IMG/VR virus record: IMGVR_UViG_3300032307_000369
Coordinates: 62,001 to 126,000 of that record
Length of the DNA: 64,000 nucleotides
Reading direction: 5' to 3' (one strand)
Part shown: positions 1 to 64,000 of the stretch, one piece after another
Layout of the letters: each line of letters begins with the position of its first letter
Numbering within the stretch: position 1 is the first letter of the stretch
The notes under the pieces: generated by a model
The model's database searches: none
Told to the model about the DNA's origin: nothing
Seen by the model: only the letters and a program-made list of their open reading frames with translations
Translations under genes and position numbers: made by a program

Positions 1-2
1 AA

Positions 3-251
3 GAGTACTTGAATAGTTTTGGTGGCGACCGCACTGTGATTGTTAAAATCAATCCTGCAGATGTTGTTAGTATTCCCACTGACTATGACTTTAGCAAGGG
101 TCGTGCTTGCCGATACGAAGTTATTGGTGAGTTGGGTGTACATCCAGACGATGCTTTCAAAGCACCTGTTCAAGATGAAGCCTACACACAAGAGCAACTG
201 GATGCCGCAGTTAAGGCCGCAGTTGAAGCCGCTCTTAAGGTAACACAATGA
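3..251 (+). CDS. rIIB: rIIB-like protein, C-terminal part (5' truncated by window)
   Basis: VKINPADVVSIPTDY..KGRACRYEV resembles the conserved C-terminus of T4-like rIIB; frame is open to the window edge. Confidence 0.7.
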   Translation, partial: EYLNSFGGDRTVIVKINPADVVSIPTDYDFSKGRACRYEVIGELGVHPDDAFKAPVQDEAYTQEQLDAAVKAAVEAALKVTQ

Positions 252-424
252 TTAGACTTTGGTTAGCCTTTGCTATCCTTGCCGTCCTGATCCATTTGGG
301 TATCACTACCTGGAGGAATTTGGAAGGCAAGGAACGTTGGACCTTGACAAAGTCTGTATCGTATAGTATAATTGTCGCATTGCTAGCCGTGCTAGCAATG
401 ACTGTAATCGTAATTCTTTTTTAA
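248..424 (+). CDS. small 2-TM membrane protein (58 aa, below ORF-track cutoff)
   Basis: ATG overlaps the rIIB stop (ATGA); MIRLWLAFAILAVLIHLGI...SIIVALLAVLAMTVIVILF. Confidence 0.7.
   Translation: MIRLWLAFAILAVLIHLGITTWRNLEGKERWTLTKSVSYSIIVALLAVLAMTVIVILF
344..372 (+). promoter_or_regulatory. sigma70-type early promoter
   Basis: TTGACA-N17-TATAAT, perfect consensus, inside the upstream CDS. Confidence 0.75.
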
Positions 425-432
425 GGATTTAT

Positions 433-519
433 ATGATTGATGATCGTTGGTTGCGCCCACTGTATTTTGCTTTGGGGTTTGCTGTTTGCTTCTTTCTTTT
501 TTCACAAGGTATTATTTAA
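433..519 (+). CDS. 28-aa single-TM peptide
   Basis: AAGGA SD then MIDDRWLRPLYFALGFAVCFFLFSQGII*; fills the gap before the SPFH gene. Confidence 0.55.
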   Translation: MIDDRWLRPLYFALGFAVCFFLFSQGII

Positions 520-520
520 A

Positions 521-1315
521 ATGAAACGTATTTTTACTCTCTCTATTCTTGCCGCCGCAGTTTTGGCAACGGGTTGTACTCGTATTGAAACTGGTGAGGT
601 TGGTGTTCGTGTTGGCTTTGACAAACAAGTCCAAAGTGGCGAACTATTGCCAGGTTCTTTCAATCAGGTCTTGATTGGTGACGTGCTCACATTCCCAATC
701 AAAGATGTTAATGTCAAATTGGAAGACATGACTCCTGTGGCTAAAGATAACAGCACAATGAAAGACTTTGATGCTGTGGTTATCTATAACATTAACCAGG
801 CGCAGGTTGCTGAACTTTACAGCACAAAGAGTCAGGCATTCCATGCCCGCCACAATGGCGACATCTACTTGATGTATAACTACATTGTTCAAACTACTCG
901 CAATGCTATCTACAAAGAAGCACGTAAGTACGAAGCATTGGACATGGCAGACAATCGTCAACAAATGGAACAGGCTATTAAAGAGCAGATCCAAAAGTCA
1001 CTCGCTGATGAAAAGCTAGATGGCAGTTTGGTCGTTGGTCAAGTCTTGATCCGTAACATTGTGCCAGCTGACTCAGTTGTTGAAAGTGCTAACGCATTGG
1101 TTCGTGCTAAAAACGAATTGAAACAGAAAGAAGTTGAAGTTCGTACTGCCAAGATGGAAGCAGAACGTATGCAGGCATTGAGCAATCAAGGTGCTCAGAG
1201 TATTGCCTACATGCAAGCACAGGCTATGATGAACATCTCTGAAGGTATTAAGAACGGTAAAGTTCAGACTATTGTTGTGCCAAGCAACATGACTGGCTTG
1301 ATGATTAACAAGTAA
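521..1315 (+). CDS. SPFH/band-7 (prohibitin-like) lipoprotein
   Basis: lipobox LATGC, IETGEVGVRVGF, coiled-coil tail; start moved to ATG 521. Confidence 0.85.
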   Translation: MKRIFTLSILAAAVLATGCTRIETGEVGVRVGFDKQVQSGELLPGSFNQVLIGDVLTFPIKDVNVKLEDMTPVAKDNSTMKDFDAVVIYNINQAQVAELYSTKSQAFHARHNGDIYLMYNYIVQTTRNAIYKEARKYEALDMADNRQQMEQAIKEQIQKSLADEKLDGSLVVGQVLIRNIVPADSVVESANALVRAKNELKQKEVEVRTAKMEAERMQALSNQGAQSIAYMQAQAMMNISEGIKNGKVQTIVVPSNMTGLMINK

Positions 1316-1316
1316 T

Positions 1317-1763
1317 ATGAAACTGTTCGGACGTAGTAGCGGATACTATCTATTCTGGACAGGCTTTGTATATTTCTGGATTGGCATGTATCTTGCTTTT
1401 ACGCAAGTTGCCCGTCCAGAAATTGCCACACTAGGATTTGTACTAGCTCTTAGTGTACCACTTTGGTGCCCGCCAGTTGCTCGTTATTTTAACATGGAGC
1501 CTTTAATGTTTGATTGGTTTAAAAAGAAAGAGTATTCTAACGTGGTTAAGTTTCCAGAACCTAAGGCAGTGCCTGATATCCCTTATGTTGCGCCTCCTGA
1601 GCCAGAAAAGCCTGCTAAAATTTTCTATCGTATTGGTGTGACAGACAATAACCGAGTTGCGTTTAGTATGGGCATGTCTGAAATTATCATGACCAAAGTA
1701 GGTTGTCAACAAATGATTGATCAACTTGAAGTATTCATGAATCAACTGCCTGACGAAGAATGA
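1317..1763 (+). CDS. hypothetical membrane protein
   Basis: two N-terminal hydrophobic segments; possible second in-frame start at 1506 (GGAG...ATG). Confidence 0.6.
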   Translation: MKLFGRSSGYYLFWTGFVYFWIGMYLAFTQVARPEIATLGFVLALSVPLWCPPVARYFNMEPLMFDWFKKKEYSNVVKFPEPKAVPDIPYVAPPEPEKPAKIFYRIGVTDNNRVAFSMGMSEIIMTKVGCQQMIDQLEVFMNQLPDEE

Positions 1764-2032
1764 TTAATTTTAATTTTTCTATTTCAAATCCTTGGAGTCA
1801 TCGTTGGAAAACTCTTTGGTGTAAGCACAGTCTGTTGTCAATCTACAAGGCAGTAGAATTTAATGGATATAAGACAAATACTATAATTACTGTTGACTTT
1901 AATTTAACTTCCCAAACTGACCATGCTGGACTACGATTGATGTTAGGGTTGTTTGGTTACGAAATAGAAGTTCATTTTTACGACACACGACACTGGGATA
2001 ATGAAAAGGATTCTTGGACCGTGTACAATTGA
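1760..2032 (+). CDS. hypothetical protein
   Basis: ATGA coupling to the upstream gene. Confidence 0.6.
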   Translation: MINFNFSISNPWSHRWKTLWCKHSLLSIYKAVEFNGYKTNTIITVDFNLTSQTDHAGLRLMLGLFGYEIEVHFYDTRHWDNEKDSWTVYN

Positions 2033-2213
2033 TGAGGCAATGATGGATAAAATTACACCATTTCGAAACTGGGTACGTGAAACATGGTTAGAAAACTGTG
2101 AAGAACACTTGACATATTCCGAAGATCCTTATACAATAAAACAGTATTGGGACAAGTACAAATGGTGGCTCAAAAGAGAATTTAAATATCAAAAGGCAAA
2201 AAATGACAAATAA
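2001..2213 (+). CDS. hypothetical Trp-rich protein
   Basis: operon packing; true start may be a downstream Met. Confidence 0.55.
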   Translation: MKRILGPCTIDEAMMDKITPFRNWVRETWLENCEEHLTYSEDPYTIKQYWDKYKWWLKREFKYQKAKNDK

Positions 2214-2469
2214 GAAATTTGAAGAGCTTAGTGAAGACGAATTTAAAAATTTGAAAATTGAGTTCGCTCCTGGATGCTTTGACAATTTTGAAGGCACACA
2301 GGAAGAATTGGATGAATTGGTCAATTCAATTAAAGATATGTTTGCATCAGGTGAAGCACAGAAAAAAGCTCGCCCAATTGATTTTGATGATATAAATGAT
2401 GAAGATTTAGAGTTGTTAGAAAAGTTCATTCAGATGGAAGACAATTCAGATAAGAGAAATTTACAATAA
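2203..2469 (+). CDS. acidic hypothetical protein
   Basis: AAGG SD, operon packing. Confidence 0.6.
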   Translation: MTNKKFEELSEDEFKNLKIEFAPGCFDNFEGTQEELDELVNSIKDMFASGEAQKKARPIDFDDINDEDLELLEKFIQMEDNSDKRNLQ

Positions 2470-2906
2470 TGAAAGCACAGACACCAGCAGAAGGAATTCT
2501 AAAAACTAATGACTATGGTGATTCAAAATGGTATCAAGTAGTATGCGGTTGCGGCCAACCAGATCATTCATTAACTGTTGAAGTAGAAGCAGACGACTCG
2601 GGTGTTAGTGTTAATACCTATGCTACAGTTAAAACAGACTATTGGACTGACAGCGTTAAAAAACGATATGATATTGACAATCCTTGGCTACAAGAGTTTG
2701 ATTGGTTTTGGAAAGATCTAGTAAACGGATTAGTTACTAGACTAAAACTTACATGGGAAGTTTGGTTCAAAGGATATGTTCAAGCAGAAACTACCACACT
2801 CATGAGCAAACAACAAGCTCTTAATTTTTCTGAAACATTGAAGTCTGCTGTTAAAGATGTTGAAGATTTTGAGTTAGGGAAAAGAAAAATTTCAAAAGAA
2901 AGTTAA
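2469..2906 (+). CDS. hypothetical protein (CxC..H motif)
   Basis: TAATG coupling; VCGCGQPDH. Confidence 0.65.
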   Translation: MKAQTPAEGILKTNDYGDSKWYQVVCGCGQPDHSLTVEVEADDSGVSVNTYATVKTDYWTDSVKKRYDIDNPWLQEFDWFWKDLVNGLVTRLKLTWEVWFKGYVQAETTTLMSKQQALNFSETLKSAVKDVEDFELGKRKISKES

Positions 2907-2914
2907 ATGATTTA

Positions 2915-3109
2915 ATGAATTCTTTAGAACGGTCAATAACAGCCACTATACTAATTGGTTTTATATATGTGGTTCTTTTCTACGATTTTATTGACCACTC
3001 AAATATAGTTGTTTATGATTGTGAACTAATAGAATATTATCACAATGTTCCCAAAGAAGTTAAAAAAGAATGTGATTCTCTAAAAAAAGTTCCACCCTTA
3101 ATAATATGA
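2915..3109 (+). CDS. small membrane protein
   Basis: N-terminal hydrophobic segment. Confidence 0.5.
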   Translation: MNSLERSITATILIGFIYVVLFYDFIDHSNIVVYDCELIEYYHNVPKEVKKECDSLKKVPPLII

Positions 3110-3633
3110 TTAGCAAAAGTCCAGAGCGGCACACCTTTCAGAAAAACGCATACATTAAAAGATGTCAGGAAGAAGGCAAAGTACCAAGCCCTGAAATTAT
3201 TCAAATGTATGAAACTTGGGCCAATGAGCCCGAGTACGAAAATCGTCCAGTAAACGATTTAGAGTACGACCTGCGTACCACTGAATGGATTTTGGCTAAG
3301 GCACGAGCTAGCGATTCGTATGCCCAAAATATCTATGCCGCATTGTGTAATATGCGTTGGCAAAAATTAGATGTGTTGCCAATTTTGAAAGATGAATTTT
3401 GGTCGTGTTCATGGCGTAGTGCAGGTGGCATTGTTGCAAATATGCTACAAAAAGGTGACTACATGGATTGGTATTGTAGTGGTATGGGTGGGGTTGCTAC
3501 ATACGATTTGCAAGAAGGTGAAGCGTACATGGCACGAATGAAGTATGTTCCAGAAGCTACTGTGACTGAAGAGATTCGAGAAGACTTCCAAAAATTAGGT
3601 TGGGTCCCAAATGAGTGGCCCGAAGACGAATAA
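3106..3633 (+). CDS. hypothetical phage protein
   Basis: ATGA coupling; YAQNIYAALCN..WSCSWRSAGG..DWYCSG. Confidence 0.65.
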   Translation: MISKSPERHTFQKNAYIKRCQEEGKVPSPEIIQMYETWANEPEYENRPVNDLEYDLRTTEWILAKARASDSYAQNIYAALCNMRWQKLDVLPILKDEFWSCSWRSAGGIVANMLQKGDYMDWYCSGMGGVATYDLQEGEAYMARMKYVPEATVTEEIREDFQKLGWVPNEWPEDE

Positions 3634-3649
3634 TCGGTAAAATCAGTTG

Positions 3650-3678
3650 TTGACAACCAACAACTCTGACTGTATAAT
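3650..3678 (+). promoter_or_regulatory. sigma70-type early promoter
   Basis: TTGACA-N17-TATAAT, intergenic; AAGGAG SD downstream. Confidence 0.85.
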
Positions 3679-3708
3679 ATATACATATTGTTAATTAAGG
3701 AGCTCTAA

Positions 3709-4920
3709 ATGGCGACAAAAGCACCCGTTAAAAAATCTCGTGTGACCAAAAAGCAAGTTATTGCACATCGTGTGAATGCTAAGAAAGACCACAGCCCTGT
3801 TTGGGAAGGTGTGGAAACTATGACTGCTGAGGAATTTGGTCGCCACTGGCGCAATGCTATGTCATACTATCGTTTAGAGTTTAGTGGTAAAGATCTCAAG
3901 CCCAAAGTCATTGACTGGATGGGCAAAGTAGGCTACGACAAAGATACAATCAAAGCCTTTAAAGACACAAAGGACCACCGTTGCAATAGCACAATGGGTG
4001 GACTAGCCGCTTGTTTGCTTCGTGGCATGCCAGAAGTTCGTGCTGATTGGAACGAAGGACGTAATAGTGCTGATTGGTTGAAAGCTTCTATTAAGAAAGC
4101 AATTGAAGAAGGAACGTCAGACGAAACTGAAGAAGAACTTGCTGAAGCAAAATCAAAGAAAGTTGAAGTGTATGTGCCAAGTATTCAAGAACGCTTGCGT
4201 GAATCCGCTGGAAACATGACTGAAGAATTGGATGTTGCTATTGACGATTGGATCAGTAATCCAGAGCAATTTGATCCAAAAGCATTTAAGGTGACCAATC
4301 TGTTGCGTGGCAAAGGTGCTAAGGCAGCTCATGCTCGAATCATTAAAGGCTTTTATACTAATAGCCAAGCAGAGTTGTTAGAGCTTGCTAGTGGCAATGC
4401 TGATGAACAATTGAAAGAAGCTTATAGTCATGTGGCACGTAAGAATGTGCGCAAACTGCTTGAGTTCTATCAAGCAATTATGGATGCTTGTGAACAAATT
4501 GGTGCGGAAGCTAAACTTAACAAGAAGCCACGTGCTAAGAAGATCGTGCCTGCAGAAAAGTTGATTGCTAAACTTAAATTTTGCAAAACTGATGACAGCC
4601 TTGGAATTGTGTCAGTGCCGCCGGCACAAATTATTGGCGCACAATCTATGTTTGTGTACAACATTAAGACTCGTAAATTTGGACAGTACATTGCTTTGAA
4701 CAGTTCAGGTTTTGCTGTTAAGGGCACAACTGTTACTAACTTTACTGATAAGAGTACACAGAAAACTTTGCGTAAGCCTGCAGAACAACTCAAAGCGTTT
4801 AAAGATATGAACACGCAAAAACGTTGCCAAACTTGGTTTGAAAAAGAAGTTAAGACTACAGAAGTTAAACTTAATGGTCGATTCAATGAAGATGTTGTAA
4901 TTTTGAAAGTGTACAAATGA
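3709..4920 (+). CDS. hypothetical early protein (403 aa, basic)
   Basis: long ORF, strong SD, own promoter. Confidence 0.75.
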   Translation: MATKAPVKKSRVTKKQVIAHRVNAKKDHSPVWEGVETMTAEEFGRHWRNAMSYYRLEFSGKDLKPKVIDWMGKVGYDKDTIKAFKDTKDHRCNSTMGGLAACLLRGMPEVRADWNEGRNSADWLKASIKKAIEEGTSDETEEELAEAKSKKVEVYVPSIQERLRESAGNMTEELDVAIDDWISNPEQFDPKAFKVTNLLRGKGAKAAHARIIKGFYTNSQAELLELASGNADEQLKEAYSHVARKNVRKLLEFYQAIMDACEQIGAEAKLNKKPRAKKIVPAEKLIAKLKFCKTDDSLGIVSVPPAQIIGAQSMFVYNIKTRKFGQYIALNSSGFAVKGTTVTNFTDKSTQKTLRKPAEQLKAFKDMNTQKRCQTWFEKEVKTTEVKLNGRFNEDVVILKVYK

Positions 4921-5171
4921 GTAAGGCAAAACATAAACCTTATCAGTGGATTGATGGGGAAACTGCGGATCGTATTACTAGCCTCAATCTAAAAGACTAC
5001 CGTGCTTATTTGAAAAAAGAATTAGCACAGTGGAAAAAGAATCCTAAGACAGAAGATAACCCAGACGGCTACTGGTTACATCCAGAAGATGTTACGGGTA
5101 ATATGCGAAGGATTGAAGCACTGAATTTGATTATTAAAGACTTTATTGAAACATCGGATGAAATAAAATGA
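4917..5171 (+). CDS. hypothetical protein
   Basis: ATGA coupling at both ends. Confidence 0.6.
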   Translation: MSKAKHKPYQWIDGETADRITSLNLKDYRAYLKKELAQWKKNPKTEDNPDGYWLHPEDVTGNMRRIEALNLIIKDFIETSDEIK

Positions 5172-5785
5172 CACTGCCAGATGAAAGATATCGGGCTGTA
5201 GTACAGACTCAAAGATTTCTATTGCAAATATTGACTACCCCTCGGGTTCCAAAGGCAGTCAAGGATCAAGCTAGGTATTGTTTACGCCACTATCCTAATG
5301 AATGGGATATGCAACGTGCGGCTGAAGGCAGTCCAGATGTTTTTCAAAAAAACATGGATGACCTGCATAAATTTTTGTTAAAAGGTAAAGTAATGAAAGC
5401 AAACGAATTGTTTGAAAATATTGAACAACTGGCAACAGTTAGTGATGAGGCATTGGATAATGCATACCATTATGGACGTAGTACTCCTGGTGCAAACTTT
5501 GGCTGGCTTGCTAATATTGAAAGTGCCAAGGCTGCTTCTAAATTGATTAATGCTGGGGAGACAGACATTGAAGTAATTGCAGATGCAATTCATGATGGTT
5601 GGAATATCACTGCAATAGCAGACTATAAGGGTATGCTAAAATTAGACACACCAACCCCAGACGAAAAGAAAGCAAAACGTTTTGCATTGGCAAGTAAGAG
5701 CTATGCACAACTCCCAGAAGACGAAAAAGAAAAGGATAGAGTAGTAGCAAGGGCACTGCTTAATTTTATTAAAGGTGTAAAATGA
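5168..5785 (+). CDS. fusion: BPSL0761-like N-terminal domain + RyR-repeat-like domain (internal start 5393)
   Basis: MTLPDERYRAV..PRVPK..LRHYP; C-terminal A..H..W and Y..LPE.EKEKDR. Confidence 0.55.
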   Translation: MTLPDERYRAVVQTQRFLLQILTTPRVPKAVKDQARYCLRHYPNEWDMQRAAEGSPDVFQKNMDDLHKFLLKGKVMKANELFENIEQLATVSDEALDNAYHYGRSTPGANFGWLANIESAKAASKLINAGETDIEVIADAIHDGWNITAIADYKGMLKLDTPTPDEKKAKRFALASKSYAQLPEDEKEKDRVVARALLNFIKGVK

Positions 5786-6222
5786 AAATTGGTCTGAGTT
5801 ATAGTCGTTGCGTTCGAGATATCGTTGACGGCAAAGTTGACCTTGACGATGTTCTAGTTATTATTGCTCGCACAGATTTTGATCCACATGACGATGATCA
5901 GTGGAAGAGCATTTGGGTTGGCTATGGTGGAGGCACAGAAAACGCTTACACACGTGGCTTTTTCAGTCATAGTAATCCAGAGTGGGCTGGATATGATAAT
6001 GAAGAAATGTTTCGGTTGATTAGTACTGAACTTTGGGATCAAGGTAAATTACATCAACCTAGAAAATTTGGAGCACATGCAAGTCGCCGACCAGAAATTT
6101 GGCTAGAAGCAGTTCTGCCTAGTAGTGAGTTAGAAACTAATCCTGCGGCTAAAATGGCATGGGACAAGTTTCAAACTATTGCTGGGTTGACAAACGTTGA
6201 ACTGGACGACAAGTATAAATGA
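5782..6222 (+). CDS. hypothetical phage protein
   Basis: AAGGT SD, ATGA coupling. Confidence 0.65.
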   Translation: MKIGLSYSRCVRDIVDGKVDLDDVLVIIARTDFDPHDDDQWKSIWVGYGGGTENAYTRGFFSHSNPEWAGYDNEEMFRLISTELWDQGKLHQPRKFGAHASRRPEIWLEAVLPSSELETNPAAKMAWDKFQTIAGLTNVELDDKYK

Positions 6223-6638
6223 AAATTGGATTTACATGTAGCACGTTTGATTTGTTTCATGCAGGGCATGTAATTATGCTTGAAGAAGCAAAGAAGCAAT
6301 GTGACTTTTTAATAGTAGGTTTACAAACTGACCCAACCATTGATAGACCCAATACTAAAAACAAACCGGTACAAGGTGTGTTTGAACGTTGGACCCAATT
6401 AAAGGCTTGCAAGTTTGTAGATCAAATTGTTCCATACAGTAGTGAAAAGGAATTGCTAGACCTATTGCAATCTTTTCCTATTGATGTTAGAATAATAGGT
6501 GAGGAATACAAAGACAAATCTTTTACTGGTGATCATTTAGATATGGATTACCATTTTAATGAAAGACGACATAGTTTTAGTACAACAGAATTGCGCCAAC
6601 GTGTGGTTGATGCAGAAAATAAAAAGGAAATAAAATGA
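6219..6638 (+). CDS. cytidylyltransferase (TagD/HIGH family)
   Basis: [18 protein letters not shown]...K.VD, FSTTELR. Confidence 0.85.
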
Positions 6639-7255
6639 GTTTAGTCCCAATGGTAGTTGAAAAAAGTAATCAAGGTGAACGAGCCTATGACATTTATAGT
6701 CGATTACTCAAAGACCGTGTTATATTTTTGAACGGCGAAGTAGAAGATTACATGGCAAATGTAATTATTGCACAACTACTATTCTTAGAAAGTGAGAATA
6801 GTGATTTGGATATTCACTTGTACATCAATAGTCCAGGCGGTAGCGTGAGTGCCGGTCTTGCAATTTATGACACTATGCAGTTCATCAAACCAGATGTATG
6901 TACGTATGTCATGGGTCAAGCCTGTAGTATGGGCAGTTTCCTAGCACAAGCGGGTGCTCCTGGCAAACGAGTAGTACTTCCAGAATCACGCACAATGATT
7001 CACCGTGTGAGCTCAGGTACACGCGGTACAAGTGGTAGTATTCACGTACAAGACTTGCAATTTGAAGATGCTAAACGTAGTTTTGAAGAAGCACAACGTA
7101 TCAACAAACGTCTAACAGAATTGTATGTACGTCATAATACAGTGGGCAAAACATACGAAGAGCTATTTGAAACTATGAAGTTTGATACTTTCTTGAGTGC
7201 CGCTGAAGCTGTTGCCAATGGTCTTGCTGATCAAGTGATTGCAAAACGTCCTTGA
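6635..7255 (+). CDS. clpP: Clp protease proteolytic subunit
   Basis: [31 protein letters not shown] (Ser), MIH (His), FDTFL (Asp). Confidence 0.95.
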
Positions 7256-7291
7256 CCTATCTGGTACGCAAATAAATATGCGTACTAGAGG
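7256..7291 (+). promoter_or_regulatory. hairpin with TAAATA late-promoter motif in the loop; 3' arm covers the SD
   Basis: ctggtacgca-AATAAATA-tgcgtactag, extendable by cct/agg. Confidence 0.65.
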
Positions 7292-7296
7292 AAAAT

Positions 7297-8376
7297 ATGG
7301 CAGGTCCAGCGTTTAACAGCAATCAGCTAATCAAAAACATACGTCCAGACCAACTGGACATACGTAAAGGGGAACTATCCGGAGATTTAATTTCGGGTGG
7401 TTCCATTTCTACGTTTGCTTCTACTGGTATTAAAGATGAAGCAACAAAAATTTCTCTTGTTGTCAAAGACAATGAAATAATTGTTGACAACATCACTACC
7501 AAACAATTATCAGGAAATATCTTAGTTGAAGGTAACTTACAAGTATCTGGTCAAATAACTGCTGACCGTTTACACGTTTTGGAATTGACATCTGAAAGAA
7601 CCTATGATAAGATGTATTTGGAATTTCAACCAGTAGACACTGCGAGAAACCCAAATGGTAGTGGTCTTATTTGGAAGGGCACAGACTACACCAAACTGTT
7701 TGTATTAAAGACTGATAAATTTTTTAGTAGCGAACACATTGATCTACACGCTGATAAAAGTTTTAAAATTGACAATGTTGACGTACTAACAAAAAATACT
7801 TTAGGATCAACTATACGAAAAAGTAGTCTTAGAGAGATTGGAACATTGCACCATTTAACAGTGAGCGGTGACGTAAGTTTGGCTGACTTTGTAACTTTTA
7901 GCAGTGATCAACAAAGAATATCAATTAACGTTGAACAACCTGTAGGTACCATTACTATAGGTGATATTATGCAAGACGTTATTATGAACATAGATGTTGA
8001 TAATGGTCGTGCTAAGATTGGTACTTATAATAATAGACCATTTGATTTAACTGCTGGTGATCAAACATTAGTAACGTTAGATCCAAAAGGTATAGTCAGT
8101 GTTGGACATGAGTATAAAACAGATACTGAAATTCGTCTTTATGGCAAAGTAGGCATCAATGTAAAACATCCTGAAGCAGATTTAGATGTTAAGGGTAGTA
8201 TAAGATTTGGTAATAAACTTTTCATGGTATATAATTCTCCTCCAGAAAAAGGTAACTACAAAAGAGGGGACATCGTTTGGAACGAATCTCCTTCAGTTAA
8301 TTCACCTTTAGGCTGGGTATGTATAGTGTCAGGTTCGCCTGGCAAATGGGCATCATTTGGGGACATTCATGAATAG
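7297..8376 (+). CDS. putative virion/tail-fibre-associated beta-rich protein
   Basis: GKVGIN..PEADLDVKG repeat; C-terminal GDIVWN..GWVC..SG.PG.W as seen in tailspike/fibre termini; late motif upstream. Confidence 0.55.
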   Translation: MAGPAFNSNQLIKNIRPDQLDIRKGELSGDLISGGSISTFASTGIKDEATKISLVVKDNEIIVDNITTKQLSGNILVEGNLQVSGQITADRLHVLELTSERTYDKMYLEFQPVDTARNPNGSGLIWKGTDYTKLFVLKTDKFFSSEHIDLHADKSFKIDNVDVLTKNTLGSTIRKSSLREIGTLHHLTVSGDVSLADFVTFSSDQQRISINVEQPVGTITIGDIMQDVIMNIDVDNGRAKIGTYNNRPFDLTAGDQTLVTLDPKGIVSVGHEYKTDTEIRLYGKVGINVKHPEADLDVKGSIRFGNKLFMVYNSPPEKGNYKRGDIVWNESPSVNSPLGWVCIVSGSPGKWASFGDIHE

Positions 8377-8716
8377 GCATATTAAAACAGACAAAATTAA
8401 AAAACAAACTACTTATTGGCTTTGGTTTGGACGAGTAAGTCCAATACTATTTCTTATTGGATCTTTTTCATTATTTGAAATTTTCAACACCGAAGTACCA
8501 TTCATTTTCTATTCCAGTTGGATAGTTTTCGTTACAGTATCATTAATTTGGTGGGCATGGGTACTTAGGACCATTTTAGAGTTTATTAAATTTTTTCAAG
8601 AAGTCAGTCTCTCTGTTGAAGATATAAAAGACAATATAAAAGAAGTTCAACAGAGCGTAACAACTTTGAGAGATTTTGAGATAGAAATAAACAAAAAGAT
8701 TGACAATCCTAAATAA
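8369..8716 (+). CDS. 2-TM membrane protein with coiled-coil tail
   Basis: two hydrophobic helices. Confidence 0.6.
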   Translation: MNRHIKTDKIKKQTTYWLWFGRVSPILFLIGSFSLFEIFNTEVPFIFYSSWIVFVTVSLIWWAWVLRTILEFIKFFQEVSLSVEDIKDNIKEVQQSVTTLRDFEIEINKKIDNPK

Positions 8717-8727
8717 TAATGTATAAT
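8700..8727 (+). promoter_or_regulatory. sigma70-type promoter with nested TAAATA
   Basis: TTGACA-N16-TATAAT; TAAATA at 8710. Confidence 0.7.
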
Positions 8728-8731
8728 TAAT

Positions 8732-8777
8732 ACATGCGGCCTTAGGCATTCATCCCGCAATATAAATTCTGCATGTC
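8732..8777 (+). ncRNA. candidate structured cis-regulatory leader of queD
   Basis: GC-rich island; tgcgg/ccgca stem, loop ggcat pairs with atgtc after an A-rich linker. Confidence 0.4.
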
Positions 8778-8800
8778 ATTGTTCATAAAGGAAAACAACA

Positions 8801-9340
8801 ATGGCAAAATATCTTTCAACAAAAACATACGGCAATGATCGTGGACTTTCATGCTGTTTCAGACAGTGGCGTAGCACACATAGTCACTGCTCATTACTAC
8901 ACGGATATTCAATTGGTATTAAATTAATTTTTGAATCCGAGACACTAGATGATCGTAACTGGGTTATGGATTTTGGTGGACTAAAAGCATTCAAAGAGTG
9001 GAGCGAATACATGTTTGATCATACTTTGGTGCTTGGTGTTGATGATCCACATTTAGAAAAATTTAAAACACTTGCGGCACTTGGTCTTAATGATGTGGGC
9101 GGAGTTTGCGACATTCGTATCGTAGAAGCTGTAGGCTGTGAAAAATTTGCTGAATTGGCTTACAAAACTATGCAAGACATTTTGGAAACTTTCCAAAAGG
9201 GCGAAGGTTGGGAACTAAAAGACCAGTCTGGCAAAACATTAAAGTTGTTCGGTGCTCGTTATCCAGTTGGCGCAGGTGTTAAATTGCGTTCAGTAGAAGT
9301 TTTTGAACACGCCGGTAACAGTGCTGTTTATGAAGGATAA
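8801..9340 (+). CDS. queD: 6-carboxytetrahydropterin synthase / PTPS family
   Basis: HCSLLHGY, WVMDFGGLK, FDH, GCE, VEVFE. Confidence 0.85.
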   Translation: MAKYLSTKTYGNDRGLSCCFRQWRSTHSHCSLLHGYSIGIKLIFESETLDDRNWVMDFGGLKAFKEWSEYMFDHTLVLGVDDPHLEKFKTLAALGLNDVGGVCDIRIVEAVGCEKFAELAYKTMQDILETFQKGEGWELKDQSGKTLKLFGARYPVGAGVKLRSVEVFEHAGNSAVYEG

Positions 9341-9346
9341 ACTTTC

Positions 9347-9676
9347 ATGAAACATAGTATCTGCGACATTGGCGGTGTCGTAGTTAAGGATAACGAAACT
9401 TATGTCCTTAAAGACAACACCTTTCTTAAAAACTTAATTTTAAGTTCAACAGACTTAAAACCTAAACAAAGCACTCGCGGTCACAAACATCCTGGACAAG
9501 AAGAAGTTTATTATTTTGTCAACGGGAGCGGTATAATGGAATTAGACAACGAAAAGATACCAGTTTGTCCAGGGGACGTTATACTAATCAAAGATGGAGT
9601 ATTCCATAGAGTACATAACACAGAAGAAGAAAATCTTTATTTCGTTTGTGTATTTGACGGGAAGAGAAATCATTAA
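9347..9676 (+). CDS. cupin-domain protein
   Basis: HKH..QEEVY...G.G ... PGDVILI..GVFHRVHN. Confidence 0.85.
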   Translation: MKHSICDIGGVVVKDNETYVLKDNTFLKNLILSSTDLKPKQSTRGHKHPGQEEVYYFVNGSGIMELDNEKIPVCPGDVILIKDGVFHRVHNTEEENLYFVCVFDGKRNH

Positions 9677-9867
9677 TGAATTCTTTTGAAAAAATATGGG
9701 CCCGGGCAACTGGGCACTTAATGGGACAGACCGACGAAGATCGTCCAGATGTTCCTATACTCACACTACGAGAAGCAAGAACAGCGTTGTTTCTCAAAAC
9801 ATTTTGGGTAATCATTCATGTTGTAACCTGTTGCTTCATTATTGCTAATACTATCAGGCATTGGTGA
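9676..9867 (+). CDS. small membrane protein
   Basis: TAATG coupling; C-terminal TM. Confidence 0.6.
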   Translation: MNSFEKIWARATGHLMGQTDEDRPDVPILTLREARTALFLKTFWVIIHVVTCCFIIANTIRHW

Positions 9868-9876
9868 TTAATCCAG

Positions 9877-9905
9877 TTGACATTCAAGGGCATAGATGTT
9901 ATTAT
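9877..9905 (+). promoter_or_regulatory. sigma70-type promoter
   Basis: TTGACA-N17-TATTAT. Confidence 0.65.
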
Positions 9906-9933
9906 AACACTATGTCCTTTTTTATTGGTTATT

Positions 9934-10950
9934 ATGATTAAACGTATAGGTTTCGCATGTAAGTGGATTGATCGCCCTGATCAAGTAGATGGTATCAAGC
10001 CAACCGACGATTGTAAGCAATATAACACTGGCGCTACCACCATTACTTGGTTAAATAAACAAACAAAAGAAGTTGCTGAACAAAAACTATGGGACCTAAT
10101 GGTCCAAAACTTAGAAGCAACACGATTACTTGTTGAAAGGGTAGGCAAACAACATGAAAGACTCCGCATGGTTCGCCTTAGTAGCGACATTCTTCCTGCT
10201 TATACCCAATCTGATTGGAGTTATTTTTGGAGTAAACCTGACGTTGTTGAGTATCTTGAACGCAATTTCATCCTTATTGGTGATAGTGCTCGTGCAAGCA
10301 ATACCCGTGTTTCTATGCATCCTGGTCAGTTTACTGTTCTTGCTAGTGATAATCCGGACATTGTTCGGAGAAGTATAGAGGAGTTTGAATATCATGCAGA
10401 TATGGTCAGGTACATGGGCTACGGTAAACAATTTCAAGACTTTAAAATTAATGTCCACATCTCGGGTAGAGCCGGTCCCGAAGGTATTCGAGCTGCCTAC
10501 AAAAAACTTTCCCCTGAAGCAAGAAATTGCATCACAATTGAAAACGAGGAAATGAGCCATGGGTTATCTACTTGCTTGTCTCTTGGTGATCTTCTTCCTA
10601 TCGTACTTGATATACATCATCACTGGATTAAAGAAGGTGAATACATCATGCCAAATGACCCAAAAGTACAGCAAGTACTTGACAGTTGGCGTGGTCTTCG
10701 CCCTACTATGCACTATAGTATTAGCAGGGAAGATGTGCTTGTTGATCACTGCACTCTAACTAAACCCAATCACGAAGCTCTTTTAGAGTCCGGATACAAA
10801 AAACAAAAACTTAGGGCACACAGTAACTTCTATTGGAATAAGGAAGTTAATGATTGGGCATTGAGTTTTAATGATCAATTTGATATCATGTGCGAGAGCA
10901 AGGCTAAAAATTTAGCCAGCAAAGCTCTTTTTGATTATTCCAATACATGA
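9934..10950 (+). CDS. uvsE: UV damage endonuclease
   Basis: RIGFAC, RLSSD, SMHPGQF.VL.S, INVH, IENEE, LDIHHH, HYS, RAHS, MCESKAK. Confidence 0.92.
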   Translation: MIKRIGFACKWIDRPDQVDGIKPTDDCKQYNTGATTITWLNKQTKEVAEQKLWDLMVQNLEATRLLVERVGKQHERLRMVRLSSDILPAYTQSDWSYFWSKPDVVEYLERNFILIGDSARASNTRVSMHPGQFTVLASDNPDIVRRSIEEFEYHADMVRYMGYGKQFQDFKINVHISGRAGPEGIRAAYKKLSPEARNCITIENEEMSHGLSTCLSLGDLLPIVLDIHHHWIKEGEYIMPNDPKVQQVLDSWRGLRPTMHYSISREDVLVDHCTLTKPNHEALLESGYKKQKLRAHSNFYWNKEVNDWALSFNDQFDIMCESKAKNLASKALFDYSNT

Positions 10951-10972
10951 TCACGTGATTAAGCAATCACAC

Positions 10973-10998
10973 AAAAACCCGCACTAGGCGGGTTTTTT
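10973..10998. terminator. bidirectional intrinsic terminator
   Basis: aaaaacccgc-actag-gcgggtttttt between convergent genes. Confidence 0.9.
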
Positions 10999-11024
10999 GT
11001 TGCCAAGAAGATTATAACTGATAG

Positions 11025-11303
11025 TTACGAAGTCTTCTTAGGCGCCCTAGGTTTAGTACCAACTTTCTTTACAGCTGGTGCTTTTGCTGGGGCTTTTGGT
11101 TTTGGAGCTGCCTTAGGTTTTGCAGGTGCCTTAGCTTTAGCGGGAGCCTTTTTAGTTGCTGGCGCTTTTTTAGCTGGGACAATTGATTCAACCACAGCCT
11201 GAGTTGCTTGTTCTGCAACAGGTGCGGGTGTTTCAACTTTATAAGGAACTTCTGCTGTTACTGGCTTCTCTGAACCAAATAATGATTTTAGAAATTTAAT
11301 CAT
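11025..11303 (-). CDS. Ala/Lys/Pro-rich histone-H1-like protein
   Basis: AAGGAG SD; PAKKAPA repeats. Confidence 0.7.
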   Translation of the reverse strand: MIKFLKSLFGSEKPVTAEVPYKVETPAPVAEQATQAVVESIVPAKKAPATKKAPAKAKAPAKPKAAPKPKAPAKAPAVKKVGTKPRAPKKTS

Positions 11304-11396
11304 AATTTAATCTCCTTGTATTTTAATTATGCCTACAGATTGTTCGATAAATAAAATTGTGAAAGCATTGAAACAAAATATGCAGTTATAATACAG

Positions 11397-11425
11397 TTGA
11401 CTTAATGAGATATTGGTGCTACAAT
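11397..11425 (+). promoter_or_regulatory. sigma70-type promoter of the Fe-S operon
   Basis: TTGACT-N17-TACAAT with TGn extension. Confidence 0.7.
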
Positions 11426-11472
11426 AATGAATGTGGGCCACGAACTACAATAACAATAAGGTTCAATTAGTT

Positions 11473-12198
11473 ATGTTAAAAATTACAAATCTCTCCGTCA
11501 ATTACGACGTTATTCCAATTTTGGAAGATATCAATTTAGAAATCAACGAAGGCGAAATTCACGCTATTCTAGGACCAACAGGATCTGGAAAAAGTTCCTT
11601 GGCAAGTACAATAGCTGGTAAAACAGACCTCAGTGTTGTTAAAGGAAAAATAAACTTTAAAAGAAAATCTTTGAACAGTTTAAATCCAAATGAAAGAAGT
11701 AAGTTAGGAATTTTTACAACCTTTCAAGAACCTCCTGAAATTAATGGGATCACAAATTTAAATTTAACCAGACAAATTTTAAATGCTCGTAATGACAAAA
11801 GATCATCAACTGACATTATTAATGATTACAAAAGTTTAATAAAACAATTTGATCTAGGAAGCGAATGGTCCAATCGAGATTATAACGTAGGAGCAAGTGC
11901 AGGCGAAAAAAAGAAAAATGAAATTGTACAGTTACACATGCTCAATCCATCTCTTACAATTTTAGACGATATTGACAGTGGTTTAGACTTAGACACACTA
12001 ACCGAAGTATTTAAAAGTTTAAAAACTTTCCTATCACAAAAAGGAAAGGCAGCTATCATTATCACACATCAACCAACGATCCTTGAAGCAATCGAGCCCA
12101 CCCATGTGCATGTTATCATAGATGGAAGAATCGTAGAGTCAGGTGATAAGAAACTAATTAAAAGGATCATTTCAAATGGCTATCGAGAGTTTTCTTAA
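11473..12198 (+). CDS. sufC: SufC-like ABC ATPase (divergent)
   Basis: GEIHAILGPTGSGKSS, FQ.P.EI.G, S.GEKK.NEI.Q, ILDDIDSGLD, IITH. Confidence 0.85.
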   Translation: MLKITNLSVNYDVIPILEDINLEINEGEIHAILGPTGSGKSSLASTIAGKTDLSVVKGKINFKRKSLNSLNPNERSKLGIFTTFQEPPEINGITNLNLTRQILNARNDKRSSTDIINDYKSLIKQFDLGSEWSNRDYNVGASAGEKKKNEIVQLHMLNPSLTILDDIDSGLDLDTLTEVFKSLKTFLSQKGKAAIIITHQPTILEAIEPTHVHVIIDGRIVESGDKKLIKRIISNGYREFS

Positions 12199-13000
12199 AG
12201 TTGATTCACAAGACCCAGATTGGTCAAACAGTCCCACTCAGTACTTTGGTAAAAAATTTAAGGTCATTGATGCAAATTGCTTAATGATAAAAGAAAATAC
12301 TGATGACTTAATGGTTCTACGTATGAACCCAACTGAGTCAGATTTGCTGTGTAAAAATTTGCAAGTTCTTGGAAAAGATAGTAGTAGATTAGATTTGTTT
12401 ATTTTATGTGACGGATCTAAAAATACTCAACAGGTTTTTATTTACAATGTAACTGCTGAGCCAGATTCAATTATTAATATTGGAATTTTTGTTAAGGACG
12501 GAAAACTTAATAAGCATATTTTTGAATGTGAACTTTATGAGAATTCTGTTATTAACATTTTTGGTCTTGCAGAAAACGAAGTTGGTGGCAGTAGTGAAAT
12601 CATAAGCAAAGTTTACCATGCAGGTCCTTGTGCAGAGAGCAACACATTTGTAAACAGTATTGCTGGAAAAAATAGTCGAACTGTTTTTCAAGGCATTGTC
12701 AAAATTGAAGAAGACATGATAGACAGTGTTGCCAGTGTAACTAACACTAGTATTACATGTGATGAAACTGCCCAAGCATTTAGTACTCCGCAAATGATAA
12801 TTGATTGTGGACAAGTGAGAGCATATCATAACTGTGAAGTCAACACTGTTGACGAAAATAACATATGGTATTTAGAAAGCAGGGGAATTGATAGAAGTAG
12901 TGCTGAAACTCTATTAAAAACGTTGCATCAAGATAGTGTGTTGGACCTTGTTGAATATCAAGACATTAGAGATGAACTCAAAGATTTTTTCCAAAGTTAA
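12176..13000 (+). CDS. sufD: SufD/SufB-family beta-helix protein
   Basis: VFQG.VKI, S.PQM.I, AYH, WYLESRGI...A..L. Confidence 0.75.
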   Translation: MAIESFLKVDSQDPDWSNSPTQYFGKKFKVIDANCLMIKENTDDLMVLRMNPTESDLLCKNLQVLGKDSSRLDLFILCDGSKNTQQVFIYNVTAEPDSIINIGIFVKDGKLNKHIFECELYENSVINIFGLAENEVGGSSEIISKVYHAGPCAESNTFVNSIAGKNSRTVFQGIVKIEEDMIDSVASVTNTSITCDETAQAFSTPQMIIDCGQVRAYHNCEVNTVDENNIWYLESRGIDRSSAETLLKTLHQDSVLDLVEYQDIRDELKDFFQS

Positions 13001-14120
13001 AAGCGATTTTACTTTACCAGACAAAACATACTTAAACAGTGCATCACAAACTTTAATTCCTAATCAAGTAAAAAATTCCTACCTTGATATTTGTAATAAA
13101 ATTGATGCAAGGAAAGAGTATGAAAATGTTAGACAAAAAGTAAAACTACTAATTAATTCTAAAAAAGATAATGAAGTAGTTTTTACTCAAGGCAACAATC
13201 ATAGCATTAATATGATTGCCAAAAGTATTTGTCATAAATGGCATTCAAATGATTGTGTAATTGTTCCTGAAAGTGAGCATCATGCCAATTTACTCATTTG
13301 GCAATACATGTCAATTGAATACGGTTTTAGATTTGAAACTGTAAATGTTATCAAAGACGGCAGCATGGATCTTGGTCATCTTGAAGACTTGCTAGACAGT
13401 TGTGATGGTAAAATATTGTTCAGCATGAGTCACATATCCAACAGCATTGGATATGTACAGCCTGTTAAGAGTATTTTTGACAAGGTTAAAGAGTATGACG
13501 GAATAACTCTACTAGATGCAAGTTTGAGCATTGGTAGAGAATTGATAGATGTGCAAGAGTTTAATATTGATTTTCTAACATTTACTGGTCATAAATTTTA
13601 TGGTCCAACTGGTGTTGGTATATTATATGGCAAGCAAAAATATTTAGACAAGTTAGAGCCTACTATATTAGGCGACAGTAATAGCACATTATTACCATGG
13701 AAATTAGAAATTGGTAAACCTAATATTGCAAGTGTAGTTATGTTAGGTTCAGCAATTGATTGGTTTACATCATATGATTTAGAAAGTTTTCATACCTACG
13801 ATAAACTTATGAATGCAAATTTTCAAATGATGTTAAATGAATTAGACTTTGTAGAAATATTTCATCCTGGTTATTATAAGGGAGGATTAATTGGATTTAA
13901 TCTACATGGACACCATCCTGCGTATGTGGGTGAATTTTTGTCTAATGAAGGTATTGTATTAAAATATGGACATTTGAATGCAAGACCTATTGTAGAAGAA
14001 AAGTTCCCAAATGGTATACTTAGATTAAGTTGGGCCTGCTATAATACTAAAGAAGACGTTGAACAATTAAGGCAAGGACTTATAAAATTCTACGATAAAT
14101 ATAGTTCTAAAAGGACATAA
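12972..14120 (+). CDS. sufS: SufS-like class V PLP enzyme lacking the catalytic Cys
   Basis: EHHAN..WQ, HISN.IG, TGHKFYGPTGVG, R.S...YNT; GHLNA in place of GHHCA. Confidence 0.85.
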   Translation: MNSKIFSKVKSDFTLPDKTYLNSASQTLIPNQVKNSYLDICNKIDARKEYENVRQKVKLLINSKKDNEVVFTQGNNHSINMIAKSICHKWHSNDCVIVPESEHHANLLIWQYMSIEYGFRFETVNVIKDGSMDLGHLEDLLDSCDGKILFSMSHISNSIGYVQPVKSIFDKVKEYDGITLLDASLSIGRELIDVQEFNIDFLTFTGHKFYGPTGVGILYGKQKYLDKLEPTILGDSNSTLLPWKLEIGKPNIASVVMLGSAIDWFTSYDLESFHTYDKLMNANFQMMLNELDFVEIFHPGYYKGGLIGFNLHGHHPAYVGEFLSNEGIVLKYGHLNARPIVEEKFPNGILRLSWACYNTKEDVEQLRQGLIKFYDKYSSKRT

Positions 14121-14123
14121 AAT

Positions 14124-14513
14124 ATGGCTTATTCTTCACAAGTAATTGATCATTATGAAAACCCTAGAAACGTAGGTTCATTTGATAAAAATGATAATGA
14201 TGTTGGAACTGGTATGGTTGGAGCTCCTGCTTGTGGTGACGTTATGAAATTGCAAATTAAAGTTAATGAACAAGGTATTATTGAAGATGCAAAGTTTAAA
14301 ACTTATGGGTGTGGTAGTGCTATTGCTAGTTCTAGTCTTGTCACCGAGTGGCTCAAGGGCAAGAACTTGGATGAGGCACAAGCCATTAAGAACTCAGATA
14401 TCGCTACTGAACTTGCGTTACCGCCCGTTAAGATTCACTGTTCAATATTAGCAGAAGATGCTATCAAAGCCGCAGTAGCAGATTATAAAGCTAAACATGA
14501 TAACACTATCTGA
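14124..14513 (+). CDS. iscU: Fe-S scaffold protein
   Basis: [32 protein letters not shown]; all ligands intact. Confidence 0.97.
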
Positions 14514-14817
14514 ACAAGCTGCCAATAGGGTAAAAGCAACTCTAGAAAAGCGTGGTAAAGGACTAGGGATTAGATTAGGGGTCAAAACTACAGGTTGTAG
14601 TGGCATGGCCTATATGATAGAATTTGTAGATACTCCTACCACTGATGATATGAGCTTTGTTAGTTACGGAGTTCATGTGTTTGTAGATCCAAAAAGTTTA
14701 GCATACCTTGATGGTGTACAAGTGGAATGGGTTAAGAAAGGTCTTAATGAAGGCTTTGATTTTACCAATCCTAACGAACGTGATCGTTGTGGTTGCGGGG
14801 AAAGTTTTAGAGTTTAA
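14497..14817 (+). CDS. iscA: A-type Fe-S carrier
   Basis: [12 protein letters not shown]...CGCGESF. Confidence 0.95.
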
Positions 14818-15101
14818 ATCTTTCCAATTGGCAAAGTACTGCTAACTGGCATATCCCATATTTTTCTTTTAGTAATGCCCATTCGTTGGGCAAATTTTTT
14901 GACGTCACAATCACCACATACGTGGAAATATTTGTTGCTGAGTCTTTTGGGATCTATTTTAGCATGATCTCTTGTAAAATCCTTGTCGCAATTGTCACAG
15001 CGAAACACATTGATTGTTTTTGTTCTAGTATACTGGTGTTCTTTTCCCAGTTTACTGCTTCGAACATACTTGGAAATTTCTTTAAAAGATCTTATGAACA
15101 T
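14814..15101 (-). CDS. small Zn-ribbon protein
   Basis: CDNC...CGDC; TAAATA 5 nt before ATG. Confidence 0.7.
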
Positions 15102-15182
15102 GCCATTATTTACATTAAGTTTATAAAACTATAAGGTAAATAAAGTGGACAGTTGGTATATCACCCAAATTTGGAGTTAATA

Positions 15183-18100
15183 ATGGCAAGAAAAGACGTT
15201 AATATTGGTTTAACAGGTAACGATGGAACAGGTGACAGCATACGTGATGCGTTTTCCAAAGTTAATGCAAATTTCCAAGAACTTTACGCTAGTCAAGGTC
15301 TAGAGGCCGGACTAACATTTGATAACTTAGTTGACGTTATCAAACCACTTAGACCTAACACAGTTTTAGGCTTAGACAGCTTAGGAAAAACTATTGTTAG
15401 TAGAGATTTAGAAGCGGCTGTTGGTATTAGTATTGACACCGTCAGTGATCCGTCTAAGATAATCTTTAGTATTGCCAACGTTCAAATTAGACAAGACCCA
15501 ACACCAACACTGTCAAACGTACTAGATGGAAGTGGGTTCAAACTAAGTTTCATTGGTGATCCAGAAAATGACCAAGATGCTGTTACTAGAAAATGGGTAT
15601 ACCAAAATTTCTTAAACAGAGATAACATTGACAAGTTAGGTACATTTGACCTAGCCGCTGGCAGTGTCATGCGTCAAAATTTCAAGATCAGTCCAACTCC
15701 AGATAACGGCAATATTAATGCTGGTACAAAAATTATTAATGTTTTTGGTTCAGATGGCGTTACACCAAAAACTGATGTTCAGTTAAAGTTTCAAGCAACA
15801 CACCCTGCTCATGCAACTCGAAAAGATTATGTAGATACCAAGCTGTCATTACAAGGTACTGAGACATTAGATCCAGCAACTGGCTTTGTAAACAAAGGCA
15901 TGGGTGTGATGACAGGTCCATTGATTTTAAATGATCACCCTGGACAGTATGTTGAAATTGATAGGAAGCCAGATGGCACACTGTTCGTACAAGAAGATTA
16001 TAGAGCAGCCACAAGAGGGTATGTTGATTCCAAAACGTATTCTGCCGCAGGTAACATATTTGTCAGTACAAAAGGTAATGACGACATGTGGGATTTTGAC
16101 AACAATCGTCCAAATCCCATTTATGGATATCCTGAGGAAGAAATTGGACGTAGTTGGAGTAAAGCATTTAAATCAGTAAATGCCGCGTGTCGTTATGCAA
16201 CACGAATTATAGATGCTGTTGAATTACAAAATATTCCATATCAAGTTACTCCACAACAAATTTCACGTTGGGCTCCTCCATTTACAACGCCAATTACAAG
16301 TCCAAGAACTCGTGTGCGTGTTAGCTTACAAAATCACGGATTCAAAGATGGAGACTACGTTTTAGTTAGCGGAGCTATCTTAGGATCTTTAGACACAAGA
16401 AATTTAAACGGTATTCACAGAGTTAATGCGTTAGATGTTAACAATTTTGAATTAAATTTAAAATCACTGGTAACATGGCCAAATCCAGAAGTTGCACCTG
16501 GCGGCACTATTAGTATTTCGTTGGCTAATAAAAAGGACGGTCCTTACAGTGAAATTTCTAAGGTTGACTTTGGCTTTAGAGGATTCTTTGTACCAAAACC
16601 TGAAATTACTATTATGGTTGAATCAGGAGTTTACTTTGAAGAAGCTCCTATGTTTGTTCCACCAAACTGTGCTATTAAGGGCGATGAATTTAGACGTACT
16701 TTAATTAAACCAAAGCCAGGACCAGTTAATCCTGATAATCAGCTTACTAAATTTGTTCGTGGTGATAGAAGTCAAAGTGCTACCTTTTGGTATAACTCAC
16801 ACTACTACAATCAATTGTCAAGATCAGTTGGAACCACTAACGTGGTTGGTAGTACAAAATTAGAAATTAAAAATAGTCCTTATAGACCAAAGAGTGGTAT
16901 GCGATTTATTGTGGGTACTCTTGGTGGTATACCAAACGTATATCGAGTTGGACGTGAAGTTAACATTGTTTACAAAGAACCAAATCCAGATTTAAATATT
17001 GCTCCTGGAACATATATCATGGACATCGTTGATGACAACGGTGATCCAAAACCATTGGCAACTGGTATTCCAGATTCAACAACTATAGAATTCTTGTTAG
17101 ACCACGAACACTGTGATGCCATGCTTGTTGCTGATGCATTCCAGTTGCGTAATATAACAGTTATAGGATTTAAGGGCTTTGCTATGGCCTTTGATCCTAA
17201 GAGACAAATTAAAACACGTTCTCCTTATGCTCAAGTTGGCGCTGTATTTGCTGGAGAAGGTGGTGGTGGTCAGTTGGTTGACGGTATGTCTGGTAACCAA
17301 GTATGTTATGTATTAGACACTAGTTATACTGATCCGTTTACTGGAACACAAGGTTCTAGTGGACTTAAAATGACTGTTACTGGATTAGTACGTACTCCTG
17401 AAACTCCAAATACATTTTTCTTGGCTAAGAAAAAATATGTCATTATCGATTCCACAACTCCAGATTCCAACGGTACTGCTACATTAACTTTAAGTACTAC
17501 AACTCCAATTGAAGTTGATGATACTTATTTGCCTGCAGGTTTTATTCCAAACGGTTCTCAAATTTTAATTGAAACTGCTGGTAACCGATCAATGTTGTCT
17601 AACGACTTTACCATGATTAACGATTTAGGTTATGGTCTTGTGTGTGAAAATAACGGTGTTGCAGAAGCAGTTAGTCAATTTACATACTATTGCCGTGCCA
17701 GCTATTTGTCTAGATCAGGTGGACAAATTCGTTCGGTAACAGGATCAAGTTGCTATGGTATTATTGGTTTACAATCTGAAGGTAGCGATCCTAACGAAGC
17801 TATTCAGATTGGTAGAATTAAAACTGACATTGGTAACATCATGCAGGTTTACATTGATGATCCTAGTGCAGATGGCAACCAAGGTGCCGTAAGTTTGGTA
17901 ATGGGAGGTTTGGCAAGTAAGCCTATAAGAAACTCTACATTCAAATTAACCAAACACGAAATCATTATTAAAAATATTGCTCGAGCAAGATTGAGTGGTG
18001 GTACACTAACAACTGGGCCGCTAGTTGTAACAACATATTATCCTCATCCTTTCTCAACTGGAGAGAGTGTACAAATGACCAGTGTGAGAGGATTGCAATT

Positions 18101-21100
18101 GCCTGCAATTCCTCCAAGTACTACCCCAAGAGCAACTGATGTTGATGGAAGAGTTTATACTATTACTTCTGTTAACAGTCACACGTTTACATTAGATGGA
18201 AGTGAAAGCACTAATTATATAAATGATTTAGGAACTTATAATTTTGCTGACTTACCAGCTCGTGCTATATCTAATCTAGTAATTGGAGCACAAGATGTTG
18301 TGTTTTCAATTAAGGGAGATCCTAGTCCATCTAATATTACAGGTAGAGCTAGATTTGATGGCATTCCAGGCGAAAACCAAGCTGGACAAAATGTATTAAA
18401 ACTTCAACGACTACAGCGTCCAGCTGTTGTTGGAATGAAAACAACTATTCCTGGCGGAGTGTTGACCTACACTGTAACTGATGTTACTGAAAAAGTAGTT
18501 ACATTTAAACCATCTCCAAGACCAGCACCTACTGGTGACAATGATAATAAAATTGGTGCACAAACCATTTATATCTACACCACTACAGATATAACTACAG
18601 GTGCTATTAATGGCACAACACTTACTGCTACTAATTTAGATCAAAATAATGTTGGACAATTAGTCACAGGAGCCACTGTAGCTGACAACACATACATTAT
18701 AGCAGTGACCAGTCCTACAACAGCGACTGTGTCAATAAGTCAAACTGTTACTAACAGAACTTTAGAATTAAGTTGGGTTCCTAAAATAGGCTGGAGTTTC
18801 CAGCATTTAGACACCAACATGGGTCTACAGTTAAATTATACTAGATATACAATTACTGATACTCCAGTATATGATGCTGTATCAAATAGATGGGCTGTTA
18901 CCTTAGATGTTCCGCTAACAGTCAATATGCAAAATCAAGAAGCAACTGGTCAAACGACTATTGTTGACGGAATTTGGGACGTTACTTTAAACTATGATTT
19001 AGAAACAAGCATCGCTAACAGTGTAAACCCAGTATCATTTACGTTTGTTGATTCGTATTGGGTTACAAGCATTGATCCGTCATTGACCAACCCAATACCT
19101 ACTGTTACTGATGAATACAATAGAGTACGTGCTCGTAAGATTAATTTATATCAGCAAAAGACAATTAGTGTAAGTCAAATTTTAAACAGACCTGCTATTA
19201 TTAACAGCTCTGCTTTAAGATTCTCATCTTCAAACTATGATCCAAGTATATATCGTATTTTAGGTAAAACTTCTGATGGCGGTATTACACAAGATAGATA
19301 TGCTGTTACTACTACTATAAATCCACTTAGTGGTCTTAATACGAATGCTGTAGAGAAAGTATTAGCAAACAAAACTTGGATACAGTCTGAAGTTATTAAT
19401 TACTTGGCTACAATTTATCCTAATTTCCAATACAATGTTAACACTTGTTATCGTGACGTTGGATATATTATCGATGCAGTACTTTATGACTTAACTTACG
19501 GCGGTAACGTAAGAAGCCGTGCCGCTGGTATTAGTTATTACCAACAAGGTAATCCAAGTGCGGCTCTTGTATTAAGTCAGCAAAAAGTAGAAACAATTGA
19601 TGCAATTAATTTTGCGACCACTGCGGCAATAACTGCCTTAAATCAATATAGTGGCGCAACAGTACCTCAATTACAACTACCATATCGTGGAAGTAATTTA
19701 AACGGTGTTGCACAATTACAGGCAAATAAACTGTTTATACAAGATGAAGTTATTGCATTCTTAGCACAAACATATCCTACTTTACAGTTCAATCAAACTA
19801 CTTGTCGTAGAGACGTTGGATTGATTATTGATGCTGTTGCATACGATTTAGAGTATGGTGGTAACGTGGCAACTAGAACGGCTGCTCTAGCATACTATGA
19901 TGGATCAACAAGCTCACAGTATGTGTTGTCTAATCAAAAAACCCAAACCATTGCTGCCATTAACAGAGCATCTACAGTTGCTCAACAAATTGTTTTAGAA
20001 ACTGCTGTAACTGCGACTGCTGGCAACACTGCAACACAAAATACTGCTGGTACTCCTGGAGTTGCTGGTGTTGATGACGTAAGAGTTCAAACATTAATGA
20101 ACATTATTACTAATGTTCTACAAAATGGTACTTCTGTTGCTCCAACTAGAAATTTAGGAATTAGAAGAAGTTATCAAGATCCTCTAGGTGTAGAGTATGC
20201 CCCACAAAGTATTGACAGTGGCATTGTAGCAGAAGCCGGTGCTGCCACAGCATTGCAAGCTCTAATGGACCAAATTGTAGCCATAATTGAATTTGGCACT
20301 ACAGGCCCGCATGTTGTTGTACAGCCACAAGTGTTAGATACTTTACAGGCAATTGATTTCCCACCAACTGCAACATCATTACAATATGGCGCAGTATTAA
20401 CTGGTCCTGGAATTCCTAAAGCAGGAGTTAACGGCGTTACCGAAGATACATTTATTAGAACAGTGACTCAATTGTTTGATGAAAATCAAAATACAATTGG
20501 CTACAGAGCTAGAATTAGTGCGCCAGTAACACAAGCAATTCCTGCTGGTACAGAAATTGTTATTACTGGTCCTGGTAGTGACTTCTTATTTGATCTAAAC
20601 ACTCCACTAGACCTTAGACACTTAGCAGGCGATGTAATTGGTATCACTACCACATTCTCAACTGTACGTGCAACTGGTCATGATTTCTTAAACGTTGGGG
20701 CAGGTGGATATGATGACTCTAACTATCCTAATAACGTTTATGGTCAACCAGTTAATACGCCATCTGACAGTGCAATTGCTAAAGAGGTTGGGACTGGTCG
20801 TGTGTTCCACGTGTCAACTGATCAAAATGGTAATTTTAGAGTAGGTAGCTTCTTTAACGTTAACCAAGGTGACGGATCTGTTAGTATTAGTGCTAAAATT
20901 GGTTTAAGTGCTGTTACAAGTTTAAGTTTCTTAACTGGTGCAACCGTTAACCAATTCTCAACTGATTCTAAGTTAGACGACAATAGTGACAACATTGTTT
21001 CTACACAAAAGGCAATGAAGACCTACATCAATAACTTGATTGACGGTCGTTTTACAATTGACAATACTGATACTCCACAACGTGGTCTATTAAGACTTGA

Positions 21101-23717
21101 CGGCGAAAGTATCATGGTTGGTGATTTAGATGTTGGTTTGAACAGTGTTGAACGTATAGTAAACAGTCCAAACAATGACGGCAGTGTTAATAGAAAGTAT
21201 GTTGACAATGTGTTTGCTGGTGGATCTATTGATTACGATGGTTCTTATGCAATTGAAACAACTGGTCGTAGAACAGATGTATTAGCGTTCACTATGATAA
21301 CTGACAACACATCAGTTGGTGGTGTTCCAAATAATAGGGGTGGAATTGATCTTAATGACAATAAGATACAACGCCTAAAATCTCCAACTGAATTGACCGA
21401 TGCAGCCAACAGAGCGTATGTTGATCAAACAATTGCTACAGGCGGTGTAAGATTAGGTTGGACTGGATTCACTCTTTCTAATACTAATATAAGAAATACA
21501 GTATCTAGCATAAGCATGGTAAACAACGGTGGAGGATATCTTGTTCCACCAGCAGTTGTACTTTATTCTACTAGTGGTACTGGTGCTGCCGCAAGAGCAG
21601 TATTAACTGCTGGTACTGGTGCTAGAAGCGTTAATAATATTATTGTTGATATTGGTGGCTATGGATACACAGAAGCTCCAATTGTTATTATTGGCGGTAG
21701 TGTCTCTAACGTCAACGTAAACAACTCTGGAACTGGATATAGCAGTGCTCCAACACTAACATTTAGTGCTCCTCCAGTTGGCGGCATTAGAGCTACTGGT
21801 TATGCAGTCATGCAGGGAAGTGGCTCAAATCAAATTATTAGTAGCATTGTAATTACAAATGCTGGTGTAGGATATACTCTTGCACCAACTATTGCATTGA
21901 GCGGTGGAGGTTCACCTACTGTAAATGCAATTATTACTGCTGTCCTACAAGCAGGATCAGGCGCAACTGCTACAGCAAGTATCACTGCTACTCAAAGAAA
22001 TATTGATTTAAATGGCAACAAGGTCACTGGTTCAGCAGACCCAACACAAAATACAGATTTAGTAACATTAAATTATTTTAATACTAAAAACTTTATTGGT
22101 GAGATTGCCGATGTAACCATAACCAATGTTCCTGGAAGCGGAGATTTATTGGTCTTTACAGGTACTGTACCAGCTGGAAGTAAAGGGGCTATGGTCAACG
22201 TAGCTGTTGATTCTTCTAGCGATATTTCTTTTGTAAGAAGTGCCAATACAATCACTGTTAATATTAAAGATAATGCTATTATTGATAGTAACATTGCTCC
22301 AAATGCCGCAATACAACAGACTAAGCTATTGTTAAATCGAGCAAATGCTGTAGTTGAAGGTGCTGGCGCAGGTGTTGGTGACTTTGGTATAGTAGCTGTT
22401 AACTCTGCTGAATTTATTAGTGACAGTGGATTAATTAAACTTCGTCAGTCAGAAAATAAAAACACTGGTGTTCGTTTAGATAGAATGCAACAGATTACAA
22501 ACTATCGAATACTAGGAAGATATAATTCTACTGAAAGTGAAACTTCTGTTGGACCAGTAACTGAAGTTCCAGTTGGGGACTTAAAACAATTACTAGGACT
22601 AAGTGCTGCCACAGTTCAAGTGCTTATTAGTGATGATATTTTGGGTGGTAGACAAGTTGACAGCGGCAATCCGTTAAGTCCATTACTTGCTACTAACTGG
22701 AATGGTAGTGCATCTTTTGGTGCTCTACTAAGACGTGGTGGCACAATGATTGGTAAGATTGTTATGACTGATGCTGGCGGATTGCCAGCAGGTGATCCAA
22801 ACATTACTCCAATTATTGGTGTAGGTGCAGGTCTCACAGACAAGTTAGACATTGGTACTAGCGCATTACGTTTCCAAAGTGTGTATGCTAAAAACCATTT
22901 TGGTGATGTTTTCCGAGGAACAACATTTGGAAGCGCAACTGCTCCAACAAGTCAAGGTGGTGGTGCAATATTTAATGGTACTGCTACATTTGCTGGAAGT
23001 TCTGGTGCCTTACAATACGCACTAGTAACTCCTGTAGGTGGTGATCTTGCTCTTAGAGTAGGAGCAAACAATGTAACCTTTAATGGAAGTCAAGAAGTTA
23101 CAATTAGCGTTTTAGCAGAAACTGGCACTGTAAACAATAGTCTTGTAAGAAGAACTAGTGATGGTCAAATTAATGCAAGTCAGTTTAATGGTCCGCTAAC
23201 TGGGTTAGCCACAAGTGCTACTAATTTAAGATTAGGAACAACTGACTATCCTGCAAGTGATAGTGCAAGCAGTACTTCAGTTCCATTACGTATTAATGGA
23301 GTGATAAAGGCTACAACATTTGAAGGTAAGGCAACTAGTGCTAACTATGCTGACTTGGCTGAGAATTATCAAGCAGACTTTGCATATGAGCCAGGAACAG
23401 TACTTGAGTTTGGTGGTGCATACGAAGTAACTATTGCGCAAGACGAAACTAGAAAAGTGGCTGGCGTTGTTTCAACAAACCCAGCGCATTTAATGAATAC
23501 TGAATTACAAGGAGAAAATGTCGTAGCACTTGCACTGCAAGGTCGTGTTCCATGTAAAGTACGTGGTAAAATTAGTAAAGGCGACTTGATGACTAGTGCT
23601 GGCGGCGGGTATGCTCGTCCAACACACGATCCAAAAATTGGAACAATAATTGGAAAAGCGTTAGAGGACTTTGATGGTGTTGAAGGTGTCATTGAAGTAG
23701 TTGTTGGAAGATTGTAA
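15183..23717 (+). CDS. giant tail fibre / baseplate-attached adhesin (~2840 aa)
   Basis: gp9/gp10-like N-terminus NIG...NDGTGD.IR.AF.KVN.NF; A.TR.YVD neck motifs; beta-helix-like region; G.GY..AP repeats; C-terminal ADLAENY autoproteolytic chaperone-like domain. Confidence 0.8.
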   Translation: MARKDVNIGLTGNDGTGDSIRDAFSKVNANFQELYASQGLEAGLTFDNLVDVIKPLRPNTVLGLDSLGKTIVSRDLEAAVGISIDTVSDPSKIIFSIANVQIRQDPTPTLSNVLDGSGFKLSFIGDPENDQDAVTRKWVYQNFLNRDNIDKLGTFDLAAGSVMRQNFKISPTPDNGNINAGTKIINVFGSDGVTPKTDVQLKFQATHPAHATRKDYVDTKLSLQGTETLDPATGFVNKGMGVMTGPLILNDHPGQYVEIDRKPDGTLFVQEDYRAATRGYVDSKTYSAAGNIFVSTKGNDDMWDFDNNRPNPIYGYPEEEIGRSWSKAFKSVNAACRYATRIIDAVELQNIPYQVTPQQISRWAPPFTTPITSPRTRVRVSLQNHGFKDGDYVLVSGAILGSLDTRNLNGIHRVNALDVNNFELNLKSLVTWPNPEVAPGGTISISLANKKDGPYSEISKVDFGFRGFFVPKPEITIMVESGVYFEEAPMFVPPNCAIKGDEFRRTLIKPKPGPVNPDNQLTKFVRGDRSQSATFWYNSHYYNQLSRSVGTTNVVGSTKLEIKNSPYRPKSGMRFIVGTLGGIPNVYRVGREVNIVYKEPNPDLNIAPGTYIMDIVDDNGDPKPLATGIPDSTTIEFLLDHEHCDAMLVADAFQLRNITVIGFKGFAMAFDPKRQIKTRSPYAQVGAVFAGEGGGGQLVDGMSGNQVCYVLDTSYTDPFTGTQGSSGLKMTVTGLVRTPETPNTFFLAKKKYVIIDSTTPDSNGTATLTLSTTTPIEVDDTYLPAGFIPNGSQILIETAGNRSMLSNDFTMINDLGYGLVCENNGVAEAVSQFTYYCRASYLSRSGGQIRSVTGSSCYGIIGLQSEGSDPNEAIQIGRIKTDIGNIMQVYIDDPSADGNQGAVSLVMGGLASKPIRNSTFKLTKHEIIIKNIARARLSGGTLTTGPLVVTTYYPHPFSTGESVQMTSVRGLQLPAIPPSTTPRATDVDGRVYTITSVNSHTFTLDGSESTNYINDLGTYNFADLPARAISNLVIGAQDVVFSIKGDPSPSNITGRARFDGIPGENQAGQNVLKLQRLQRPAVVGMKTTIPGGVLTYTVTDVTEKVVTFKPSPRPAPTGDNDNKIGAQTIYIYTTTDITTGAINGTTLTATNLDQNNVGQLVTGATVADNTYIIAVTSPTTATVSISQTVTNRTLELSWVPKIGWSFQHLDTNMGLQLNYTRYTITDTPVYDAVSNRWAVTLDVPLTVNMQNQEATGQTTIVDGIWDVTLNYDLETSIANSVNPVSFTFVDSYWVTSIDPSLTNPIPTVTDEYNRVRARKINLYQQKTISVSQILNRPAIINSSALRFSSSNYDPSIYRILGKTSDGGITQDRYAVTTTINPLSGLNTNAVEKVLANKTWIQSEVINYLATIYPNFQYNVNTCYRDVGYIIDAVLYDLTYGGNVRSRAAGISYYQQGNPSAALVLSQQKVETIDAINFATTAAITALNQYSGATVPQLQLPYRGSNLNGVAQLQANKLFIQDEVIAFLAQTYPTLQFNQTTCRRDVGLIIDAVAYDLEYGGNVATRTAALAYYDGSTSSQYVLSNQKTQTIAAINRASTVAQQIVLETAVTATAGNTATQNTAGTPGVAGVDDVRVQTLMNIITNVLQNGTSVAPTRNLGIRRSYQDPLGVEYAPQSIDSGIVAEAGAATALQALMDQIVAIIEFGTTGPHVVVQPQVLDTLQAIDFPPTATSLQYGAVLTGPGIPKAGVNGVTEDTFIRTVTQLFDENQNTIGYRARISAPVTQAIPAGTEIVITGPGSDFLFDLNTPLDLRHLAGDVIGITTTFSTVRATGHDFLNVGAGGYDDSNYPNNVYGQPVNTPSDSAIAKEVGTGRVFHVSTDQNGNFRVGSFFNVNQGDGSVSISAKIGLSAVTSLSFLTGATVNQFSTDSKLDDNSDNIVSTQKAMKTYINNLIDGRFTIDNTDTPQRGLLRLDGESIMVGDLDVGLNSVERIVNSPNNDGSVNRKYVDNVFAGGSIDYDGSYAIETTGRRTDVLAFTMITDNTSVGGVPNNRGGIDLNDNKIQRLKSPTELTDAANRAYVDQTIATGGVRLGWTGFTLSNTNIRNTVSSISMVNNGGGYLVPPAVVLYSTSGTGAAARAVLTAGTGARSVNNIIVDIGGYGYTEAPIVIIGGSVSNVNVNNSGTGYSSAPTLTFSAPPVGGIRATGYAVMQGSGSNQIISSIVITNAGVGYTLAPTIALSGGGSPTVNAIITAVLQAGSGATATASITATQRNIDLNGNKVTGSADPTQNTDLVTLNYFNTKNFIGEIADVTITNVPGSGDLLVFTGTVPAGSKGAMVNVAVDSSSDISFVRSANTITVNIKDNAIIDSNIAPNAAIQQTKLLLNRANAVVEGAGAGVGDFGIVAVNSAEFISDSGLIKLRQSENKNTGVRLDRMQQITNYRILGRYNSTESETSVGPVTEVPVGDLKQLLGLSAATVQVLISDDILGGRQVDSGNPLSPLLATNWNGSASFGALLRRGGTMIGKIVMTDAGGLPAGDPNITPIIGVGAGLTDKLDIGTSALRFQSVYAKNHFGDVFRGTTFGSATAPTSQGGGAIFNGTATFAGSSGALQYALVTPVGGDLALRVGANNVTFNGSQEVTISVLAETGTVNNSLVRRTSDGQINASQFNGPLTGLATSATNLRLGTTDYPASDSASSTSVPLRINGVIKATTFEGKATSANYADLAENYQADFAYEPGTVLEFGGAYEVTIAQDETRKVAGVVSTNPAHLMNTELQGENVVALALQGRVPCKVRGKISKGDLMTSAGGGYARPTHDPKIGTIIGKALEDFDGVEGVIEVVVGRL

Positions 23718-23754
23718 GATATCCTAAAATAAATAAGATGAACAGGAACGAAAA

Positions 23755-26700
23755 ATGAGCATTCAATACATAAACATTGGTTCTAACGCAAATGACGGCA
23801 CTGGCGATGATTTGCGAACTGCATTTTTAAAAGTAAATGATAATTTTCAATTACTTGCAACCATAGGTGGAGAGACCAATATTGGTGCAAACCTTGGTGG
23901 TGGCGGGGGACAAGTTTACGCAGGTAAAACTAATGAAACACTTAATTTTAGAACAATTGCTGGTGATGTTAATTCAGGCATAACCGTAAATCAGTCTGGC
24001 AATGTTATTACGATTGCTAGTAATTTTAGTGTTCCTGCATCTATTACTACACTAATATCTGAAGATAACAGTGGTCAATTTACTACTACAAGCCCAGGAG
24101 CTACTTTTAGATTCAATGGCACTGGTGGCGTTACTACTAGTTTAAATGCTAATATATTGACCATTGACGGTCAATTTGCACTAGTGCAAGATACGTTGCC
24201 TTTACTAGGCGGTAATTTAGATTTAAATGGAAGTAATATTACTGGTTTAGGTAATATTAGTATTGTTGGCAATATCACTTCTGATAATTTAACTGTAGGA
24301 AGAATTGTAACTCCTGGAGTGTTTCCTGCAACTGCTACAATTAACGGTTCATTAACTGTTCGAGGATCAACAAGTTTACAAGCTGTTACTGCAACTTCTA
24401 TCGTTACTAACAATATTATAACTGCACCAGGATTTACAGCAACAAGTGGTGCATTTACTGGCAACCTTACTGGTAACAGCACTGGAACACACTATGGCAA
24501 CGTTGCCTTAAAAGTAGTTGATCCATTAGATCCTAACTATCCTGAAATAGTTATAGTTGATTCTGATACACAAACAATAACTGGTTCACATTTTGGTACA
24601 TTTAGTGGCGGTTTGACTGGTTCACTAATTACTGGCGGTCTAGCATTAGATGGTAATAGTATTACTGGTGAAGGTAGAATTGAAGTTACTGGTTCAGAAG
24701 TGCAAACTGGCACAATGGCATTTACTGTAAATGGAAGATTCCACGGTGGTGATTCACCTGCTGGCGTTGCTCCAGAAGCTGATCAAGGACCAGAGTCTGC
24801 CATGTTCACCATGACTCAACAGGTATATGGTTTTTCAGAGCCAATTCGATTAAGAACTGTAAGTAAGAACGGAAGCAATTCAATTCCACTTGGTCCTGGT
24901 ATACGATTTGAATCTGTTAATGAAATTGATCCTAGTGATCCAACAACTTATGACCCATTAAATCCGCCAACACAACCAGAATATGTTTTACATGGTTATT
25001 TGGGAGTGTTAAACTATGATAACGGTGCTGACACAAATCCCGATATAAGTGCATTTGTAGCTAGAGTTAGATCTGACGACGGTGACTTTGTACGTGATAT
25101 TATTATTGCTAGAGGTGACAATCGTGTTAGTATTTCTGGGCTTGATATAGAAGATAGTAAAATTAGTCCAAAATATGATGAAATAGCTTCTGGAGTTTTT
25201 GGAATAACTCCATCTGATTTGATTATTACAAACGGAGCAAGTAATCATTATATTAACTTCTATGGAGAATATGATCCAAATTTCCAAGATGAAGGTTTTG
25301 CAACTGGACCTGGCTACACTGGATATAGTTTTCCAAAAGTAATTGGTGCTCCTGGAGAAGTATTAACTGTACAATTAGGAACCAACTTACTAACTTGGGC
25401 CACACCAGGTGGTGGTGGCGGTGGTGGTGGAACAACTTTACTAAACTTGACTGATGTTCCAGACAGTTACGCTACTCATGCTGGCAAACTTTTAAGAGTT
25501 AAGTCGACCAGTGACGGAATAGAATTTACAAATAGTTTTAATGCCACAGTTACTGGTAGTTTAATTGGAAATGCTAGTACAGCGACTGCCTTACAAACTG
25601 CTAGAACAATCAATGGGTTTACCTTTGATGGTACACAAGATGTAACTATTGACACTCGTCAGATTGAAGAACTAAGACAAGTAGCCTCAAATGCCAATAT
25701 AGTTGGAAGTGGTGGCAGCATTGTATCAACTATAAATATTACCACCTTAGAATCTAACCTAGACGTTAATTTTGGAGAACCTTCAACTAATCAAGGTGCT
25801 AGAAAATTTAGAGTAGGCATGGACATTAAGGGAACACAGATCAGTAATCCAGTTATTACGAATATTTCATTAACTGGTGGAACATTCCCAACTCCAAATA
25901 ATGATAGAACTGTCGTTATAACAGTCACATTTGATGCACAAGTGGTCAATGCTGAGAGTAATATTACTATCACTGGTGAAGTGCAAAATCAGTGGTTTAA
26001 TGATGAAAAAGTTAGATCTGTATTCAGTGTGAGCCCTGGCAGTGCATTATCGTATACAAGTTCATTGGGGCTGTTTGCACTTAATGATTCAGTATCAAAT
26101 GTCAATAACACACTGGTAAGAAGAAATGGTAGTGGGCAAGTTTTCCTTGGCACTGCTTATGTTAGCACACTAACAAAAAATAGTGCTGATACTGAAATAA
26201 CTGTAACAAGTCCAATTTCTACTAATTCTAGTATAACATCATCTGCAAATATTACCACAACAGGCAGTGTTATTGCTGGGTTTATAACACTGACTGGAAC
26301 AGGTAATCAAACTATTTCATCTAGTGCTGGCACTAATATTATTTTGCAACCTGGAACAAGTGTTGATTTAAGCGGTAAGAAAATAACAAATCTTTCAATT
26401 GCGGCTCCAACAGCAGACAGTGATGCGGCAAGTAAAAAATATGTTGACGATGAAATCCAAGGTTTATTTGAAGAAACTTTTCAAGAATTACCTGTATCTG
26501 GAGATACTGGTGGCACGTTAAATGTACAGCGAAGTGCAATTTTTACAGTTGCAGGTAGTTCAAATATTTCTACATCGACCACCGGTACTGGTGTTCAAAT
26601 AAATTTAAAAAATACAATTTCTGGAGTCAGTGTTAGTGGAAACTTACCAGTTACTGGAAACGTAACAAGCTCAGGCGGGTTTATAAAAGGTGGTAATGTT

Positions 26701-27171
26701 AAAATAGATGGCAATGCTGTTACACAAACTGTTAATGGTAGTGATTTAAATCTAGTCCCTGGAGATTTAGGTGGTTCTGTTGTAGTAAGTGGTAGTGATT
26801 TAAAACTAGTAAACAGTAGACTATTCCTTAATGGTTCTGACACAATGGAGTTTCCACCTAATACATTAGAACAAAGTGTTACATTAGTTACTGCTACTAC
26901 GTTTATTAGAACTGCCAACTGGGTTGATGATTCAGCAGGACTAGCCTATGCTTCCATAGCTAACGGTACACCTGGACAAATTAAGACAATTATTATGGCT
27001 AGTCGTGGCACGTACGGTAATGCGCTAGACACAAGACCTAGATATTTGATATTAAGTGGTAACATTAATGGAGCCACTAGAACTGTAAACATTGCCGCTT
27101 CTGATCCTAACGGTTCAACAACGTTCTTGTTTTTGAACAACAGTTGGTGGCGAATTGCTCATGTGGCGTAA
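23755..27171 (+). CDS. tail fibre/baseplate protein (1138 aa)
   Basis: same NDGTGD N-terminus; P.LGGNLDLNG, L.DVP.SY, GNASTATALQTARTING, DAASKKYVD. Confidence 0.8.
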   Translation: MSIQYINIGSNANDGTGDDLRTAFLKVNDNFQLLATIGGETNIGANLGGGGGQVYAGKTNETLNFRTIAGDVNSGITVNQSGNVITIASNFSVPASITTLISEDNSGQFTTTSPGATFRFNGTGGVTTSLNANILTIDGQFALVQDTLPLLGGNLDLNGSNITGLGNISIVGNITSDNLTVGRIVTPGVFPATATINGSLTVRGSTSLQAVTATSIVTNNIITAPGFTATSGAFTGNLTGNSTGTHYGNVALKVVDPLDPNYPEIVIVDSDTQTITGSHFGTFSGGLTGSLITGGLALDGNSITGEGRIEVTGSEVQTGTMAFTVNGRFHGGDSPAGVAPEADQGPESAMFTMTQQVYGFSEPIRLRTVSKNGSNSIPLGPGIRFESVNEIDPSDPTTYDPLNPPTQPEYVLHGYLGVLNYDNGADTNPDISAFVARVRSDDGDFVRDIIIARGDNRVSISGLDIEDSKISPKYDEIASGVFGITPSDLIITNGASNHYINFYGEYDPNFQDEGFATGPGYTGYSFPKVIGAPGEVLTVQLGTNLLTWATPGGGGGGGGTTLLNLTDVPDSYATHAGKLLRVKSTSDGIEFTNSFNATVTGSLIGNASTATALQTARTINGFTFDGTQDVTIDTRQIEELRQVASNANIVGSGGSIVSTINITTLESNLDVNFGEPSTNQGARKFRVGMDIKGTQISNPVITNISLTGGTFPTPNNDRTVVITVTFDAQVVNAESNITITGEVQNQWFNDEKVRSVFSVSPGSALSYTSSLGLFALNDSVSNVNNTLVRRNGSGQVFLGTAYVSTLTKNSADTEITVTSPISTNSSITSSANITTTGSVIAGFITLTGTGNQTISSSAGTNIILQPGTSVDLSGKKITNLSIAAPTADSDAASKKYVDDEIQGLFEETFQELPVSGDTGGTLNVQRSAIFTVAGSSNISTSTTGTGVQINLKNTISGVSVSGNLPVTGNVTSSGGFIKGGNVKIDGNAVTQTVNGSDLNLVPGDLGGSVVVSGSDLKLVNSRLFLNGSDTMEFPPNTLEQSVTLVTATTFIRTANWVDDSAGLAYASIANGTPGQIKTIIMASRGTYGNALDTRPRYLILSGNINGATRTVNIAASDPNGSTTFLFLNNSWWRIAHVA

Positions 27172-27174
27172 AAT

Positions 27175-30100
27175 ATGACCGTAAAACCTATTTGGATTAC
27201 ATCTTCAGGAAGTTTAGGAAGTTTTGAACAAAGCCAACCTATCACTCCAATTGTGTTGGAAGTGGCCAATGCCAACGAAGTAAAAATTATTTCCAAAACA
27301 TTGCCTAATGGCTTAAAACTTGATTCAGTAACCAAAACAATTACTGGGGTTCCACTTGATAGTGGGATTACAAAAACCTACGACTTTGTTGTTAGAGCAA
27401 GTATTGTAGATGTTGATGGTAAGACTTATATACAGGATAGAACTTTCAACATTACAATTATTAGTAATGCTCAGCCAATACTACTAACTCCTCCTGGTGC
27501 AATATCTATTGGGTTGAATAAAGAAAACTTTGTTTTAAACAAATCAATAGTTAATTTTCAATTTGATGCTGTAGCTAATAGTGTTCCACCTGGACAAAAA
27601 TTAAAATTTTATTTAGAAGAAAATAAAGGAGAATTACCTCCTGGACTCAAATTATCAGAAGAAGGTCTTCTATACGGGACAATTGATGATGATTTGGAAT
27701 TAGATTTCAAAGTTGTTCAAGGAACATATGATAGAGATTTTTATGACATTAATCCCTATGACTATGGAACTCCAATTGAGCCAGCTAGAGGTATAACAAC
27801 TGTTGCTAATGGGAAAATACAATCTGCATCAGTTACCTATGGCGGCAATGGATATTTGCTAGATCCAAAAATTATTGTAGGTGGTAGTGTAGATTTTAGC
27901 TCTATTGTTATCACTGATGGTGGAAATGGTTATACCGTTGCACCAACAGTTGTTTTTAGTAATAGTTTAACCATTGGCGGAATTACTGCAACAGGATATG
28001 CTGAAATATCAAACGGATCTGTTACTAACATCGTTATAACAAATCCTGGAACAGGATATGAAGTTGCCCCAACAATTATATTCAAAGATCAAAATACAGG
28101 TAGTGGAGCAAGTGCTACATGTGAGTTACAATTAGGATTAGACGGTGCTCTTATTGCAAGAGTCACTAACGGAACTGTTGTTGATATTGATATTGCAAAT
28201 CCTGGTAGTGGATACCAAACAGCTCCTGCAATAAGTTTTGGTGCTCCAACAGCAGGATCTAGAATTATATCTAAAACTTATAAGTTTTCTTTGACAGTTG
28301 CTAATGGTGAATTAACTGACACTAAAATTTATACCATTTTTGTAAAGAGTGAAAATTCTTTACGTGTCGATACTACATTTATCTTTTCAGATACTGTTGA
28401 CTTTGATACTAGTAGAACATATATTCAACCACCAATTTGGATTACCCCAAACACACTTCCAATTGTAAAAGGCAACAACAACTACATATATGATTTAGAA
28501 GTATTTGATCCAACACCTACTGTAGGAAAATTATATTTTGGTCTATTAGATTTTAATTTTGACGGTACTCCTAGTGAGTTTGGTCCAAGAAATAATGAGA
28601 GAAATCAAATCACGCATAATATAGTACATGTTGATTTAGAATCTCCAGTGCTATTAACACTATCACAACGACATACTTTTAAAGATAGCGATCGAGTTAG
28701 AATTTCAAATGTTGGCGGTACTACTGAGCTTAACGATGATGTGTATTATATCAAAGTAATTAGTGAAATTCAAATTGCTTTATATTCTGACGTGGTGTTA
28801 GTAAACCCAATTGTGGGCACATTCTTTAATGCCTACACAAGTGGTGGTAAAGTAAATCCTGAAGAAAACTATTTAAAATTGGACCCTGTTGGTGGGGAAA
28901 TCAATGGATTCATTCCATACCAACCAAGTGTGACAAAAACTTATACCTTCACTGTTCAAATACAAAGAATTTTAGATGATGTTGAAGTAGCAAATTCTTT
29001 TAAACAATTTCAGTTAACAGTAGAAGGAAATATACAAGGGGACATTAATTTCGTTACTCCAACACTTGTTGGAACATTAAAACCAAACGAACAAAGTTTG
29101 TTAAAAATTGAAGCTGAATCTACGTTACCTTCAGCATCTGTAATATATGACCTTATACCTGGATATGGTAAAACTTCAGGAGTAAACTATATTGAGTTGA
29201 ATCTAACAGAATATCGCGGAAATATTCTAATTGAAAATTATGGTATAAATCCAGTAGTAATTTTAGAAAAAGGACAAAGCTACAAAATTAATGTAGACTT
29301 AGATAACTTTACGGTAGGATTTAAAAATATTGATGGATCATACTACAATAGTGGACTTAGACACAGCACAGGAGTTGTTGGGCAGGCTGCACAAGAAAAG
29401 TCTAATGGCTATTATATTTTTATTCCTCCATTTAATGAAACTGATAAAATTGAATTAGTATATACTAATATCAAAAAAGACGGACTATTCCTAGCATTAA
29501 AAAAATATAACATTGATACAAAAGAATGGGATCGTCAAATTATCAACTCATATTTTACAGAATATGATGCTTATACTAATTTAACAAAACAAATCAACTC
29601 TAATCAAGATGCTCATGCTGTAATTTTAGATTATACAAAAATTCAATTTGGTATTAAGAAATATAATACTGGAACACTTACATGGGATCTTGTAAATATT
29701 CCCGTTACAAAGCCAACAAATCCTACGTCAAATTCATACTGGTTAGATCTTGCTGAAAGTAGCTTTGGAGTTTTAGAATTTAGATATTTTGGATTGCAAG
29801 GTCGTTGGGTATCAGTTAGTATGTCTGTTGTTACAACTATGCCAAATAACAGCGAAGGGGTCAATGGGAACTATAAAATATTTAACGATGCTGGCACCTA
29901 TAAAGTACTTAGAAAAATTAATGGTGTTTGGAAAATTATAGAAAGATTGCCTATCGAAACAAAGACTGCATTTGATCCAAACGTGTTCTTTAAACCAGCA
30001 ATTGCTACTGCACCTGTTACAAATTTACAATACGATGTTTGGTTCAAATACAATGCGTTGTATGACGGGCTAGACAAAAAAATTACAGTCAATTTAAAGA

Positions 30101-31416
30101 GTTTAGATAATCTTCCTACAGATATTTCAATTGGTCTTGGTGGAGATATCATTGGTAAAATTACTCCAACTACTGGCAACACCTTTAAAGGCTACTACAG
30201 TAGCAACGTTTTGTACGTGGCTAACGATGTTGTCACATTTAATAATTCTTTATATATTTGTGTAAACCAATATAGATCTACTGGTAATTGGTATCAAGAA
30301 TTGTCTAATTGGAATAGTTTTGCGTATACTAAACGTGTTGCTACCACAATTGACGTTAACAGCTATGGTGTTGCAAAGTTCAGTATCCACGGTATAAATG
30401 ACGACGGCACTTCGATAGATCAACTTTTAAGATTTAGAATTAGAGCTAGAGACACGCAAAATGTTAGCTCTTTAGAAAAAGATTTTACTATTGCTTATGA
30501 AAGCAGTACTGTAACATCATTAACTAACATATATCTACAACCGTTTTTAGGAAAAGAAAGTAGAGATAGATATTTTAATTTTATTACAGATACTAATATT
30601 TTCTTATCTGATAGTTTGTATAGATCAGAAGATCCAAATTTTGGTATTCAACGTGTTCCTAAGATGTTACTTCTTGGAGGTATTGAAAATACAAAGTCTG
30701 ACAATTATGTCAGTGCTGTTCAAAGAAATTATTATGACAGACCTTTGTATTTTGGTGATATAAAAGTTGCTATTGCTAAAAACGAAGACAAGTTAGAATA
30801 CGAAGTTATATATGTAGAAATTAACGATCCGTATGAGATTAATAATGTAAGTGTTTCTGATAAAATTAAATTAGCATTTGATTATGATCCTCTTACCGTT
30901 GATTATAGTAAAATTAGAGTTGATGATTCTAGTGTAGTTGCTACTGATACAGGCTTAGACACAATATATCCAAGTAGTATTACACTCATGCAAGACGCAT
31001 TAAAAAAGGTCATGCTTGAAACATCTGACAGTGTATTAGTAACTCCAAACTATGAAGATTGGGGAGGAATTATAGGAGCAAGTTCTGAACTTGATGATTG
31101 GGGTCTGGTTGCAGAACGAGTTTCACTAGTTGACGATTTCTTACTTGCAAGAAATAGTATAGGATTTGACGTTAAATACCGTCCGCTATGGATGAATACT
31201 AGCCAAGATGGCACAGGAAACCCAGTGGGTTATGTTAAAGCCATACCAATTTGCTATGTCAAACCTGGTGAAAGTGCAAAAATATTGCGATTAATTGAAA
31301 GAAGCAAGTTTGATTTTAAACTGCTAAATTTCAAAATTGATAGAATAGTAATTCAAAATCCTCTAGGTGAAACCGGGGATAAATATATAAAGTTTATTAA
31401 CAGGGAAATTATATGA
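27175..31416 (+). CDS. baseplate wedge-like protein with Ig-like repeats
   Basis: P.WIT..G.LG, LP.GLKL...G repeats, G.GY..AP repeats; position in the tail module. Confidence 0.65.
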   Translation: MTVKPIWITSSGSLGSFEQSQPITPIVLEVANANEVKIISKTLPNGLKLDSVTKTITGVPLDSGITKTYDFVVRASIVDVDGKTYIQDRTFNITIISNAQPILLTPPGAISIGLNKENFVLNKSIVNFQFDAVANSVPPGQKLKFYLEENKGELPPGLKLSEEGLLYGTIDDDLELDFKVVQGTYDRDFYDINPYDYGTPIEPARGITTVANGKIQSASVTYGGNGYLLDPKIIVGGSVDFSSIVITDGGNGYTVAPTVVFSNSLTIGGITATGYAEISNGSVTNIVITNPGTGYEVAPTIIFKDQNTGSGASATCELQLGLDGALIARVTNGTVVDIDIANPGSGYQTAPAISFGAPTAGSRIISKTYKFSLTVANGELTDTKIYTIFVKSENSLRVDTTFIFSDTVDFDTSRTYIQPPIWITPNTLPIVKGNNNYIYDLEVFDPTPTVGKLYFGLLDFNFDGTPSEFGPRNNERNQITHNIVHVDLESPVLLTLSQRHTFKDSDRVRISNVGGTTELNDDVYYIKVISEIQIALYSDVVLVNPIVGTFFNAYTSGGKVNPEENYLKLDPVGGEINGFIPYQPSVTKTYTFTVQIQRILDDVEVANSFKQFQLTVEGNIQGDINFVTPTLVGTLKPNEQSLLKIEAESTLPSASVIYDLIPGYGKTSGVNYIELNLTEYRGNILIENYGINPVVILEKGQSYKINVDLDNFTVGFKNIDGSYYNSGLRHSTGVVGQAAQEKSNGYYIFIPPFNETDKIELVYTNIKKDGLFLALKKYNIDTKEWDRQIINSYFTEYDAYTNLTKQINSNQDAHAVILDYTKIQFGIKKYNTGTLTWDLVNIPVTKPTNPTSNSYWLDLAESSFGVLEFRYFGLQGRWVSVSMSVVTTMPNNSEGVNGNYKIFNDAGTYKVLRKINGVWKIIERLPIETKTAFDPNVFFKPAIATAPVTNLQYDVWFKYNALYDGLDKKITVNLKSLDNLPTDISIGLGGDIIGKITPTTGNTFKGYYSSNVLYVANDVVTFNNSLYICVNQYRSTGNWYQELSNWNSFAYTKRVATTIDVNSYGVAKFSIHGINDDGTSIDQLLRFRIRARDTQNVSSLEKDFTIAYESSTVTSLTNIYLQPFLGKESRDRYFNFITDTNIFLSDSLYRSEDPNFGIQRVPKMLLLGGIENTKSDNYVSAVQRNYYDRPLYFGDIKVAIAKNEDKLEYEVIYVEINDPYEINNVSVSDKIKLAFDYDPLTVDYSKIRVDDSSVVATDTGLDTIYPSSITLMQDALKKVMLETSDSVLVTPNYEDWGGIIGASSELDDWGLVAERVSLVDDFLLARNSIGFDVKYRPLWMNTSQDGTGNPVGYVKAIPICYVKPGESAKILRLIERSKFDFKLLNFKIDRIVIQNPLGETGDKYIKFINREII

Positions 31417-32030
31417 GCTCAAGCGCCATTGTTTACACAACAATTAACGAAAACTTTCCAGCCGCAGGGCAGGATAATGATTCACAAGGTTTTAGAGATA
31501 ACTTTGCTAGAGTCAAAACTGCATTAGGTACAGCACAAAGTGAAATCACTTATCTAAATAATAATGCTGTTGATAAAACACAGAATAACGATATGGGTAA
31601 CAATACCCTAAGTAATGTGATTTTAAAAAATTATGGAATCGTAAGTAACACAGCATTAACATCTGCTGCCGCAACCAGTGTTATTACCTTCAGTGAATCT
31701 CAATATAGAAGATACAGCTTAGGTAACAATACAAACATTTTTCAAATTGATAACTGGCCCGTTGGTTGTTATTCTGAAATGTTTCTTGAGGTAGTTTCTG
31801 CAAGTGGAACCAAACAAATTAGATTCCAAACAGGTGTTATTAATAATAGCTTAGGGACTCCAGTTAAAAATATGCATTTAGGCGAAGGCTTTGGAAATAA
31901 TGCGTATGTGGACTGCACTAGATTAGATAACTCAAATAGATTACAAACTTATCTATTTAAAGTTGCTACACCTGATGGTGGAGTAAACACTTATGTATCA
32001 CTTGTTGATATGTTTAAACAGCAGGCTTAA
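31413..32030 (+). CDS. putative virion structural protein
   Basis: INENFP.AGQDNDSQGFRDNF; TAAATA at 31380. Confidence 0.55.
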   Translation: MSSSAIVYTTINENFPAAGQDNDSQGFRDNFARVKTALGTAQSEITYLNNNAVDKTQNNDMGNNTLSNVILKNYGIVSNTALTSAAATSVITFSESQYRRYSLGNNTNIFQIDNWPVGCYSEMFLEVVSASGTKQIRFQTGVINNSLGTPVKNMHLGEGFGNNAYVDCTRLDNSNRLQTYLFKVATPDGGVNTYVSLVDMFKQQA

Positions 32031-32263
32031 TGCATCCATTACAAGTAAATCTTGAAAATCTAACTGACAGTGAGTTAGAAGATAAAATAAAAGAGCTAAC
32101 CAAAAAGTACTTTGTAGTACTACAGGTTAGCCCTTCAGCATCAACGCAAGTATTGATGTTATTAGAAGATTACAAAAGCGAACAATCAGCAAGAGAACAC
32201 AAACGACAAAACCACAAATCAGATCTAGGCGATGAATTTGATGGTTTGATTAATATTGGTTGA
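32030..32263 (+). CDS. hypothetical protein
   Basis: TAATG coupling. Confidence 0.6.
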   Translation: MHPLQVNLENLTDSELEDKIKELTKKYFVVLQVSPSASTQVLMLLEDYKSEQSAREHKRQNHKSDLGDEFDGLINIG

Positions 32264-32287
32264 CATTTTTGTAAATTCATATATAAT
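32260..32287 (+). promoter_or_regulatory. sigma70-type promoter (leaderless geometry)
   Basis: TTGACA-N16-TATAAT, ATG 6 nt downstream. Confidence 0.7.
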
Positions 32288-32293
32288 ACTGTA

Positions 32294-32809
32294 ATGCACA
32301 GTAATCAATATGGACAAGTTTTTAGGAATGAGCAAGAAGTTTTAGACTTGATGCTCCAAGATCCTAATTTAGATATTTCCAAAATAAATTTTGAAAGTCT
32401 CGATCTTGTTAATCTTTTTAACGAGTCAGCAAGTCGTTGTGGCATAAATGTAAGCATACAGACTGCAAATGAAATCACTCTTGATGTAATTGAATTCGAT
32501 AAACAAAATCAAGCTGATTGGTTTATGCCTAAAGATCATTGCCCAAATTTGATAGAAACATTAATTAATCAATGTAACACTGAAGAACAAAGACAGCGGG
32601 TTGAGTTAGAACTAGAGCTATATATTAAGCATGGAATGATTGACTTACTGCATTTCATGAAGTATTTGGTTGACACCCTTAGAAAAAATAATGTCGTTTG
32701 GGGTGTTGGCAGGGGTTCTAGTGTAGCAAGTTACATATTATATTTGATAGGAGTTCATAAGGTTGACAGCATTAAATATAATTTAGACATTAATGAATTT
32801 CTAAAATAA
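32294..32809 (+). CDS. stand-alone DNA polymerase III alpha-like fragment
   Basis: RV..EL, GVGRGSSVAS..LY.IG...VD..KY.L...FL, then stop. Confidence 0.8.
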   Translation: MHSNQYGQVFRNEQEVLDLMLQDPNLDISKINFESLDLVNLFNESASRCGINVSIQTANEITLDVIEFDKQNQADWFMPKDHCPNLIETLINQCNTEEQRQRVELELELYIKHGMIDLLHFMKYLVDTLRKNNVVWGVGRGSSVASYILYLIGVHKVDSIKYNLDINEFLK

Positions 32810-32832
32810 ACTTAAAATAAGGAGACACTATT

Positions 32833-33135
32833 ATGAGTGAACGCAAAATTTATAAAACTATGCAGGGAAAAACAATTGATTTTGATGCATTACGTTTAGC
32901 GAACGAATTAGTACCAGCCATAGGAAACATGAAAGTCAATGCACGTGGCGATCAAATTGCACCAAATGGTACCATTGTTAGAACAAGAGATGACATTGTT
33001 CAAGAAAGAACTGTTAAAGAAAATGCGCAAATTGAGGAATTTACTGAAGATTTTGGTCCTGAGCCAGAAATCACTCCTGAAGAAGCACAAAAAATATTAG
33101 CCAAAAATAAGAAAATTAAACCACAGGAGAAGTAA
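32833..33135 (+). CDS. hypothetical phage protein
   Basis: AAGGAG SD; GNMKVNARGD. Confidence 0.65.
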   Translation: MSERKIYKTMQGKTIDFDALRLANELVPAIGNMKVNARGDQIAPNGTIVRTRDDIVQERTVKENAQIEEFTEDFGPEPEITPEEAQKILAKNKKIKPQEK

Positions 33136-33495
33136 ATGACTGTCAAAGGCAAATTGCTCCCGCTACATGACAAGGTAATGGTCACCAATATGAATTTTGG
33201 TGAAGGTAAAACTAAAACTGGCATAGTATTAACATCTGATGATGGCAAAAGCAGTGGTCTACATCCAAGATGGTGCCAAGTCAAATTTGTAGGGAACGAA
33301 CAAAAAGACATCAAAGTAGGGCAATGGCTGTTGATGCAACATGGTCGTTGGACACGTGGTATAAAATATGAAGAAGATGGCACTGAAATAACTCTACATA
33401 TGATAGACGTAGATGGTGTCTTGCTAGTAAGTAATGAAGAGCCTGAAACAGATGATTACCGAGTCAAAGTCGGTGCAATGAATTTCCAAACATAA
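33136..33495 (+). CDS. groES: GroES-like co-chaperonin
   Basis: PLHDKV.V, KTKTGIVL, VG....IKVG. Confidence 0.8.
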   Translation: MTVKGKLLPLHDKVMVTNMNFGEGKTKTGIVLTSDDGKSSGLHPRWCQVKFVGNEQKDIKVGQWLLMQHGRWTRGIKYEEDGTEITLHMIDVDGVLLVSNEEPETDDYRVKVGAMNFQT

Positions 33496-33496
33496 T

Positions 33497-33904
33497 ATGA
33501 ATATTGATCTAAACAAATATAAGGACTTTGTCCAAGCAGTTACTAGCGAAGCAAGTAACGATACAGACGCATTGATTGCTCGTATGCGTGAATTACAAAC
33601 GCAAGAAAACATTAACGTGGCTTTGCTAAACACAGCAAGTACTGGTTTAGGTAGCGAAGGTGGGGAATTCCAAGAAATAGTCAAAAAGATGTTGTTTCAA
33701 GGTAAGCCATTCAACGAAGAAAATCGTTTCCACATGAAGCGTGAACTTGGTGATATTATTTGGTACTGGGTCAATGCATGTCGAGCATTGAATCTTGACC
33801 CAAACGAAGTTATTGCCGAAAACGTTCGTAAACTGGAATCACGCTATCCAGGTGGGTCTTTTGATGCGTATTATTCTGAAAACCGAAAAGACGGCGACCT
33901 TTGA
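33497..33904 (+). CDS. mazG: MazG-like NTP pyrophosphohydrolase
   Basis: GL.SEGGE..E..KK, ELGDI.WY, N..KL..RYP. Confidence 0.88.
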   Translation: MNIDLNKYKDFVQAVTSEASNDTDALIARMRELQTQENINVALLNTASTGLGSEGGEFQEIVKKMLFQGKPFNEENRFHMKRELGDIIWYWVNACRALNLDPNEVIAENVRKLESRYPGGSFDAYYSENRKDGDL

Positions 33905-33916
33905 TAAAAATGTGTG

Positions 33917-33945
33917 TTGACATAGCGTATAAAATCATTTAAAAT
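33917..33945 (+). promoter_or_regulatory. sigma70-type promoter
   Basis: TTGACA-N17-TAAAAT, intergenic. Confidence 0.7.
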
Positions 33946-33977
33946 TATACTGTATATTTTTAATATGAAAGGTCGTT

Positions 33978-34388
33978 ATGTTAGCGCACATTTATCGTGG
34001 AATTTTGGACATACTCCATGCTCATCATGCTCAACTTCGTAAGAATGTAACTGAGCACATTCGAAAATTTGATGAGAAAAATTTAGAAGACAAATTAAGT
34101 GATATTAGCGTATACGGCTTTTGGCGTATGCTACTTGAACTAATCTTTAATACTTACATCCACATTTGTTTAGGTGTAGGAATCTTGTTAGCATTTACAC
34201 TAGTGCTAGTATCTTGGCCAATTAGAGCCATATTTGGACTGTATTTTCAAACAGTCTCAATTAAAAATCAGATGATGTATGATATGACTGAACCAGTTGA
34301 TCAAAGTACTCAACAAGTAAATCTACCTAAATACAATGTTAATGAAGGGAAAAAACTAAATGCAAGTACAGCCAAAAGATCCAAGTAA
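33978..34388 (+). CDS. membrane protein
   Basis: AAGGT SD; central hydrophobic stretch. Confidence 0.6.
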   Translation: MLAHIYRGILDILHAHHAQLRKNVTEHIRKFDEKNLEDKLSDISVYGFWRMLLELIFNTYIHICLGVGILLAFTLVLVSWPIRAIFGLYFQTVSIKNQMMYDMTEPVDQSTQQVNLPKYNVNEGKKLNASTAKRSK

Positions 34389-34527
34389 GGGACATTTTTA
34401 TGTCAGCCTTGCTAAAAGTGCTATTCGCATTGTAGCGGGTGGCTGTTTGATTACAGGCAACTTGCTAATGGCAGGAGTTTGTCTTATAATGGCAGAAGTG
34501 TTAGGCATTGTTGAGGAATTAGTATGA
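34360..34527 (+). CDS. 55-aa membrane protein (not in ORF track)
   Basis: MQVQPKDPSKGHFYVSLAKSAIRIVAG...AEVLGIVEELV*; ATGA coupling to the next gene. Confidence 0.65.
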   Translation: MQVQPKDPSKGHFYVSLAKSAIRIVAGGCLITGNLLMAGVCLIMAEVLGIVEELV

Positions 34528-34739
34528 GTGGAAAGTGGCATGGTGGTAAGGGTTCTAGACCACGACCTTTTAGTGTAAAAATTAATGAGTTTGAAGAAAG
34601 CATGAATCGTATCTTTGGCAACGAAGAACGTGACCAAGCAAAAGAAGATAAAAAGAAAGCTGACGCCGAGTATTGGGCCAAGATCAAAGAAGAAACTGAT
34701 AAACGTATTGCAGAGTTTAATAACAAGGATAAAAAATGA
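34524..34739 (+). CDS. small charged hypothetical protein
   Basis: GAGG SD; GGKGSRPRP. Confidence 0.65.
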   Translation: MSGKWHGGKGSRPRPFSVKINEFEESMNRIFGNEERDQAKEDKKKADAEYWAKIKEETDKRIAEFNNKDKK

Positions 34740-34897
34740 CACCAGCAATAAAAGAAATGAAACAAGGAACATGCGGTTGCGGTCGTAGCCCAACTGGAGA
34801 CTGTTGTGGTTGGCATGGTCTAACTGAAGAACAATATAAAGTTAAATTAGAAGAATATATGACCAATCGAGAGGACATAAACGGCGATGATGCATAA
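34736..34897 (+). CDS. 53-aa CDGSH-like Cys/His protein (not in ORF track)
   Basis: AAGGA SD; CGCGRSPTGDCCGWH. Confidence 0.65.
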   Translation: MTPAIKEMKQGTCGCGRSPTGDCCGWHGLTEEQYKVKLEEYMTNREDINGDDA

Positions 34898-35057
34898 ACA
34901 GTTAGCCAATGAACTTGTAATTCAACTGCACGACATTGCTAGAACTATAGAACAACAAATAGGCATTGGCCAACTAAGCAACGATGTTCGAAATGTTGCT
35001 GATAGATTACACACAGTAACAACTGAAACAGGCACACAACAAAAGGTAAAAGAATGA
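34887..35057 (+). CDS. 56-aa hypothetical protein (not in ORF track)
   Basis: fills the gap; ATGA coupling to the clamp loader. Confidence 0.55.
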   Translation: MMHKQLANELVIQLHDIARTIEQQIGIGQLSNDVRNVADRLHTVTTETGTQQKVKE

Positions 35058-35977
35058 ATCAATTATGGGTAGAAAAGTATCGGCCTAAGAACGTAGATGG
35101 TTACGTGTTTAGAGATGAAAATCAACGTAAGCAAGTTGAAGCATGGATTAAACAAGGAAGTATTCCGCATCTATTGTTAAGCGGTAGTCCTGGAATTGGA
35201 AAGACTACATTAGCCAAGTTACTGCTTAATGAACTAGAAATTCCTCAATATGATATCTTAGAAATTAACGCAAGTCGTGAACGAGGAATTGGTGAGGTTC
35301 GTGATAGAATTACTAACTTTATTCAAATGATGCCGTTTGGTCCATTTAAAGTAGTGTTACTTGACGAGGCTGATTATCTAACTCCAGAAGCACAGGCAGC
35401 TATGCGTGGTGTTATGGAAGAATACTCCGGAACTAGTCGATTTATTTTGACCTGTAATCATCCTAATCAAATTATTCCAGCTATTCATAGTCGTTGTCAG
35501 CAGTTTCACTTTGAAAAGATTGATCAAACAGAATTTACTGCTCGTGCGGCAACTATTTTGGTTGAAGAAGGAATTGATTTTGATTTAGATAACTTAGACA
35601 CATTTGTCAAAGCAACATATCCTGATTTGCGTAAATGTATCAACATGGTACAACAAAACTGTCAAGATGGAAAGTTGTTGGCTCCATCTAAATCTGATTC
35701 TGGAATGCAGGACTGGAAAGTTAAAATGGTTGAATTGTTTAAGGCTGGCAGAATTAGTGACGCAAGAAAAACTATTTGTGCTAGTGCAAGACCAGAAGAT
35801 CTTGATAGTGTATACAGATGGATGTATGACAACTTAGATGTGTTTAGTAAAGAAGAAGAACTGCAAGATCAAGCAGTGATTATAATTAAACAAGGATTAG
35901 TTGATCACACATTGATTGCTGATCCAGAAATTAATTTATCTGCAACTTTGATTAAGTTGGCAAAACTAGGAAAGTAA
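35054..35977 (+). CDS. clamp-loader AAA+ subunit (RFC/gp44-like)
   Basis: WVEKYRP, GSPGIGKTT, EINAS, LLDEAD, SRC. Confidence 0.92.
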   Translation: MNQLWVEKYRPKNVDGYVFRDENQRKQVEAWIKQGSIPHLLLSGSPGIGKTTLAKLLLNELEIPQYDILEINASRERGIGEVRDRITNFIQMMPFGPFKVVLLDEADYLTPEAQAAMRGVMEEYSGTSRFILTCNHPNQIIPAIHSRCQQFHFEKIDQTEFTARAATILVEEGIDFDLDNLDTFVKATYPDLRKCINMVQQNCQDGKLLAPSKSDSGMQDWKVKMVELFKAGRISDARKTICASARPEDLDSVYRWMYDNLDVFSKEEELQDQAVIIIKQGLVDHTLIADPEINLSATLIKLAKLGK

Positions 35978-36441
35978 TGCCTAGAAAAAACTCGGCCAAA
36001 GGACGTAATAGTTATGATGCTGAAATAGGGGACAGTGTTGTTCCCTTTTTTAATCGCAACGTAACTCCCTATCCCACTGAATCTGGCGGACCTAAGTTTG
36101 ATTTAATACCAGTTACTAAACAAAAAGATATTATGATCAATCATGCTAGGATGTATGCCCAGCAGGAATATGATCGTATTATGGAACTGGTTAAGGTATT
36201 GCAAAAACAAGCTGATGATATCAAACGTAGATTAGATGTTACTGATGCAGTACACGGAGCAGTATATCAGTTTCAACCAGTGATGGGTAATTGTTATTGG
36301 TTAGTGTGGGACAAGCGGAAGCAACATACATTATTAACCCAGAATGGACCTAACGATTGGTCTAGTAGTGCTCCAGAGGATTACGAATATCAGACACAGG
36401 TAAAATATATGGGTGACCATACCTGGATGGAAATAGAATAA
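35977..36441 (+). CDS. hypothetical protein (DUF2452-like)
   Basis: coiled coil then FQPV.G..Y.L ... D.TW. Confidence 0.55.
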   Translation: MPRKNSAKGRNSYDAEIGDSVVPFFNRNVTPYPTESGGPKFDLIPVTKQKDIMINHARMYAQQEYDRIMELVKVLQKQADDIKRRLDVTDAVHGAVYQFQPVMGNCYWLVWDKRKQHTLLTQNGPNDWSSSAPEDYEYQTQVKYMGDHTWMEIE

Positions 36442-36462
36442 AAGGGGCACAAGGCCCCTTTT

Positions 36463-36464
<2 letters not shown>
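36440..36464. terminator. bidirectional intrinsic terminator
   Basis: aaaaggggc-acaag-gcccctttttt between convergent genes. Confidence 0.9.
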
Positions 36465-38549
<2,085 letters not shown>

Positions 38550-38559
38550 AGGATAAAAA

Positions 38560-39195
38560 ATGAGTTTTACGTTTAATTTTACAAAACAGCAATTAGGGGA
38601 AATGATCCCAGGTAATCCATACCTAACTCATTGGTACGAAGCACTATCTGCTATTTTGCCTGAATATGAAATTAACACTCCACAACGAGTAGCGGCATTT
38701 ATTGCACAGTGCGCTCACGAGTCAGGTGGCTTTAAAGCATTAAAAGAAAATTTAAATTATAAGGCAGCAACACTGCGTAAAATTTTCCCTAAGTATTTTC
38801 CTACAGACGAAATAGCCGCAAAATATGCCGCAATGCCTAACAAGCAAGAAGCAATTGCTAATTTAGTTTATGCTAATCGTATGGGCAACGGTGGTCCAGA
38901 AACAGGTGACGGCTATCGTTACTGTGGTCGTGGGCTAATTCAATTGACTGGTAAAGAAAACTATTCATGGTTTGCAGCCAGTTTAGAAATGCCTGTTGAA
39001 GAAGTTCCAGAGTATCTAGGAACTTTTGAAGGTGCTGTACAAAGTGCTTGCTGGTTCTGGGAAACAAACAACTTAAATCAGTGGGCAGACAAGGGTGATA
39101 TTCTAACATTGACCAAACGAATTAACGGTGGAACAATTGGTTTAGAAGATCGTATTAAGCATTTTAATCACGCTGTTCATGTGCTAGGACACTAA
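38560..39195 (+). CDS. GH19 endolysin
   Basis: F.AQ..HESG.F...ENLNY, YANRMGN, GDGY.Y.GRGLIQLTG..NY, INGG..GL.DR. Confidence 0.93.
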   Translation: MSFTFNFTKQQLGEMIPGNPYLTHWYEALSAILPEYEINTPQRVAAFIAQCAHESGGFKALKENLNYKAATLRKIFPKYFPTDEIAAKYAAMPNKQEAIANLVYANRMGNGGPETGDGYRYCGRGLIQLTGKENYSWFAASLEMPVEEVPEYLGTFEGAVQSACWFWETNNLNQWADKGDILTLTKRINGGTIGLEDRIKHFNHAVHVLGH

Positions 39196-39196
39196 T

Positions 39197-39661
39197 ATGT
39201 GGCTATTGACATTCTTGCCTGATAGCTTGTTGATGTATATTATCAACGGCATATTGGTTGCAGGTGCAGTGAGTTTCTTTTTAAGTTTTTTTGTGTTACA
39301 CAAAATTCTAAATAAATTCCCTGCCCTAGCACCGTACCATCTAATAATACAAATTATCAGCGTAGTATTACTGGTAGCAGGCATTTATTTCAAAGGCGGA
39401 TACAGTACAGAAATGATGTGGCGTGAACGAGTTAAAGAAGCTGAAGCTAAGGTTGCAGTTGTTGAACAACAAAGTCAGTTACTTAACACTCAACTTGAAG
39501 AAGAGCGTAAGAAAAAACAAAAGGTTAAAGTAGAGTACTATAATACTGTAAAAACTGAAATCAAAGAAGTTGAAAAAGTTATCAATGCCAAATGTGAAGT
39601 GGATACTAAGGTAAACGAACTGCACAATAAAGCGGCAACTAATCCGGAGAAAACAAAATGA
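39197..39661 (+). CDS. putative inner-membrane spanin (Rz-like)
   Basis: N-terminal TMs, coiled coil, C-terminal Cys; follows the endolysin. Confidence 0.6.
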   Translation: MWLLTFLPDSLLMYIINGILVAGAVSFFLSFFVLHKILNKFPALAPYHLIIQIISVVLLVAGIYFKGGYSTEMMWRERVKEAEAKVAVVEQQSQLLNTQLEEERKKKQKVKVEYYNTVKTEIKEVEKVINAKCEVDTKVNELHNKAATNPEKTK

Positions 39662-39927
39662 AAAGATTAGTATTGCTACTTCCAACGGTTTTATTAACGG
39701 GTTGTTTGGCAACAGCGCCAGTTGTCCCAAAATGGCCAGATGTTCCTAAGGAATTATTAGTAGCTTGTCCTGATTTAAAAACTGTAGATCCTGCAAATAA
39801 TAAAATTAGCACACTGATAGAAACAGTGGCTGATAATTATAAAGAATACTACCAGTGCAAGGACAAAGTTGACGATTGGATCACTTGGTACAACGGGCAA
39901 CAAAAATTATGGGAAACACTTAAATAG
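39658..39927 (+). CDS. putative outer-membrane spanin (Rz1-like lipoprotein)
   Basis: lipobox LTGC, Pro-rich, P..LL..CP.L, NY..Y..C. Confidence 0.7.
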   Translation: MKRLVLLLPTVLLTGCLATAPVVPKWPDVPKELLVACPDLKTVDPANNKISTLIETVADNYKEYYQCKDKVDDWITWYNGQQKLWETLK

Positions 39928-39948
39928 TAGTATATTAAGGAGCGAGTA

Positions 39949-40242
39949 ATGGAAGATAAAAAATTACTCAAGTGGGTGTTTTTAATATTATTAGCACCCC
40001 TTGTGTTAGCATATTTTAGCAATGGTGGAGAAAGTTTTCGATACCCTTGCCAAAACCCAGACAACTGGGACAAACCAATGTGTAAAATGCCAGCATGTGA
40101 TGTAACTCGCACATGTCCAGAGCACATTTTTAAAGGGCAACGTGACCCAAGACTAGGACCCCCAAAAGATGAACCGACTAAAACAACTACTACTCCAACT
40201 ATCGGAGCGACTAACACGCAAGGAGCAAACTGTGGAAAATAA
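39949..40242 (+). CDS. exported Cys-rich small protein
   Basis: N-terminal TM; FRYPCQ.P.NW...C..P.C....CP. Confidence 0.65.
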   Translation: MEDKKLLKWVFLILLAPLVLAYFSNGGESFRYPCQNPDNWDKPMCKMPACDVTRTCPEHIFKGQRDPRLGPPKDEPTKTTTTPTIGATNTQGANCGK

Positions 40243-40753
40243 TCAAACCACTCATATCTATACAGAAGAGCAATTAATGGCTCGACTAAAATTCTTTATC
40301 GGCATTTGTCTATCATTGACATTGTTTGGTATTGTATTTGTTGTATTGTACTCATTAATATTTGTAACACAACCACTAAATGCAATTAGTCCAATTGATC
40401 AAAAGTTTTTTGAATTAATTATTCCTATTGCTACATTCTTAACAGGTACATTAAGTGGTATCATGTTAGCAGGTGGTGACAAAGATTTAAGAGCTAAAGC
40501 TCTTGAAGCAGCCAATAAGGCTCCAACAGTGAGTCCAGCACCAACAACACCAGCACCTAGCGGATTCAGTGCTAGTGCTAGTTTTGGCGGAGCAACTGCT
40601 AGTTTTAACAAACCAGCTTTTGGTGGAGCACCGTTAGGCGGGAATACAGCAAGTACTCCGTTTACTGCTGAACCAAGTTGGGGAGCAACTCCAATTGCAA
40701 CTACAGCAAGCGGCAAGAAAATTGTTCCAGAAGAGCCACAGCCTGAGCTATAA
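40232..40753 (+). CDS. 2-TM membrane protein with low-complexity tail
   Basis: AAGGAG SD before GTG 40232; two TMs; ends QPEL. Confidence 0.7.
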   Translation: MENNQTTHIYTEEQLMARLKFFIGICLSLTLFGIVFVVLYSLIFVTQPLNAISPIDQKFFELIIPIATFLTGTLSGIMLAGGDKDLRAKALEAANKAPTVSPAPTTPAPSGFSASASFGGATASFNKPAFGGAPLGGNTASTPFTAEPSWGATPIATTASGKKIVPEEPQPEL

Positions 40754-40759
40754 TATATC

Positions 40760-41167
40760 ATGACATCAGTGAGCGAGCAAAAGAAAGAAGATTGGATGAA
40801 CACTAAGTGGCGTCCAATGATGGGATGGATGTACATGGTAGTGTGCATTACTGATTTTGTAATCTTTCCAGTATTGTGGAGTTTAGTACAAGCACTACAT
40901 GGTGGAAGAGTAGAAACACAGTGGAGTCCTATTACGCTCAATGGTGCAGGATTGTTTCATATGGCTATGGGTGCTATATTAGGCATTGCGGCTTATGGTC
41001 GTACACAGGAAAAGTTGAATGGTGCAAACAATGGTGGTTTACAAACTCCAGCACCTAACCCAATACCTAGTACACCAACATCTTTCAGTGGTAGTTTTTC
41101 TCAACAACCTCTGACTTCTAGTACAGGAAAGCCAATGCCGGCACAGCCTGTTCAACCAGAACTTTAA
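40760..41167 (+). CDS. putative holin (3TM/GTA-holin-like)
   Basis: WRP..GW, LG...YGRT.EK; ends QPEL. Confidence 0.65.
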   Translation: MTSVSEQKKEDWMNTKWRPMMGWMYMVVCITDFVIFPVLWSLVQALHGGRVETQWSPITLNGAGLFHMAMGAILGIAAYGRTQEKLNGANNGGLQTPAPNPIPSTPTSFSGSFSQQPLTSSTGKPMPAQPVQPEL

Positions 41168-41179
41168 AAGGAAAATAAA

Positions 41180-41473
41180 ATGAAATTATTAGCAACAGCA
41201 ATTTTCACAGGTATGTTAACATTTGGTACAGTAGCCTGTGCTAAAGAAGAACCAAAAAAGGCAGCACCAGCAGTTGCGGCGGCTCCAGCGTCTGACGCTA
41301 AGAAAGCCGACGAAGCTAAGAAAACTGACGCTCCAAAAACTAAAAAAGCATGTATTAAAACTACAGATCCTAAAACTGGAAAAGAAGTTGAAAAATGCAA
41401 GACAGTAAAGATTCACGAAAAGCATGAAGGTACTAAAGTTGAAGGTGCAACTAAGGAGCCTGGTAAGAAATGA
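41180..41473 (+). CDS. secreted Lys/Ala-rich protein
   Basis: signal peptide, one Cys pair. Confidence 0.65.
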   Translation: MKLLATAIFTGMLTFGTVACAKEEPKKAAPAVAAAPASDAKKADEAKKTDAPKTKKACIKTTDPKTGKEVEKCKTVKIHEKHEGTKVEGATKEPGKK

Positions 41474-41862
41474 GAAAATTCCTTTTTACTAGTATGGTGG
41501 TTATTTCTTTAACTGGCTGCGCTAGTATTAAGGAAATGGTTCCAAGTTTTTCTGATGTTAATCAATCAGCAAAAATTATTGATGTTAGACAAAGTGTGGC
41601 GCAATTAAACTGCAAAGAAGCACATGCGCCACAAGTTAAACTTATTAAAGATAATCTACAATGGTTTGTTCTGTATAGTGAGAGTAAGGGATGGCGTCAA
41701 CAAGACGTTATTAAATTAGTCAAACCAATTCAAGATACAGTTGATGATTTTTATAAGCGTAGTATAGACAAGCAAGGCACTGAAAGTTATTGTGAAATTA
41801 AGAAAAAAATTATGACCACACAAACTGAAAAAGCTGCCAGTGCTATATTAGGGAGATTTTAA
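41470..41862 (+). CDS. lipoprotein
   Basis: lipobox LTGC. Confidence 0.7.
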   Translation: MRKFLFTSMVVISLTGCASIKEMVPSFSDVNQSAKIIDVRQSVAQLNCKEAHAPQVKLIKDNLQWFVLYSESKGWRQQDVIKLVKPIQDTVDDFYKRSIDKQGTESYCEIKKKIMTTQTEKAASAILGRF

Positions 41863-42092
41863 TGATTGATAACTTGTATAAATTGGCACAGGGCGGTGGT
41901 CCAATTGGTGAACGTGCCCAAATGGCACTAATGCTAACTGAACAACATAATAAAGGTGAAATCACTGACAGTGAATTTCAAGAACTTATGTTAGACTTAA
42001 CTCGTCTTGACGAGGTGACAGATAATGCCACTTCTATTGAATACAAAACTATGTTTGTAACCGCAGTGTACGCTGTCGCACAACTAGCATAA
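41862..42092 (+). CDS. hypothetical protein
   Basis: GGAG SD, TAATG coupling. Confidence 0.6.
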   Translation: MIDNLYKLAQGGGPIGERAQMALMLTEQHNKGEITDSEFQELMLDLTRLDEVTDNATSIEYKTMFVTAVYAVAQLA

Positions 42093-42110
42093 TAGGATAA
42101 ACAACTTTCA

Positions 42111-42148
42111 AAAGGCAGCTTGACAGTTGCCTTTCTTTGTTATATAAT
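42111..42148 (+). terminator. intrinsic terminator overlapping a sigma70 promoter
   Basis: aaaggcagc-TTGACA-gttgccttt plus T-rich tail; TTGACA-N17-TATAAT. Confidence 0.75.
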
Positions 42149-42154
42149 AGTGTT

Positions 42155-42997
42155 ATGAAAGATTATTATGGAATCCTTGGTGTCCCAAAAACTGCATCAG
42201 CAGACGACATCAAAAAAGCATATAGAAAAGCGGCTATGAAGCACCATCCAGACAGAGGTGGTGATCAAGCACGTTTTAAAGAAATTAACGAAGCACATGA
42301 TATATTATCCGACAAGGATAAACGTATGCAGTTGGATCAAGGTATTGATCCGCTAAATCCAAATCAAAGAACTTATAGAAGTCAAAATTTTAATCAAGGC
42401 TTCAATAATATGGAAGATATCTTTCAAAACTTTGGATTTGATTTTGGCTTTACTCCTCGAGGCTTTAGACCACAAGCCCCTACAAAGAATAAATCATTTA
42501 ATGTTCAAATGACGTTGACTCTAGAAGAAGCGTTTACGGGGATTAACAAAAACATTACAATTACTCATCCAGGCGGAGTTGGCAAAAACGTAGGAATTAA
42601 TATTCCACCTGGCATCGATAATGGCATGGCCATACGCTATGCTGGAATGGGCGATGACAGCATTAATGGTCTGCCTGCTGGTGATCTAACAATTATAATT
42701 AATATCGCTCCGCATCCAGTGTATGCTAGAGAAGGACTAAATTTATTAACTGATGTTACAGTTGACTGCTTTGATTCTATATTAGGAACAAATGCTGAAA
42801 TTGATACACTAGATGGTAGAAGGTTGCAGGTAGTAGTTCCTGCTGGAACACAGCCTGGAACTACCTTAGGATTAAAAAATGAAGGAATGCGAGACCAACA
42901 AGGTAATGTTGGAAAACTATATGTAAGAGTAAATGTTAGCGTTCCTAAAATTACTGATCCTATTAAATTGTCCTTAATCAAACAACTTAAAAATTAA
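42155..42997 (+). CDS. dnaJ: DnaJ/CbpA-like chaperone (no Zn finger)
   Basis: DYY.ILGV, HPD motif, G/F region, DnaJ C-domain. Confidence 0.92.
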   Translation: MKDYYGILGVPKTASADDIKKAYRKAAMKHHPDRGGDQARFKEINEAHDILSDKDKRMQLDQGIDPLNPNQRTYRSQNFNQGFNNMEDIFQNFGFDFGFTPRGFRPQAPTKNKSFNVQMTLTLEEAFTGINKNITITHPGGVGKNVGINIPPGIDNGMAIRYAGMGDDSINGLPAGDLTIIINIAPHPVYAREGLNLLTDVTVDCFDSILGTNAEIDTLDGRRLQVVVPAGTQPGTTLGLKNEGMRDQQGNVGKLYVRVNVSVPKITDPIKLSLIKQLKN

Positions 42998-43005
42998 ATA
43001 TCAAT

Positions 43006-43518
43006 ATGGAAAAACTTGTATTTCATCCAGATCCAATTTTAGAAGAACAAATGCCAGCATTTGATTTTGACAATCCTATTATGGATCCTAAAGAATTAGA
43101 AAAAGAACTATTAGCAATTATGTTTGCCAACAATGGCATTGGTCTTGCAAGTCCACAGATTGGCATAAGAACTAGAGTATTTGCAATGGGGCATTCACTT
43201 ATGCCAGAAGCAAGTCTTGCAATGTTTAACCCAACTGTAATTGATGCTAGCAATGAATTTCAAGATATAGAAGAAGGATGTTTGAGTTTTCCAAATATTT
43301 TTGCTAAAATTAAAAGACCTACTTGGATTGTAGTAAAATACAATACTAGTGATAATGAAGAACGAACAGAACGAATGGAGGGTTACAACTGTAAATGTTT
43401 TTTACATGAATTGGACCACTTAGATGGTATTGTAATGAAAGATCGTTTAAGTCAACTTAAATGGGCACTAGCCGTTAAAAAATCAAAAAAGGTAAAAAAT
43501 TATGTTAGAACCAAATGA
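43006..43518 (+). CDS. def: peptide deformylase
   Basis: GIGLASPQ, EGCLS, HELDH. Confidence 0.95.
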   Translation: MEKLVFHPDPILEEQMPAFDFDNPIMDPKELEKELLAIMFANNGIGLASPQIGIRTRVFAMGHSLMPEASLAMFNPTVIDASNEFQDIEEGCLSFPNIFAKIKRPTWIVVKYNTSDNEERTERMEGYNCKCFLHELDHLDGIVMKDRLSQLKWALAVKKSKKVKNYVRTK

Positions 43519-45784
43519 AGATCTAGAAAAGATCTTTGAACGTGCAATTCAATTATCTTTGGATAACCACCACCAATATATTACTTTAGAACATTTCTTA
43601 TATTGCATGGTTACTGACGAGTCATTTAACAGTGTACTTGTGGGTTATGGCACTGATGTTGAAGATTTAACTGCTAAGTTAGAAAACTATATTAAAAACG
43701 AGCTTGTTAGTATTGTTGATCAAACTTCAAATTCTAGACCAAAGAAAACTAATAGTGTTGAACGTATGCTTAATAGAGCATTTACGCACACACTGTTCTC
43801 TGGAAGAACAACCATTGAACCAATTGATTGCTTTTTAAGCATTTTAAATGAAAAGAAAAGTCATGCGGCATTTTATCTTCGCAGTGCTAATATTGAGAAG
43901 GACAAATTTATTGAGTATGTCAATAAAGAAATTGGCACAAGTAATCAAGACGGCGAAGAAGCCACAGTTCCAGAAAATAAACTTGAAGCATATATTGGCA
44001 ACTTCTGCACAAACCTAAATGCCAAGGTTAAAAATAAAGAGATTGATCCAGTTATTGGCAGGGACAAGGAACTGGAAGAAATGCAATTGGTACTTGCACG
44101 TAGACACAAGTCAAACGTAATGCTAATTGGTGATCCAGGTGTAGGTAAAACAGCTCTTGCTGAAGGTCTTGCACGTAAAATTGTTGAAGGTAACGTTCCT
44201 AAATTTATTCAAGATCACACAGTTTACACTTTAGACATTGGTGCTTTGTTAGCTGGTTCTAAATATCGTGGAGATTTTGAAGAGCGTCTTAAAAATGTTC
44301 TTACAGCTATCCAGAAAAAGAAAAAGTGCATTTTGTTTATTGACGAAGCACACATGATGAATGGTGCAGGAACAAGCAGTGGACAAAGTAATGACATGGC
44401 TAACATGTTAAAACCTGCACTTGCTAAAGGCGGACTAAAAGTTATCGCTAGCACTACATGGGAAGAATTCCGTAAGCACTTTGAAAAGGATCGTGCGCTA
44501 ATGCGTCGATTCCAACGTGTTATGGTTGGTGAGCCCGATGAAGTAACAACGATTAAGATTATCAAAGGTCTTAAAAAGTATTACGAAAAACATCATGGAT
44601 GCAAAATTACTAATCAAGCAATTATTGATTCTGTAAAATACAGTGTTAAGTACATGAGTGATAAAAAATTGCCTGATAAAGCAATTGATATTATTGACTG
44701 TGCTTGTGCTCGTTTCAAAGTACGTGATGAAGAAGGCGGCACAGTTGACCACGATGAAGTTGTATTCGAAGTCGCTAAAATGACTGGATTACCTTTAGAA
44801 CAAGTGGCTGCTAAGGATACAACAGTATTGCATGATTTAGAAGGCGATATTAAATCTGAAGTATATGGTCAGGACACTGCTGTAGATTCATTACTTGATA
44901 AAATTTATATTGCACAAGCAGGTCTTAAGAGCCATAATAAACCAATTGGTAGCTTCTTGTTTGTTGGTCCAACTGGATGTGGCAAGACTGAAACTGCTAA
45001 AGTATTGGCAAATAAGATGGGCATTAAGATGCTACGTTTTGACATGAGCGAGTTCCAAGAAAAACACTCAGTTGCTAAATTTATTGGTGCTCCTCCAGGC
45101 TACGTAGGTTTTGAAGACAATGCTGGACAATTGATTACACAGCTTCAAGAAAATCCTAACTGTATTCTATTGTTAGATGAAATTGAAAAAGCTCACCCAG
45201 ATGTTAGCAATGTTATGTTGCAACTTATGGACAACGGGTTTGTAACTGGCAGTAATGGCAAAAAAGCAGATGCACGTAATGTTATTATCATTATGACATC
45301 TAATTTAGGTGCTTCTGATAGTGAAAAATCTAATATAGGTTTTGGCAGTCAAGAAAAATTAGGAGAGATTAATAACGCTGTTAATAGATTCTTTGCTCCT
45401 GAATTCCGTAATCGTCTAGACGGTATTATTACATTTAAGAAACTTGAACACAGTGTAATGACAAAGGTAGTTGACAAGTTCATTAAAGAAATGAATTCGT
45501 TAATCACTGACAAGAATGTGTTTGTACAGCTAACTGAAACTGCTAAAAATCATCTTATTGACAAAGGGTTTGATAGCAAAATGGGTGCTAGACCAATGCA
45601 ACGTGTTATTGATGACGGTATTAAAAAGCCATTAAGCAGACAAATACTGTTTGGTAAGCTAGTAAATGGTGGCTTGGTCAAAGTTGACTTTGTTGATAAC
45701 CAACTAGTTTTTGATTATTTTGACCCTCTGCCAATTGTAAAAGATGTTGAAGCAAGTGCGGAAGAGAATGCAACACAAGATTAA
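43502..45784 (+). CDS. clpA: ClpA-type AAA+ unfoldase
   Basis: Clp N-domain, GDPGVGKT, KYRGDFE, GPTGCGKT, PPGYVG, IGF loop, no M-domain. Confidence 0.93.
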   Translation: MLEPNEDLEKIFERAIQLSLDNHHQYITLEHFLYCMVTDESFNSVLVGYGTDVEDLTAKLENYIKNELVSIVDQTSNSRPKKTNSVERMLNRAFTHTLFSGRTTIEPIDCFLSILNEKKSHAAFYLRSANIEKDKFIEYVNKEIGTSNQDGEEATVPENKLEAYIGNFCTNLNAKVKNKEIDPVIGRDKELEEMQLVLARRHKSNVMLIGDPGVGKTALAEGLARKIVEGNVPKFIQDHTVYTLDIGALLAGSKYRGDFEERLKNVLTAIQKKKKCILFIDEAHMMNGAGTSSGQSNDMANMLKPALAKGGLKVIASTTWEEFRKHFEKDRALMRRFQRVMVGEPDEVTTIKIIKGLKKYYEKHHGCKITNQAIIDSVKYSVKYMSDKKLPDKAIDIIDCACARFKVRDEEGGTVDHDEVVFEVAKMTGLPLEQVAAKDTTVLHDLEGDIKSEVYGQDTAVDSLLDKIYIAQAGLKSHNKPIGSFLFVGPTGCGKTETAKVLANKMGIKMLRFDMSEFQEKHSVAKFIGAPPGYVGFEDNAGQLITQLQENPNCILLLDEIEKAHPDVSNVMLQLMDNGFVTGSNGKKADARNVIIIMTSNLGASDSEKSNIGFGSQEKLGEINNAVNRFFAPEFRNRLDGIITFKKLEHSVMTKVVDKFIKEMNSLITDKNVFVQLTETAKNHLIDKGFDSKMGARPMQRVIDDGIKKPLSRQILFGKLVNGGLVKVDFVDNQLVFDYFDPLPIVKDVEASAEENATQD

Positions 45785-46463
45785 ACATCTTTTTACTAAA
45801 AAGTTATTTTATAAAAAATGGCTTTATAAAGTCGTAATTAGTTGCCCAGGAATTGGGCAACTACGTCGACGAGGTTTATCATATATAACTGCTGTCGATC
45901 ACAAAAGATCTAGCAACATTTACTTAAACTCAATTCTTGACGATATCACCAATCATAGAAAAGATTTGATATTAATATCAGAAATTTTGGAGAAAGAGCT
46001 AGCTTCTGCTGATCACCAAGTCAGAGTTGAAGGAAGTACGTGTGCTATTTTTACTAATTCTAAATTATTAATATCTAATATTGAAAAAGGACTAAAGGGA
46101 TTTGTTACAGAAATCCATTTACCTGAATCGTTGGAGTCAGAACTATTTTTATCTGGCAACAAGAATAAAGTAATATGCACACAACTACCGCTAGAAGGAT
46201 ATAGGTACAAGATATATCTTAAAAATGGCGACATCCGTAGTTATGATAATTTACAAAAATTTGTATCTTGGGCTGATAAATTTAAAGACAGGATACATAT
46301 CCCTATAGGCACTAGAAGAGTTTTAGTTGGACTCACACACCCATACATATATGGGCAGTATTTCTATGCTAAGGATCAAAAAATGGCCAGTATGGCTCTA
46401 ATGATCATGGGAGATCACCTAAATAAGACCGAAGAATATGTATTAAAATCTGAACTAATATAG
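45768..46463 (+). CDS. hypothetical protein
   Basis: long ORF overlapping the clpA end. Confidence 0.65.
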   Translation: MQHKIKHLFTKKLFYKKWLYKVVISCPGIGQLRRRGLSYITAVDHKRSSNIYLNSILDDITNHRKDLILISEILEKELASADHQVRVEGSTCAIFTNSKLLISNIEKGLKGFVTEIHLPESLESELFLSGNKNKVICTQLPLEGYRYKIYLKNGDIRSYDNLQKFVSWADKFKDRIHIPIGTRRVLVGLTHPYIYGQYFYAKDQKMASMALMIMGDHLNKTEEYVLKSELI

Positions 46464-46477
46464 GTAAATATAAGACT

Positions 46478-46906
46478 ATGCCAGCACTAAGCGAAACACT
46501 ACTTTTTACATCGGGTACGGATTCAAACGGAAACCCAAATAAAACATCTAGCATAACTTACCCTCCAGGTGTAAGTGGTGCTCAAACCTATTACAGTGAC
46601 AAAATTAAAGGCGAGGGATACTACGGTGGTAACGGATTACACACTGGTGGGTATATTCCTTGGCCTGAATCAACATTAGTTAACCCTGGTGAAAATAATA
46701 ACTTTAGAGGCACAATACAGCTTCAAGCAAGCCTAGTAACCAATCCAACAGATTCTGATTGGTTTGTTATCTCTGGAACAGATGCTACGTTTGATGGTAC
46801 AGATCAATCCAACAGATTTCTTAATTTTGTAGGTAATTTTGTTTGGATTCGCGCAAAAGTCGTTATAACACAAGGTGTTTTAACGTCAATTCAAGTCAAT
46901 CACTAA
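46478..46906 (+). CDS. hypothetical late (probably structural) protein
   Basis: TAAATA at 46465; beta-rich, GNFVWIRA. Confidence 0.6.
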   Translation: MPALSETLLFTSGTDSNGNPNKTSSITYPPGVSGAQTYYSDKIKGEGYYGGNGLHTGGYIPWPESTLVNPGENNNFRGTIQLQASLVTNPTDSDWFVISGTDATFDGTDQSNRFLNFVGNFVWIRAKVVITQGVLTSIQVNH

Positions 46907-46989
46907 TATCAGTACTCGCTCAATTCAAATAAATACATGATAATAGAAATCATGGTACCTTTACCATGGGTGAGTAAGGCACATATATC

Positions 46990-47358
46990 ATGAAATTATT
47001 TGAATTTTTTAGTCAGAATACAACTGAGCCAGCAGAGAAGGAAAATGACGACCAAATGCGTAAGGACGTCATGGCATTCATACTCGATGATAATGACATC
47101 TATCGAGAGCATCTTCTCCCGCTAATACACAAGCACAACAAAAACATTAAAGATGAAGACTTGCGTAAAGATTACGTAAAAGTTGTTAACGACTGCTGCC
47201 TTCAATTTTATAAAGAAAAAGAATTAAAAACAGATCCAAATGATCTTTTCCCAAAGGCAATGAGGAATGAGATGGTAAAACAACTTATCAAGATCAATAA
47301 AGAAAATATTATCACTAAAAAGAAGAAAAAAGATGAAGATACGAGATCTGTTATTTGA
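46990..47358 (+). CDS. hypothetical protein with N-terminal tag (MKLFEFF)
   Basis: TAAATA at 46930; first gene of the tagged cluster. Confidence 0.65.
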   Translation: MKLFEFFSQNTTEPAEKENDDQMRKDVMAFILDDNDIYREHLLPLIHKHNKNIKDEDLRKDYVKVVNDCCLQFYKEKELKTDPNDLFPKAMRNEMVKQLIKINKENIITKKKKKDEDTRSVI

Positions 47359-47719
47359 GGGCAGGATTGATCCTTCTCTTTTAAATCAATTCCTAAAACA
47401 TTGCTCTGAAGAATTAGGTCTTGAATCGTTACCTAAAATTAATCTTATAGATAATAAAGAGTATTCAATTACACATAAGTCATTTGGCGGGTACAGCCCA
47501 GATGAAAAATCAATAATACTTGCTACTGAAGGTAGACACCCAGTTGATGTGTTTAGAACGCTTGCACATGAACTAACACATTACAAACAAGACTTAGATG
47601 GACAACTTGAAGGCGACGATGTGGGTGCCACTGGTAGTCCACAAGAAAATGAAGCTAACTCTGTTGCTGGTATAATAATGCGAAATTTTGGTCAGAAGTT
47701 TCCAGAAGTATTTGAATAA
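47333..47719 (+). CDS. zincin-like metallopeptidase with N-terminal tag (MKIRDLLFE)
   Basis: RTLAHELTHYKQ...ENEAN. Confidence 0.7.
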   Translation: MKIRDLLFEGRIDPSLLNQFLKHCSEELGLESLPKINLIDNKEYSITHKSFGGYSPDEKSIILATEGRHPVDVFRTLAHELTHYKQDLDGQLEGDDVGATGSPQENEANSVAGIIMRNFGQKFPEVFE

Positions 47720-47727
47720 GGACCAAT

Positions 47728-48744
47728 ATGCGTATTAGAGATCTATTTGAAGGCGGGTGGGACACTACCAAAACACAAAATACTGTTTTACATCCTAAAA
47801 TTGTAAGTGTTGCTCTGTCTGTAGTAGATCAATTTGTTATTGACTTTAATAATTTTATTAAAAATAAAAACATTGGTCAAATTAAACGTGGCAGACCAAC
47901 AGGCAGTAGTGCATATCACGAACAAGATGCTATCGAAAAGCCTGAAACAATTTACGGCGACATAGACTTGCAAATGATTGCTCCACCAGTTGAAGGGTTA
48001 ACTTACGGGCAGTTTAGTGGTTATTGGAATAAGTTAGCAGATGATTTTGTTAAAACAGCTAATCCAACTTATGTAGACACAGCAGACAGCAAGCCAGGTC
48101 ATCCAATTTTTCAAGTTGGTAAACAAGACTATGTACAAGTTGATTTTATGTGGCATGAACAAAAAATGGCAGACTGGGGAGCAACTCGTGTAACTCCAGA
48201 ACGTGGTGTCAAAGGATTATTGTCAGGTAACATGTACAGTGTGTTTGGCGAAATACTTGATATGAGCATACAACATGCTGGCGTACAACTTAAAGTGATT
48301 GATGATCAGCGTGTACCATTTAGTAAACAAAAAGATACGCAGACTATTACAGTAACAACAAATCCAAAAACATTTATACTAGATGTTTTCATGTATTTGG
48401 CAAAACGTATGGGTGTAAACAATCCAAAGATTGATCCTATGCTTAAACAGTTTTCAGGTAATGACATTAATGATGTTAAAATAAGCAAACTAGTTAATGG
48501 TATGAAAGGATTTGCCTCAAGTGCCGAAGCAAGCGGTATGTTTGGTAACGGGGATTTACAAAATTTCAACTCTGCTCAAGATTTTATGAATAAGTTTTGG
48601 CAACGTTACGAAGAAAAAGCACAAATTGACATTGCTGGCAAAAAGCGTGACAAAGCACAGACCCCAGACGCTATTGCACGTGCCAATGCAGACAGAGAAA
48701 AGATCCAAAAAGGTCTAGATATGGTTAAGGGATATTTCCAATGA
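47728..48744 (+). CDS. Pol-beta-fold nucleotidyltransferase-like protein with tag (MRIRDLFE)
   Basis: TGS...GDIDL...VQVDF. Confidence 0.65.
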   Translation: MRIRDLFEGGWDTTKTQNTVLHPKIVSVALSVVDQFVIDFNNFIKNKNIGQIKRGRPTGSSAYHEQDAIEKPETIYGDIDLQMIAPPVEGLTYGQFSGYWNKLADDFVKTANPTYVDTADSKPGHPIFQVGKQDYVQVDFMWHEQKMADWGATRVTPERGVKGLLSGNMYSVFGEILDMSIQHAGVQLKVIDDQRVPFSKQKDTQTITVTTNPKTFILDVFMYLAKRMGVNNPKIDPMLKQFSGNDINDVKISKLVNGMKGFASSAEASGMFGNGDLQNFNSAQDFMNKFWQRYEEKAQIDIAGKKRDKAQTPDAIARANADREKIQKGLDMVKGYFQ

Positions 48745-49118
48745 GAGCAAAAGAATTTATTACTGAACTTAAAGCGCCAACAATAACCAACAGACAAGGT
48801 AAGTCAACCACTGCAATACATCTTTACACTGATGCTGAAAGACGCAATAGTGATTATGTGTCATATCGTTTAGGTATGGCTGTGGCGTGTACTGATGGAA
48901 CGAACGATCCAGACATGGATGGCAAAAGTTGGGTAGACAAGAGTAAAACAACACATCCATATACTTCTCAAGAACAAGAGATGTTAAAGAAAGCCTATAA
49001 GGTTGTAGGTGCAAAATATACAGATTTGACCAAAGGTGATATGAGAAGTCAAGAACTGAATACTACTAACGTTGTTAGTCCTGTTGCTAAACCCAAACGA
49101 AACAAATACGGCGTGTAA
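48741..49118 (+). CDS. hypothetical protein with tag (MRAKEFITE)
   Basis: ATGA coupling. Confidence 0.65.
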   Translation: MRAKEFITELKAPTITNRQGKSTTAIHLYTDAERRNSDYVSYRLGMAVACTDGTNDPDMDGKSWVDKSKTTHPYTSQEQEMLKKAYKVVGAKYTDLTKGDMRSQELNTTNVVSPVAKPKRNKYGV

Positions 49119-49130
49119 CGAGAGTTAAAA

Positions 49131-49970
49131 ATGAAAATATTTGAACTGTTAATTGAAAGTGGTAAACGACTTGCTAGTCAAGGAGTTGAAGTCTCTAGAG
49201 TAAACAAAGAAGACTTCAATGCCGCTAAAAATGTTTTAAATCCTATTCTAATCAAAGCAGGAATTAAAGCAGGATGGACTGCTGGCGGAGCTGGTAGTTT
49301 TGATCCAGAGCATGATTATGGTGGCGGTGGTAGAGAGGACAGTGGTGATATTGATATTATGATTGATCCAACTGACTTGGTAAAACAATTTCCTCCTAAT
49401 GTTGAAGCATATAACGCCGCAAGTAAAAAACCAATTGGTCCAAAAGCAATGGCATCAGCCATGGCGGATCCTGCTAAAAAAGCAAAAATTGAGATGAGTG
49501 CAAGTAAATGGGCACTTGCAACTTATATGTCAAAGAACGGATTTATAACTGACCCAGGAACGTTAACTGTTGAATACACTGCTGGTGGACAAAGTTTCTC
49601 AGTTGATTTAATTATACGTCCACGTAATGCATGGCCGTTGCACACACATGATTTTGTAACTGACCCAAAAATGCGTGGTGGCGATTTATGGACACAGATG
49701 TATCCAGTACTTGCTAAACTTGCAAGCCAAAAAACATTTGTTGATCCAAAAACAGGCGAAGAAAAAGGCAACCTACAATTCAGCCCAGACAGAGGATTGG
49801 TAGACAGAGATACTGATAAAGTCATTGCAATCAACAAAGATGACATTGCTAAAATATTGTTACACCCACAAGCAACAGCTAGAGATTTAGCAAGTATGAC
49901 AGGTATTAGAAATGCGTTGTCTAAACAGCCTGAAAAACTGTCAAAACTACCACAGCCACAAGAGCAATAA
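49131..49970 (+). CDS. Pol-beta-fold nucleotidyltransferase-like protein with tag (MKIFELLIE)
   Basis: AGS...SGDIDIMI...FSVDL. Confidence 0.65.
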   Translation: MKIFELLIESGKRLASQGVEVSRVNKEDFNAAKNVLNPILIKAGIKAGWTAGGAGSFDPEHDYGGGGREDSGDIDIMIDPTDLVKQFPPNVEAYNAASKKPIGPKAMASAMADPAKKAKIEMSASKWALATYMSKNGFITDPGTLTVEYTAGGQSFSVDLIIRPRNAWPLHTHDFVTDPKMRGGDLWTQMYPVLAKLASQKTFVDPKTGEEKGNLQFSPDRGLVDRDTDKVIAINKDDIAKILLHPQATARDLASMTGIRNALSKQPEKLSKLPQPQEQ

Positions 49971-49978
49971 ATACACTT

Positions 49979-52381
49979 ATGAATTTATTTGAACTGTTCT
50001 CACCCAATAAACAAATTATTATGGAAGGCATTGACCATCCAGAAGATCTCATTATCTCGCAAGGTAGTGCAGGTGCTGACAGGGTATTAAAAGATTTAGC
50101 AAGTTTAGAAAAAGATCCAAGTACAGTTACAGTTAAATGGGACGGCTTTCCAGCAGTAGTATTTGGTAGAGACAAAGGCGGAAACTTAGTGTTTATGGAT
50201 AAGCACATGTACGAAAAAGTATCTGCTGGCAAAATGGATTTTATGTCCATTAAAGATTATGATGAAAGTCGTGGAGCCAATCGTTCAAGTCTAATTGACC
50301 AAGAAAGTGTAATACGTCCGCTATTGAGCAAAATTGTTCCTAACGTTCGAGATCAATATTGGATGGGCGACTTAATGTGGACTGGCACCCCGCCAGTTAG
50401 TAATGGTGCATTTGTCTTTAAACCAAATACGGTTGAATATCAAGTTGACATAGATCAAAGTCCTGGAGTTGGCGATTCATTAAGCGACAAGATTGCTAGA
50501 AGCGGGGCAGGAATTGCAGTACATACTTTTATTCCAGGATTAGGACAACCTGATCAACCACTTGTTGGTCTTAAAGGATTACCAGAAGATGCTGGCATTA
50601 CTTTCCTAGTAGGAGAGATGAAGGACAAACCACGTGTTGCAATTAATTCAGAATTATTAAATCAAACGCAACAAATAATTAATGCAAATAGAAGTGCTGT
50701 GGATAAATTCTTTGTTGATCTAACTGCAATGAAAGGCAAGAGTGTTGTAACTGCCATGGGCCCTTTCATCACACGCATGTTAGAAGACAATGATATTAAA
50801 GGCAACATTGTTCCTAGATTCTTAGAATTTTTAGGAGAGCGTTTAACTGACAGTGCTAAACAAAAAATGTTAGGCACTAACAAAGATGGTTGGCTTTATC
50901 AAGAACAAGGCGGTGCTCCAGGACTACTTGGCATTTGGACCATGTGGGCCGCTATTACTGAATTAAAATTAAATATTAAACAACAAATTGATACGCAACA
51001 GCAAGGTAGTAAGATACGTGCTGTTACTGATGGAATTAACGCACATGAAGGTTATGTGTTTGGTGCTGGTAAAGACAAATTAAAACTAGTTGATAGATTA
51101 GGATTTAGCAGAGCAAACTTTGCTAAACATAAAGTTAGTGATGAAGAAGTGGCTGAAAAAAGTAAAATGCCGTTGGCAGTTTTTTGCTTTGGACGTATGA
51201 ATCCGCCAACAATGGGACACGGTCTTGTTTTAAATAAAACAATTGAACTTGGCAAACAAAATGCATTTATATTTTTAAGTAATAGTGTTGACCCTACAGA
51301 AAATCCTTTACAGCCATCAATAAAAGCAAAATTTGTTGAACAAATTTATCCTAATACCAAAGGACACATTGTTACAGAATTTGTCCAAAATCCAATATAC
51401 GCTGCCAACTGGTTATATGCTAAAGGCTATCGAAATATGGCATTTGTTGCTGGCAGTGATAGATTGGGTAAAGAAAAGGGCAGTATTGAAAAAATACTTA
51501 ACAGTTGGAATAGCGGTCCAGTTAGAAGTACCGATCCTGCTGGCGCTAGAGATTTCGTACAAATACAATACATAAGTGCAGGTGATAGGGATCCTGATAG
51601 TGAAGGAGTTTCAGGCTTCAGTGGATCTAAAGCACGTCAAGCAGTGACCGCAAATAACGAACAACAGTTTCAACAATATACTGGAATTGGTAATGATATC
51701 GTTGTTAATGGTAAAACACTATATCAGTCAGTTAGAGAAGGTATGGGTATAAAAGATCAAAAACCAACTGCTCCAGCCGTGCCTGCTAAACAACCTACTA
51801 TCAATGTACCAAATCAAAATGTCACTACTAAACAACCTGTTGAAAAGAAAGTTCCTGGACAAGCCCCAATGCAAAAAACAAATCAAGCAGACTTGGTTGA
51901 GAGTGTGCTAAGAGACAAAGAAGATTATTATGCCAAACGTAAGGCATTACAAGATATTCAATTGGATCCAAATACTGCTAAAGATGAAGAATTAAGAAAA
52001 GAACTTATTAGACGTAAACACGCTTTAGAACGTGAAGCCAAAAAGAAAGGTGTTATTGCTGAATCAATTATTAGATCAATTATTGATGAAGCACCAATCG
52101 AGATGGATCCACAAAATCCAAATGACCCAATGGTTATGCCACCTGGTCTTAATCCAGGAAAACTTAGCTATCGTAAACAACGTGCGGCTGCACAATTGGC
52201 AGATTTAGCTCGTATGGCTTCACAGGCAAATGAAAAGAATAGTGCTATAATGTGGGATAGCATTGTTAAACATTTTCCAGAGTTAGAAACAAACATTCGC
52301 AGTATACAACATGGCATGCAAGAATTAGAAAAAGTTAGACGTGCAGGCGGAAAACAAAGTAGAGGAATTGAAAAAATATGA
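49979..52381 (+). CDS. RNA-ligase-like domain + HIGH-type nucleotidyltransferase + small C-terminal modules, with tag (MNLFELF)
   Basis: KWDG, GDL, EGYV, KL(V)DR; FGRMNPPTMGH, AGSDR, SGSKAR. Confidence 0.7.
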   Translation: MNLFELFSPNKQIIMEGIDHPEDLIISQGSAGADRVLKDLASLEKDPSTVTVKWDGFPAVVFGRDKGGNLVFMDKHMYEKVSAGKMDFMSIKDYDESRGANRSSLIDQESVIRPLLSKIVPNVRDQYWMGDLMWTGTPPVSNGAFVFKPNTVEYQVDIDQSPGVGDSLSDKIARSGAGIAVHTFIPGLGQPDQPLVGLKGLPEDAGITFLVGEMKDKPRVAINSELLNQTQQIINANRSAVDKFFVDLTAMKGKSVVTAMGPFITRMLEDNDIKGNIVPRFLEFLGERLTDSAKQKMLGTNKDGWLYQEQGGAPGLLGIWTMWAAITELKLNIKQQIDTQQQGSKIRAVTDGINAHEGYVFGAGKDKLKLVDRLGFSRANFAKHKVSDEEVAEKSKMPLAVFCFGRMNPPTMGHGLVLNKTIELGKQNAFIFLSNSVDPTENPLQPSIKAKFVEQIYPNTKGHIVTEFVQNPIYAANWLYAKGYRNMAFVAGSDRLGKEKGSIEKILNSWNSGPVRSTDPAGARDFVQIQYISAGDRDPDSEGVSGFSGSKARQAVTANNEQQFQQYTGIGNDIVVNGKTLYQSVREGMGIKDQKPTAPAVPAKQPTINVPNQNVTTKQPVEKKVPGQAPMQKTNQADLVESVLRDKEDYYAKRKALQDIQLDPNTAKDEELRKELIRRKHALEREAKKKGVIAESIIRSIIDEAPIEMDPQNPNDPMVMPPGLNPGKLSYRKQRAAAQLADLARMASQANEKNSAIMWDSIVKHFPELETNIRSIQHGMQELEKVRRAGGKQSRGIEKI

Positions 52382-53205
52382 AAATTAAACAACTTTTAGA
52401 CGAAGCTAAAAAAGGTGTTAAAGCACCTAAGCATACAGTAAAGCCTAGAAACTTTGTTGCCAAAAATGCTATTGCTACTACTAGTGGAGCTGGCGCACAC
52501 AAAGATAAAAAGAAAGCTGAAAAGCAAGGCGATGTCAAACACAAGAAACAAGCTGTTCCCGTAGATGAACAGACTGTAGCAGAAGAGAAACAAAAAGGTG
52601 TTGATGGCAAAGCCTGCTGGAAAGGCTATAAGCGCATGGGCACTAAGAAGAAAGGTGGCAAGACTGTAGACAATTGTGTGCCAATGAATGAAAGTTTTGA
52701 TCCTGAATACGATGACGAAGCTGGAATGGCTGACAATAATCTTGAAACTCTAAAAAGAGCAGTAGAAGGCTTAGACGACATGATCAATGAAGGCGATAAC
52801 TTGCCTGAATGGTGTCAAGAAAAAATTGCAGTAGCAAAAAGCATGTTGATCTCAGTTTGGGACTACATGCAAAGTGAAGAAAACAGTATGTCTGAAAATC
52901 AAAGAAATCCTGATCTAATGAGTCAAAGTGATTATGACCGATATCAACAAGGTCAAATGGACCAACAAAAACGTGACTTTAAACGTGACGAAATGGAACA
53001 TGAACTTGGTCACGAAGAAAGAGGAATGTATTATGTTGTGATTGCTAAAAATGGCAAATGGGAACATACTAAAGCACAGCCAAGGCAAGAAGGTATGAAT
53101 GCCGCACAACGAATTATCAGTGCGTTACATGCAAAGTATCCAAGTATGCACTTGGGCATGGTAGGTCCTGATGGCAAAGTATATAATTATGGCAAGGGCA
53201 AATAA
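52378..53205 (+). CDS. modular/polyprotein-like protein with tag (MKIKQLLDE)
   Basis: unrelated short modules separated by hydrophobic-x-E sites. Confidence 0.65.
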   Translation: MKIKQLLDEAKKGVKAPKHTVKPRNFVAKNAIATTSGAGAHKDKKKAEKQGDVKHKKQAVPVDEQTVAEEKQKGVDGKACWKGYKRMGTKKKGGKTVDNCVPMNESFDPEYDDEAGMADNNLETLKRAVEGLDDMINEGDNLPEWCQEKIAVAKSMLISVWDYMQSEENSMSENQRNPDLMSQSDYDRYQQGQMDQQKRDFKRDEMEHELGHEERGMYYVVIAKNGKWEHTKAQPRQEGMNAAQRIISALHAKYPSMHLGMVGPDGKVYNYGKGK

Positions 53206-53206
53206 A

Positions 53207-53641
53207 ATGGATAAGTTACAGTTAGCATTAAAAACAGCATTTGCAAGTGAATACTCGTTTGCATTAAAAGCACAAAATTTTCACTGGAATGTGGAAGGCA
53301 TGTTCTTTACTCAATTTCATGATTTGTTTGGCGACATTTACAATGAAGTATATGGGAATATTGATGCGTTTGCAGAGAATATTAGAAAAGCAAAAGCATA
53401 TACCCCTGCAAGTTTAACACGTTTCAGTATGTTGAGTGTAATTCAAGATGAGACTGAAATGTTAGAGGCACCAGAAATGTGTGCAGAACTTTTATCTGAT
53501 TCTGATAAGATGGCAGAAATTCATAGATTAACTTTTCAATTATCTGAAGAAGCAGGTGAACATGGTCTTAGTGACTTTTTAGCAGGAAGACAAGATGCCT
53601 TCCGTAAACACTCTTGGATGTTAAGAGCCACATTGAAATGA
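53207..53641 (+). CDS. dps: Dps-family ferritin-like protein
   Basis: NFHWNVEG..F...H..F...Y, D..AE.IR, K..WML. Confidence 0.92.
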   Translation: MDKLQLALKTAFASEYSFALKAQNFHWNVEGMFFTQFHDLFGDIYNEVYGNIDAFAENIRKAKAYTPASLTRFSMLSVIQDETEMLEAPEMCAELLSDSDKMAEIHRLTFQLSEEAGEHGLSDFLAGRQDAFRKHSWMLRATLK

Positions 53642-54309
53642 AAATCAAAGAGCTATTAGAACAGAAACAAACTTCCAATGAGGATATTGGTAAAATAGCC
53701 AGTACCGTTGCGGATAAAGTGAGTGATGTTGCTAAGCCAGTTATAGATAAAGTAAGTGACTTTACTAAACCAGTTATAGATAAAGTAAGTGACTTTGCTA
53801 AACCAGTAGTGGACAAAGTAAAAGACGTTGCACGTCCTTATGTAGACAAACTTTCAACTAGTGTTAAAGACGTGCTGCCTAAAGATGTTGGAGATAAGGT
53901 TGTACATTATGCAGGTGATGGACATGACCATCCACCAAATATGCAATTTGCCAGCGACAAGTATAGAGAAAGAATGTCAAATTTAGATCCATCTTTTAAA
54001 GACGCACTCTATAGAGCGGCAAAAGATTCTGGTCTACCAATGCAGGTTACCAGTTCTCATAGATCTCAAGCAGAACAAGACGACTTATATAGACGATGGT
54101 TAAAAGGCGAACCTGGTATTTTTAAACCAAGTAAAAATGTTGGAAGCCATGGCGGGTTTGCTGTGGATATGAATGCAAAAGATGTTGCTAATTTACACGC
54201 ATGGTTAAAAAAGAACGACCCAGATGGTACCAAGTATGGACTACAAACTGGAATTGAATTTGGTGACCCTGTACATGTCCAATTACGAAATTTTAATAAA
54301 CGAGTATGA
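53638..54309 (+). CDS. M15-like Zn peptidase with tag (MKIKELLE) and 11-aa repeats
   Basis: TS..RS..EQ..LY, SH...AVD, DPVHVQ. Confidence 0.75.
   Translation: MKIKELLEQKQTSNEDIGKIASTVADKVSDVAKPVIDKVSDFTKPVIDKVSDFAKPVVDKVKDVARPYVDKLSTSVKDVLPKDVGDKVVHYAGDGHDHPPNMQFASDKYRERMSNLDPSFKDALYRAAKDSGLPMQVTSSHRSQAEQDDLYRRWLKGEPGIFKPSKNVGSHGGFAVDMNAKDVANLHAWLKKNDPDGTKYGLQTGIEFGDPVHVQLRNFNKRV
53713..53850 (+). repeat. 33-bp coding tandem repeat (about 4 copies)
   Basis: DKVSDVAKPVI / DKVSDFTKPVI / DKVSDFAKPVV / DKVKDVARPYV. Confidence 0.85.
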
Positions 54310-54599
54310 AACAGTATAAGATTACTACTGATAATATTGTCAATGACAGTCCAGACGATTGTTATATAGACCCTGCAGATCCTTTAAACGAAATAAAGGC
54401 TCTGCAATATCTTGGTGGTATCAATTCTCTAAATAGATTGCAAGAATATAAAGGCATGCAAGGTAGTAATATTAGCGCAACTGGTTCAGAAAAAGGAAGA
54501 TTACAAAGAGAACATAATATTAAACCTGGTACTCCTGAATGGTTTAAACTATGGTTTAGCTTACCTTATATGACTGGTGAGAGGCCTATTAAAAAATGA
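54306..54599 (+). CDS. hypothetical phage protein
   Basis: IKPGTPEWFKLWFS. Confidence 0.65.
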   Translation: MKQYKITTDNIVNDSPDDCYIDPADPLNEIKALQYLGGINSLNRLQEYKGMQGSNISATGSEKGRLQREHNIKPGTPEWFKLWFSLPYMTGERPIKK

Positions 54600-55729
54600 A
54601 AATAAGAGATTTATTAGAGTTATCAAAAACTAGTCCACTAGGCAGAGCACTTGACCAATTTAGTGGTTCAATTGACACTGAAAAAATTGGCAATCAAATA
54701 TCCAATGTGTTCAAACCAGACACAGTTGCTGATACTAATCGTTCAACCAATATCACTTCTGCTCCTGGTACGTCATCATCTAGTAAACCTGTTGCATCTG
54801 CGCCTAAGACAGACAACGTATTATCTGATGTAGAAAGTGAACTTGATAGACAAGGAATCACAGATCCATTTGTTAGAAAATCTATTCTAGCTAAAACTGG
54901 GCAAGAGTCAGGATCTAAATATAGAGTTACTGAAATTCCTTTCAAAAATACAAGTAATGATACTATTAGATTGCGATTACCACAACTACAAGGTATGAGT
55001 GATGAAGAACTCAATGCCTTAAAACAAGACAAAGTGGCGTTTTTTAACAGGGCATATGGATATAAAGGCAACACGTTAAACAATAACGAACCAGGTGATG
55101 GTTGGAAATATCGAGGTCGTGGTCTAACTGGTATCACTGGAAAAGTAAATTATCAAAGAGTTGACGATGCACTAGGGCTTAAGGGCGAGTTGGTTAAAAA
55201 TCCAGATCTATTGCTAGATCCTGAAATTGATAAAAAAGCATCTGTTTGGTACTACAAGGCAGCTGGTGCAAACAATGTAAAATTTGACAATCAAGAAGAT
55301 GCAAATAAATGGGCCATACACAAGGCTGGCGGGAACATGTATGCTCCTGGTACTAAATTAGGAAATATAGCACTAGATGACATGAACAAAAGGACTGCTG
55401 TAATTGCTACTACGGGAGCCGCAGTTTTAGCTGGTCCTACTTTATTAAATAAAGCAAAAGATATAATTGGAAACTTAAAAGGTACTGCTGGCAATGTAGT
55501 TAACACTGCAAAAAATGTTGGTGTAAGAACTGCTGCCACTGCCGCACTAGCAGGTAGTTTAGGTGGAGGTGGTGGGAGTGGTGGAGGATACTATACCAGT
55601 AGAACTTCTGAAGAACCAGAAATTGTCGTTATAATTAACGGCAAACGTAAAAAATTTAAAACTAAAGCAGAAGCATTGCAGGCAATTAAGTTAGCTAAAC
55701 AACAAGGATTGGAAGTGTCAAATGGGTAA
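54596..55729 (+). CDS. second GH19-like glycosidase with tag (MKIRDLLE)
   Basis: QESG, GDGWKYRGRG...ITGK.NY, NPDLL. Confidence 0.75.
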   Translation: MKIRDLLELSKTSPLGRALDQFSGSIDTEKIGNQISNVFKPDTVADTNRSTNITSAPGTSSSSKPVASAPKTDNVLSDVESELDRQGITDPFVRKSILAKTGQESGSKYRVTEIPFKNTSNDTIRLRLPQLQGMSDEELNALKQDKVAFFNRAYGYKGNTLNNNEPGDGWKYRGRGLTGITGKVNYQRVDDALGLKGELVKNPDLLLDPEIDKKASVWYYKAAGANNVKFDNQEDANKWAIHKAGGNMYAPGTKLGNIALDDMNKRTAVIATTGAAVLAGPTLLNKAKDIIGNLKGTAGNVVNTAKNVGVRTAATAALAGSLGGGGGSGGGYYTSRTSEEPEIVVIINGKRKKFKTKAEALQAIKLAKQQGLEVSNG

Positions 55730-56330
55730 GCCAGAAGTTTATTTAGATATGGACGGAGTTATTGCAGACTTTTTTACAGAGTATGCTAAACTTGCGGGTA
55801 TTGAATCAGGAAACTATAGAGATATTCCCCCGGCTAAAACAGATCCTACATTAAACAAAATGATAGGTACTAACTTTTTTGCACGATTACCAAAATGCAG
55901 AAATGCAGATGCACTAGTAGACTTAATAGTAAAAACGTTTGGTAGTTTTAATATCTGTTCAAGTCCTTTGCGTGGTGATCATGATAACAGTGAAAAACAG
56001 AAAAAGATTTGGCTTAACAATAATCTAAAATATCAACCTAAAGATGTTGTAATTACGCCAAACAAAGCCAAATGGGCCAAGCAAAAAGATGGTACTCCAA
56101 ACATCCTAATTGATGACCGAGGGAGTAATATTAGTTCTTGGGAAGCCGCTGGAGGTATTGGTATCAAATATCAAGCAGACGAAGATAGCCTACAGGTGAT
56201 AGTGCAAGGAATTAAAAGAGCGTTTTCTGTCATAAAAGGCGAACAAGAGCATAATCCGCAACAATTAAAAAGTTTAGATCGTAGCAGTGGTAACTTAATT
56301 GCTACCAGTGGTGATAAAGACTCCCATTAA
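55722..56330 (+). CDS. HAD-family 5'(3')-nucleotidase
   Basis: YLDMDGVIADF, CSSP, K..W, LIDD. Confidence 0.85.
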   Translation: MGKPEVYLDMDGVIADFFTEYAKLAGIESGNYRDIPPAKTDPTLNKMIGTNFFARLPKCRNADALVDLIVKTFGSFNICSSPLRGDHDNSEKQKKIWLNNNLKYQPKDVVITPNKAKWAKQKDGTPNILIDDRGSNISSWEAAGGIGIKYQADEDSLQVIVQGIKRAFSVIKGEQEHNPQQLKSLDRSSGNLIATSGDKDSH

Positions 56331-56339
56331 GGACATATT

Positions 56340-56576
56340 ATGAAAATTCAAGAAATTATTACAGAAACTGCTACAGCTGGTTCAACAAGTGCTAGTAATA
56401 TTGCTAGTACTGGGAATAGTCCTCATGTTGCTGTTGGAAGTCCAGCAGTAATCAAACGTTGGGGTGGAAGTCCAGGAAAAATGGGCAAGAGCCCTAGTCC
56501 AACTAAAACAGAGCCACAGGATGCTGAAGATAACCCAGTGACCAATCCTAAAGTTGGCAACAACTTAATTTCTTAA
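56340..56576 (+). CDS. small low-complexity protein with tag (MKIQEIITE)
   Basis: AAGGA SD; E-TATAGSTSASNIA. Confidence 0.65.
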   Translation: MKIQEIITETATAGSTSASNIASTGNSPHVAVGSPAVIKRWGGSPGKMGKSPSPTKTEPQDAEDNPVTNPKVGNNLIS

Positions 56577-56599
56577 TAAATATAGTATTGGAGAACAAA

Positions 56600-57901
56600 A
56601 TGCCTTTTAAATCAGCTAAACAGAAAAAAACAATAGATGCGGCAGCACATAACCCTGCTTTTGCAAAGAAAGTGGGGATCAAAGTTAGCGATGCAAAGAA
56701 GATGTCAGCACACGGCAAAGGCCAAACTAAGTTTGATGAAGCAAAACTAGATGAATTATCTCCAAAAACATTAACTTCTTATAAAGATAAGGCACGTAGC
56801 CAAGTGCGAGCAAGTGCTGGCGCTAATCCTAATAACTCACACGTAGCAACTGATCCTAAAATTGCAAATCGTGCTCGTGGCGCAGTCAAGGCAGATAATC
56901 GTTTAAATGGGTTTGGTCCTGCTAAGAAAGTTAAGGAAGCGACTGATACAGTAGAAAAAGATGAAAAGGGCAATGTCAAATCATGGAAGCATGAGGGCGA
57001 CTGGAAGAAAACAAATAATAAAGAAGGACGAGGAAAAGTGACTAATTTAAGCGACAAGGCTCGTAGACAAACAGCAAAAATGAGCAAAGCTGAAACTGAA
57101 ATGGCTGAAGCATTTGAACAAGCATTAGAAGGTTCTGGATCTCCAACAGTTACACATGGTCCAAACAAAGGCAAAAAATGGAGTCCAGAAACTCCAGGCC
57201 CAACAAACCCAAGTTACAAGGGAATAGACAAAGGTATTCCTAGTCCACCAGATGGTGCAACTGCTCCACCTCCAGGATATAAACCTCCAAAGTCAATGAA
57301 AAAGGCAGAAGTGACTCCATCAGTAAGTACAGACGATTCTGCAATGGCAGAAGAACGTTCTTCAAAGAAGGTGATGAAAAAATTACGTGCCAAACACATG
57401 ATGGAATCAATTCGAGTATTAGGACAATTGATTGCTGAAGCTAAAAAGAGTGCAAAAAAGAAAAATAGCAAAGTTGAAGAAGACCCAAATGAAGGTAACG
57501 CATTTGGTAAAGCAGTAGCTGATGCTAAAAAAGATGGCATCCAAAAAGGTGAAAAAGTTAAAGTAGGTGGTAAAGAATACCCAGTTAAAGAAGCTGCCAA
57601 CGATAAATGCAATCATACTCCAAAAGGTAAAAAGTGCCCAGTACACGGTTTAAAAGAATGTGGCTCAATGTATGAAGGCAATGATGGTAATTTAGCCAAC
57701 AATGCTAAACCTTACGACAAAGTGACAAAGGGCGATGTAGTTGCTGGTAGATTAGGCAAAGACGAAATGGGTGGAAAATCCAAAAAGAAGAAAGTTAAAG
57801 AAGGATGGACCCATGATACACTAGCCGCTCAATTGTTTGAGAGTGGAGACGAGTATATGGTCGCACTACGAAACAAATTGGATAAACAGCTAAAAGGTTA
57901 A
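56600..57901 (+). CDS. basic polyprotein-like protein
   Basis: TAAATA at 56577, GGAG SD; Lys-rich modules separated by hydrophobic-x-E. Confidence 0.65.
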   Translation: MPFKSAKQKKTIDAAAHNPAFAKKVGIKVSDAKKMSAHGKGQTKFDEAKLDELSPKTLTSYKDKARSQVRASAGANPNNSHVATDPKIANRARGAVKADNRLNGFGPAKKVKEATDTVEKDEKGNVKSWKHEGDWKKTNNKEGRGKVTNLSDKARRQTAKMSKAETEMAEAFEQALEGSGSPTVTHGPNKGKKWSPETPGPTNPSYKGIDKGIPSPPDGATAPPPGYKPPKSMKKAEVTPSVSTDDSAMAEERSSKKVMKKLRAKHMMESIRVLGQLIAEAKKSAKKKNSKVEEDPNEGNAFGKAVADAKKDGIQKGEKVKVGGKEYPVKEAANDKCNHTPKGKKCPVHGLKECGSMYEGNDGNLANNAKPYDKVTKGDVVAGRLGKDEMGGKSKKKKVKEGWTHDTLAAQLFESGDEYMVALRNKLDKQLKG

Positions 57902-57913
57902 TCCACTAAAACT

Positions 57914-57936
57914 AACAGGGCACAAGTTGCCCTGTT
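57914..57936 (+). terminator. hairpin / probable terminator
   Basis: aacagggca-caagt-tgccctgtt. Confidence 0.7.
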
Positions 57937-57950
57937 CTTACGACTAACAC

Positions 57951-57978
57951 TTGACTTCTTTATAAATGATAGTATAAT
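57951..57978 (+). promoter_or_regulatory. sigma70-type promoter
   Basis: TTGACT-N16-TATAAT. Confidence 0.7.
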
Positions 57979-58000
57979 TGTATATTATTTAGGAGATAAC

Positions 58001-58339
58001 ATGTCTAAAGTATTTGGAGCGCCAGAACAAGCTAAACTAAAACAACTAGTAAAAGATGGCTGGCAAGTAATGGACGAAATTAAAAGTCTGCAAGAAGGAT
58101 TGAATGACACAATCAAAGCTGTAGCCGAAGAGCTTGACGTTAAGCCAAGTGTAATTAAAAAAGCTATTCGTACAGCAATGAAGGACGACTGGGAACAAAC
58201 TGCTAAAGACTTTAGTGATTTGGAAGATATTGTTCATACAACAGGTCATGCTGGTCCATGGAATCAAAACACAACAGCAACAACAGCACAACCAAAACCA
58301 CAAGTAACAGATGATACAGACGATTCTGCACCATTCTAA
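58001..58339 (+). CDS. T4 DsbA/GapR-like dsDNA-binding protein
   Basis: helical LKQL..E...L.E.L.D.IK..AEEL...P..I.KA pattern; AGGAG SD. Confidence 0.55.
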   Translation: MSKVFGAPEQAKLKQLVKDGWQVMDEIKSLQEGLNDTIKAVAEELDVKPSVIKKAIRTAMKDDWEQTAKDFSDLEDIVHTTGHAGPWNQNTTATTAQPKPQVTDDTDDSAPF

Positions 58340-58613
58340 AAACGCTAAAGAATGGATCAAAGCTGACTGGGACGCAAATCCTTGGCGGTTAACTGCGGAA
58401 ACATATAATGCCTTTACAGCGTTAGCCACTGCTATCATTTTTGCCTTTATGGCTCCTAATGTGCCATACGGATTAACATATCCGTTATGGCTAAGTGGAA
58501 CATTTATAATGATATTTTGTGGCATAAGCCGAGGAAGTTTTGGCATGGTAGTAATGAGTGTTGTTATGACAATCATAGATACTTTTGGTTACATTAGATT
58601 TTTGCTACAATAA
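58311..58613 (+). CDS. 3-TM membrane protein
   Basis: three hydrophobic segments. Confidence 0.6.
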   Translation: MIQTILHHSKNAKEWIKADWDANPWRLTAETYNAFTALATAIIFAFMAPNVPYGLTYPLWLSGTFIMIFCGISRGSFGMVVMSVVMTIIDTFGYIRFLLQ

Positions 58614-58625
58614 ATATATGTAAGA

Positions 58626-58676
58626 TGGTTGATCCAGCCACAATTGGATATATTGGTTTGCAAGCCGTAAGTTGCA
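58626..58676 (+). ncRNA. tandem H-type pseudoknots in the DNA polymerase leader
   Basis: two units tggtt..agcc with different but self-complementary second stems. Confidence 0.55.
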
Positions 58677-58688
58677 GAGGAGAAAAAT

Positions 58689-61364
58689 ATGAGTTATGTA
58701 GATGCCTTCTGGGATAGAGAGAAGGACGTTATTCACGTAGTTGAACGTGATAACAAAGGTCAAAGACGTTTCGTCGACTATCCAGCGAAATACACATTTT
58801 ATTACCCTGATAATAAAGGCAAGTTCCACAGCATATTTGGTGAGTCATTATCCAAAGTCACTGCTAGAAACTTTAAAGAATTTGCAAAAGAACAAAAAAT
58901 ACACAGCAATCATACCTTGTATGAAAGCGACATCAATCCAGTATTCCGTGTTTTAGAAGAACAATACTTAGGTCAAGAACCTCCAAAGCTACATGTAGCA
59001 TTTTTTGACATTGAGGTGGACTTTGATCCAGAACGTGGCTACGCTAGTCCAGACGATGCGTTCATGCCAATTACTGCGATTGCTGTTCACCTACAATGGT
59101 TAGATACTCTAGTGTGTTTAGCTATTCCGCCAAAGACATTAACAATGGAACAGGCGAAAGAACAAATTAAAGACTTTCCAAATACAATATTATTTGAAAC
59201 TGAAGCTGAATTACTAGATACCTTTTTAACATTAATTGAAGATGCTGATGTTATTACTGGATGGAACAGCGAAGGTTTTGACGTACCTTACACAGTAAAT
59301 CGTGTAGTAAAAGTATTGAGTAAAGAAGATACTAAACGTTTTTGTCTGTTTGATCAGTATCCTAAAAAGCGTGAGTATGAAAAATTTGGCAGGACTTCAA
59401 TTACGTATGACTTTGTAGGTCGTGTACACTTGGATAGTTTAGAAGTATATAGAAAATACAAATATGAAGAAATGCACAGTTACCGATTAGATGTAATTGG
59501 TGAGCTTGAACTAGGCGAAAAGAAAACGCAATATGAGGGAACCCTAGATCAACTGTACAATCAAGACTTTAAAACATTTATTGAATACAACAGACAAGAT
59601 ACGTCGCTGTTAGATAAAATGGATAAGAAGTTAAAGTTTTTAGATTTAGCCAACGTATTAGCACATGGTAATACTGTGTTGTTACAAACAACAATGGGTG
59701 CTGTGGCTATGACTGAACAAGCTATTATTAACGAAGCACATCAACAAGGACTAATTGTTCCAAGTAGAGCAAGAAAGTCTGAACAAGGCGACACTGCGGC
59801 AGCAGGTGCTTATGTTGCGTATCCTAAAAAAGGATTACACGAATGGATTGGTGCTATCGACATTAACTCACTGTACCCGTCAGCTATTCGAGCATTAAAC
59901 ATGGCTCCAGAAACTATTGTGGGCCAATTGCGTCAAACAAAAACACAAGAGTTTATTGAAACACAAATGGCATTGCATAAAAAGTCCTTTGCTGGAAGTT
60001 GGGAAGATAAATTTGGTAGTTTAGAATACGAGTCAGTTATCAATCAAGATAAAGCAGAAGAAATTACAATTGATTGGGAAAATGGCGAAGTGTCAGTTCA
60101 CAGTGGTGCTGAGATTTATGATATGATTTTTAACAGTCATAAGCCTTGGATCTTGTCAGCTAACGGAACAATCTTCACATATGAAAAAGAAGGCATTATT
60201 CCAGGTCTGTTGAAAAAATGGTATGCTGAACGTAAAGAAATGCAAAAGAAGTCTAAGGATGCAGAATCAGCTGGAAATAAAATTGAAGCTGAATACTGGG
60301 ACAAGCGACAACTTGTGCGTAAAATTAATCTTAACAGTTTGTATGGCGCACTATTAAATCCAGGTTGTAGGTTTTTTGACAAACGCATTGGACAGTCAAC
60401 TACACTAGTTGGCAGATGTGTTGCTAGACATATGGCAGGTAAGATCAATGAAATCATTTGCGGTACATATGACTACAAAGGTAAAAGTATTATATATGGC
60501 GACACTGACTCATGTTATTTTAGTGCTTACTCAACATTAAAAACTGACATTGATAAAGGCAACATTGCATGGAATAAAGATACTGTGGTCACTTTATATG
60601 ATCAAATTGCAGATGAAGTAAACGACAGTTTTCCACAATTCATGCTTGATTATTTCCATGTACCTAAATCCCGCGGGGAAGTAATTAAGGGTGGTAGAGA
60701 GCTAGTTGCAATCAGTGGTCTGTTTATTACTAAAAAGCGTTATGGTGTTTTAATTTATGACAAAGAAGGCAAGCGTTTAGATGTTAACGACAAGCCTGGA
60801 AAAATTAAAGCCATGGGATTGGATCTTAAAAGATCTGATACTCCAGAATATATGCAAAATTTCTTAGAAGAAATTCTAACCAATGTGTTAGAAGGAAAAC
60901 AAGAAAAAGAAATTCTTGATAAAATTATTGAGTTTAGAAATGAATGGAAGACTCGTCCAGGATGGGAGAAAGGAAGTCCAAGACGTGCTAATAATATTTC
61001 TCAATATCAAGAAGAAGAACGTAAAAAAGGCAAGGCCAATATGCCAGGTCACGTTCGTGCCGCAATTAATTATAATAGAATGCGTGAAATGAATGGTGAC
61101 AAGTATTCTGTACAAATTGTTGATGGTATGAAAGTTTACGTATGTAAATTGAAAAACAACGCTATTGGGTATACAAGTATTGCATACCCTGTTGACGAAC
61201 TTAAAATTCCCAAGTGGTTTCAAGAACTTCCGTTTGATGATGCCGCAATGGAACAAACCATTATTGACAATAAAATTGACAATTTGATTGGTGTACTTGA
61301 ATGGGATATTGAAAGTACAACTGGTGCAGGAAACACGTTTAACAAACTTTTTGATTTTGAGTAA
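58689..61364 (+). CDS. family B DNA polymerase
   Basis: FDIE, GWN...FD, YN.QD; DINSLYPS, K...NSLYG, YGDTDS, KKRY. Confidence 0.97.
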   Translation: MSYVDAFWDREKDVIHVVERDNKGQRRFVDYPAKYTFYYPDNKGKFHSIFGESLSKVTARNFKEFAKEQKIHSNHTLYESDINPVFRVLEEQYLGQEPPKLHVAFFDIEVDFDPERGYASPDDAFMPITAIAVHLQWLDTLVCLAIPPKTLTMEQAKEQIKDFPNTILFETEAELLDTFLTLIEDADVITGWNSEGFDVPYTVNRVVKVLSKEDTKRFCLFDQYPKKREYEKFGRTSITYDFVGRVHLDSLEVYRKYKYEEMHSYRLDVIGELELGEKKTQYEGTLDQLYNQDFKTFIEYNRQDTSLLDKMDKKLKFLDLANVLAHGNTVLLQTTMGAVAMTEQAIINEAHQQGLIVPSRARKSEQGDTAAAGAYVAYPKKGLHEWIGAIDINSLYPSAIRALNMAPETIVGQLRQTKTQEFIETQMALHKKSFAGSWEDKFGSLEYESVINQDKAEEITIDWENGEVSVHSGAEIYDMIFNSHKPWILSANGTIFTYEKEGIIPGLLKKWYAERKEMQKKSKDAESAGNKIEAEYWDKRQLVRKINLNSLYGALLNPGCRFFDKRIGQSTTLVGRCVARHMAGKINEIICGTYDYKGKSIIYGDTDSCYFSAYSTLKTDIDKGNIAWNKDTVVTLYDQIADEVNDSFPQFMLDYFHVPKSRGEVIKGGRELVAISGLFITKKRYGVLIYDKEGKRLDVNDKPGKIKAMGLDLKRSDTPEYMQNFLEEILTNVLEGKQEKEILDKIIEFRNEWKTRPGWEKGSPRRANNISQYQEEERKKGKANMPGHVRAAINYNRMREMNGDKYSVQIVDGMKVYVCKLKNNAIGYTSIAYPVDELKIPKWFQELPFDDAAMEQTIIDNKIDNLIGVLEWDIESTTGAGNTFNKLFDFE

Positions 61365-61371
61365 AAACTAC

Positions 61372-61400
61372 TTGACTTTGAATCTAAATAATAATACAAT
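61372..61400 (+). promoter_or_regulatory. sigma70-type promoter with nested TAAATA
   Basis: TTGACT-N17-TACAAT. Confidence 0.7.
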
Positions 61401-61420
61401 TAAAAACAGGAGATTATAAT

Positions 61421-62158
61421 ATGAAAGATATACTACAAGACATCGTGGGGCATACACACAACTTAGGCTTTTTGAACATTGTAAAAATTACAGGTGACAA
61501 TGAAGCTACTAAAATTGACAGCATGGCGGATGACCGTAGCGTTATTATGCTAGGCGAAACAAATGCACCAGTTCCAGAATTAGGTGGGGTTTTTGGAATG
61601 CCGCAACTTAACAAGTTGAAATTCTTGTTAGATGGTTCAGAATACAAAGATGAAGCCAAAATTGAACTGCAATATGCAGACAGAAATGGTGCTAATATTC
61701 CAGTAGGCATTCACTTTGAAAATAAAGCAGGTGATTTTAAGAACGATTATCGTTTTATGAACACTGAAATTATTAACGAGAAATTAAAATCAGTTAAGTT
61801 CAAAGTTCCTAAATGGGACGTAGAGTTGGAGCCTAGTGTTTCTTCTGTACAAAGGTTTAATTTCCAAGCTGGCGCTAATACAGAACACACAACATTCGTT
61901 GCAAAAACTGATGGCGACAAGTTAAAGTTTGTATTTGGTGATGCTAGTACACACGGCGGTGAGTTTGTATTTGCAACAGGAATTAGTGGTACACTAAACA
62001 AAGGATGGACATGGCCCGTTGCTCCAATCCTAGCAATTTTAAAAATTGCTGATGTAAACAATACTAAGATGAGTTTTAGTAACGAAGTTGGTGCTGTTAT
62101 GATTACTCTTGATAGTGGTATTGCAACTTACAAATATATTGTTCCAGCGCAAGCCTAA
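61421..62158 (+). CDS. probable sliding clamp (gp45/PCNA-like)
   Basis: 245 aa, follows the polymerase, ends YKYIVPA; clamp loader present in the window. Confidence 0.55.
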   Translation: MKDILQDIVGHTHNLGFLNIVKITGDNEATKIDSMADDRSVIMLGETNAPVPELGGVFGMPQLNKLKFLLDGSEYKDEAKIELQYADRNGANIPVGIHFENKAGDFKNDYRFMNTEIINEKLKSVKFKVPKWDVELEPSVSSVQRFNFQAGANTEHTTFVAKTDGDKLKFVFGDASTHGGEFVFATGISGTLNKGWTWPVAPILAILKIADVNNTKMSFSNEVGAVMITLDSGIATYKYIVPAQA

Positions 62159-62162
62159 ATAA

Positions 62163-62522
62163 ATGATTAAAAACATCACTCCTTCTGGTAGATATATACA
62201 GGTAACTGGTGGCAACGCCAGTACCTATATAAATGGTTATCCTGGAGCACAAGGTGTTGGCAATATGCGTTTTAATACTTCTAATCAAAACATGGAAGTA
62301 TTTGATGGCAGTAATTGGATTATGCTCAACATGGATTATGTTAGTGTAGGTTTAAATGGAGAAGCAGAATCATTGTTAGACTGGGCACGTAAAAAGCGTG
62401 ATGAAGAGATGGAAATACAAGCTCTTGCCCAAACTAATCCTGCTGTTAAAAATGCATTAGAAGCTGTTGAACGAGCAAAAGAACAATTAAAAATAATAAA
62501 GGAATTATCAATTGAGCACTAA
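62163..62522 (+). CDS. hypothetical protein
   Basis: G.MRFN....MEVFDG..W motif. Confidence 0.6.
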   Translation: MIKNITPSGRYIQVTGGNASTYINGYPGAQGVGNMRFNTSNQNMEVFDGSNWIMLNMDYVSVGLNGEAESLLDWARKKRDEEMEIQALAQTNPAVKNALEAVERAKEQLKIIKELSIEH

Positions 62523-64000
62523 TCGTATCAATTATACAGAAACACAAAGAGACTATGCTGTGTACTTGCCAGCTATTAGTAGCTTCTATACTAAAATGGT
62601 TAGTGACACACGTCATAATCACAAAAGTGGTGTAGAGCCAGCAAGGATGCCTAAAGGGTTTGAGCATGGTATTGAATCTATGAACTTTTTAGATGCTGAA
62701 CGTGGAGCATTTACATACAAATATGGATTGTATTCAGCAGGTCATGCGCAACTTGATTTAGATAAAACTATGCTTCGAGATGCTATGGTGCAAGAGCGTG
62801 ACCGAGACAACACAATTATTTTAGGTGACTCAGGCGGTTTCCAAATTGGTAAAGGTGTATTAAAGTTTGATTGGCAAGATTTTAAAGGCAAAGGTGCTAA
62901 TAAAACTCGTGATCAAATTTTAAATTGGTTAGAGCTTACTGCTAACTGGAGTATGGTACTCGACGTGCCCACATGGGCAAGTAATGATTTACATCGTGAA
63001 AAAACTGGTTTGAATAATTTTCAAGATTGCTTAGATGCAACTATTTGGAATAATAATTATTTCGCACAGAATCGTCTAGGTAATACAAAATTTTTAAACG
63101 TGTTACAAGGTAACAGTTTAGAAGAAGCTGACATTTGGTATGATGCTGTTAAACATTTGCCATTTGAAGGTTGGGCAATGGGCTCACAGAACATGTGTAA
63201 TATGCCAATTATTTTGCATAGACTAATAACAATGCGTGATGAAGGCATGCTAGAAGGCAAAGATTGGATACACTTCTTAGGTACTGCTCCATTAGACTGG
63301 GCTTGCTACTTAACAAGTATACAACGTCAATTGCGTAAGCATTGCAATCCTAACATCACTGTTAGTTTTGACTGTGCAAGTCCTTACATTGCAGTAGCAT
63401 ATGGTCTTTCATATACAGACCCAAGTTTCCGTAGAGATAAATGGTCAATTTTGATGGAAAAAGCTCCAGATAATAAAATTTGGGCAGGTGATACCATACC
63501 ATTCCCATGGCGCAGTGCTATTGGCAATCGTTTGACTATGGGAGATGTTTGTTATTATAAACCTGGCGACTTAAACAAAGTTGGCAAAGAAGGTAAAACT
63601 AGTTGGGATAGTTTTAGTTATGGCTTGTACATGGCACATAATACTGAAGTACACATCCAAGCTGTGCAACGTGCTAATCAACTGATGGATATGGAAGTGG
63701 CACGTTATAAACCAGATTGGAGATACTGGCGTAAACTTAACGAACGAGAAGAAAAAAGTGATAGCCCAAGTGAATGGGTTCCTCGAAATATTCTATACTT
63801 TGATCGTTTTGTTCAAGAATTATTTGAAAGCGACGATCCACGCACAATGTTAAAACATGCACACAATTTCTTAACCGAATTGCAAGGCGGATTACAGCGT
63901 GGCAAAACTGGCAACGATGTTAAAAATCGTGTTATTAATGCAGTGTTTGATTTTGGTGAAGACACAATCCCATCAAATGAAGAATTAACTGACATGAACG
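62512..64000 (+). CDS. TGT-fold transglycosylase, DpdA-like (3' truncated; absent from ORF track)
   Basis: AAGGA SD, TTG start; hand-translated GDSGGFQ, LDVP, VLQG, HFLG, SFDCASP. Confidence 0.75.
   Translation, partial: MSTNRINYTETQRDYAVYLPAISSFYTKMVSDTRHNHKSGVEPARMPKGFEHGIESMNFLDAERGAFTYKYGLYSAGHAQLDLDKTMLRDAMVQERDRDNTIILGDSGGFQIGKGVLKFDWQDFKGKGANKTRDQILNWLELTANWSMVLDVPTWASNDLHREKTGLNNFQDCLDATIWNNNYFAQNRLGNTKFLNVLQGNSLEEADIWYDAVKHLPFEGWAMGSQNMCNMPIILHRLITMRDEGMLEGKDWIHFLGTAPLDWACYLTSIQRQLRKHCNPNITVSFDCASPYIAVAYGLSYTDPSFRRDKWSILMEKAPDNKIWAGDTIPFPWRSAIGNRLTMGDVCYYKPGDLNKVGKEGKTSWDSFSYGLYMAHNTEVHIQAVQRANQLMDMEVARYKPDWRYWRKLNEREEKSDSPSEWVPRNILYFDRFVQELFESDDPRTMLKHAHNFLTELQGGLQRGKTGNDVKNRVINAVFDFGEDTIPSNEELTDMN

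Follow-up and report, generated by a model that had tools for sequence, protein, structure and literature searches.

The window analysed here, a 64-kb stretch of DNA, comes from a contig of 245.5 kb. The contig belongs to an uncultured jumbo phage within the T4 superfamily, and the DNA polymerase of this phage clusters with those of Phosso, Atu_ph07 and Rak2-like phages. Ten genes of the window begin with variants of one short N-terminal peptide, called the tag below. These genes, the untagged genes among them and the flanking features are the following, with the tag start given for each tagged gene.

38560..39195, + strand: untagged GH19 endolysin candidate of a lysis cassette, with membrane-protein genes behind it
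43502..45784, + strand: ClpA/ClpB-like double AAA+ ATPase; two genes (about 1.2 kb) separate it from tagged gene 1 downstream
46929..46935, + strand: ATAAATA motif, a tentative late-promoter core, in the 83-nt gap ahead of the first tagged gene
46990..47358, + strand: tagged gene 1 (MKLFEFF), 122-aa acidic protein; orthologues (FAM8) keep the tag
47333..47719, + strand: tagged gene 2 (MKIRDLLFE), 128-aa protein with an HExxH motif, putative small metallopeptidase
47728..48744, + strand: tagged gene 3 (MRIRDLFE), 338-aa Pol-beta-fold nucleotidyltransferase (fold level)
48741..49118, + strand: tagged gene 4 (MRAKEFITE), 125-aa protein (FAM3)
49131..49970, + strand: tagged gene 5 (MKIFELLIE), 279-aa Pol-beta-fold nucleotidyltransferase (fold level)
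49979..52381, + strand: tagged gene 6 (MNLFELF), 800-aa protein with DUF6267 and cytidylyltransferase domains and a long C-terminal region
52378..53205, + strand: tagged gene 7 (MKIKQLLDE), 275-aa protein with a Lys-rich N-terminal half
53171..53641, + strand: untagged ferritin/Dps-like gene (Pfam Ferritin, 3.4e-16)
53638..54309, + strand: tagged gene 8 (MKIKELLE), 223-aa M15/VanY-like peptidoglycan peptidase
54306..54599, + strand: untagged 97-aa gene
54596..55729, + strand: tagged gene 9 (MKIRDLLE), 377-aa protein with a GH19 lysozyme/chitinase-like domain
55722..56330, + strand: untagged NT5C-like 5'-deoxynucleotidase (Pfam NT5C, weak)
56340..56576, + strand: tagged gene 10 (MKIQEIITE), 78-aa protein resembling the capsid protein N-arm
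56600..57901, + strand: untagged 433-aa Lys-rich protein, last gene of the unit
57914..57936, + strand: GC-rich, terminator-like hairpin with a poor T run, directly after the last gene of the unit
57951..57978, + strand: strong sigma-70-like promoter (TTGACT-16-TATAAT, 11/12), opening the next unit, the DNA polymerase operon

Public gene calls agree on the starts of the last five tagged genes and place that of gene 8 at the ATG at 53638, not at an upstream TTG. Besides the double AAA+ ATPase, the phage encodes ClpP, ClpS, ClpX, HSP70, HSP20 and DnaJ, and it also encodes CsgF, CsgG and curlin-like proteins.

The functions of the tagged proteins were assigned from profile searches (Pfam and PHROG) and, for genes 3 and 5, from AF2 models searched with Foldseek. 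The gene 3 protein has no Pfam or PDB sequence match; its model (pLDDT 89, below 50 in tag residues 1-11) matches family-X polymerases and CdnC (E ~1e-3, TM 0.3-0.36), and G-S-S...G-D-x-D is invariant. The gene 5 model (pLDDT 83, below 50 in residues 1-12) matches Pol lambda, mu, beta and TdT (E ~1e-3, TM 0.35-0.43). Only the tag residues of these models are poorly predicted, the rest being confident. The gene 6 protein matches Pfam DUF6267 (1.4e-29) and a PHROG cytidyltransferase (3e-39). Gene 8 matches a PHROG endolysin (1.9e-8) and, weakly, Pfam VanY; gene 9 matches PHROG 181 endolysin (1.7e-27) and shares 27% identity with the untagged GH19 gene in the lysis cassette. Gene 2 has weak matches to Pfam DUF6782 (E 0.0036) and PHROG 87 metallo-protease (E 3.9e-4), gene 7 matches only PHROGs of unknown function and is possibly a DNA-binding internal protein, and gene 1 gave no Pfam or PHROG match. 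The earlier note on this DNA had proposed a cargo of a metallopeptidase, two nucleotidyltransferases, a ligase-like fusion and two wall hydrolases. The nucleotidyltransferases, at fold level, and the hydrolases hold up and the metallopeptidase is weakly indicated (E ~4e-4), while the ligase-like part of the gene 6 protein was not confirmed: it had come only from a reading of K-x-D-G and E-G-Y-V motifs, and a profile search of the PDB found nothing. What is solid in this protein is DUF6267 and the cytidylyltransferase domain.

The regular expression M-[KRN]-h-x-[DEQ]-[LFI]-[LFI] has 11 matches when the window is translated in all six frames, and 10 of these matches are the ATG starts listed above, all within 9.4 kb on the + strand, the remaining one being internal, at 5393. 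Of the 157 non-overlapping ATG ORFs of 60 aa or longer on 148 kb of the source contig, 10 have the motif at the first ATG, whereas 2000 shuffles of residues 2-12 gave 0.11 on average and never more than 2. Internal Met positions of the same 148 kb match it in 2 of 884 cases, one of the two belonging to an eleventh tagged gene, whose Met is doubled, outside the ten-gene cluster; another ~30 kb of the contig yielded no further copy. The shared start of the ten genes, and its enrichment over shuffled starts, are real and far beyond chance, and the proteins are otherwise unrelated, as the earlier note had held: with the tag removed, BLASTP places them in ten different families.

The tag has 8-9 residues and the consensus M-[KR]-[IL]-x-[DE]-[LFI]-[LFI]-(x)-E. 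Of 158 distinct tags, 143 have Glu at position 8 or 9, and in 123 of these 143 it is followed by G, S or A. Two copies, at 46990 and 49979, had been described as lacking the last Glu; they do lack Glu at position 8 or 9, but each reads L-F-E at residues 3-5, and in the 49979 protein residues 14-16, immediately ahead of the conserved body, are I-M-E. Its cyanophage homologues start at about residue 15, and its propeptide is probably 16 aa long and ends in I-M-E.

Selection acts on the tag as a peptide: its codons differ synonymously at nearly every position and the 60 nt upstream of the tagged genes are unrelated to one another. Most tagged starts have a Shine-Dalgarno-like site of their own, and several overlap the stop codon of the preceding gene. 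The tag also behaves as a strictly N-terminal module. In metagenomic fusion variants it is always found at residue 1; the 338-aa protein (47728) has 736 metagenomic homologues, and among the best 120 of them the tag is at residue 1 in 105, while tagged variants of 383-535 aa carry an inserted domain (e.g. GNAT) behind it. In orthologues of the 279-aa protein (49131) the tag length shifts by one residue and the body begins [SA]-G-K-R-L; one-residue indels inside the tag leave cut site and body in register. In orthologues of gene 4 the linker behind the tag Glu is highly variable. Distant homologues are without the tag, among them the 30%-identity homologues of the 279-aa protein and the cyanophage DUF6267 proteins. 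The set of tagged proteins turns over between close relatives: relatives at 87% identity have only a 16-codon remnant of gene 8, the gene 7 family (FAM2) ranges from 166 to 483 aa, and a tagged glucosaminidase of one relative (L009) groups in the family of gene 9. No cultured relative carrying tagged genes was found, and Phosso, the closest isolate, has no tag cluster at the syntenic position.

A head module with the T4 order (Portal_T4, Peptidase_S77, a 364-aa scaffold-like protein and Gp23) lies on the same contig, about 70 kb from the tagged genes. Its prohead protease, of the gp21 family (Peptidase_S77), is 32% identical to T4 gp21 and keeps the H-P and G-V-S-S-R-G blocks, and its capsid protein is 36% identical to T4 gp23. 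The protease, scaffold-like and capsid proteins contain the sites L-R-E|S, L-F-E|S and L-A-E|S (residue 41), respectively, and the tag ends in the same type of site, h-x-E followed by a small residue. In a BLASTP alignment residues 4-23 of the gene 10 protein match residues 36-55 of the capsid protein (55% identity, E 1e-4), an alignment that spans the predicted cut in the capsid protein, with the likeness lying directly behind the tag Glu.

The TAAATA late motifs that had been placed ahead of the cluster were found in part. The shorter ATAAATA is present and strand-biased, with 10 copies on the + strand of the window and 0 on the - strand, and 6 copies sit 12-34 nt before gene starts, fibre genes among them. 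The canonical T4 late promoter, TATAAATA, occurs in 1 copy in the window as against 7.3 expected, and some ATAAATA copies are too near the start codon to serve that gene; late expression of the cluster is tentative.

We think it likely, though well short of certain, that the common start serves cargo proteins as a T4-type peptide for capsid targeting and cleavage, a reading already given in the earlier note and favoured by all of the computational tests (head module, cut sites, modularity, and the T4 gp24 and S-CREM2 comparisons below). The tagged proteins would be synthesised during prohead assembly and docked on the scaffolding core by the short amphipathic tag; the gp21-family protease encoded ~70 kb away would then cut behind the tag Glu, usually before Gly, Ser or Ala, and the trimmed proteins would remain in the head with the DNA and exit via the tail at the next infection. 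The phage thus probably ships an enzyme kit into the host along with its DNA, and the kit may act early there. The predicted cargo comprises the two Pol-beta-fold nucleotidyltransferases, the DUF6267-cytidylyltransferase fusion and the two peptidoglycan hydrolases, together with the small HExxH protein, the Lys-rich protein and three small proteins to which no function was assigned. Because the lysis cassette has a separate, untagged GH19 endolysin candidate, the tagged wall hydrolases are extra copies, which fits a role at cell entry. Points that count against this reading are the make-up of the cargo, mostly enzymes and not small basic internal proteins, the two tags with no Glu at position 8 or 9, the differences from the tag of the T4 internal proteins given below, the tentative late expression, the missing tag cluster in Phosso and the small number of peptides, 3, behind the S-CREM2 detection.

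The tag could instead bring all or most of these proteins into the prohead as core or scaffold accessories like T4 gp67 and gp68, which would have a role in assembly and then be degraded or retained, and not be delivered. T4 core proteins likewise begin with L/I-x-E sites, the three small tagged proteins at 46990, 48741 and 56340 have no enzyme signature, and gene 10 resembles the capsid N-arm, so that some of the small proteins may indeed be prohead-core parts. As an account of the whole set we consider this unlikely: seven of the ten proteins are sizeable, six of these with enzyme-like domains and no obvious assembly role, their turnover among close relatives differs from what core assembly parts show, and their genes are about 70 kb away from the head module.

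It is less probable still that the tag is a signal to the proteostasis machinery of the phage (ClpA-like, ClpX, ClpS, ClpP, DnaK/DnaJ) for timed degradation, unfolding or chaperone hand-over. N-terminal peptides often mark Clp substrates, the machinery is phage-encoded and the ClpA-like gene is close to the cluster; however, ClpS recognises L, F, Y or W as a free N-terminal residue and not Met-Lys, Phosso has the syntenic Clp ATPase with no tagged genes beside it, a degron would not need the cut-site ending that the capsid protein, scaffold and protease share, and the T4 gp24 propeptide matches the tag consensus. We give very little credence to targeting of the membrane, the periplasm or the phage-encoded CsgG-like channel, which the two peptidoglycan-active proteins and the Csg and curlin-like genes might suggest. 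A tag of 8-9 residues, two or three of them acidic, and with no hydrophobic core is not a Sec, Tat or lipoprotein signal, curli substrates first use a Sec signal, and most of the cargo (nucleotidyltransferases, cytidylyltransferase) works on cytoplasmic substrates. Finally, T4-type genomes do shuffle genes via short repeated regulatory cassettes and some tagged starts overlap a stop codon, but a recombination junction or translation-initiation module acting at the DNA level, with no peptide function, is largely refuted by the unrelated upstream DNA and the synonymous tag codons, and hardly credible given residue classes kept across 158 different tags and in-register indels.

The capsid-targeting reading draws on known systems, above all on the T4 capsid-targeting sequence of IPI-III and Alt, which gp21 removes. 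In T4, 10 residues are reported to be enough for targeting and processing, and the tag to function on foreign proteins (PMC9026906, PMC3012670, PMC5694885). Both systems have a short N-terminal peptide on otherwise unrelated proteins, an end formed by a hydrophobic residue, any residue and Glu before a small residue, a genome with a gp21-family protease, a scaffold-like protein and a Gp23 capsid protein, and a cargo set that differs among relatives; the T4 cargo protein Alt is likewise an enzyme. The tag described here has 8-9 residues, hydrophobic at 3, 6 and 7, whereas that of the T4 internal proteins has 10, hydrophobic at 4, 7 and 8; ten genes lie in one cluster and one elsewhere, whereas T4 has three internal-protein genes at two loci and Alt at a third; and the cargo, known here from sequence, is mostly enzymes and not small basic proteins. 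The ten-residue propeptide of T4 gp24, the vertex protein, annotated in the T4 record as gp21-cleaved, holds K-I-N-E-L-L-R-E, which fits [KR]-I-x-[DE]-L-L-x-E with a one-residue offset, although it sits on a capsid shell protein and not on cargo enzymes. In giant phages of the phiKZ/SPN3US type a prohead protease related to that of T4 processes many head-internal proteins, enzymes included, and these proteins are believed to pass into the host (PMC5694885), but their propeptides are mostly longer than 100 residues, not one short common tag, and the lineage of these phages differs from that of the source phage. In the T4-like cyanophage S-CREM2 the cytidylyltransferase gp154 was detected in virions by mass spectrometry with 3 peptides (PMC10665884). 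This protein is a homologue (27% identity, E 3e-13) of the cytidylyltransferase domain in the 49979 protein and starts with a tag of the T4 10-residue type that ends in L-T-E|A and that the authors of the study did not describe; it is a single gene there, whereas here the tagged genes form a cluster.

The ten genes described in the earlier note as sharing an 8-9 residue start, the tag (consensus M-[KR]-[IL]-x-[DE]-[LFI]-[LFI]-(x)-E), are all present on the + strand of the window. The window comes from a metagenomic contig of 245,550 bp (JGI 3300032307 Ga0335334_1402155, also IMGVR_UViG_3300032307_000369) and covers its bases 62001-126000. A six-frame translation of the 64 kb searched with M-[KRN]-h-x-[DEQ]-[LFI]-[LFI] (h, hydrophobic) returned 11 matches, 10 of them gene-start ATGs and the other an internal Met at 5393. 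The tagged genes, named by their start coordinates, are as follows.

Tagged genes of the window
46990, + strand: 122 aa, small protein, no assignment
47333, + strand: 128 aa, HExxH protein, weak metalloprotease matches
47728, + strand: 338 aa, Pol-beta-fold nucleotidyltransferase at the level of the fold only (G-[GS]...D-x-D motif; Foldseek)
48741, + strand: 125 aa, small protein, no assignment
49131, + strand: 279 aa, Pol-beta-fold nucleotidyltransferase at the level of the fold only (G-[GS]...D-x-D motif; Foldseek)
49979, + strand: 800 aa, DUF6267 plus cytidylyltransferase domain
52378, + strand: 275 aa, Lys-rich, no assignment
53638, + strand: 223 aa, M15/VanY-like putative wall peptidase (PHROG endolysin, 1.9e-8)
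54596, + strand: 377 aa, GH19-like putative wall hydrolase (PHROG endolysin, 1.7e-27)
56340-56576, + strand: 78 aa, small protein, no assignment

Four untagged genes are interspersed among them, encoding a ferritin/Dps-like protein, a 97-aa protein, an NT5C-like protein and a 433-aa Lys-rich protein. The public gene calls for the same contig give identical starts for the last five tagged genes, and 53638 is called from its ATG rather than from an upstream TTG. When the first 12 residues were removed, BLASTP placed the ten proteins in ten separate families, which agrees with the claim that they are otherwise unrelated.

The enrichment of the tag was assessed against shuffled starts. Across 148 kb of the contig the tag occurs at the first ATG of 10 of the 157 non-overlapping ATG ORFs; 2000 shuffles of residues 2-12 of all N-termini averaged 0.11 matches and never gave more than 2. 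The contig was walked by exact-protein look-ups and protein-pattern scans, and an additional ~30 kb scanned for the tag held no more copies, which brings the screened length to ~178 kb, from ~24 to 202 kb of the contig. One more tagged gene lies outside the window, at contig position 46836 (L045:2842, in a locus from the left of the contig); it encodes a 179-aa protein with no family match and is isolated between the TerC gene and a guanylate cyclase gene, ~62 kb off the cluster. Within the window none of the replication, fibre, lysis, Fe-S or chaperone genes starts with the tag, as the earlier note had reported for the replication, tail, lysis and Fe-S genes.

We consider a T4-type capsid-targeting and cleavage tag to be the best reading of these starts, and a probable one; its in silico support includes a gp21-family protease in the same genome, matching h-x-E sites (hydrophobic, any residue, Glu) and the strict N-terminal position of the tag. 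A local tblastn search of 48 loci with the head proteins of T4 and pEa_SNUABM_47 detected no head genes of this clade; these were found by the contig walk. At 181-192 kb the contig encodes, in T4 order, a 797-aa protein, Portal_T4, an 86-aa protein, a 280-aa protein, Peptidase_S77, a 364-aa protein and Gp23. The Peptidase_S77 of this T4-type head module (locus L074, 3914-4540, minus strand) is of the gp21 family, with 32% identity to T4 gp21 (E 7e-19) and conserved L-G-E-x-x-H-P and G-V-S-S-R-G blocks, and the capsid protein (L074:1600-2787, minus strand) is 36% identical to T4 gp23. The 364-aa protein encoded between these two genes is scaffold-like, has no family match and contains 25 h-x-E sites, as would be expected of a protein that gets degraded. 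Sites of the tag type occur at the N-terminus of the protease (L-R-E|S, where | is the predicted cut), at that of the scaffold-like protein (L-F-E|S-G) and at residue 41 of the capsid protein (L-A-E|S), directly before the conserved N-arm. An alignment of the 78-aa tagged protein to the capsid protein spans the predicted cut (55% identity over 20 residues, E 1e-4) and pairs Tag-T-E|T-A-T-A-G-S-T-S-A with Y-L-A-E|S-A-T-A-G-S-T-S-A; the small protein may act as a protease-substrate decoy or a capsid-arm mimic, or belong to the core. The last possibility touches on the rival explanation to which we give most weight, ahead of a Clp or chaperone signal, export targeting and a DNA cassette: that the tagged proteins are core accessories and not effectors, a likely description of some small proteins and an unlikely one of the enzymes.

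In the capsid-targeting reading the tag would dock the cargo on the scaffolding core, the gp21-family protease would cut after the tag Glu, and the trimmed cargo would remain in the head and exit with the DNA; docking, cleavage, virion residence and ejection are what we infer for this phage. The adjoining phage ClpA-like unfoldase might help loading. An L/I-x-E cleavage motif followed by a small residue closes the tag in eight of the ten window genes. In a sample of 158 distinct tags, dominated by two protein families, the Glu falls at tag position 8 or 9 in 143, of which 123 have G, S or A immediately after it. Tag length shifts by one residue within one orthologous family, with the body in register directly after the Glu, and cyanophage DUF6267 proteins begin at the body of the 49979 protein, past I-M-E (residues 14-16). 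In otherwise confident AlphaFold2 models, pLDDT values below 50 are confined to the tag residues.

The tag is retained while the proteins behind it change. Among the best 120 metagenomic homologues of the 338-aa protein (47728), all with at least 67% body identity, 105 carry the tag at their start, in many sequence versions; in its longer tagged variants (383-535 aa) the tag stays at residue 1 and an extra domain, for example GNAT, lies behind it. The tag is absent from homologues of the 279-aa protein (49131) at 30% identity. In relatives at 66-95% identity the cluster persists with its tags and with altered content: members of the 52378 (Lys-rich) family span 166 to 483 aa, and the tagged glucosaminidase of one relative groups with the family of the GH19 gene (54596). 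Three relatives at 87-95% identity (L005:13901, L016:13901 and L018:11511) retain of the tagged M15 gene only a 16-codon ORF, still headed by the tag, and the Lys-rich neighbour encodes 353 aa there, versus 275 aa here. The M15 remnant and the resized neighbour are a case of recent cargo turnover.

The functions attributed to the cargo by the earlier note were borne out to different degrees. The two nucleotidyltransferases are supported by G-[GS] and D-x-D motifs that are invariant in the alignments of their homologues (A1 and A2) and by Foldseek matches to family-X polymerases and the CD-NTase CdnC (probability ~1, E ~1e-3, TM only 0.3-0.43). Pfam gave no match for either at E values up to 5, and PDB sequence searches with the three large cargo proteins returned nothing useful. 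The motifs and structure matches support membership of the Pol-beta-fold superfamily at the level of the fold only, and no specific enzyme. For the two wall hydrolases the Pfam matches fall under the gathering score and the PHROG matches are to endolysin families; 53638 and 54596 match M15/VanY and GH19 catalytic domains, respectively, and are putative peptidoglycan hydrolases. An untagged GH19 paralogue is found at 38560, in the lysis cassette. The proposed metallopeptidase does contain HExxH, with metalloprotease matches that are weak. The proposed ligase-like fusion is indeed a fusion, of DUF6267 with a cytidylyltransferase; its ligase character is suggested by K-W-D-G and E-G-Y-V, which are invariant in the alignment of DUF6267 homologues (A3), a DUF6267 profile having found no useful match in the PDB.

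Late motifs had also been claimed to precede the cluster. The canonical T4 late promoter, TATAAATA, is nearly absent, with 1 copy in the whole window versus 7.3 expected, and the argument is therefore limited to the shorter candidate ATAAATA, which supports it weakly. This motif is present in 10 copies on the + strand and none on the - strand of the window; six precede gene starts by 12-34 nt, among them the starts of fibre genes. The motif also occurs before or inside the tag cluster, and some copies are too near an ATG to serve that gene. Judged from these motifs, the late promoter of the clade may be of the cyanomyovirus type. The cluster is flanked by the gene for the ClpA-like ATPase on one side and by the operon of the DNA polymerase on the other. 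Because its 3' end is marked by a hairpin (57914-57936) followed by a strong sigma-70-like promoter (57951-57978), it looks like a transcription unit of its own.

The DNA polymerase is nearest to those of jumbo T4-superfamily phages, namely Sinorhizobium phage Phosso (50%) and Agrobacterium phage Atu_ph07 (46%), followed by Salicola SCTP-2 and Rak2/GAP32-like phages. Searching 50,697 phage records by megablast with the cluster and by tblastn with the two nucleotidyltransferases found no cultured relative, and in metagenomes the homologues of one cargo gene number over 700, on contigs of up to 354 kb. The tag clade is frequent in metagenomes and lacks a cultured member.

The genome has other features that we record here. 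The window encodes a proteostasis set of ClpP, GroES-like, DnaJ, peptide deformylase and ClpA-like ATPase (6635-7255, 33136-33495, 42137-42997, 43006-43518 and 43502-45784), and to its left, in loci from the same or a near-identical phage (L048 and L077), are ClpS, ClpX, HSP70, HSP20, a second Cpn10 and ribosomal protein S21; this complement is unusually full. At contig ~34-54 kb (L045 and L048) there are genes for heme oxygenase, a ferredoxin-dependent bilin reductase, CsgF, CsgG, curlin-like proteins, a CHASE2-guanylate cyclase, TerC and a Gad2-like protein. Pigment genes such as the first two are of a type seen in cyanophages. Giant fibre-like genes occupy 15153-31416 of the window (2854, 1138 and 1413 aa) and occur elsewhere on the contig (4747 and 3381 aa; L047 and L076), some bearing CBM_5_12, Peptidase_S74 or pectate-lyase-like domains. 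A run at 11431-14817 reads as Fe-S assembly genes: ABC ATPase, SufB/D-like, cysteine desulfurase-like, IscU-like and IscA-like.

Second in weight among the rivals is that the tag serves as a signal for the phage Clp or chaperone system, an idea that draws on the presence of ClpA-like, ClpX, ClpS, ClpP, HSP70 and DnaJ proteins in the phage; however, a degron has no need of a protease site, and in Phosso, the closest isolate, the Clp ATPase and DNA polymerase genes are syntenic with no tags in between. Export targeting, third in weight, is disfavoured by a peptide that is too short and too acidic. A DNA-level repeat or cassette is refuted, since the 60 nt upstream of the ten genes are mutually unrelated and the tag codons vary synonymously (AAA/AAG, ATA/ATT/ATC, CGA/AGA, GAT/GAA/GAG, CTG/CTA/CTT/TTA), so that it is the peptide and not the DNA that is conserved; most tagged starts also have a Shine-Dalgarno-like site of their own.

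Capsid targeting with cleavage can be extended to a broader proposal, which we put forward tentatively and with rather more doubt than belief: that the jumbo T4-superfamily phages of one abundant uncultured clade have a portable 8-9 residue tag by which a changeable kit of at least ten proteins is loaded into the capsid. These proteins would act in the host before phage gene expression and might serve, for instance, cell entry, the repair or modification of nucleic acids, or counter-defence. The kit would include the Pol-beta-fold nucleotidyltransferases, the DUF6267-cytidylyltransferase fusion and the swappable wall hydrolases. Our confidence in delivery into the host and early action is lower than in capsid targeting plus cleavage. 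If the proposal is true, T4-superfamily jumbo phages deliver enzyme kits alongside their DNA, a simple sequence rule could predict virion-delivered proteins in metagenomic phage genomes, phage-head engineering would gain a second, shorter packaging tag, and several protein families that have no assignment are likely first-contact factors in infection.

The T4 capsid-targeting sequence (CTS) is the classic portable packaging signal and is known from a few small proteins of T4 and its close relatives. In the T4 sequences that we retrieved, internal proteins II and III have a common 10-residue start ending in I-A-E, and gp24, gp21, gp22, gp67, gp68 and Alt each have an L/I-x-E inside the first ten residues. 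In T4 the first ten residues are all that foreign proteins need to be loaded, at 20-200 copies per head, and brought into the host (PMC9026906, PMC3012670, PMC5694885); targeting depends mostly on positions 4 and 7, and processing on positions 8 and 10 (PMC9026906). Our tag does not match this internal-protein tag of 10 residues with key positions 4, 7, 8 and 10, being of 8-9 residues with hydrophobics at 3, 6 and 7. The shorter length and other register therefore indicate a variant tag, nearest to the gp24 propeptide, whose K-I-N-E-L-L-R-E fits our consensus when shifted by one residue. Mass spectrometry detected the cytidylyltransferase gp154 in virions of the T4-like cyanophage S-CREM2 (PMC10665884). 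This protein (L075:4609-5469) is 27% identical over 196 residues to the cytidylyltransferase domain of 49979 (E 3e-13), and positions 4, 7, 8 and 10 of its 10-residue start are an aromatic, Phe, Leu and Glu, respectively, the start ending L-T-E|A. The homologue provides indirect evidence that tagged proteins are present in virions. A DUF6267 homologue of HTVC008M (genes at L038:5962-7194 and 8365-10155) starts M-Y-N-D-L-L-V-E. CTS-like starts are thus present on cargo-domain homologues in both of these marine T4-like phages and absent from the published annotations. Our literature search found no prior description of this tag or cluster, and a review of jumbo phages (PMC7824862) makes no mention of such a tag. 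What is shared with the T4 CTS is the gp21-family protease and head module, the N-terminal placement on unrelated proteins and the cleavage motif. What sets the present case apart is the tag itself, the scale of ten clustered genes, the enzyme-rich and changeable cargo, and the widespread uncultured jumbo-phage clade that carries it; the logic of the T4 CTS seems to operate here at a far greater scale, with one tag on ten unrelated genes, mostly for enzymes.

What the first reader, a model, noticed from the sequence alone, without database searches (positions are those of the whole stretch)
47728..52381. Tagged nucleotidyl-transfer module: two Pol-beta NTases next to an RNA-ligase-like/HIGH fusion
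Seen: two divergent proteins with GS...GDID...hDh triads (GDID at about 47956 and 49344). They are followed by an 800-aa protein with ligase-type motifs KWDG (50135), EGYV (about 51047) and KL(V)DR, fused to a HIGH-like domain FGRMNPPTMGH (51188). A HAD nucleotidase lies at 55722. Established: these motifs mark the Pol-beta superfamily (CCA-adding enzymes, CD-NTases), covalent Lys-AMP ligases and NMNAT/cytidylyltransferases. Inference: an injected heal-and-seal kit for tRNA/RNA cut by host anticodon nucleases, or enzymes that rebuild NAD+ or corrupt nucleotide immune signals. Sequence alone cannot identify the substrate.
Basis: partly seen in the sequence, partly recalled or inferred. Interest (0 to 1): 0.78.

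Follow-up and report, generated by a model that had tools for sequence, protein, structure and literature searches.

The report
Capsid-tagged polymerase-like and ligase-like phage cargo
An uncultured T4-like phage puts the same short capsid-targeting tag that T4 uses on ten neighbouring genes, among them two polymerase-beta-type enzymes and an RNA-ligase-like/adenylyltransferase fusion, so it probably injects ready-made nucleic-acid end-repair enzymes along with its DNA.

Summary
All ORFs and motifs sit at the stated coordinates, and the catalytic residues are invariant in homologues.

- **P1 and P3:** P1 (47728-48744) and P3 (49131-49970) are distant paralogues. Their fold is Pol-beta type and is closest to the palm plus thumb of family X DNA polymerases.
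- **The 800-aa protein:** it combines DUF6267 with a HIGH-type nucleotidyltransferase and a tail. DUF6267 is shown here to have the polynucleotide-ligase fold, with RNA ligases as the best matches and KxDG, EG and KxK invariant.
- **The tag:** it is an 8-16-residue N-terminal propeptide ending in (L/I)-x-E, like T4's capsid targeting sequence. It marks 10 of 14 consecutive genes (46990-56576).
- **Published virion data:** proteomes of two cyanophages contain the tagged orthologue of the HIGH-domain enzyme.

Best reading: this is a variable cassette of head-packaged, injected proteins whose cargo includes a kit for extending 3' ends and sealing nicks. Whether it acts on DNA or RNA is unresolved. 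A complete tRNA heal-and-seal set is not encoded here, because no kinase is present.

This is a new variant of a known kind (T4 internal proteins). The three enzyme families were previously unannotated.

The parts
46990..47358 (+). First tagged gene of the cassette (122 aa, MKLFEFFSQNTTEPAE...). Function unknown.
   Evidence: Tag pattern. No Pfam hit. Weak homologue in L009.
47333..47719 (+). Tagged 128-aa protein (MKIRDLLFE|G) with an HExxH metalloprotease-like motif.
   Evidence: phrog_87 metallo-protease 3.9e-4. DUF6782 and Peptidase_M91 hits are weak.
47728..48744 (+). P1, a tagged (MRIRDLFE|GGW) Pol-beta-superfamily nucleotidyltransferase resembling the palm plus thumb of family X polymerases. 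GS at 47902, DxD at 47959-47967, third Asp at 48142.
   Evidence: AF2 model pLDDT 94. VIA wide search: Pol beta Z 10.1, TdT 9.8, Tth PolX 9.6, ASFV PolX 9.5. All top 50 Foldseek PDB hits are Pol X. Triad invariant.
48741..49118 (+). Tagged 125-aa protein (MRAKEFITE|L). Function unknown.
   Evidence: Conserved at 52% identity elsewhere in the L009 cassette.
49131..49970 (+). P3, a tagged (MKIFELLIE|SGKRL) Pol-beta-type nucleotidyltransferase and distant paralogue of P1. It has an extra invariant H171-x-H173-D174.
   Evidence: hhalign of P3 against P1: probability 88%, E 2.8e-6, triads aligned. Its ESM Atlas model resembles Pol-beta palm/thumb proteins, TM 0.5. Invariant residues.
49979..50026 (+). 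16-residue N-terminal propeptide/tag of the fusion protein (MNLFELFSPNKQIIME|G).
   Evidence: Disordered in the model (pLDDT below 50 for residues 1-16). Homologues that lack it start at the HPED core.
50027..51154 (+). DUF6267 domain. It has the polynucleotide-ligase (covalent nucleotidyltransferase) fold with a ~130-aa helical insertion and no OB domain. Predicted adenylated Lys53 is at 50135.
   Evidence: Pfam DUF6267 1.4e-29. Model pLDDT 86.5. The top 25 of 48,161 PDB representatives are all ligases, RNA ligases first (NgrRnl Z 8.1, Trl1 7.3, T4 Rnl2 7.2, REL1 7.1, T4 Rnl1 6.8). Invariant motifs.
51155..51838 (+). HIGH-superfamily (cytidylyl/adenylyl-transferase-like) domain. TxGH lies at 51209-51220 and the S..SKAR motif at 51611-51637.
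   Evidence: phrog_3041 3.3e-39. PF01467 scores 16.1 bits, below the cut-off of 21. Invariant residues in 70 homologues.
51839..52381 (+). C-terminal 180-aa tail of the fusion, of unknown role. Residues 644-702 recur in another cassette protein of a related phage.
   Evidence: blastp hit to L004:3218-5191, 52% identity, 1.5e-11.
52378..53205 (+). Tagged (MKIKQLLDE|A) 275-aa protein with a DUF7230-like Cys-rich segment. It is a partial homologue of the cyanophage virion protein S-SZBM1_139.
   Evidence: Virion detection of _139 reported in PMC9146016.
53207..53641 (+). Untagged Dps/ferritin-like protein. Its likely true start is Met13 of the ORF that opens at 53171.
   Evidence: PF00210 3.4e-16. 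Start inferred from the L009 orthologue.
53638..54309 (+). Tagged (MKIKELLE|Q) VanY/M15-like peptidoglycan peptidase.
   Evidence: phrog_2649 endolysin 2e-8. VanY hit is weak.
54596..55729 (+). Tagged (MKIRDLLE|L) GH19-like muramidase/chitinase-fold protein.
   Evidence: phrog_181 endolysin 1.7e-27. PF00182 9.3e-5.
55722..56330 (+). HAD-family 5'(3')-deoxyribonucleotidase-like phosphatase. Untagged here, but its orthologue in a related phage carries a tag.
   Evidence: phrog_2643 1.3e-21. L004:8734-9273 is 61% identical and starts MRANELTGATE.
56340..56576 (+). Last tagged gene (MKIQEIITE|T, 78 aa). Function unknown.

Best explanation
The three genes belong to a 9.6-kb variable cassette (46990-56576). 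It lies between a clpA-like gene and the family-B DNA polymerase of an uncultured large T4-like phage. The cassette encodes capsid-internal, injected proteins.

Proposed steps, all inferred for this phage:
1. Each cargo protein is made with an 8-16-residue N-terminal capsid targeting sequence (consensus M-K/R-x-x-E/D-L/F-L/I-x-E).
2. The tag docks the protein on the prohead scaffold core.
3. The T4-type prohead protease removes the tag after (L/I)-x-E.
4. The mature enzyme stays in the head with the DNA and enters the cell with it, before any phage gene is expressed.

The cargo includes enzymes that work on polynucleotide ends. P1 and P3 are minimal Pol-X-like nucleotidyltransferases that would add nucleotides to a 3'-OH. 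The DUF6267 domain is a ligase that would form Lys53-AMP and seal a 3'-OH/5'-phosphate break. It is fused to a HIGH-type nucleotidyltransferase of unknown substrate.

I think the most likely job is immediate fill-and-seal repair of breaks in a nucleic-acid duplex. The target could be the incoming phage DNA, possibly through ribonucleotide patches, or RNA.

Shown: the folds, the conserved catalytic residues, the tag and its clustering, the recurrent adjacency and fusion of these enzyme types, and virion presence of tagged orthologues of the HIGH enzyme in two cyanophages (from published data).

Inferred: packaging in this phage, injection, and the substrate.
For: Tag:
- It matches T4 IPII/IPIII MKTYQEFIAE|A and IPI MKTFKEFTSTTTPVSTITE|A.
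- It marks 10 of 14 consecutive genes against 1 of 60 elsewhere.
- In P1 and P3 homologues the tag is 8-9 residues long, ends in L/I-x-E directly before the invariant core, and is simply missing in other homologues.
- A related 334-kb contig has the same cassette position with different tagged cargo.
- T4 internal proteins share only the capsid targeting sequence (PMC3012670, PMC9026906).

Virion evidence: S-SZBM1_140 (MRFRQFIIE|A) and S-CREM2 gp154 (MKNFSSFLTE|A) are orthologues of the HIGH domain and were detected by LC-MS in purified virions.

Folds.

Coupling of the enzyme types:
- P3, P1 and the fusion are syntenic at 65% identity in L009.
- Natural fusions exist: DUF6267 with a P1-like domain (990 aa, TM 0.88), HIGH with a P1-like domain (P0389), and HIGH with NTP_transf_2, with or without a kinase or PAP2.
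- Giant viruses fuse Pol X to ligases.
- No kinase is present in the cassette, so 3'-OH/5'-P breaks are the simplest substrate.
- The phage also encodes the UV-nicking enzyme UvdE.
Against: - No virion data exist for this phage.
- The prohead protease gene is not in the window.
- P1, P3 and DUF6267 match known families only by fold, not by sequence profile. The ligase Z-scores are modest (at most 8.1).
- The untagged DUF6267 orthologue of S-SZBM1 was not reported in its virion proteome.
- Fusions of these domains with unrelated cargo (Sod_Cu, GH19, GGACT, ParB/Srx) show that fusion may reflect co-delivery and not a shared pathway.
- P1 and P3 are near-neutral in charge, unlike basic Pol X enzymes.
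- The role of the HIGH domain in repair is unexplained.
- The ligase fold leans to RNA ligases while the NTase fold leans to DNA polymerases, so the substrate is not settled.
Confidence: 0.5

Rival explanations
1. This is specifically an injected tRNA/RNA heal-and-seal kit against host anticodon nucleases. The NTases restore lost 3' nucleotides (RlaP-like or CCA-like), the HAD phosphatase heals 3' ends, and the ligase reseals the tRNA. Injection solves the problem that a translation block would stop the phage from making its own repair enzymes.
For: - The ligase fold is nearest to RNA ligases and lacks an OB domain.
- Pol-beta NTases next to RNA ligases are a known repair pairing: RlaP adds 1-2 NMP to damaged RNA (bioRxiv 10.64898/2025.12.29.696909; PMC7824862).
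- Viral HIGH-domain relatives are fused to an AAA_33/Zeta kinase and to PAP2 phosphatase.
- HTVC008M has a Zeta/AAA_33 kinase between its DUF6267 and HIGH genes.
- A HAD phosphatase sits in the cassette and is tagged in a relative.
Against: [quoted passage not shown]
- P1 and P3 do not match the RlaP or CCA-enzyme profiles.
- Their best structural matches are DNA polymerases of family X.
- No tRNA genes are in the window.
Confidence: 0.25
2. The enzymes act on small molecules. They would rebuild NAD+ or another dinucleotide cofactor (HIGH domain as an NMNAT/PPAT/FMNAT-like enzyme), or make or destroy nucleotide immune signals (NTases as cyclase-like enzymes), to blunt NADase or CBASS-type defences.
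For: - The HIGH domain has intact TxGH and S..R motifs and a faint NMNAT-family hit (TIGR00482, E 0.04).
- HIGH plus a P-loop kinase recalls NadR-type salvage (the NadR comparison is my own knowledge).
- cGAS and CdnC appear among the weak fold hits for P1.
- Packaged NAD/ADPr enzymes are known in myoviruses (PMC9503650).
Against: - The cGAS and CD-NTase matches cover only the core, with lower Z (at most 7.4) than Pol X.
- A ligase fold with invariant KxDG, EG and KxK points to polynucleotide ends.
- No Nampt, Nudix or ADPR-processing partner is in the cassette.
- The NMNAT hit is far below its cut-off (13.9 against 112 bits).
Confidence: 0.12
3. The NTases are injected host-takeover effectors. 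Like T4 Alt, but by AMPylation or nucleotidylylation, they would modify host proteins or tRNA 3' ends to shut the host down. The ligase/HIGH fusion would have a separate role.
For: - T4's injected enzyme Alt modifies host RNA polymerase (PMC9503650).
- P1-like domains occur inside large polyvalent-type proteins, such as a 1096-aa ParB/Srx protein.
- Several different tagged NTases sit side by side in a related phage.
Against: The palm plus thumb resemblance to template-using polymerases, together with recurrent fusion or adjacency to a ligase fold, fits nucleic-acid joining better. No similarity to known AMPylators was found.
Confidence: 0.08
4. The N-terminal motif is not a capsid targeting sequence. 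It could be a degradation signal for the phage's own ClpA/ClpP, or a translation-start feature, and the enzymes would act only in the cytoplasm.
For: - The cassette lies directly downstream of a clpA-like gene, and the phage encodes ClpP.
- There are no virion data for this phage.
- M-basic-hydrophobic N-termini can be Clp recognition signals (my own knowledge).
Against: - The motif matches T4's capsid targeting sequence in sequence, length and its L/I-x-E end.
- Tagged orthologues are in virions of cyanophages. Cyanophages do not appear among the ten commonest organism groups of phage records that hold a ClpA homologue.
- The tagged cell-wall hydrolases fit ejection proteins.
Confidence: 0.1

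Closest known systems
T4 internal proteins IPI, IPII, IPIII and Alt with their capsid targeting sequence (CTS)
   Same: There is a short N-terminal propeptide (T4 MKTYQEFIAE|A; here for example MRAKEFITE|L and MKIFELLIE|S) ending in L/I-x-E, the prohead-protease site. Otherwise unrelated proteins share only the tag, sit in a variable locus, and are delivered with the DNA.
   Different: The cargo here consists of large enzymes (polymerase-like, ligase-like, HIGH NTase, cell-wall hydrolases), not small basic proteins or an ADP-ribosyltransferase. Ten tagged genes lie in one block. Packaging is not shown for this phage.
Phage RNA repair sets: T4 Pnkp + Rnl1/Rnl2, and RNA ligase + RlaP (PF10127) Pol-beta NTase
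   Same: A Pol-beta-type NTase sits next to, or is fused with, an RNA-ligase-fold enzyme. A HAD phosphatase is nearby.
   Different: P1 and P3 do not match the RlaP profile. DUF6267 does not match the Rnl profiles. No kinase is present. The known sets are expressed after infection and are not packaged.
Pol X + DNA ligase short-patch repair pairs (Pol beta/Lig III, ASFV Pol X + ASFV ligase, Pol X-ligase fusions of giant viruses)
   Same: P1 aligns over both palm and thumb with Pol beta, TdT and the minimal 174-aa ASFV Pol X (Z 9.5-10.1). It is paired with a ligase-fold enzyme. That ASFV also carries its repair enzymes in the virion is my own recollection and was not checked here.
   Different: There is no 8-kDa or fingers domain. 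No Pfam Pol X domains are detected. The ligase lacks an OB domain and resembles RNA ligases more than DNA ligases.
Cyanomyovirus 'cytidylyltransferase' (phrog_3041/395) with the neighbouring DUF6267 gene
   Same: These are orthologous domains in the same order: DUF6267, then the HIGH enzyme, then a DUF7230-type protein. The HIGH enzyme carries a CTS-like tag and is virion-associated in S-SZBM1 and S-CREM2.
   Different: In the window the two are fused into one tagged 800-aa protein, so the ligase-like domain would be packaged too. In cyanophages DUF6267 is separate and untagged.
Polyvalent virion-packaged effector proteins (Iyer et al. 2017, PMC5512222)
   Same: Diverse enzymatic domains are delivered early with the DNA. 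The same domains are found fused in many combinations.
   Different: Here most cargo is encoded as separate genes, each with its own tag. It is not one giant polypeptide anchored by MuF or portal domains.

Membership tests
Pol-beta nucleotidyltransferase superfamily (fold level) | hG[GS] motif, then DxD on the next strand, then a third acidic residue on a later strand | tested here: met
   P1: G59, S60, D78, D80, D139. P3: G55, S56, D73, D75, D159. All are invariant. The two triads align with each other in hhalign.
Pol-beta nucleotidyltransferase superfamily (fold level) | alpha-beta-alpha-beta-alpha-beta core fold | tested here: met
   P1 model pLDDT 94. Core residues 20-153 align with GLD-2, TUTases, OAS and CD-NTases at Z 6.4-9.
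Family X DNA polymerases | Palm plus thumb arrangement | tested here: met
   162-196 residues (model 3-262) align with Pol beta 139-335, TdT, Tth PolX, ASFV PolX, Pol lambda and Pol mu at Z 8.8-10.1.
Family X DNA polymerases | Sequence-profile match to DNA_pol_B_palm/thumb, and presence of the fingers and 8-kDa HhH domains | tested here: not met
   No Pfam hit at E up to 0.1. No PDB sequence-profile hit. Only about 20 residues precede the palm in the model.
RlaP (PF10127) RNA-ligase-associated NTases | Match to the PF10127 profile | tested here: not met
   No Pfam hit for P1 or P3.
RlaP (PF10127) RNA-ligase-associated NTases | Gene neighbourhood with an RNA ligase | tested here: met
   P1 and P3 are adjacent to the DUF6267 ligase-fold gene in the window and in L009. 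They are fused to it in a 990-aa cluster.
CCA-adding enzymes / CD-NTases | Family profile match, or best structural match | tested here: not met
   No Pfam or NCBIfam hit. CD-NTases score Z 7.4 or less over the core only, and the CCA enzyme appears only at rank 30 with E 0.84.
Covalent nucleotidyltransferases (polynucleotide ligases / capping enzymes) | Motif I KxDG with the catalytic Lys | tested here: met
   K53, W54, D55 and G56 are invariant in 31 sequences. The motif lies between two strands in the model.
Covalent nucleotidyltransferases (polynucleotide ligases / capping enzymes) | Motifs III, IIIa, IV (EG) and V (KxK) | tested here: inconclusive
   The candidates are conserved: G130-D131-L132 is invariant, as are E357-G-Y-V360 and K369, while F147 and K367 are conserved in at least 90% of sequences. 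Their equivalence to the ligase motifs could not be checked residue by residue, because no model coordinates were available.
Covalent nucleotidyltransferases (polynucleotide ligases / capping enzymes) | Nucleotidyltransferase-domain fold | tested here: met
   The top 25 of 48,161 PDB representatives are all ligases, at Z 5.3-8.1 with 146-207 residues aligned. The same holds among Foldseek candidates.
Covalent nucleotidyltransferases (polynucleotide ligases / capping enzymes) | OB domain with motif VI (DNA ligases, capping enzymes) | tested here: not met
   Stand-alone DUF6267 proteins end about 15 residues after the KxK strand. The model shows only helices there.
Covalent nucleotidyltransferases (polynucleotide ligases / capping enzymes) | Self-nucleotidylylation of the Lys, and strand joining | not testable with these tools
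   This needs a biochemical assay.
Pfam DUF6267 (PF19782) | Profile match above the gathering score | tested here: met
   104.1 bits against a cut-off of 27, over the full profile length.
HIGH-superfamily nucleotidyltransferases (PF01467 CTP_transf_like) | (H/T)xGH motif and the C-terminal S-x-x-x-x-R type motif | tested here: met
   T411-x-G413-H414 and S548...R553 are invariant in 70 sequences.
HIGH-superfamily nucleotidyltransferases (PF01467 CTP_transf_like) | Profile match above the gathering score | tested here: inconclusive
   The window protein scores 16.1 bits against a cut-off of 21. However, phrog_3041 gives 3.3e-39, and the orthologues S-CREM2 gp154 (22.3 bits) and P0389 (25.5 bits) pass.
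T4-type capsid-targeted internal proteins | N-terminal 8-19-residue propeptide resembling the T4 CTS and ending in L/I-x-E | tested here: met
T4-type capsid-targeted internal proteins | Unrelated proteins share only the tag; the locus is variable between related phages | tested here: met
   Ten tagged genes have unrelated folds. Cargo differs in L004 and L009 at the same genome position.
T4-type capsid-targeted internal proteins | Protein present in the virion with the tag removed | not testable with these tools
   The only data are for orthologues of the HIGH enzyme in two cyanophages (PMC9146016, PMC10665884). N-terminal processing was not reported there.
T4-type capsid-targeted internal proteins | T4-type prohead protease (gp21) in the same genome | tested here: inconclusive
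   No head genes are in the window, L004 or L009. The rest of the genome is not available, so presence is inferred from the T4-like gene content only.

The most novel reading that the evidence does not exclude
A widespread group of uncultured large T4-like phages loads its capsids with a complete, pre-made polynucleotide repair kit: Pol-X-like end-extending enzymes plus a new RNA-ligase-fold enzyme fused to a HIGH adenylyltransferase. The kit is injected with the genome, so breaks in the incoming DNA, or in tRNAs cut by host nucleases, are mended before the first phage gene is expressed. This would be the first virion-delivered nucleic-acid repair system in a bacteriophage, and it would assign a function to DUF6267 and to the conserved cyanophage 'cytidylyltransferase'.
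Probability: 0.3. Interest if true: 0.8.

Novelty: new variant of a known kind. Interest (0 to 1): 0.62.

Why it matters
T4's capsid targeting sequence has been known since 1996, but mainly as a tag on small anti-restriction proteins and on Alt. This window shows the same tag used as a general address label on a whole block of enzymes.

Three virus-only families gain a fold assignment here:
- P1 and P3 had no annotation at all and are Pol-X-like.
- DUF6267 is ligase-like.

The analysis also links the long-unexplained 'cytidylyltransferase' of marine cyanomyoviruses, which is found in virions, to these enzymes.

If the cargo really repairs nucleic acid on entry, it would be a new layer of phage counter-defence or damage tolerance in sunlit waters. 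The tag itself gives a simple rule for predicting injected proteins in metagenomic T4-like genomes.

Tried and rejected
- **Sequence profiles of P1, P3 and DUF6267 against PDB sequences:** nothing significant.
- **Pfam, PHROG and NCBIfam for P1 and P3:** nothing.
- **tblastn of P1 and P3 against 50,697 phage records:** no match.
- **BLASTP of P1 against P3:** nothing. Only the profile-profile comparison linked them.
- **hhalign of DUF6267 against P1 or P3:** unrelated. The earlier Atlas resemblance between P3 and 'DUF6267 proteins' is explained by natural fusions that contain a P1/P3-like domain. It does not mean DUF6267 has a Pol-beta fold.
- **Cyanophage genes upstream of DUF6267 (T4-GC 419 type):** not P1/P3 relatives.
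- **T4 late-promoter motif TATAAATA:** depleted, 1 found against 7.3 expected.
- **Sigma-70-like promoter scan:** sites at chance level inside the cassette (45 found against 44.5 expected); terminator-like sites 15 against 8.9 ± 3.1 expected, not clearly enriched.
- **tRNA genes:** none in the window.
- **Head genes:** none in the window or in the related loci.
- **Literature:** nothing on DUF6267 or 'cytitidyltransferase'.
- **Domain fusions as proof of a shared pathway:** rejected as sufficient evidence, because the same domains are also fused to unrelated cargo.
- **Residue-level superposition of Lys53 on a ligase catalytic Lys:** could not be done, because model coordinates are not exposed.

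Full report
**What is in the sequence.** The whole window is coded on the + strand, with about 37% G+C. The three ORFs of the finding are real: P1 at 47728-48744 (338 aa), P3 at 49131-49970 (279 aa), and an 800-aa protein at 49979-52381.

The window comes from an uncultured T4-like myovirus. Its 800-aa protein matches adjacent gene pairs in cyanomyoviruses and in Pelagibacter phage HTVC008M. Homologues lie on metagenomic contigs of up to 300-380 kb. The cassette lies between a clpA-like gene and the family-B DNA polymerase.

**P1 and P3.** Neither protein has a Pfam, PHROG or NCBIfam match. Neither has a homologue in 50,697 phage records. Both have many metagenomic relatives: 736 clusters for P1 and 126 for P3, and P1 has 206 clusters at the 50% identity level.

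The GS, DxD and third Asp are invariant in both families. BLASTP does not link P1 and P3. Profile-profile comparison does, at probability 88% and E 2.8e-6, with the triads in register.

The AlphaFold model of P1 is confident, with pLDDT 94 and pTM 0.90. Three searches bear on its fold:
- Foldseek against the PDB returns only family X polymerases in the top 50.
- An independent search of 48,161 representative chains puts these first: Pol beta palm plus thumb (Z 10.1), TdT (9.8), Thermus PolX (9.6), the 174-aa ASFV Pol X (9.5), and Pol lambda and Pol mu (about 9). These align over 160-196 residues. Terminal uridylyl- and adenylyl-transferases, OAS and CD-NTases match only the ~100-residue core, at Z 6.4-9.
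- The ESM Atlas model of P3 also resembles Pol-beta palm/thumb proteins.

P1 and P3 are therefore Pol-beta-superfamily enzymes with a Pol-X-like palm and thumb. They have no fingers or 8-kDa domain and no sequence-level membership in any named family.

**The 800-aa protein.** Residues 18-385 match DUF6267 over its full length at 1.4e-29. Residues 393-617 match the phage 'cytidyltransferase' families at 3.3e-39.

The DUF6267 model has pLDDT 86.5. Foldseek finds nothing significant, but ligases head its list. On re-alignment the top 15 are all covalent nucleotidyltransferases. In the Foldseek-independent search the top 25 of 48,161 chains are all polynucleotide ligases, with RNA ligases first: Naegleria Rnl 8.1, Trl1 7.3, T4 Rnl2 7.2, REL1 7.1 and T4 Rnl1 6.8. 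DNA ligases score 6.4 or less.

The Z-scores are modest. However, the list contains only one superfamily, and the invariant residues are the ones expected for it: K53-W-D-G (motif I), GDL130-132, E357-G-Y-V and K369, plus K367 in at least 90% of sequences. There is a ~130-residue helical insertion and no OB domain.

The second domain keeps an invariant FGRxNPPTxGH and an S...R motif in 70 homologues. It is a HIGH-superfamily nucleotidyltransferase, and nothing identifies its substrate.

**The tag.** Ten genes between 46990 and 56576 begin with M-K/R-x-x-E/D-L/F-L/I-x-E. A simple pattern finds 11 of 74 genes, 10 of them among 14 consecutive genes, against 1 in 404 internal methionines. Fisher p is 1.4e-8.

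T4's internal proteins start MKTYQEFIAE|A (IPII, IPIII) and MKTFKEFTSTTTPVSTITE|A (IPI). These 10-19-residue propeptides are the capsid targeting sequences. They load otherwise unrelated proteins into the prohead and are cut off by the gp21 protease after glutamate (PMC9026906, PMC3012670, PMC5694885).

In the P1 and P3 families the tag is 8-9 residues long. The three residues before the invariant core are L/I-x-E (LFE, ILE, LRE, IVE and others). Many homologues lack the tag and start exactly at the core. In both models the tag is the only disordered part.

A related 334-kb contig has a cassette at the same genome position with different tagged cargo. That cargo includes a stand-alone HIGH enzyme, the HAD phosphatase and three consecutive NTases. 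A 65%-identical relative keeps P3, P1 and the fusion side by side in another order, and there P3 has no tag.

**Experimental support from the literature.** In cyanophage S-SZBM1, LC-MS of CsCl-purified virions detected the 'cytidylyltransferase' S-SZBM1_140 and its neighbour _139 (PMC9146016). In S-CREM2 the cytidylyltransferase ORF154 is likewise virion-associated (PMC10665884).

I checked these proteins against the window:
- Both cytidylyltransferases are orthologues of the HIGH domain, and both start with a CTS-like tag: MRFRQFIIE|A and MKNFSSFLTE|A.
- S-SZBM1_141 is the DUF6267 orthologue (1e-34). It is untagged and was not reported in the virion.
- S-SZBM1_139 shares a segment with the window gene at 52378.

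**Are the three genes one module?** Partly. They are members of a larger cargo cassette that also holds the following:
- a metalloprotease-like protein;
- two cell-wall hydrolases, both tagged;
- a Dps-like protein;
- a HAD 5'(3')-nucleotidase;
- several proteins of unknown function.

Yet the three enzyme types recur together. DUF6267 is fused to the HIGH domain in many phages and to a P1-like domain in a 990-aa cluster (TM 0.88). The HIGH domain is fused to a P1-like domain in P0389, and to NTP_transf_2 with or without an AAA_33/Zeta kinase or PAP2 phosphatase. HTVC008M has a Zeta/AAA_33 kinase between its DUF6267 and HIGH genes. S-CREM2 has an NTP_transf_2 gene two genes after its HIGH enzyme.

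The same domains are also fused to unrelated cargo, including Cu/Zn superoxide dismutase, GH19, GGACT, an amidoligase and ParB/Srx. This is the 'polyvalent protein' logic of co-delivered effectors (PMC5512222, PMC9503650). Fusion alone therefore does not prove a shared pathway.

**Mechanism.** The best-supported reading is that these are head-packaged, injected enzymes acting on polynucleotide ends. P1 and P3 would extend a 3'-OH, and the DUF6267 domain would seal through a Lys53-AMP intermediate.

Two known pairings fit:
- RNA ligase plus a Pol-beta NTase (RlaP) in RNA repair.
- Pol X plus ligase in short-patch DNA repair, which is also found fused in giant viruses.

The ligase fold leans to RNA ligases, and the NTase fold leans to DNA polymerases. 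The cassette has no P-loop kinase. A complete heal-and-seal of tRNA ends with 5'-OH and 2',3'-cyclic phosphate is therefore not encoded here. Breaks with 3'-OH and 5'-phosphate in a duplex are the simplest substrate. The phage also carries UvdE, and no tRNA genes are in the window. I cannot decide between DNA and RNA. The NAD+/signal idea and the host-modification idea remain possible but have less support.

**Rival for the tag.** A degradation signal for the phage's own ClpA/ClpP is conceivable, because the cassette follows clpA and ClpP is encoded. Against this, tagged orthologues are in virions of cyanophages, and cyanophages do not appear among the ten commonest organism groups of phage records that hold ClpA homologues. 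In addition, the tag's length and its L/I-x-E end match the T4 system.

**Verdict.** This is a new variant of a known kind, T4-type capsid-targeted internal proteins, carrying three previously unannotated enzyme families.

Noticed in passing
window 11431-14817: A run of Fe-S cluster assembly genes in a phage: a SufC-like ABC ATPase, a SufBD core protein, a class-V aminotransferase (cysteine desulfurase type), a NifU_N scaffold and an Fe-S_biosyn (IscA/SufA-like) protein.
   Followed up: partly
window 9934-10950: A UV damage endonuclease UvdE homologue (PF03851, 4.3e-35). It is untagged. It shows that this phage invests in repair of UV-damaged DNA.
   Followed up: partly
window 6635-7255, 42155-45784: The phage encodes ClpP (8e-65), DnaJ, peptide deformylase and a 760-aa ClpA-like AAA+ protein. 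ClpA homologues are otherwise seen mainly in jumbo phages such as PA5oct.
   Followed up: partly
window 6219-6638: A second, small HIGH-type cytidylyltransferase (PF01467, 1.6e-13). It is untagged and unrelated in context to the fusion protein.
   Followed up: no
window 15183-31416: Three giant ORFs (2844, 1138 and 1413 aa). The first two share an N-terminal motif 'N(I)G...NDGTGD..R.AF.KVN.N', which also opens a 264-aa protein in L009 (2916-3710). They are probably tail fibre proteins.
   Followed up: no
window 56600-57978: A very basic, untagged 433-aa low-complexity protein (net charge +34) closes the cassette. It is followed by a perfect hairpin at 57914-57936 and the best sigma-70-like promoter of the region at 57951-57978, with 11 of 12 matches.
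   Followed up: no
window, whole: The T4 late-promoter core TATAAATA occurs once against 7.3 expected. There are no tRNA genes.
   Followed up: no
L004:11017-11727 and L012:7013-7726 (S-CREM2 gp156): A third NTase type, classical NTP_transf_2-like (GS...DFD...ELYVED). It is tagged in the 334-kb relative and lies two genes after the virion cytidylyltransferase in cyanophage S-CREM2.
   Followed up: partly
proteins P0364, P0371, P0379, P0389; Atlas and BFVD clusters: P1-like and DUF6267 domains occur fused to GH19, GGACT, Amidoligase_2, a HIGH NTase, Cu/Zn superoxide dismutase and a 1096-aa ParB/Srx protein. This suggests that cargo domains are freely concatenated.
   Followed up: partly
L010:8001-8843 (P0227 group): A 30%-identical, tag-less branch of the P3 family sits in a different, smaller phage type (58-kb contig). 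It lies among small unknown genes upstream of a pectate-lyase-type tail spike.
   Followed up: no
window 53171-53641: The Dps/ferritin-like ORF probably starts at Met13 (53207), judging from the L009 orthologue, so it overlaps the upstream gene less than the mechanical ORF suggests.
   Followed up: partly
L007:6490-7137 (S-SZBM1 prohead protease): The cyanophage prohead protease itself begins MKLITETIEDAKVIITE|G. This is a CTS-like N-terminus, as noted for T4 gp21 in PMC9026906.
   Followed up: no

What the first reader, a model, noticed from the sequence alone, without database searches (positions are those of the whole stretch)
52378..57901. Apparent polyproteins punctuated by prohead-protease-like h-x-E sites
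Seen: the 56600 protein is a string of 25-60 aa basic modules joined at FDE/A, LDE/L, VKE/A (twice), MAE/A, ALE/G, MME/S, IAE/A, VEE/D, MYE/G, VKE/G and LFE/S. The 52378 protein has LDE/A, VDE/Q, VAE/E, MNE/S and MSE/N between unrelated modules. The tail of the 49979 protein has LVE/S, IAE/S and IDE/A. These sites match the end of the N-terminal tag. Inference: the head protease dices single ORFs into several mini-proteins (DNA-condensing peptides or small anti-defence effectors), so the cargo count exceeds the gene count.
Basis: partly seen in the sequence, partly recalled or inferred. Interest (0 to 1): 0.72.

Follow-up and report, generated by a model that had tools for sequence, protein, structure and literature searches.

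The report
Phage head-cargo polyproteins with protease-site joints
Three genes of an uncultured marine jumbo phage (T4-like head genes) encode chains of small conserved modules. The modules are joined at the motif that the phage's own head-maturation protease is expected to cut, so one gene probably yields several small head-packaged proteins, though cleavage itself has not been shown.

Summary

**Site counts**
- Counts exceed chance only in the 433-aa protein starting at 56600: 12 [LIVM]-x-E against 4.2-4.5 expected, P about 0.0003, and only in the -2 register.
- That protein ranks second of 228 ORFs in the genome, between the scaffold (first) and the prohead protease (third).
- The 52378 protein is marginal. 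The tail of the 49979 protein is at chance.

**Comparative evidence, which is stronger**
- Thousands of metagenomic homologues carry the same modules in different orders and numbers.
- A Glu sits at a fixed offset before each module core in 70-100% of occurrences. P3 is usually hydrophobic and P2 is free.
- The same modules sit directly behind an N-terminal capsid-targeting-like tag (MKIxELLxE) in other phages.

**Supporting context**
- The genome encodes a T4 gp21-type (S77) protease.
- Folded tagged cargo is depleted of [LI]-x-E: 3 against 12.7 expected.

Best reading: these are head-cargo polyproteins cut by the prohead protease. Cleavage, packaging of the untagged 56600 protein and the modules' functions are inferred, not shown. 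I rate this a new variant of a known kind. It is testable in cultured cyanophages that carry family members.

The parts
56600..57901 (+). 433-aa untagged, lysine-rich, mostly disordered modular protein (K+R 90, D+E 56). The N-terminal module resembles DUF3008. The C-terminal module (GWTHD..LFE/..DEYM..L) is conserved across the family.
   Evidence: ORF and sites. Start codon and RBS. Enrichment of [LIVM]-x-E. Homologues (1176) and module shuffling. AF2 mean pLDDT 55.
52378..53205 (+). 275-aa tagged modular protein. Layout: tag 1-9; basic module 10-64 (weak DUF7230 match); CWxGY hairpin module 70-105; helical-hairpin module 106-173; alpha/beta module 174-275.
   Evidence: 5176 homologues with modules in different orders. 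AF2 model with sites in low-confidence linkers. The ortholog in a 340-kb relative lacks the two middle modules, with the junction at LAE/N.
49979..52381 (+). 800-aa tagged protein. Layout: tag 1-16; DUF6267 domain with a ligase-like KWDG motif; cytidylyltransferase-like domain; Pro/Gln/Lys-rich linker; then module A and module B.
51902..52063 (+). Module A of the 49979 tail (residues 642-695, LRDKED..AKRKALQD type), entered at LVE/S 641.
   Evidence: phmmer against 1.84 billion representatives and junction mapping. In P0303 and P0316 the module follows the N-terminal tag directly.
52091..52378 (+). Module B of the 49979 tail (residues 705-800, APIEMDP.. type), entered at IDE/A 704. In other phages it is usually the C-terminal domain of proteins of 99-1470 aa.
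   Evidence: Glu at P1 in 90 of 102 representatives. P3 is V/L/I in 97%, P2 is variable, P1' is Ala in 83%; stand-alone tag-plus-module-B proteins (P0255, P0302).
46990..56576 (+). Cluster of ten genes whose products start with the shared tag MK(I/L)x(D/E)(L/F)(L/F)xE. Gene starts: 46990, 47333, 47728, 48741, 49131, 49979, 52378, 53638, 54596, 56340.
   Evidence: With tags removed, the folded members are depleted of [LI]-x-E (3 vs 12.7, P 0.0007). Synteny is conserved in the 340-kb relative.
56738..56740 (+). Glu 47 codon (FDE/A). Junction supported by homologues that lack residues 48-113.
56936..56938 (+). Glu 113 codon (VKE/A). It is the other end of the 66-aa cassette. A DUF3008-type N-terminus joins here in P0011.
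57674..57676 (+). Glu 359 codon (MYE/G). Cassettes of 44-88 aa are inserted here in homologues. It is also the start of the GNDGNLANN module shared with cyanophages.
57800..57802 (+). Glu 401 codon (VKE/G). Cassettes of 42-117 aa are inserted here in homologues. Glu precedes the WTHD module in 98% of 56 occurrences.
57839..57841 (+). Glu 414 codon (LFE/S). A 70-72-aa insertion sits here in homologues.
52690..52692 (+). Glu 105 codon of the 52378 protein (MNE/S). It lies in the linker between the hairpin module and the helical module.
   Evidence: (Glu at the fixed offset in 79% of 99 occurrences).
52894..52896 (+). Glu 173 codon of the 52378 protein (MSE/N). It is the entry to the C-terminal module.
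   Evidence: (82% of 38 occurrences).
56576..56582 (+). ATAAATA (within AATAAATA) 18 nt upstream of ATG 56600. This resembles a late promoter of T4-like phages.
   Evidence: ten hits in the window, all on the + strand, against 27.5 expected, most just upstream of genes. Sequence. The promoter function is inferred.
47333..47719 (+). Tagged 128-aa protein with an HExxH motif (zincin-like). It is a possible alternative processing enzyme.
   Evidence: phrog_87 metallo-protease, E 4e-4. (Pfam DUF6782, below the family cut-off). Motif read.

Best explanation
The three ORFs are head-internal cargo polyproteins of a marine jumbo phage with T4-type head genes. The phage belongs to the group of PA5oct, RaK2 and Atu_ph07.

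Each ORF is a chain of autonomous mini-modules of about 25-100 aa. Every joint is a short linker ending in hydrophobic-x-Glu. That is the motif cut by T4-type (S77, gp21-like) prohead proteases, and it is also how the N-terminal capsid-targeting-like tag of the neighbouring genes ends.

Proposed mechanism:
1. The precursors are made late in infection.
2. They co-assemble with the scaffold core. The 52378 and 49979 proteins use the N-terminal tag. The untagged 56600 protein uses some other conserved part, perhaps its invariant C-terminal module.
3. Once the protease is activated inside the prohead, it removes the tags and cuts the joints.
4. This releases several small, mostly basic peptides or mini-domains that stay with the DNA and may be ejected with it.

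Shown here: the motif, its enrichment and register, the module architecture, the conserved Glu at module boundaries, the equivalence of tag ends and internal joints, the protease gene, and the depletion of sites in folded cargo.

Inferred: cleavage, head location, the fate and the function of the fragments.
For: 1. **Protease.** A Peptidase_S77 gene lies at genome 187791-188417. It matches the T4 gp21 structure 5JBL at E 1e-12, with His and Ser at the aligned EVDHP and SSRG positions. In T4, gp21 cuts after L/I-x-E, cuts core proteins into several fragments and removes the 10-residue targeting sequence (PMC9026906).
2. **Genome-wide ranking.** The [LIVM]-x-E excess ranks the scaffold first (26 vs 12.1), the 56600 protein second (12 vs 4.5) and the protease third, out of 228 ORFs. 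The excess holds under local shuffles and only in the -2 register.
3. **Depletion in folded cargo.** With tags removed, folded tagged cargo has 3 [LI]-x-E against 12.7 expected (P 0.0007). This is expected if these proteins meet such a protease.
4. **Module gain and loss at sites.** Anchored indel boundaries against the query fall within 2 residues of a site 16 times out of 34, against 5.7 expected (P 4e-5). Among all pairs, both ends of a cassette sit on sites in 11 of 133 events against a null of 0.5%.
5. **Fixed Glu before module cores.** For ten module cores, Glu occupies one fixed upstream offset in 70-100% of occurrences, whatever the neighbouring module. For module B, P1 is Glu in 90 of 102 representatives that are under 50% identical to each other, P3 is V/L/I in 97% and P2 is free.
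6. **Unbiased boundary test.** In an all-against-all comparison of 390 family proteins, similarity ends on Glu in 18.2% of boundaries against an 8.0% background. This is the highest ratio of any residue, and decoy motifs score 2.5-7 times lower per site.
7. **Tag ends equal internal joints.** The same modules follow the N-terminal tag directly in other phages and an internal h-x-E here. Stand-alone tag-plus-one-module proteins exist.
8. **Structure.** AF2 places the five listed sites of the 52378 protein in low-confidence linkers or at module ends. Three modules are predicted confidently: pLDDT 81-85 for the hairpin module and 90-95 for the other two.
9. **Context.** The genes sit in a syntenic late-looking cluster that is conserved in a 340-kb relative, while module content differs.
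Against: - There is no direct evidence of cleavage or of head location.
- The 56600 protein and all its close homologues lack the N-terminal tag, so its route into the prohead is unexplained.
- Its P3 residues are often V or M (8 of 12) rather than the L/I preferred by T4 gp21 and by this phage's scaffold (73% L/I). With L/I alone the excess is not significant (4 vs 1.8, P 0.08-0.10).
- Some junctions in homologues have T or P at P3, such as KTTE/G and VPKE/G.
- Site counts are at chance in the 49979 tail and not significant in the whole 52378 protein.
- A conserved h-x-E at the start of a module could be part of the module itself.
- Several h-x-E lie inside predicted helices or conserved cores (positions 269, 280 and 353 of the 56600 protein; FPE/L inside module B).
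- The indel events are not phylogenetically independent, so the P values are optimistic.
Confidence: 0.6

Rival explanations
1. Sacrificial core or propeptide material. The proteins are cut at these sites, but the fragments are waste that leaves the capsid to make room for DNA. This is what happens to T4 gp22, gp67 and gp68 and to the long multiply-cut propeptides of SPN3US. The gene would then add no lasting cargo.
For: In T4 most core fragments are removed from the head (PMC9026906). SPN3US propeptides are cut several times (PMC10052503). The 56600 protein shares its site excess with the scaffold and is largely disordered.
Against: Modules are conserved at 70-94% identity across unrelated contexts and distant phage groups, including cyanophages. 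Some fold as confident mini-domains. Some exist as stand-alone tagged genes. The 56600 protein is strongly basic, unlike the acidic coiled-coil scaffold, and basic fragments would tend to stay on DNA (inference).
Confidence: 0.2
2. Uncut beads-on-a-string proteins. The modules work within the full-length chain. The Glu-containing linkers are conserved because they are recombination joints or structural caps of the modules, not protease sites.
For: Cleavage is unproven. K-rich linkers such as KKKVKE recur and could promote recombination. The 56600 protein has no tag. V, M, T and P occur at P3, which is looser than the T4 motif.
Against: The joints differ in sequence (FDE, MYE, VKE, VNE, MNE, LDE, LFE, IDE) and share only the P3/P1 pattern with a free P2, so a single recombination sequence does not explain them. 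Internal joints are interchangeable with the ends of the N-terminal tags, which in T4 are cleavage sites. Folded tagged cargo avoids the motif.
Confidence: 0.13
3. Processing happens, but by another enzyme. The candidate is the tagged zincin-like HExxH protein encoded at 47333-47719, by analogy with the embedded metallopeptidase of polyvalent proteins.
For: A tagged putative metallopeptidase lies in the same cluster. Polyvalent proteins are thought to be released by an embedded zincin-like peptidase (PMC5512222).
Against: The joints match the Glu specificity of the S77 family and of this phage's own scaffold sites. The metallopeptidase assignment is weak (E 4e-4 in PHROGs, below the Pfam cut-off).
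Confidence: 0.04
4. Chance. h-x-E is a loose motif in Lys/Glu/Ala-rich proteins, and the apparent punctuation carries no meaning.
For: Counts are at expectation in the 49979 tail and not significant in the 52378 protein.
Against: See the 56600 statistics, the genome-wide ranking, the register control, and above all the conservation of Glu at module boundaries in hundreds of divergent homologues.
Confidence: 0.03

Closest known systems
T4 internal proteins (IPI, IPII, IPIII, Alt) with the capsid targeting sequence, matured by gp21
   Same: - A short N-terminal tag ends in L/I-x-E.
- A cluster of diverse cargo genes shares only the tag.
- The genome has a gp21-type S77 protease.
- Alt shows that C-terminal pieces can also be removed (PMC9026906).
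   Different: - T4 cargo is one mature protein per gene. Here one ORF holds up to about ten modules, each preceded by a site.
- The tag here is 8-9 residues with its own consensus.
- The 56600 protein has no tag.
T4 prohead core proteins gp22, gp67 and gp68, cut into many fragments
   Same: - Many L/I/V-x-E sites in one polypeptide.
- This phage's scaffold and the 56600 protein are the two most site-enriched ORFs of the genome.
   Different: - The scaffold is an acidic coiled coil with one conserved architecture.
- These proteins are basic mosaics of shuffled, individually conserved modules.
- They are encoded in the cargo cluster about 70 kb from the head-gene block.
Inner-body and ejection proteins of phiKZ, 201phi2-1 and SPN3US, cut at S/A-x-E by a diverged gp21 homologue
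   Same: - Many head proteins are cut after Glu.
- Long regions are cut several times (PMC9026906, PMC10052503).
   Different: - In those phages, apart from the protease's own self-cleavage, every mapped cut (SPN3US) releases an N-terminal propeptide from one mature protein.
- No cassette-like module shuffling with a site at each joint has been described there.
- The P3 preference differs.
Polyvalent proteins of phages and conjugative elements (Iyer et al. 2017, PMC5512222)
   Same: - Several unrelated functional units sit in one virion-delivered polypeptide.
- There is extensive mosaicism.
- Release into units by proteolysis is proposed.
   Different: - Polyvalent proteins are large and built of enzymatic domains, with an embedded zincin-like peptidase.
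- Here the modules are mostly mini-domains or peptides, no peptidase is embedded, and the joints fit the prohead protease acting in trans.
Adenovirus core protein precursors (pVII, pX/mu) cut by the viral protease into basic DNA-condensing peptides. This comparison comes from general knowledge and was not checked here.
   Same: Basic precursors are cut inside the capsid by the maturation protease, and the peptides stay on the genome.
   Different: The virus and the protease are unrelated, and each of those precursors yields one DNA-binding product. The comparison is a functional analogy only.

Membership tests
T4-type capsid-targeted (CTS) internal head proteins | An N-terminal tag of about 10 residues with hydrophobic targeting positions, ending in L/I-x-E | tested here: met
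   Met for the 52378 protein (tag ends LDE/A at 9) and the 49979 protein (LFE 5, IME/G 16), and for eight neighbouring genes. For the T4 rule see PMC9026906.
T4-type capsid-targeted (CTS) internal head proteins | The same tag on the 56600 protein | tested here: not met
   The protein starts MPFKSAKQ. No tag appears in it or in its 60 closest homologues.
T4-type capsid-targeted (CTS) internal head proteins | The genome encodes a gp21-type (Peptidase_S77) prohead protease next to the scaffold and major capsid genes | tested here: met
   PF03420 at 91 bits, above the cut-off. phrog_207 head maturation protease at E 6e-58. 5JBL match. Scaffold homologue. gp23-type capsid protein.
T4-type capsid-targeted (CTS) internal head proteins | Physical presence in proheads and removal of the tag in mature heads | not testable with these tools
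   This needs virion and prohead proteomics.
Multiply-cleaved substrates of an S77 prohead protease | An excess of hydrophobic-x-Glu over composition, in the correct register | tested here: met
   Met for the 56600 protein. Inconclusive for the 52378 protein (P 0.03 for residues 10-173 only). Not met by counts for the 49979 tail.
Multiply-cleaved substrates of an S77 prohead protease | Sites lie in accessible linkers and are conserved in homologues, with P2 free | tested here: met
   Exceptions: IAE/S 695 is not conserved (8 of 101), and sites at 269 and 280 of the 56600 protein lie in a predicted helix.
Polyvalent proteins (Iyer et al. 2017) | Two to fifteen distinct domains in one polypeptide of a phage, encoded near virion genes | tested here: inconclusive
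   The 49979 protein joins two nucleotidyltransferase-type domains to small modules. The other two proteins consist of mini-modules without known enzymatic domains.
Polyvalent proteins (Iyer et al. 2017) | An embedded zincin-like metallopeptidase for self-processing | tested here: not met
   Pfam and PHROGs find no peptidase domain in the three proteins. A separate tagged HExxH protein lies at 47333-47719.

The most novel reading that the evidence does not exclude
Marine T4-like and jumbo phages, including cultured cyanomyoviruses, may carry an undescribed class of virion cargo. These would be polyproteins assembled from a shared pool of autonomous mini-proteins that move between genes and phages as cassettes, each bringing its own prohead-protease site. 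The head protease would then act as a generic decoder that turns one ORF into up to ten packaged peptides. An N-terminal targeting tag on a single-module gene and an internal joint in a polyprotein would be two interchangeable ways of delivering the same unit.
Probability: 0.35. Interest if true: 0.8.

Novelty: new variant of a known kind. Interest (0 to 1): 0.62.

Why it matters
If the joints are cut, gene counts underestimate the protein cargo of these phage heads. It would also mean that a large family of metagenomic "hypothetical proteins" has a simple organising rule. At least 1176 and 5176 homologues were found for two of the proteins.

The rule gives a sequence-only way to split such proteins into functional units. 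It points to a cassette mode of evolution for head-delivered peptides. It also identifies candidate DNA-condensing or host-directed mini-proteins in ecologically important marine phages. Finally, it extends the T4 targeting-and-processing system, which is already used as a protein-delivery tool, to multi-product precursors.

Tried and rejected
- **DNA search for relatives.** Megablast of the region against 50,697 phage records found nothing. Only protein-level module hits to cyanophages appeared.
- **First indel analysis.** Pairwise global alignments with cheap gap extension were too noisy: 1112 mostly spurious events. I replaced them with anchored indels and an unbiased analysis of HSP ends.
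- **HSP ends against the query alone.** These were blurred by the K-rich linkers.
- **Fold search.** The 52378 model against the PDB gave no significant match (best E 0.075, weak RbcS-like resemblance of the C-terminal module). No function was assigned from it.
- **AF2 of the 56600 protein.** The protein is so disordered (47% of residues below pLDDT 50) that site position relative to disorder is not informative: 10 of 16 sites fall in such segments.
- **Family libraries.** Pfam and PHROGs gave no function for the modules, only DUF3008-like, DUF7230 and unnamed phrogs. The 49979 protein has no sequence relative in the PDB.
- **T4 late promoter.** TATAAATA is nearly absent (1 hit). The shorter ATAAATA fits better.
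- **Capsid-protein maturation site.** It could not be fixed. Alignment to mature T4 gp23 puts the T4 cut near residue 30 of this protein, between the candidate sites LLE 18 and LAE 41.
- **Literature.** Searches found no description of such polyproteins and no paper naming the DUF families.
- **Not run.** I left out complex prediction of the protease with a substrate peptide, because the output would not show which residue sits at the active site.

Full report
**Context**

The window is bases 62001-126000 of a 245,550-bp viral contig, with CheckV completeness about 70%. The phage has T4-type head genes outside the window:
- a Peptidase_S77 prohead protease at genome 187791-188417 (PF03420, 91 bits; phrog_207; T4 gp21 structure 5JBL at E 1e-12, with His and Ser at the aligned EVDHP and SSRG positions);
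- directly after it, a 364-aa scaffold homologue, 42% identical to a protein annotated as the scaffolding protein in jumbo phage MIJ3 and present across the PA5oct, RaK2 and Atu_ph07 group;
- then a gp23-type capsid protein.

The phage is therefore an uncultured marine relative of the RaK2-like jumbo phages. Related contigs reach 340-357 kb.

**The observation**

The 56600 protein starts at ATG 56600, behind a GGAG ribosome-binding site and an AATAAATA motif.

Ten adjacent + strand genes (46990 to 56576) start with a shared tag, MK(I/L)x(D/E)(L/F)(L/F)xE. Two more tagged ORFs lie elsewhere on the contig. In T4, the first 10 residues of the internal proteins target them to the prohead core. Residues 8 and 10 (L/I and Glu) direct removal by gp21, which cuts after L/I-x-E and chops core proteins into several pieces (PMC9026906). 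The tag reading is therefore well founded by homology of the system.

**Is it more than chance?**

| Protein | [LIVM]-x-E observed | Expected | P |
|---|---|---|---|
| 56600 protein | 12 | 4.2-4.7 | <= 0.0003 |
| 52378 protein, whole | 7 | about 4.5 | not significant |
| 52378 protein, residues 10-173 | 6 | 2.7 | 0.03 |
| 49979 tail | 4 | 3.8 | at chance |

- The 56600 result holds with global and with local shuffles. The excess exists only in the -2 register: 12 there against 2-6 at other offsets.
- Across 228 ORFs of the genome, the scaffold ranks first (26 vs 12.1, z 4.9), the 56600 protein second (z 4.0) and the protease third (z 3.1). This serves as an internal positive control.
- The folded tagged proteins, with tags removed, are depleted of [LI]-x-E: 3 against 12.7 expected, P 0.0007. 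That is what one expects of proteins that must survive such a protease.

The 56600 protein has 1176 homologues (among the 8000 candidates scored) and the 52378 protein 5176. Many share only 8-25% of the query, at 70-94% identity. Small modules are therefore reused in different proteins, including proteins of cultured cyanomyoviruses.

*Indels sit at the sites.*
- Relatives lack residues 48-113 of the 56600 protein exactly between FDE/ and VKE/.
- Cassettes of 42-117 aa are inserted after MYE/ 359, VKE/ 401 and LFE/ 414, and each brings its own terminal x-x-Glu.
- One module is tandemly duplicated in a relative.
- Anchored boundaries against the query fall within 2 residues of a site 16 times out of 34, against 5.7 expected (P 4e-5).
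- Among all pairs, both ends of a cassette sit on sites in 11 of 133 events, against a null of 0.5%.
- These events are not phylogenetically independent, so the P values are upper bounds on significance.

*A fixed Glu precedes each module.*
- For ten module cores, Glu sits at one fixed offset upstream in 70-100% of occurrences, whatever the upstream neighbour.
- For module B of the 49979 tail, P1 is Glu in 90 of 102 cluster representatives that are under 50% identical to each other. P3 is V/L/I in 97%, P2 is free and P1' is mostly Ala.

*An unbiased check agrees.* In an all-against-all comparison of 390 family proteins, similarity ends on Glu in 18.2% of boundaries against an 8.0% background. 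This is the highest ratio of any residue. Decoy motifs (h-x-D, h-x-K, h-x-Q) score 2.5-7 times lower per site.

*Tag ends and internal joints are interchangeable.*
- The basic KPRNFVAKN module follows the tag here but an internal VNE/ or VKE/ in P0187 and P0213.
- The CWxGY module follows VAE/ here but the tag itself in P0195.
- Modules A and B of the 49979 tail follow the tag directly in P0303, P0316 and P0255. They also exist as stand-alone tag-plus-one-module proteins of about 100 aa.
- In a syntenic 340-kb relative, the ortholog of the 52378 protein has only the first and last modules, joined at LAE/N.

*One listed site fails the test.* IAE/S 695 is not conserved (8 of 101).

**Structure**

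AF2 of the 52378 protein (mean pLDDT 70.6) gives:
- a disordered basic region, residues 1-75;
- a hairpin, 84-102;
- a helical hairpin, 114-174 (pLDDT about 95);
- an alpha/beta unit, 219-271 (pLDDT about 90).

The five listed sites lie in low-confidence linkers or at module ends. The three unlisted h-x-E lie inside the helical hairpin. The 56600 protein is mostly disordered (mean pLDDT 55), so its sites would be accessible, but the model does not discriminate between them.

**Explanation**

The best reading is that these are head-cargo polyproteins. Precursors enter the prohead core, and the S77 protease removes the tags and cuts the joints. Several small, mostly basic units remain: the 56600 protein has 90 K+R against 56 D+E.

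Steps shown:
- the motif, its excess and its register;
- the module architecture and the conserved Glu at boundaries;
- the equivalence of tag ends and internal joints;
- the protease gene;
- avoidance of the motif in folded cargo.

Steps inferred: cleavage, head location, the fate and the function of the fragments.

Weak points:
- The 56600 family has no tag. The most conserved parts of the family are its N-terminal and C-terminal modules, and either might mediate packaging, but that is speculation.
- Its P3 is V or M in 8 of 12 sites, whereas the scaffold uses L/I in 73%.
- Some joints in relatives have T or P at P3.

**Rivals**

- The fragments are disposable core material, as in T4 and SPN3US.
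- The chains are not cut, and the linkers are recombination joints.
- A tagged zincin-like protein at 47333-47719 does the cutting (compare PMC5512222).
- The pattern is chance.

Strong module conservation, stand-alone tagged modules, the varied joint sequences that share only P3 and P1, and the statistics argue against these to different degrees.

**Novelty**

Capsid targeting tags, Glu-specific prohead proteases, multiply-cut core proteins and polyvalent virion proteins are all known. I found no description of cargo polyproteins built from shuffled mini-modules with a prohead-protease site at every joint, and no paper on the DUF families involved. I rate it a new variant of a known kind.

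It can be tested in cultured cyanophages. S-BM1_00083 has 20 [LIVM]-x-E against 8.8 expected, and WH25-B XLM56203 has 18 against 10.1. Several neighbouring cyanophage proteins have tag-like N-termini, and these two start MYSNDL/MNLNDL with an early h-x-E.

Noticed in passing
window 56340-56576: This 78-aa tagged protein continues after its tag (ITE/) with TATAGSTSASNIAS. That closely matches the capsid protein just after its candidate maturation site (LAE/SATAGSTSAGNVAT): 11 of 20 identical, with the sites aligned. The same SATAG..GN(I/V)A module follows h-x-E in several homologues. It may mimic the capsid protein's N-terminal arm.
   Followed up: partly
window 43502-45784: A 760-aa ClpA/ClpB-like double AAA+ protein lies about 1.2 kb upstream of the tagged cargo cluster (two untagged ORFs between), and the same arrangement is kept in a 340-kb relative (L005). 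A review of jumbo phages suggested that such chaperones might translocate or unfold proteins during virion assembly (PMC7824862).
   Followed up: partly
window 49979-51739: The tagged 800-aa protein joins a DUF6267 domain with a ligase-like KWDG motif (and later EGYVF) to a cytidylyltransferase-like domain with an HxGH-type motif. In cyanophages the two parts are separate adjacent genes. A head-packaged nucleotidyltransferase pair of unknown role.
   Followed up: partly
window 53638-54309 and 54596-55729: Two tagged proteins look like peptidoglycan hydrolases. One is VanY-like, with a run of KVSDxxKPVxD repeats. The other is GH19/endolysin-like, with a Gly-rich C-terminal part. This suggests cell-wall enzymes delivered from the head.
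   Followed up: no
window 47333-47719: A tagged 128-aa protein carries an HExxH motif (weak metallopeptidase matches). It could be a packaged zincin-like peptidase.
   Followed up: partly
window, whole (for example 46929, 49967, 56576, 58610): ATAAATA occurs only 10 times against 27.5 expected, always on the + strand and mostly just upstream of gene starts. The full T4 late-promoter octamer TATAAATA occurs once against 7.3 expected. This suggests a late promoter like that of T4-like cyanophages, with strong avoidance elsewhere.
   Followed up: partly
window 53171-53641 and 55722-56330: Two untagged genes are interleaved with the tagged cargo genes: a Dps/ferritin-like protein and a 5'-deoxyribonucleotidase-like protein. 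Both are conserved in the 340-kb relative.
   Followed up: no
window 15153-31416: Three very large consecutive + strand ORFs (2854, 1138 and 1413 aa) were not examined. They are probably structural or fibre proteins.
   Followed up: no
genome 186903-187775 (outside the window; L007 104-976): A 290-aa extremely acidic protein with four h-x-E sites near its N-terminus lies between the portal gene and the protease. No PHROG match. It may be a gp67/gp68-like core protein.
   Followed up: no
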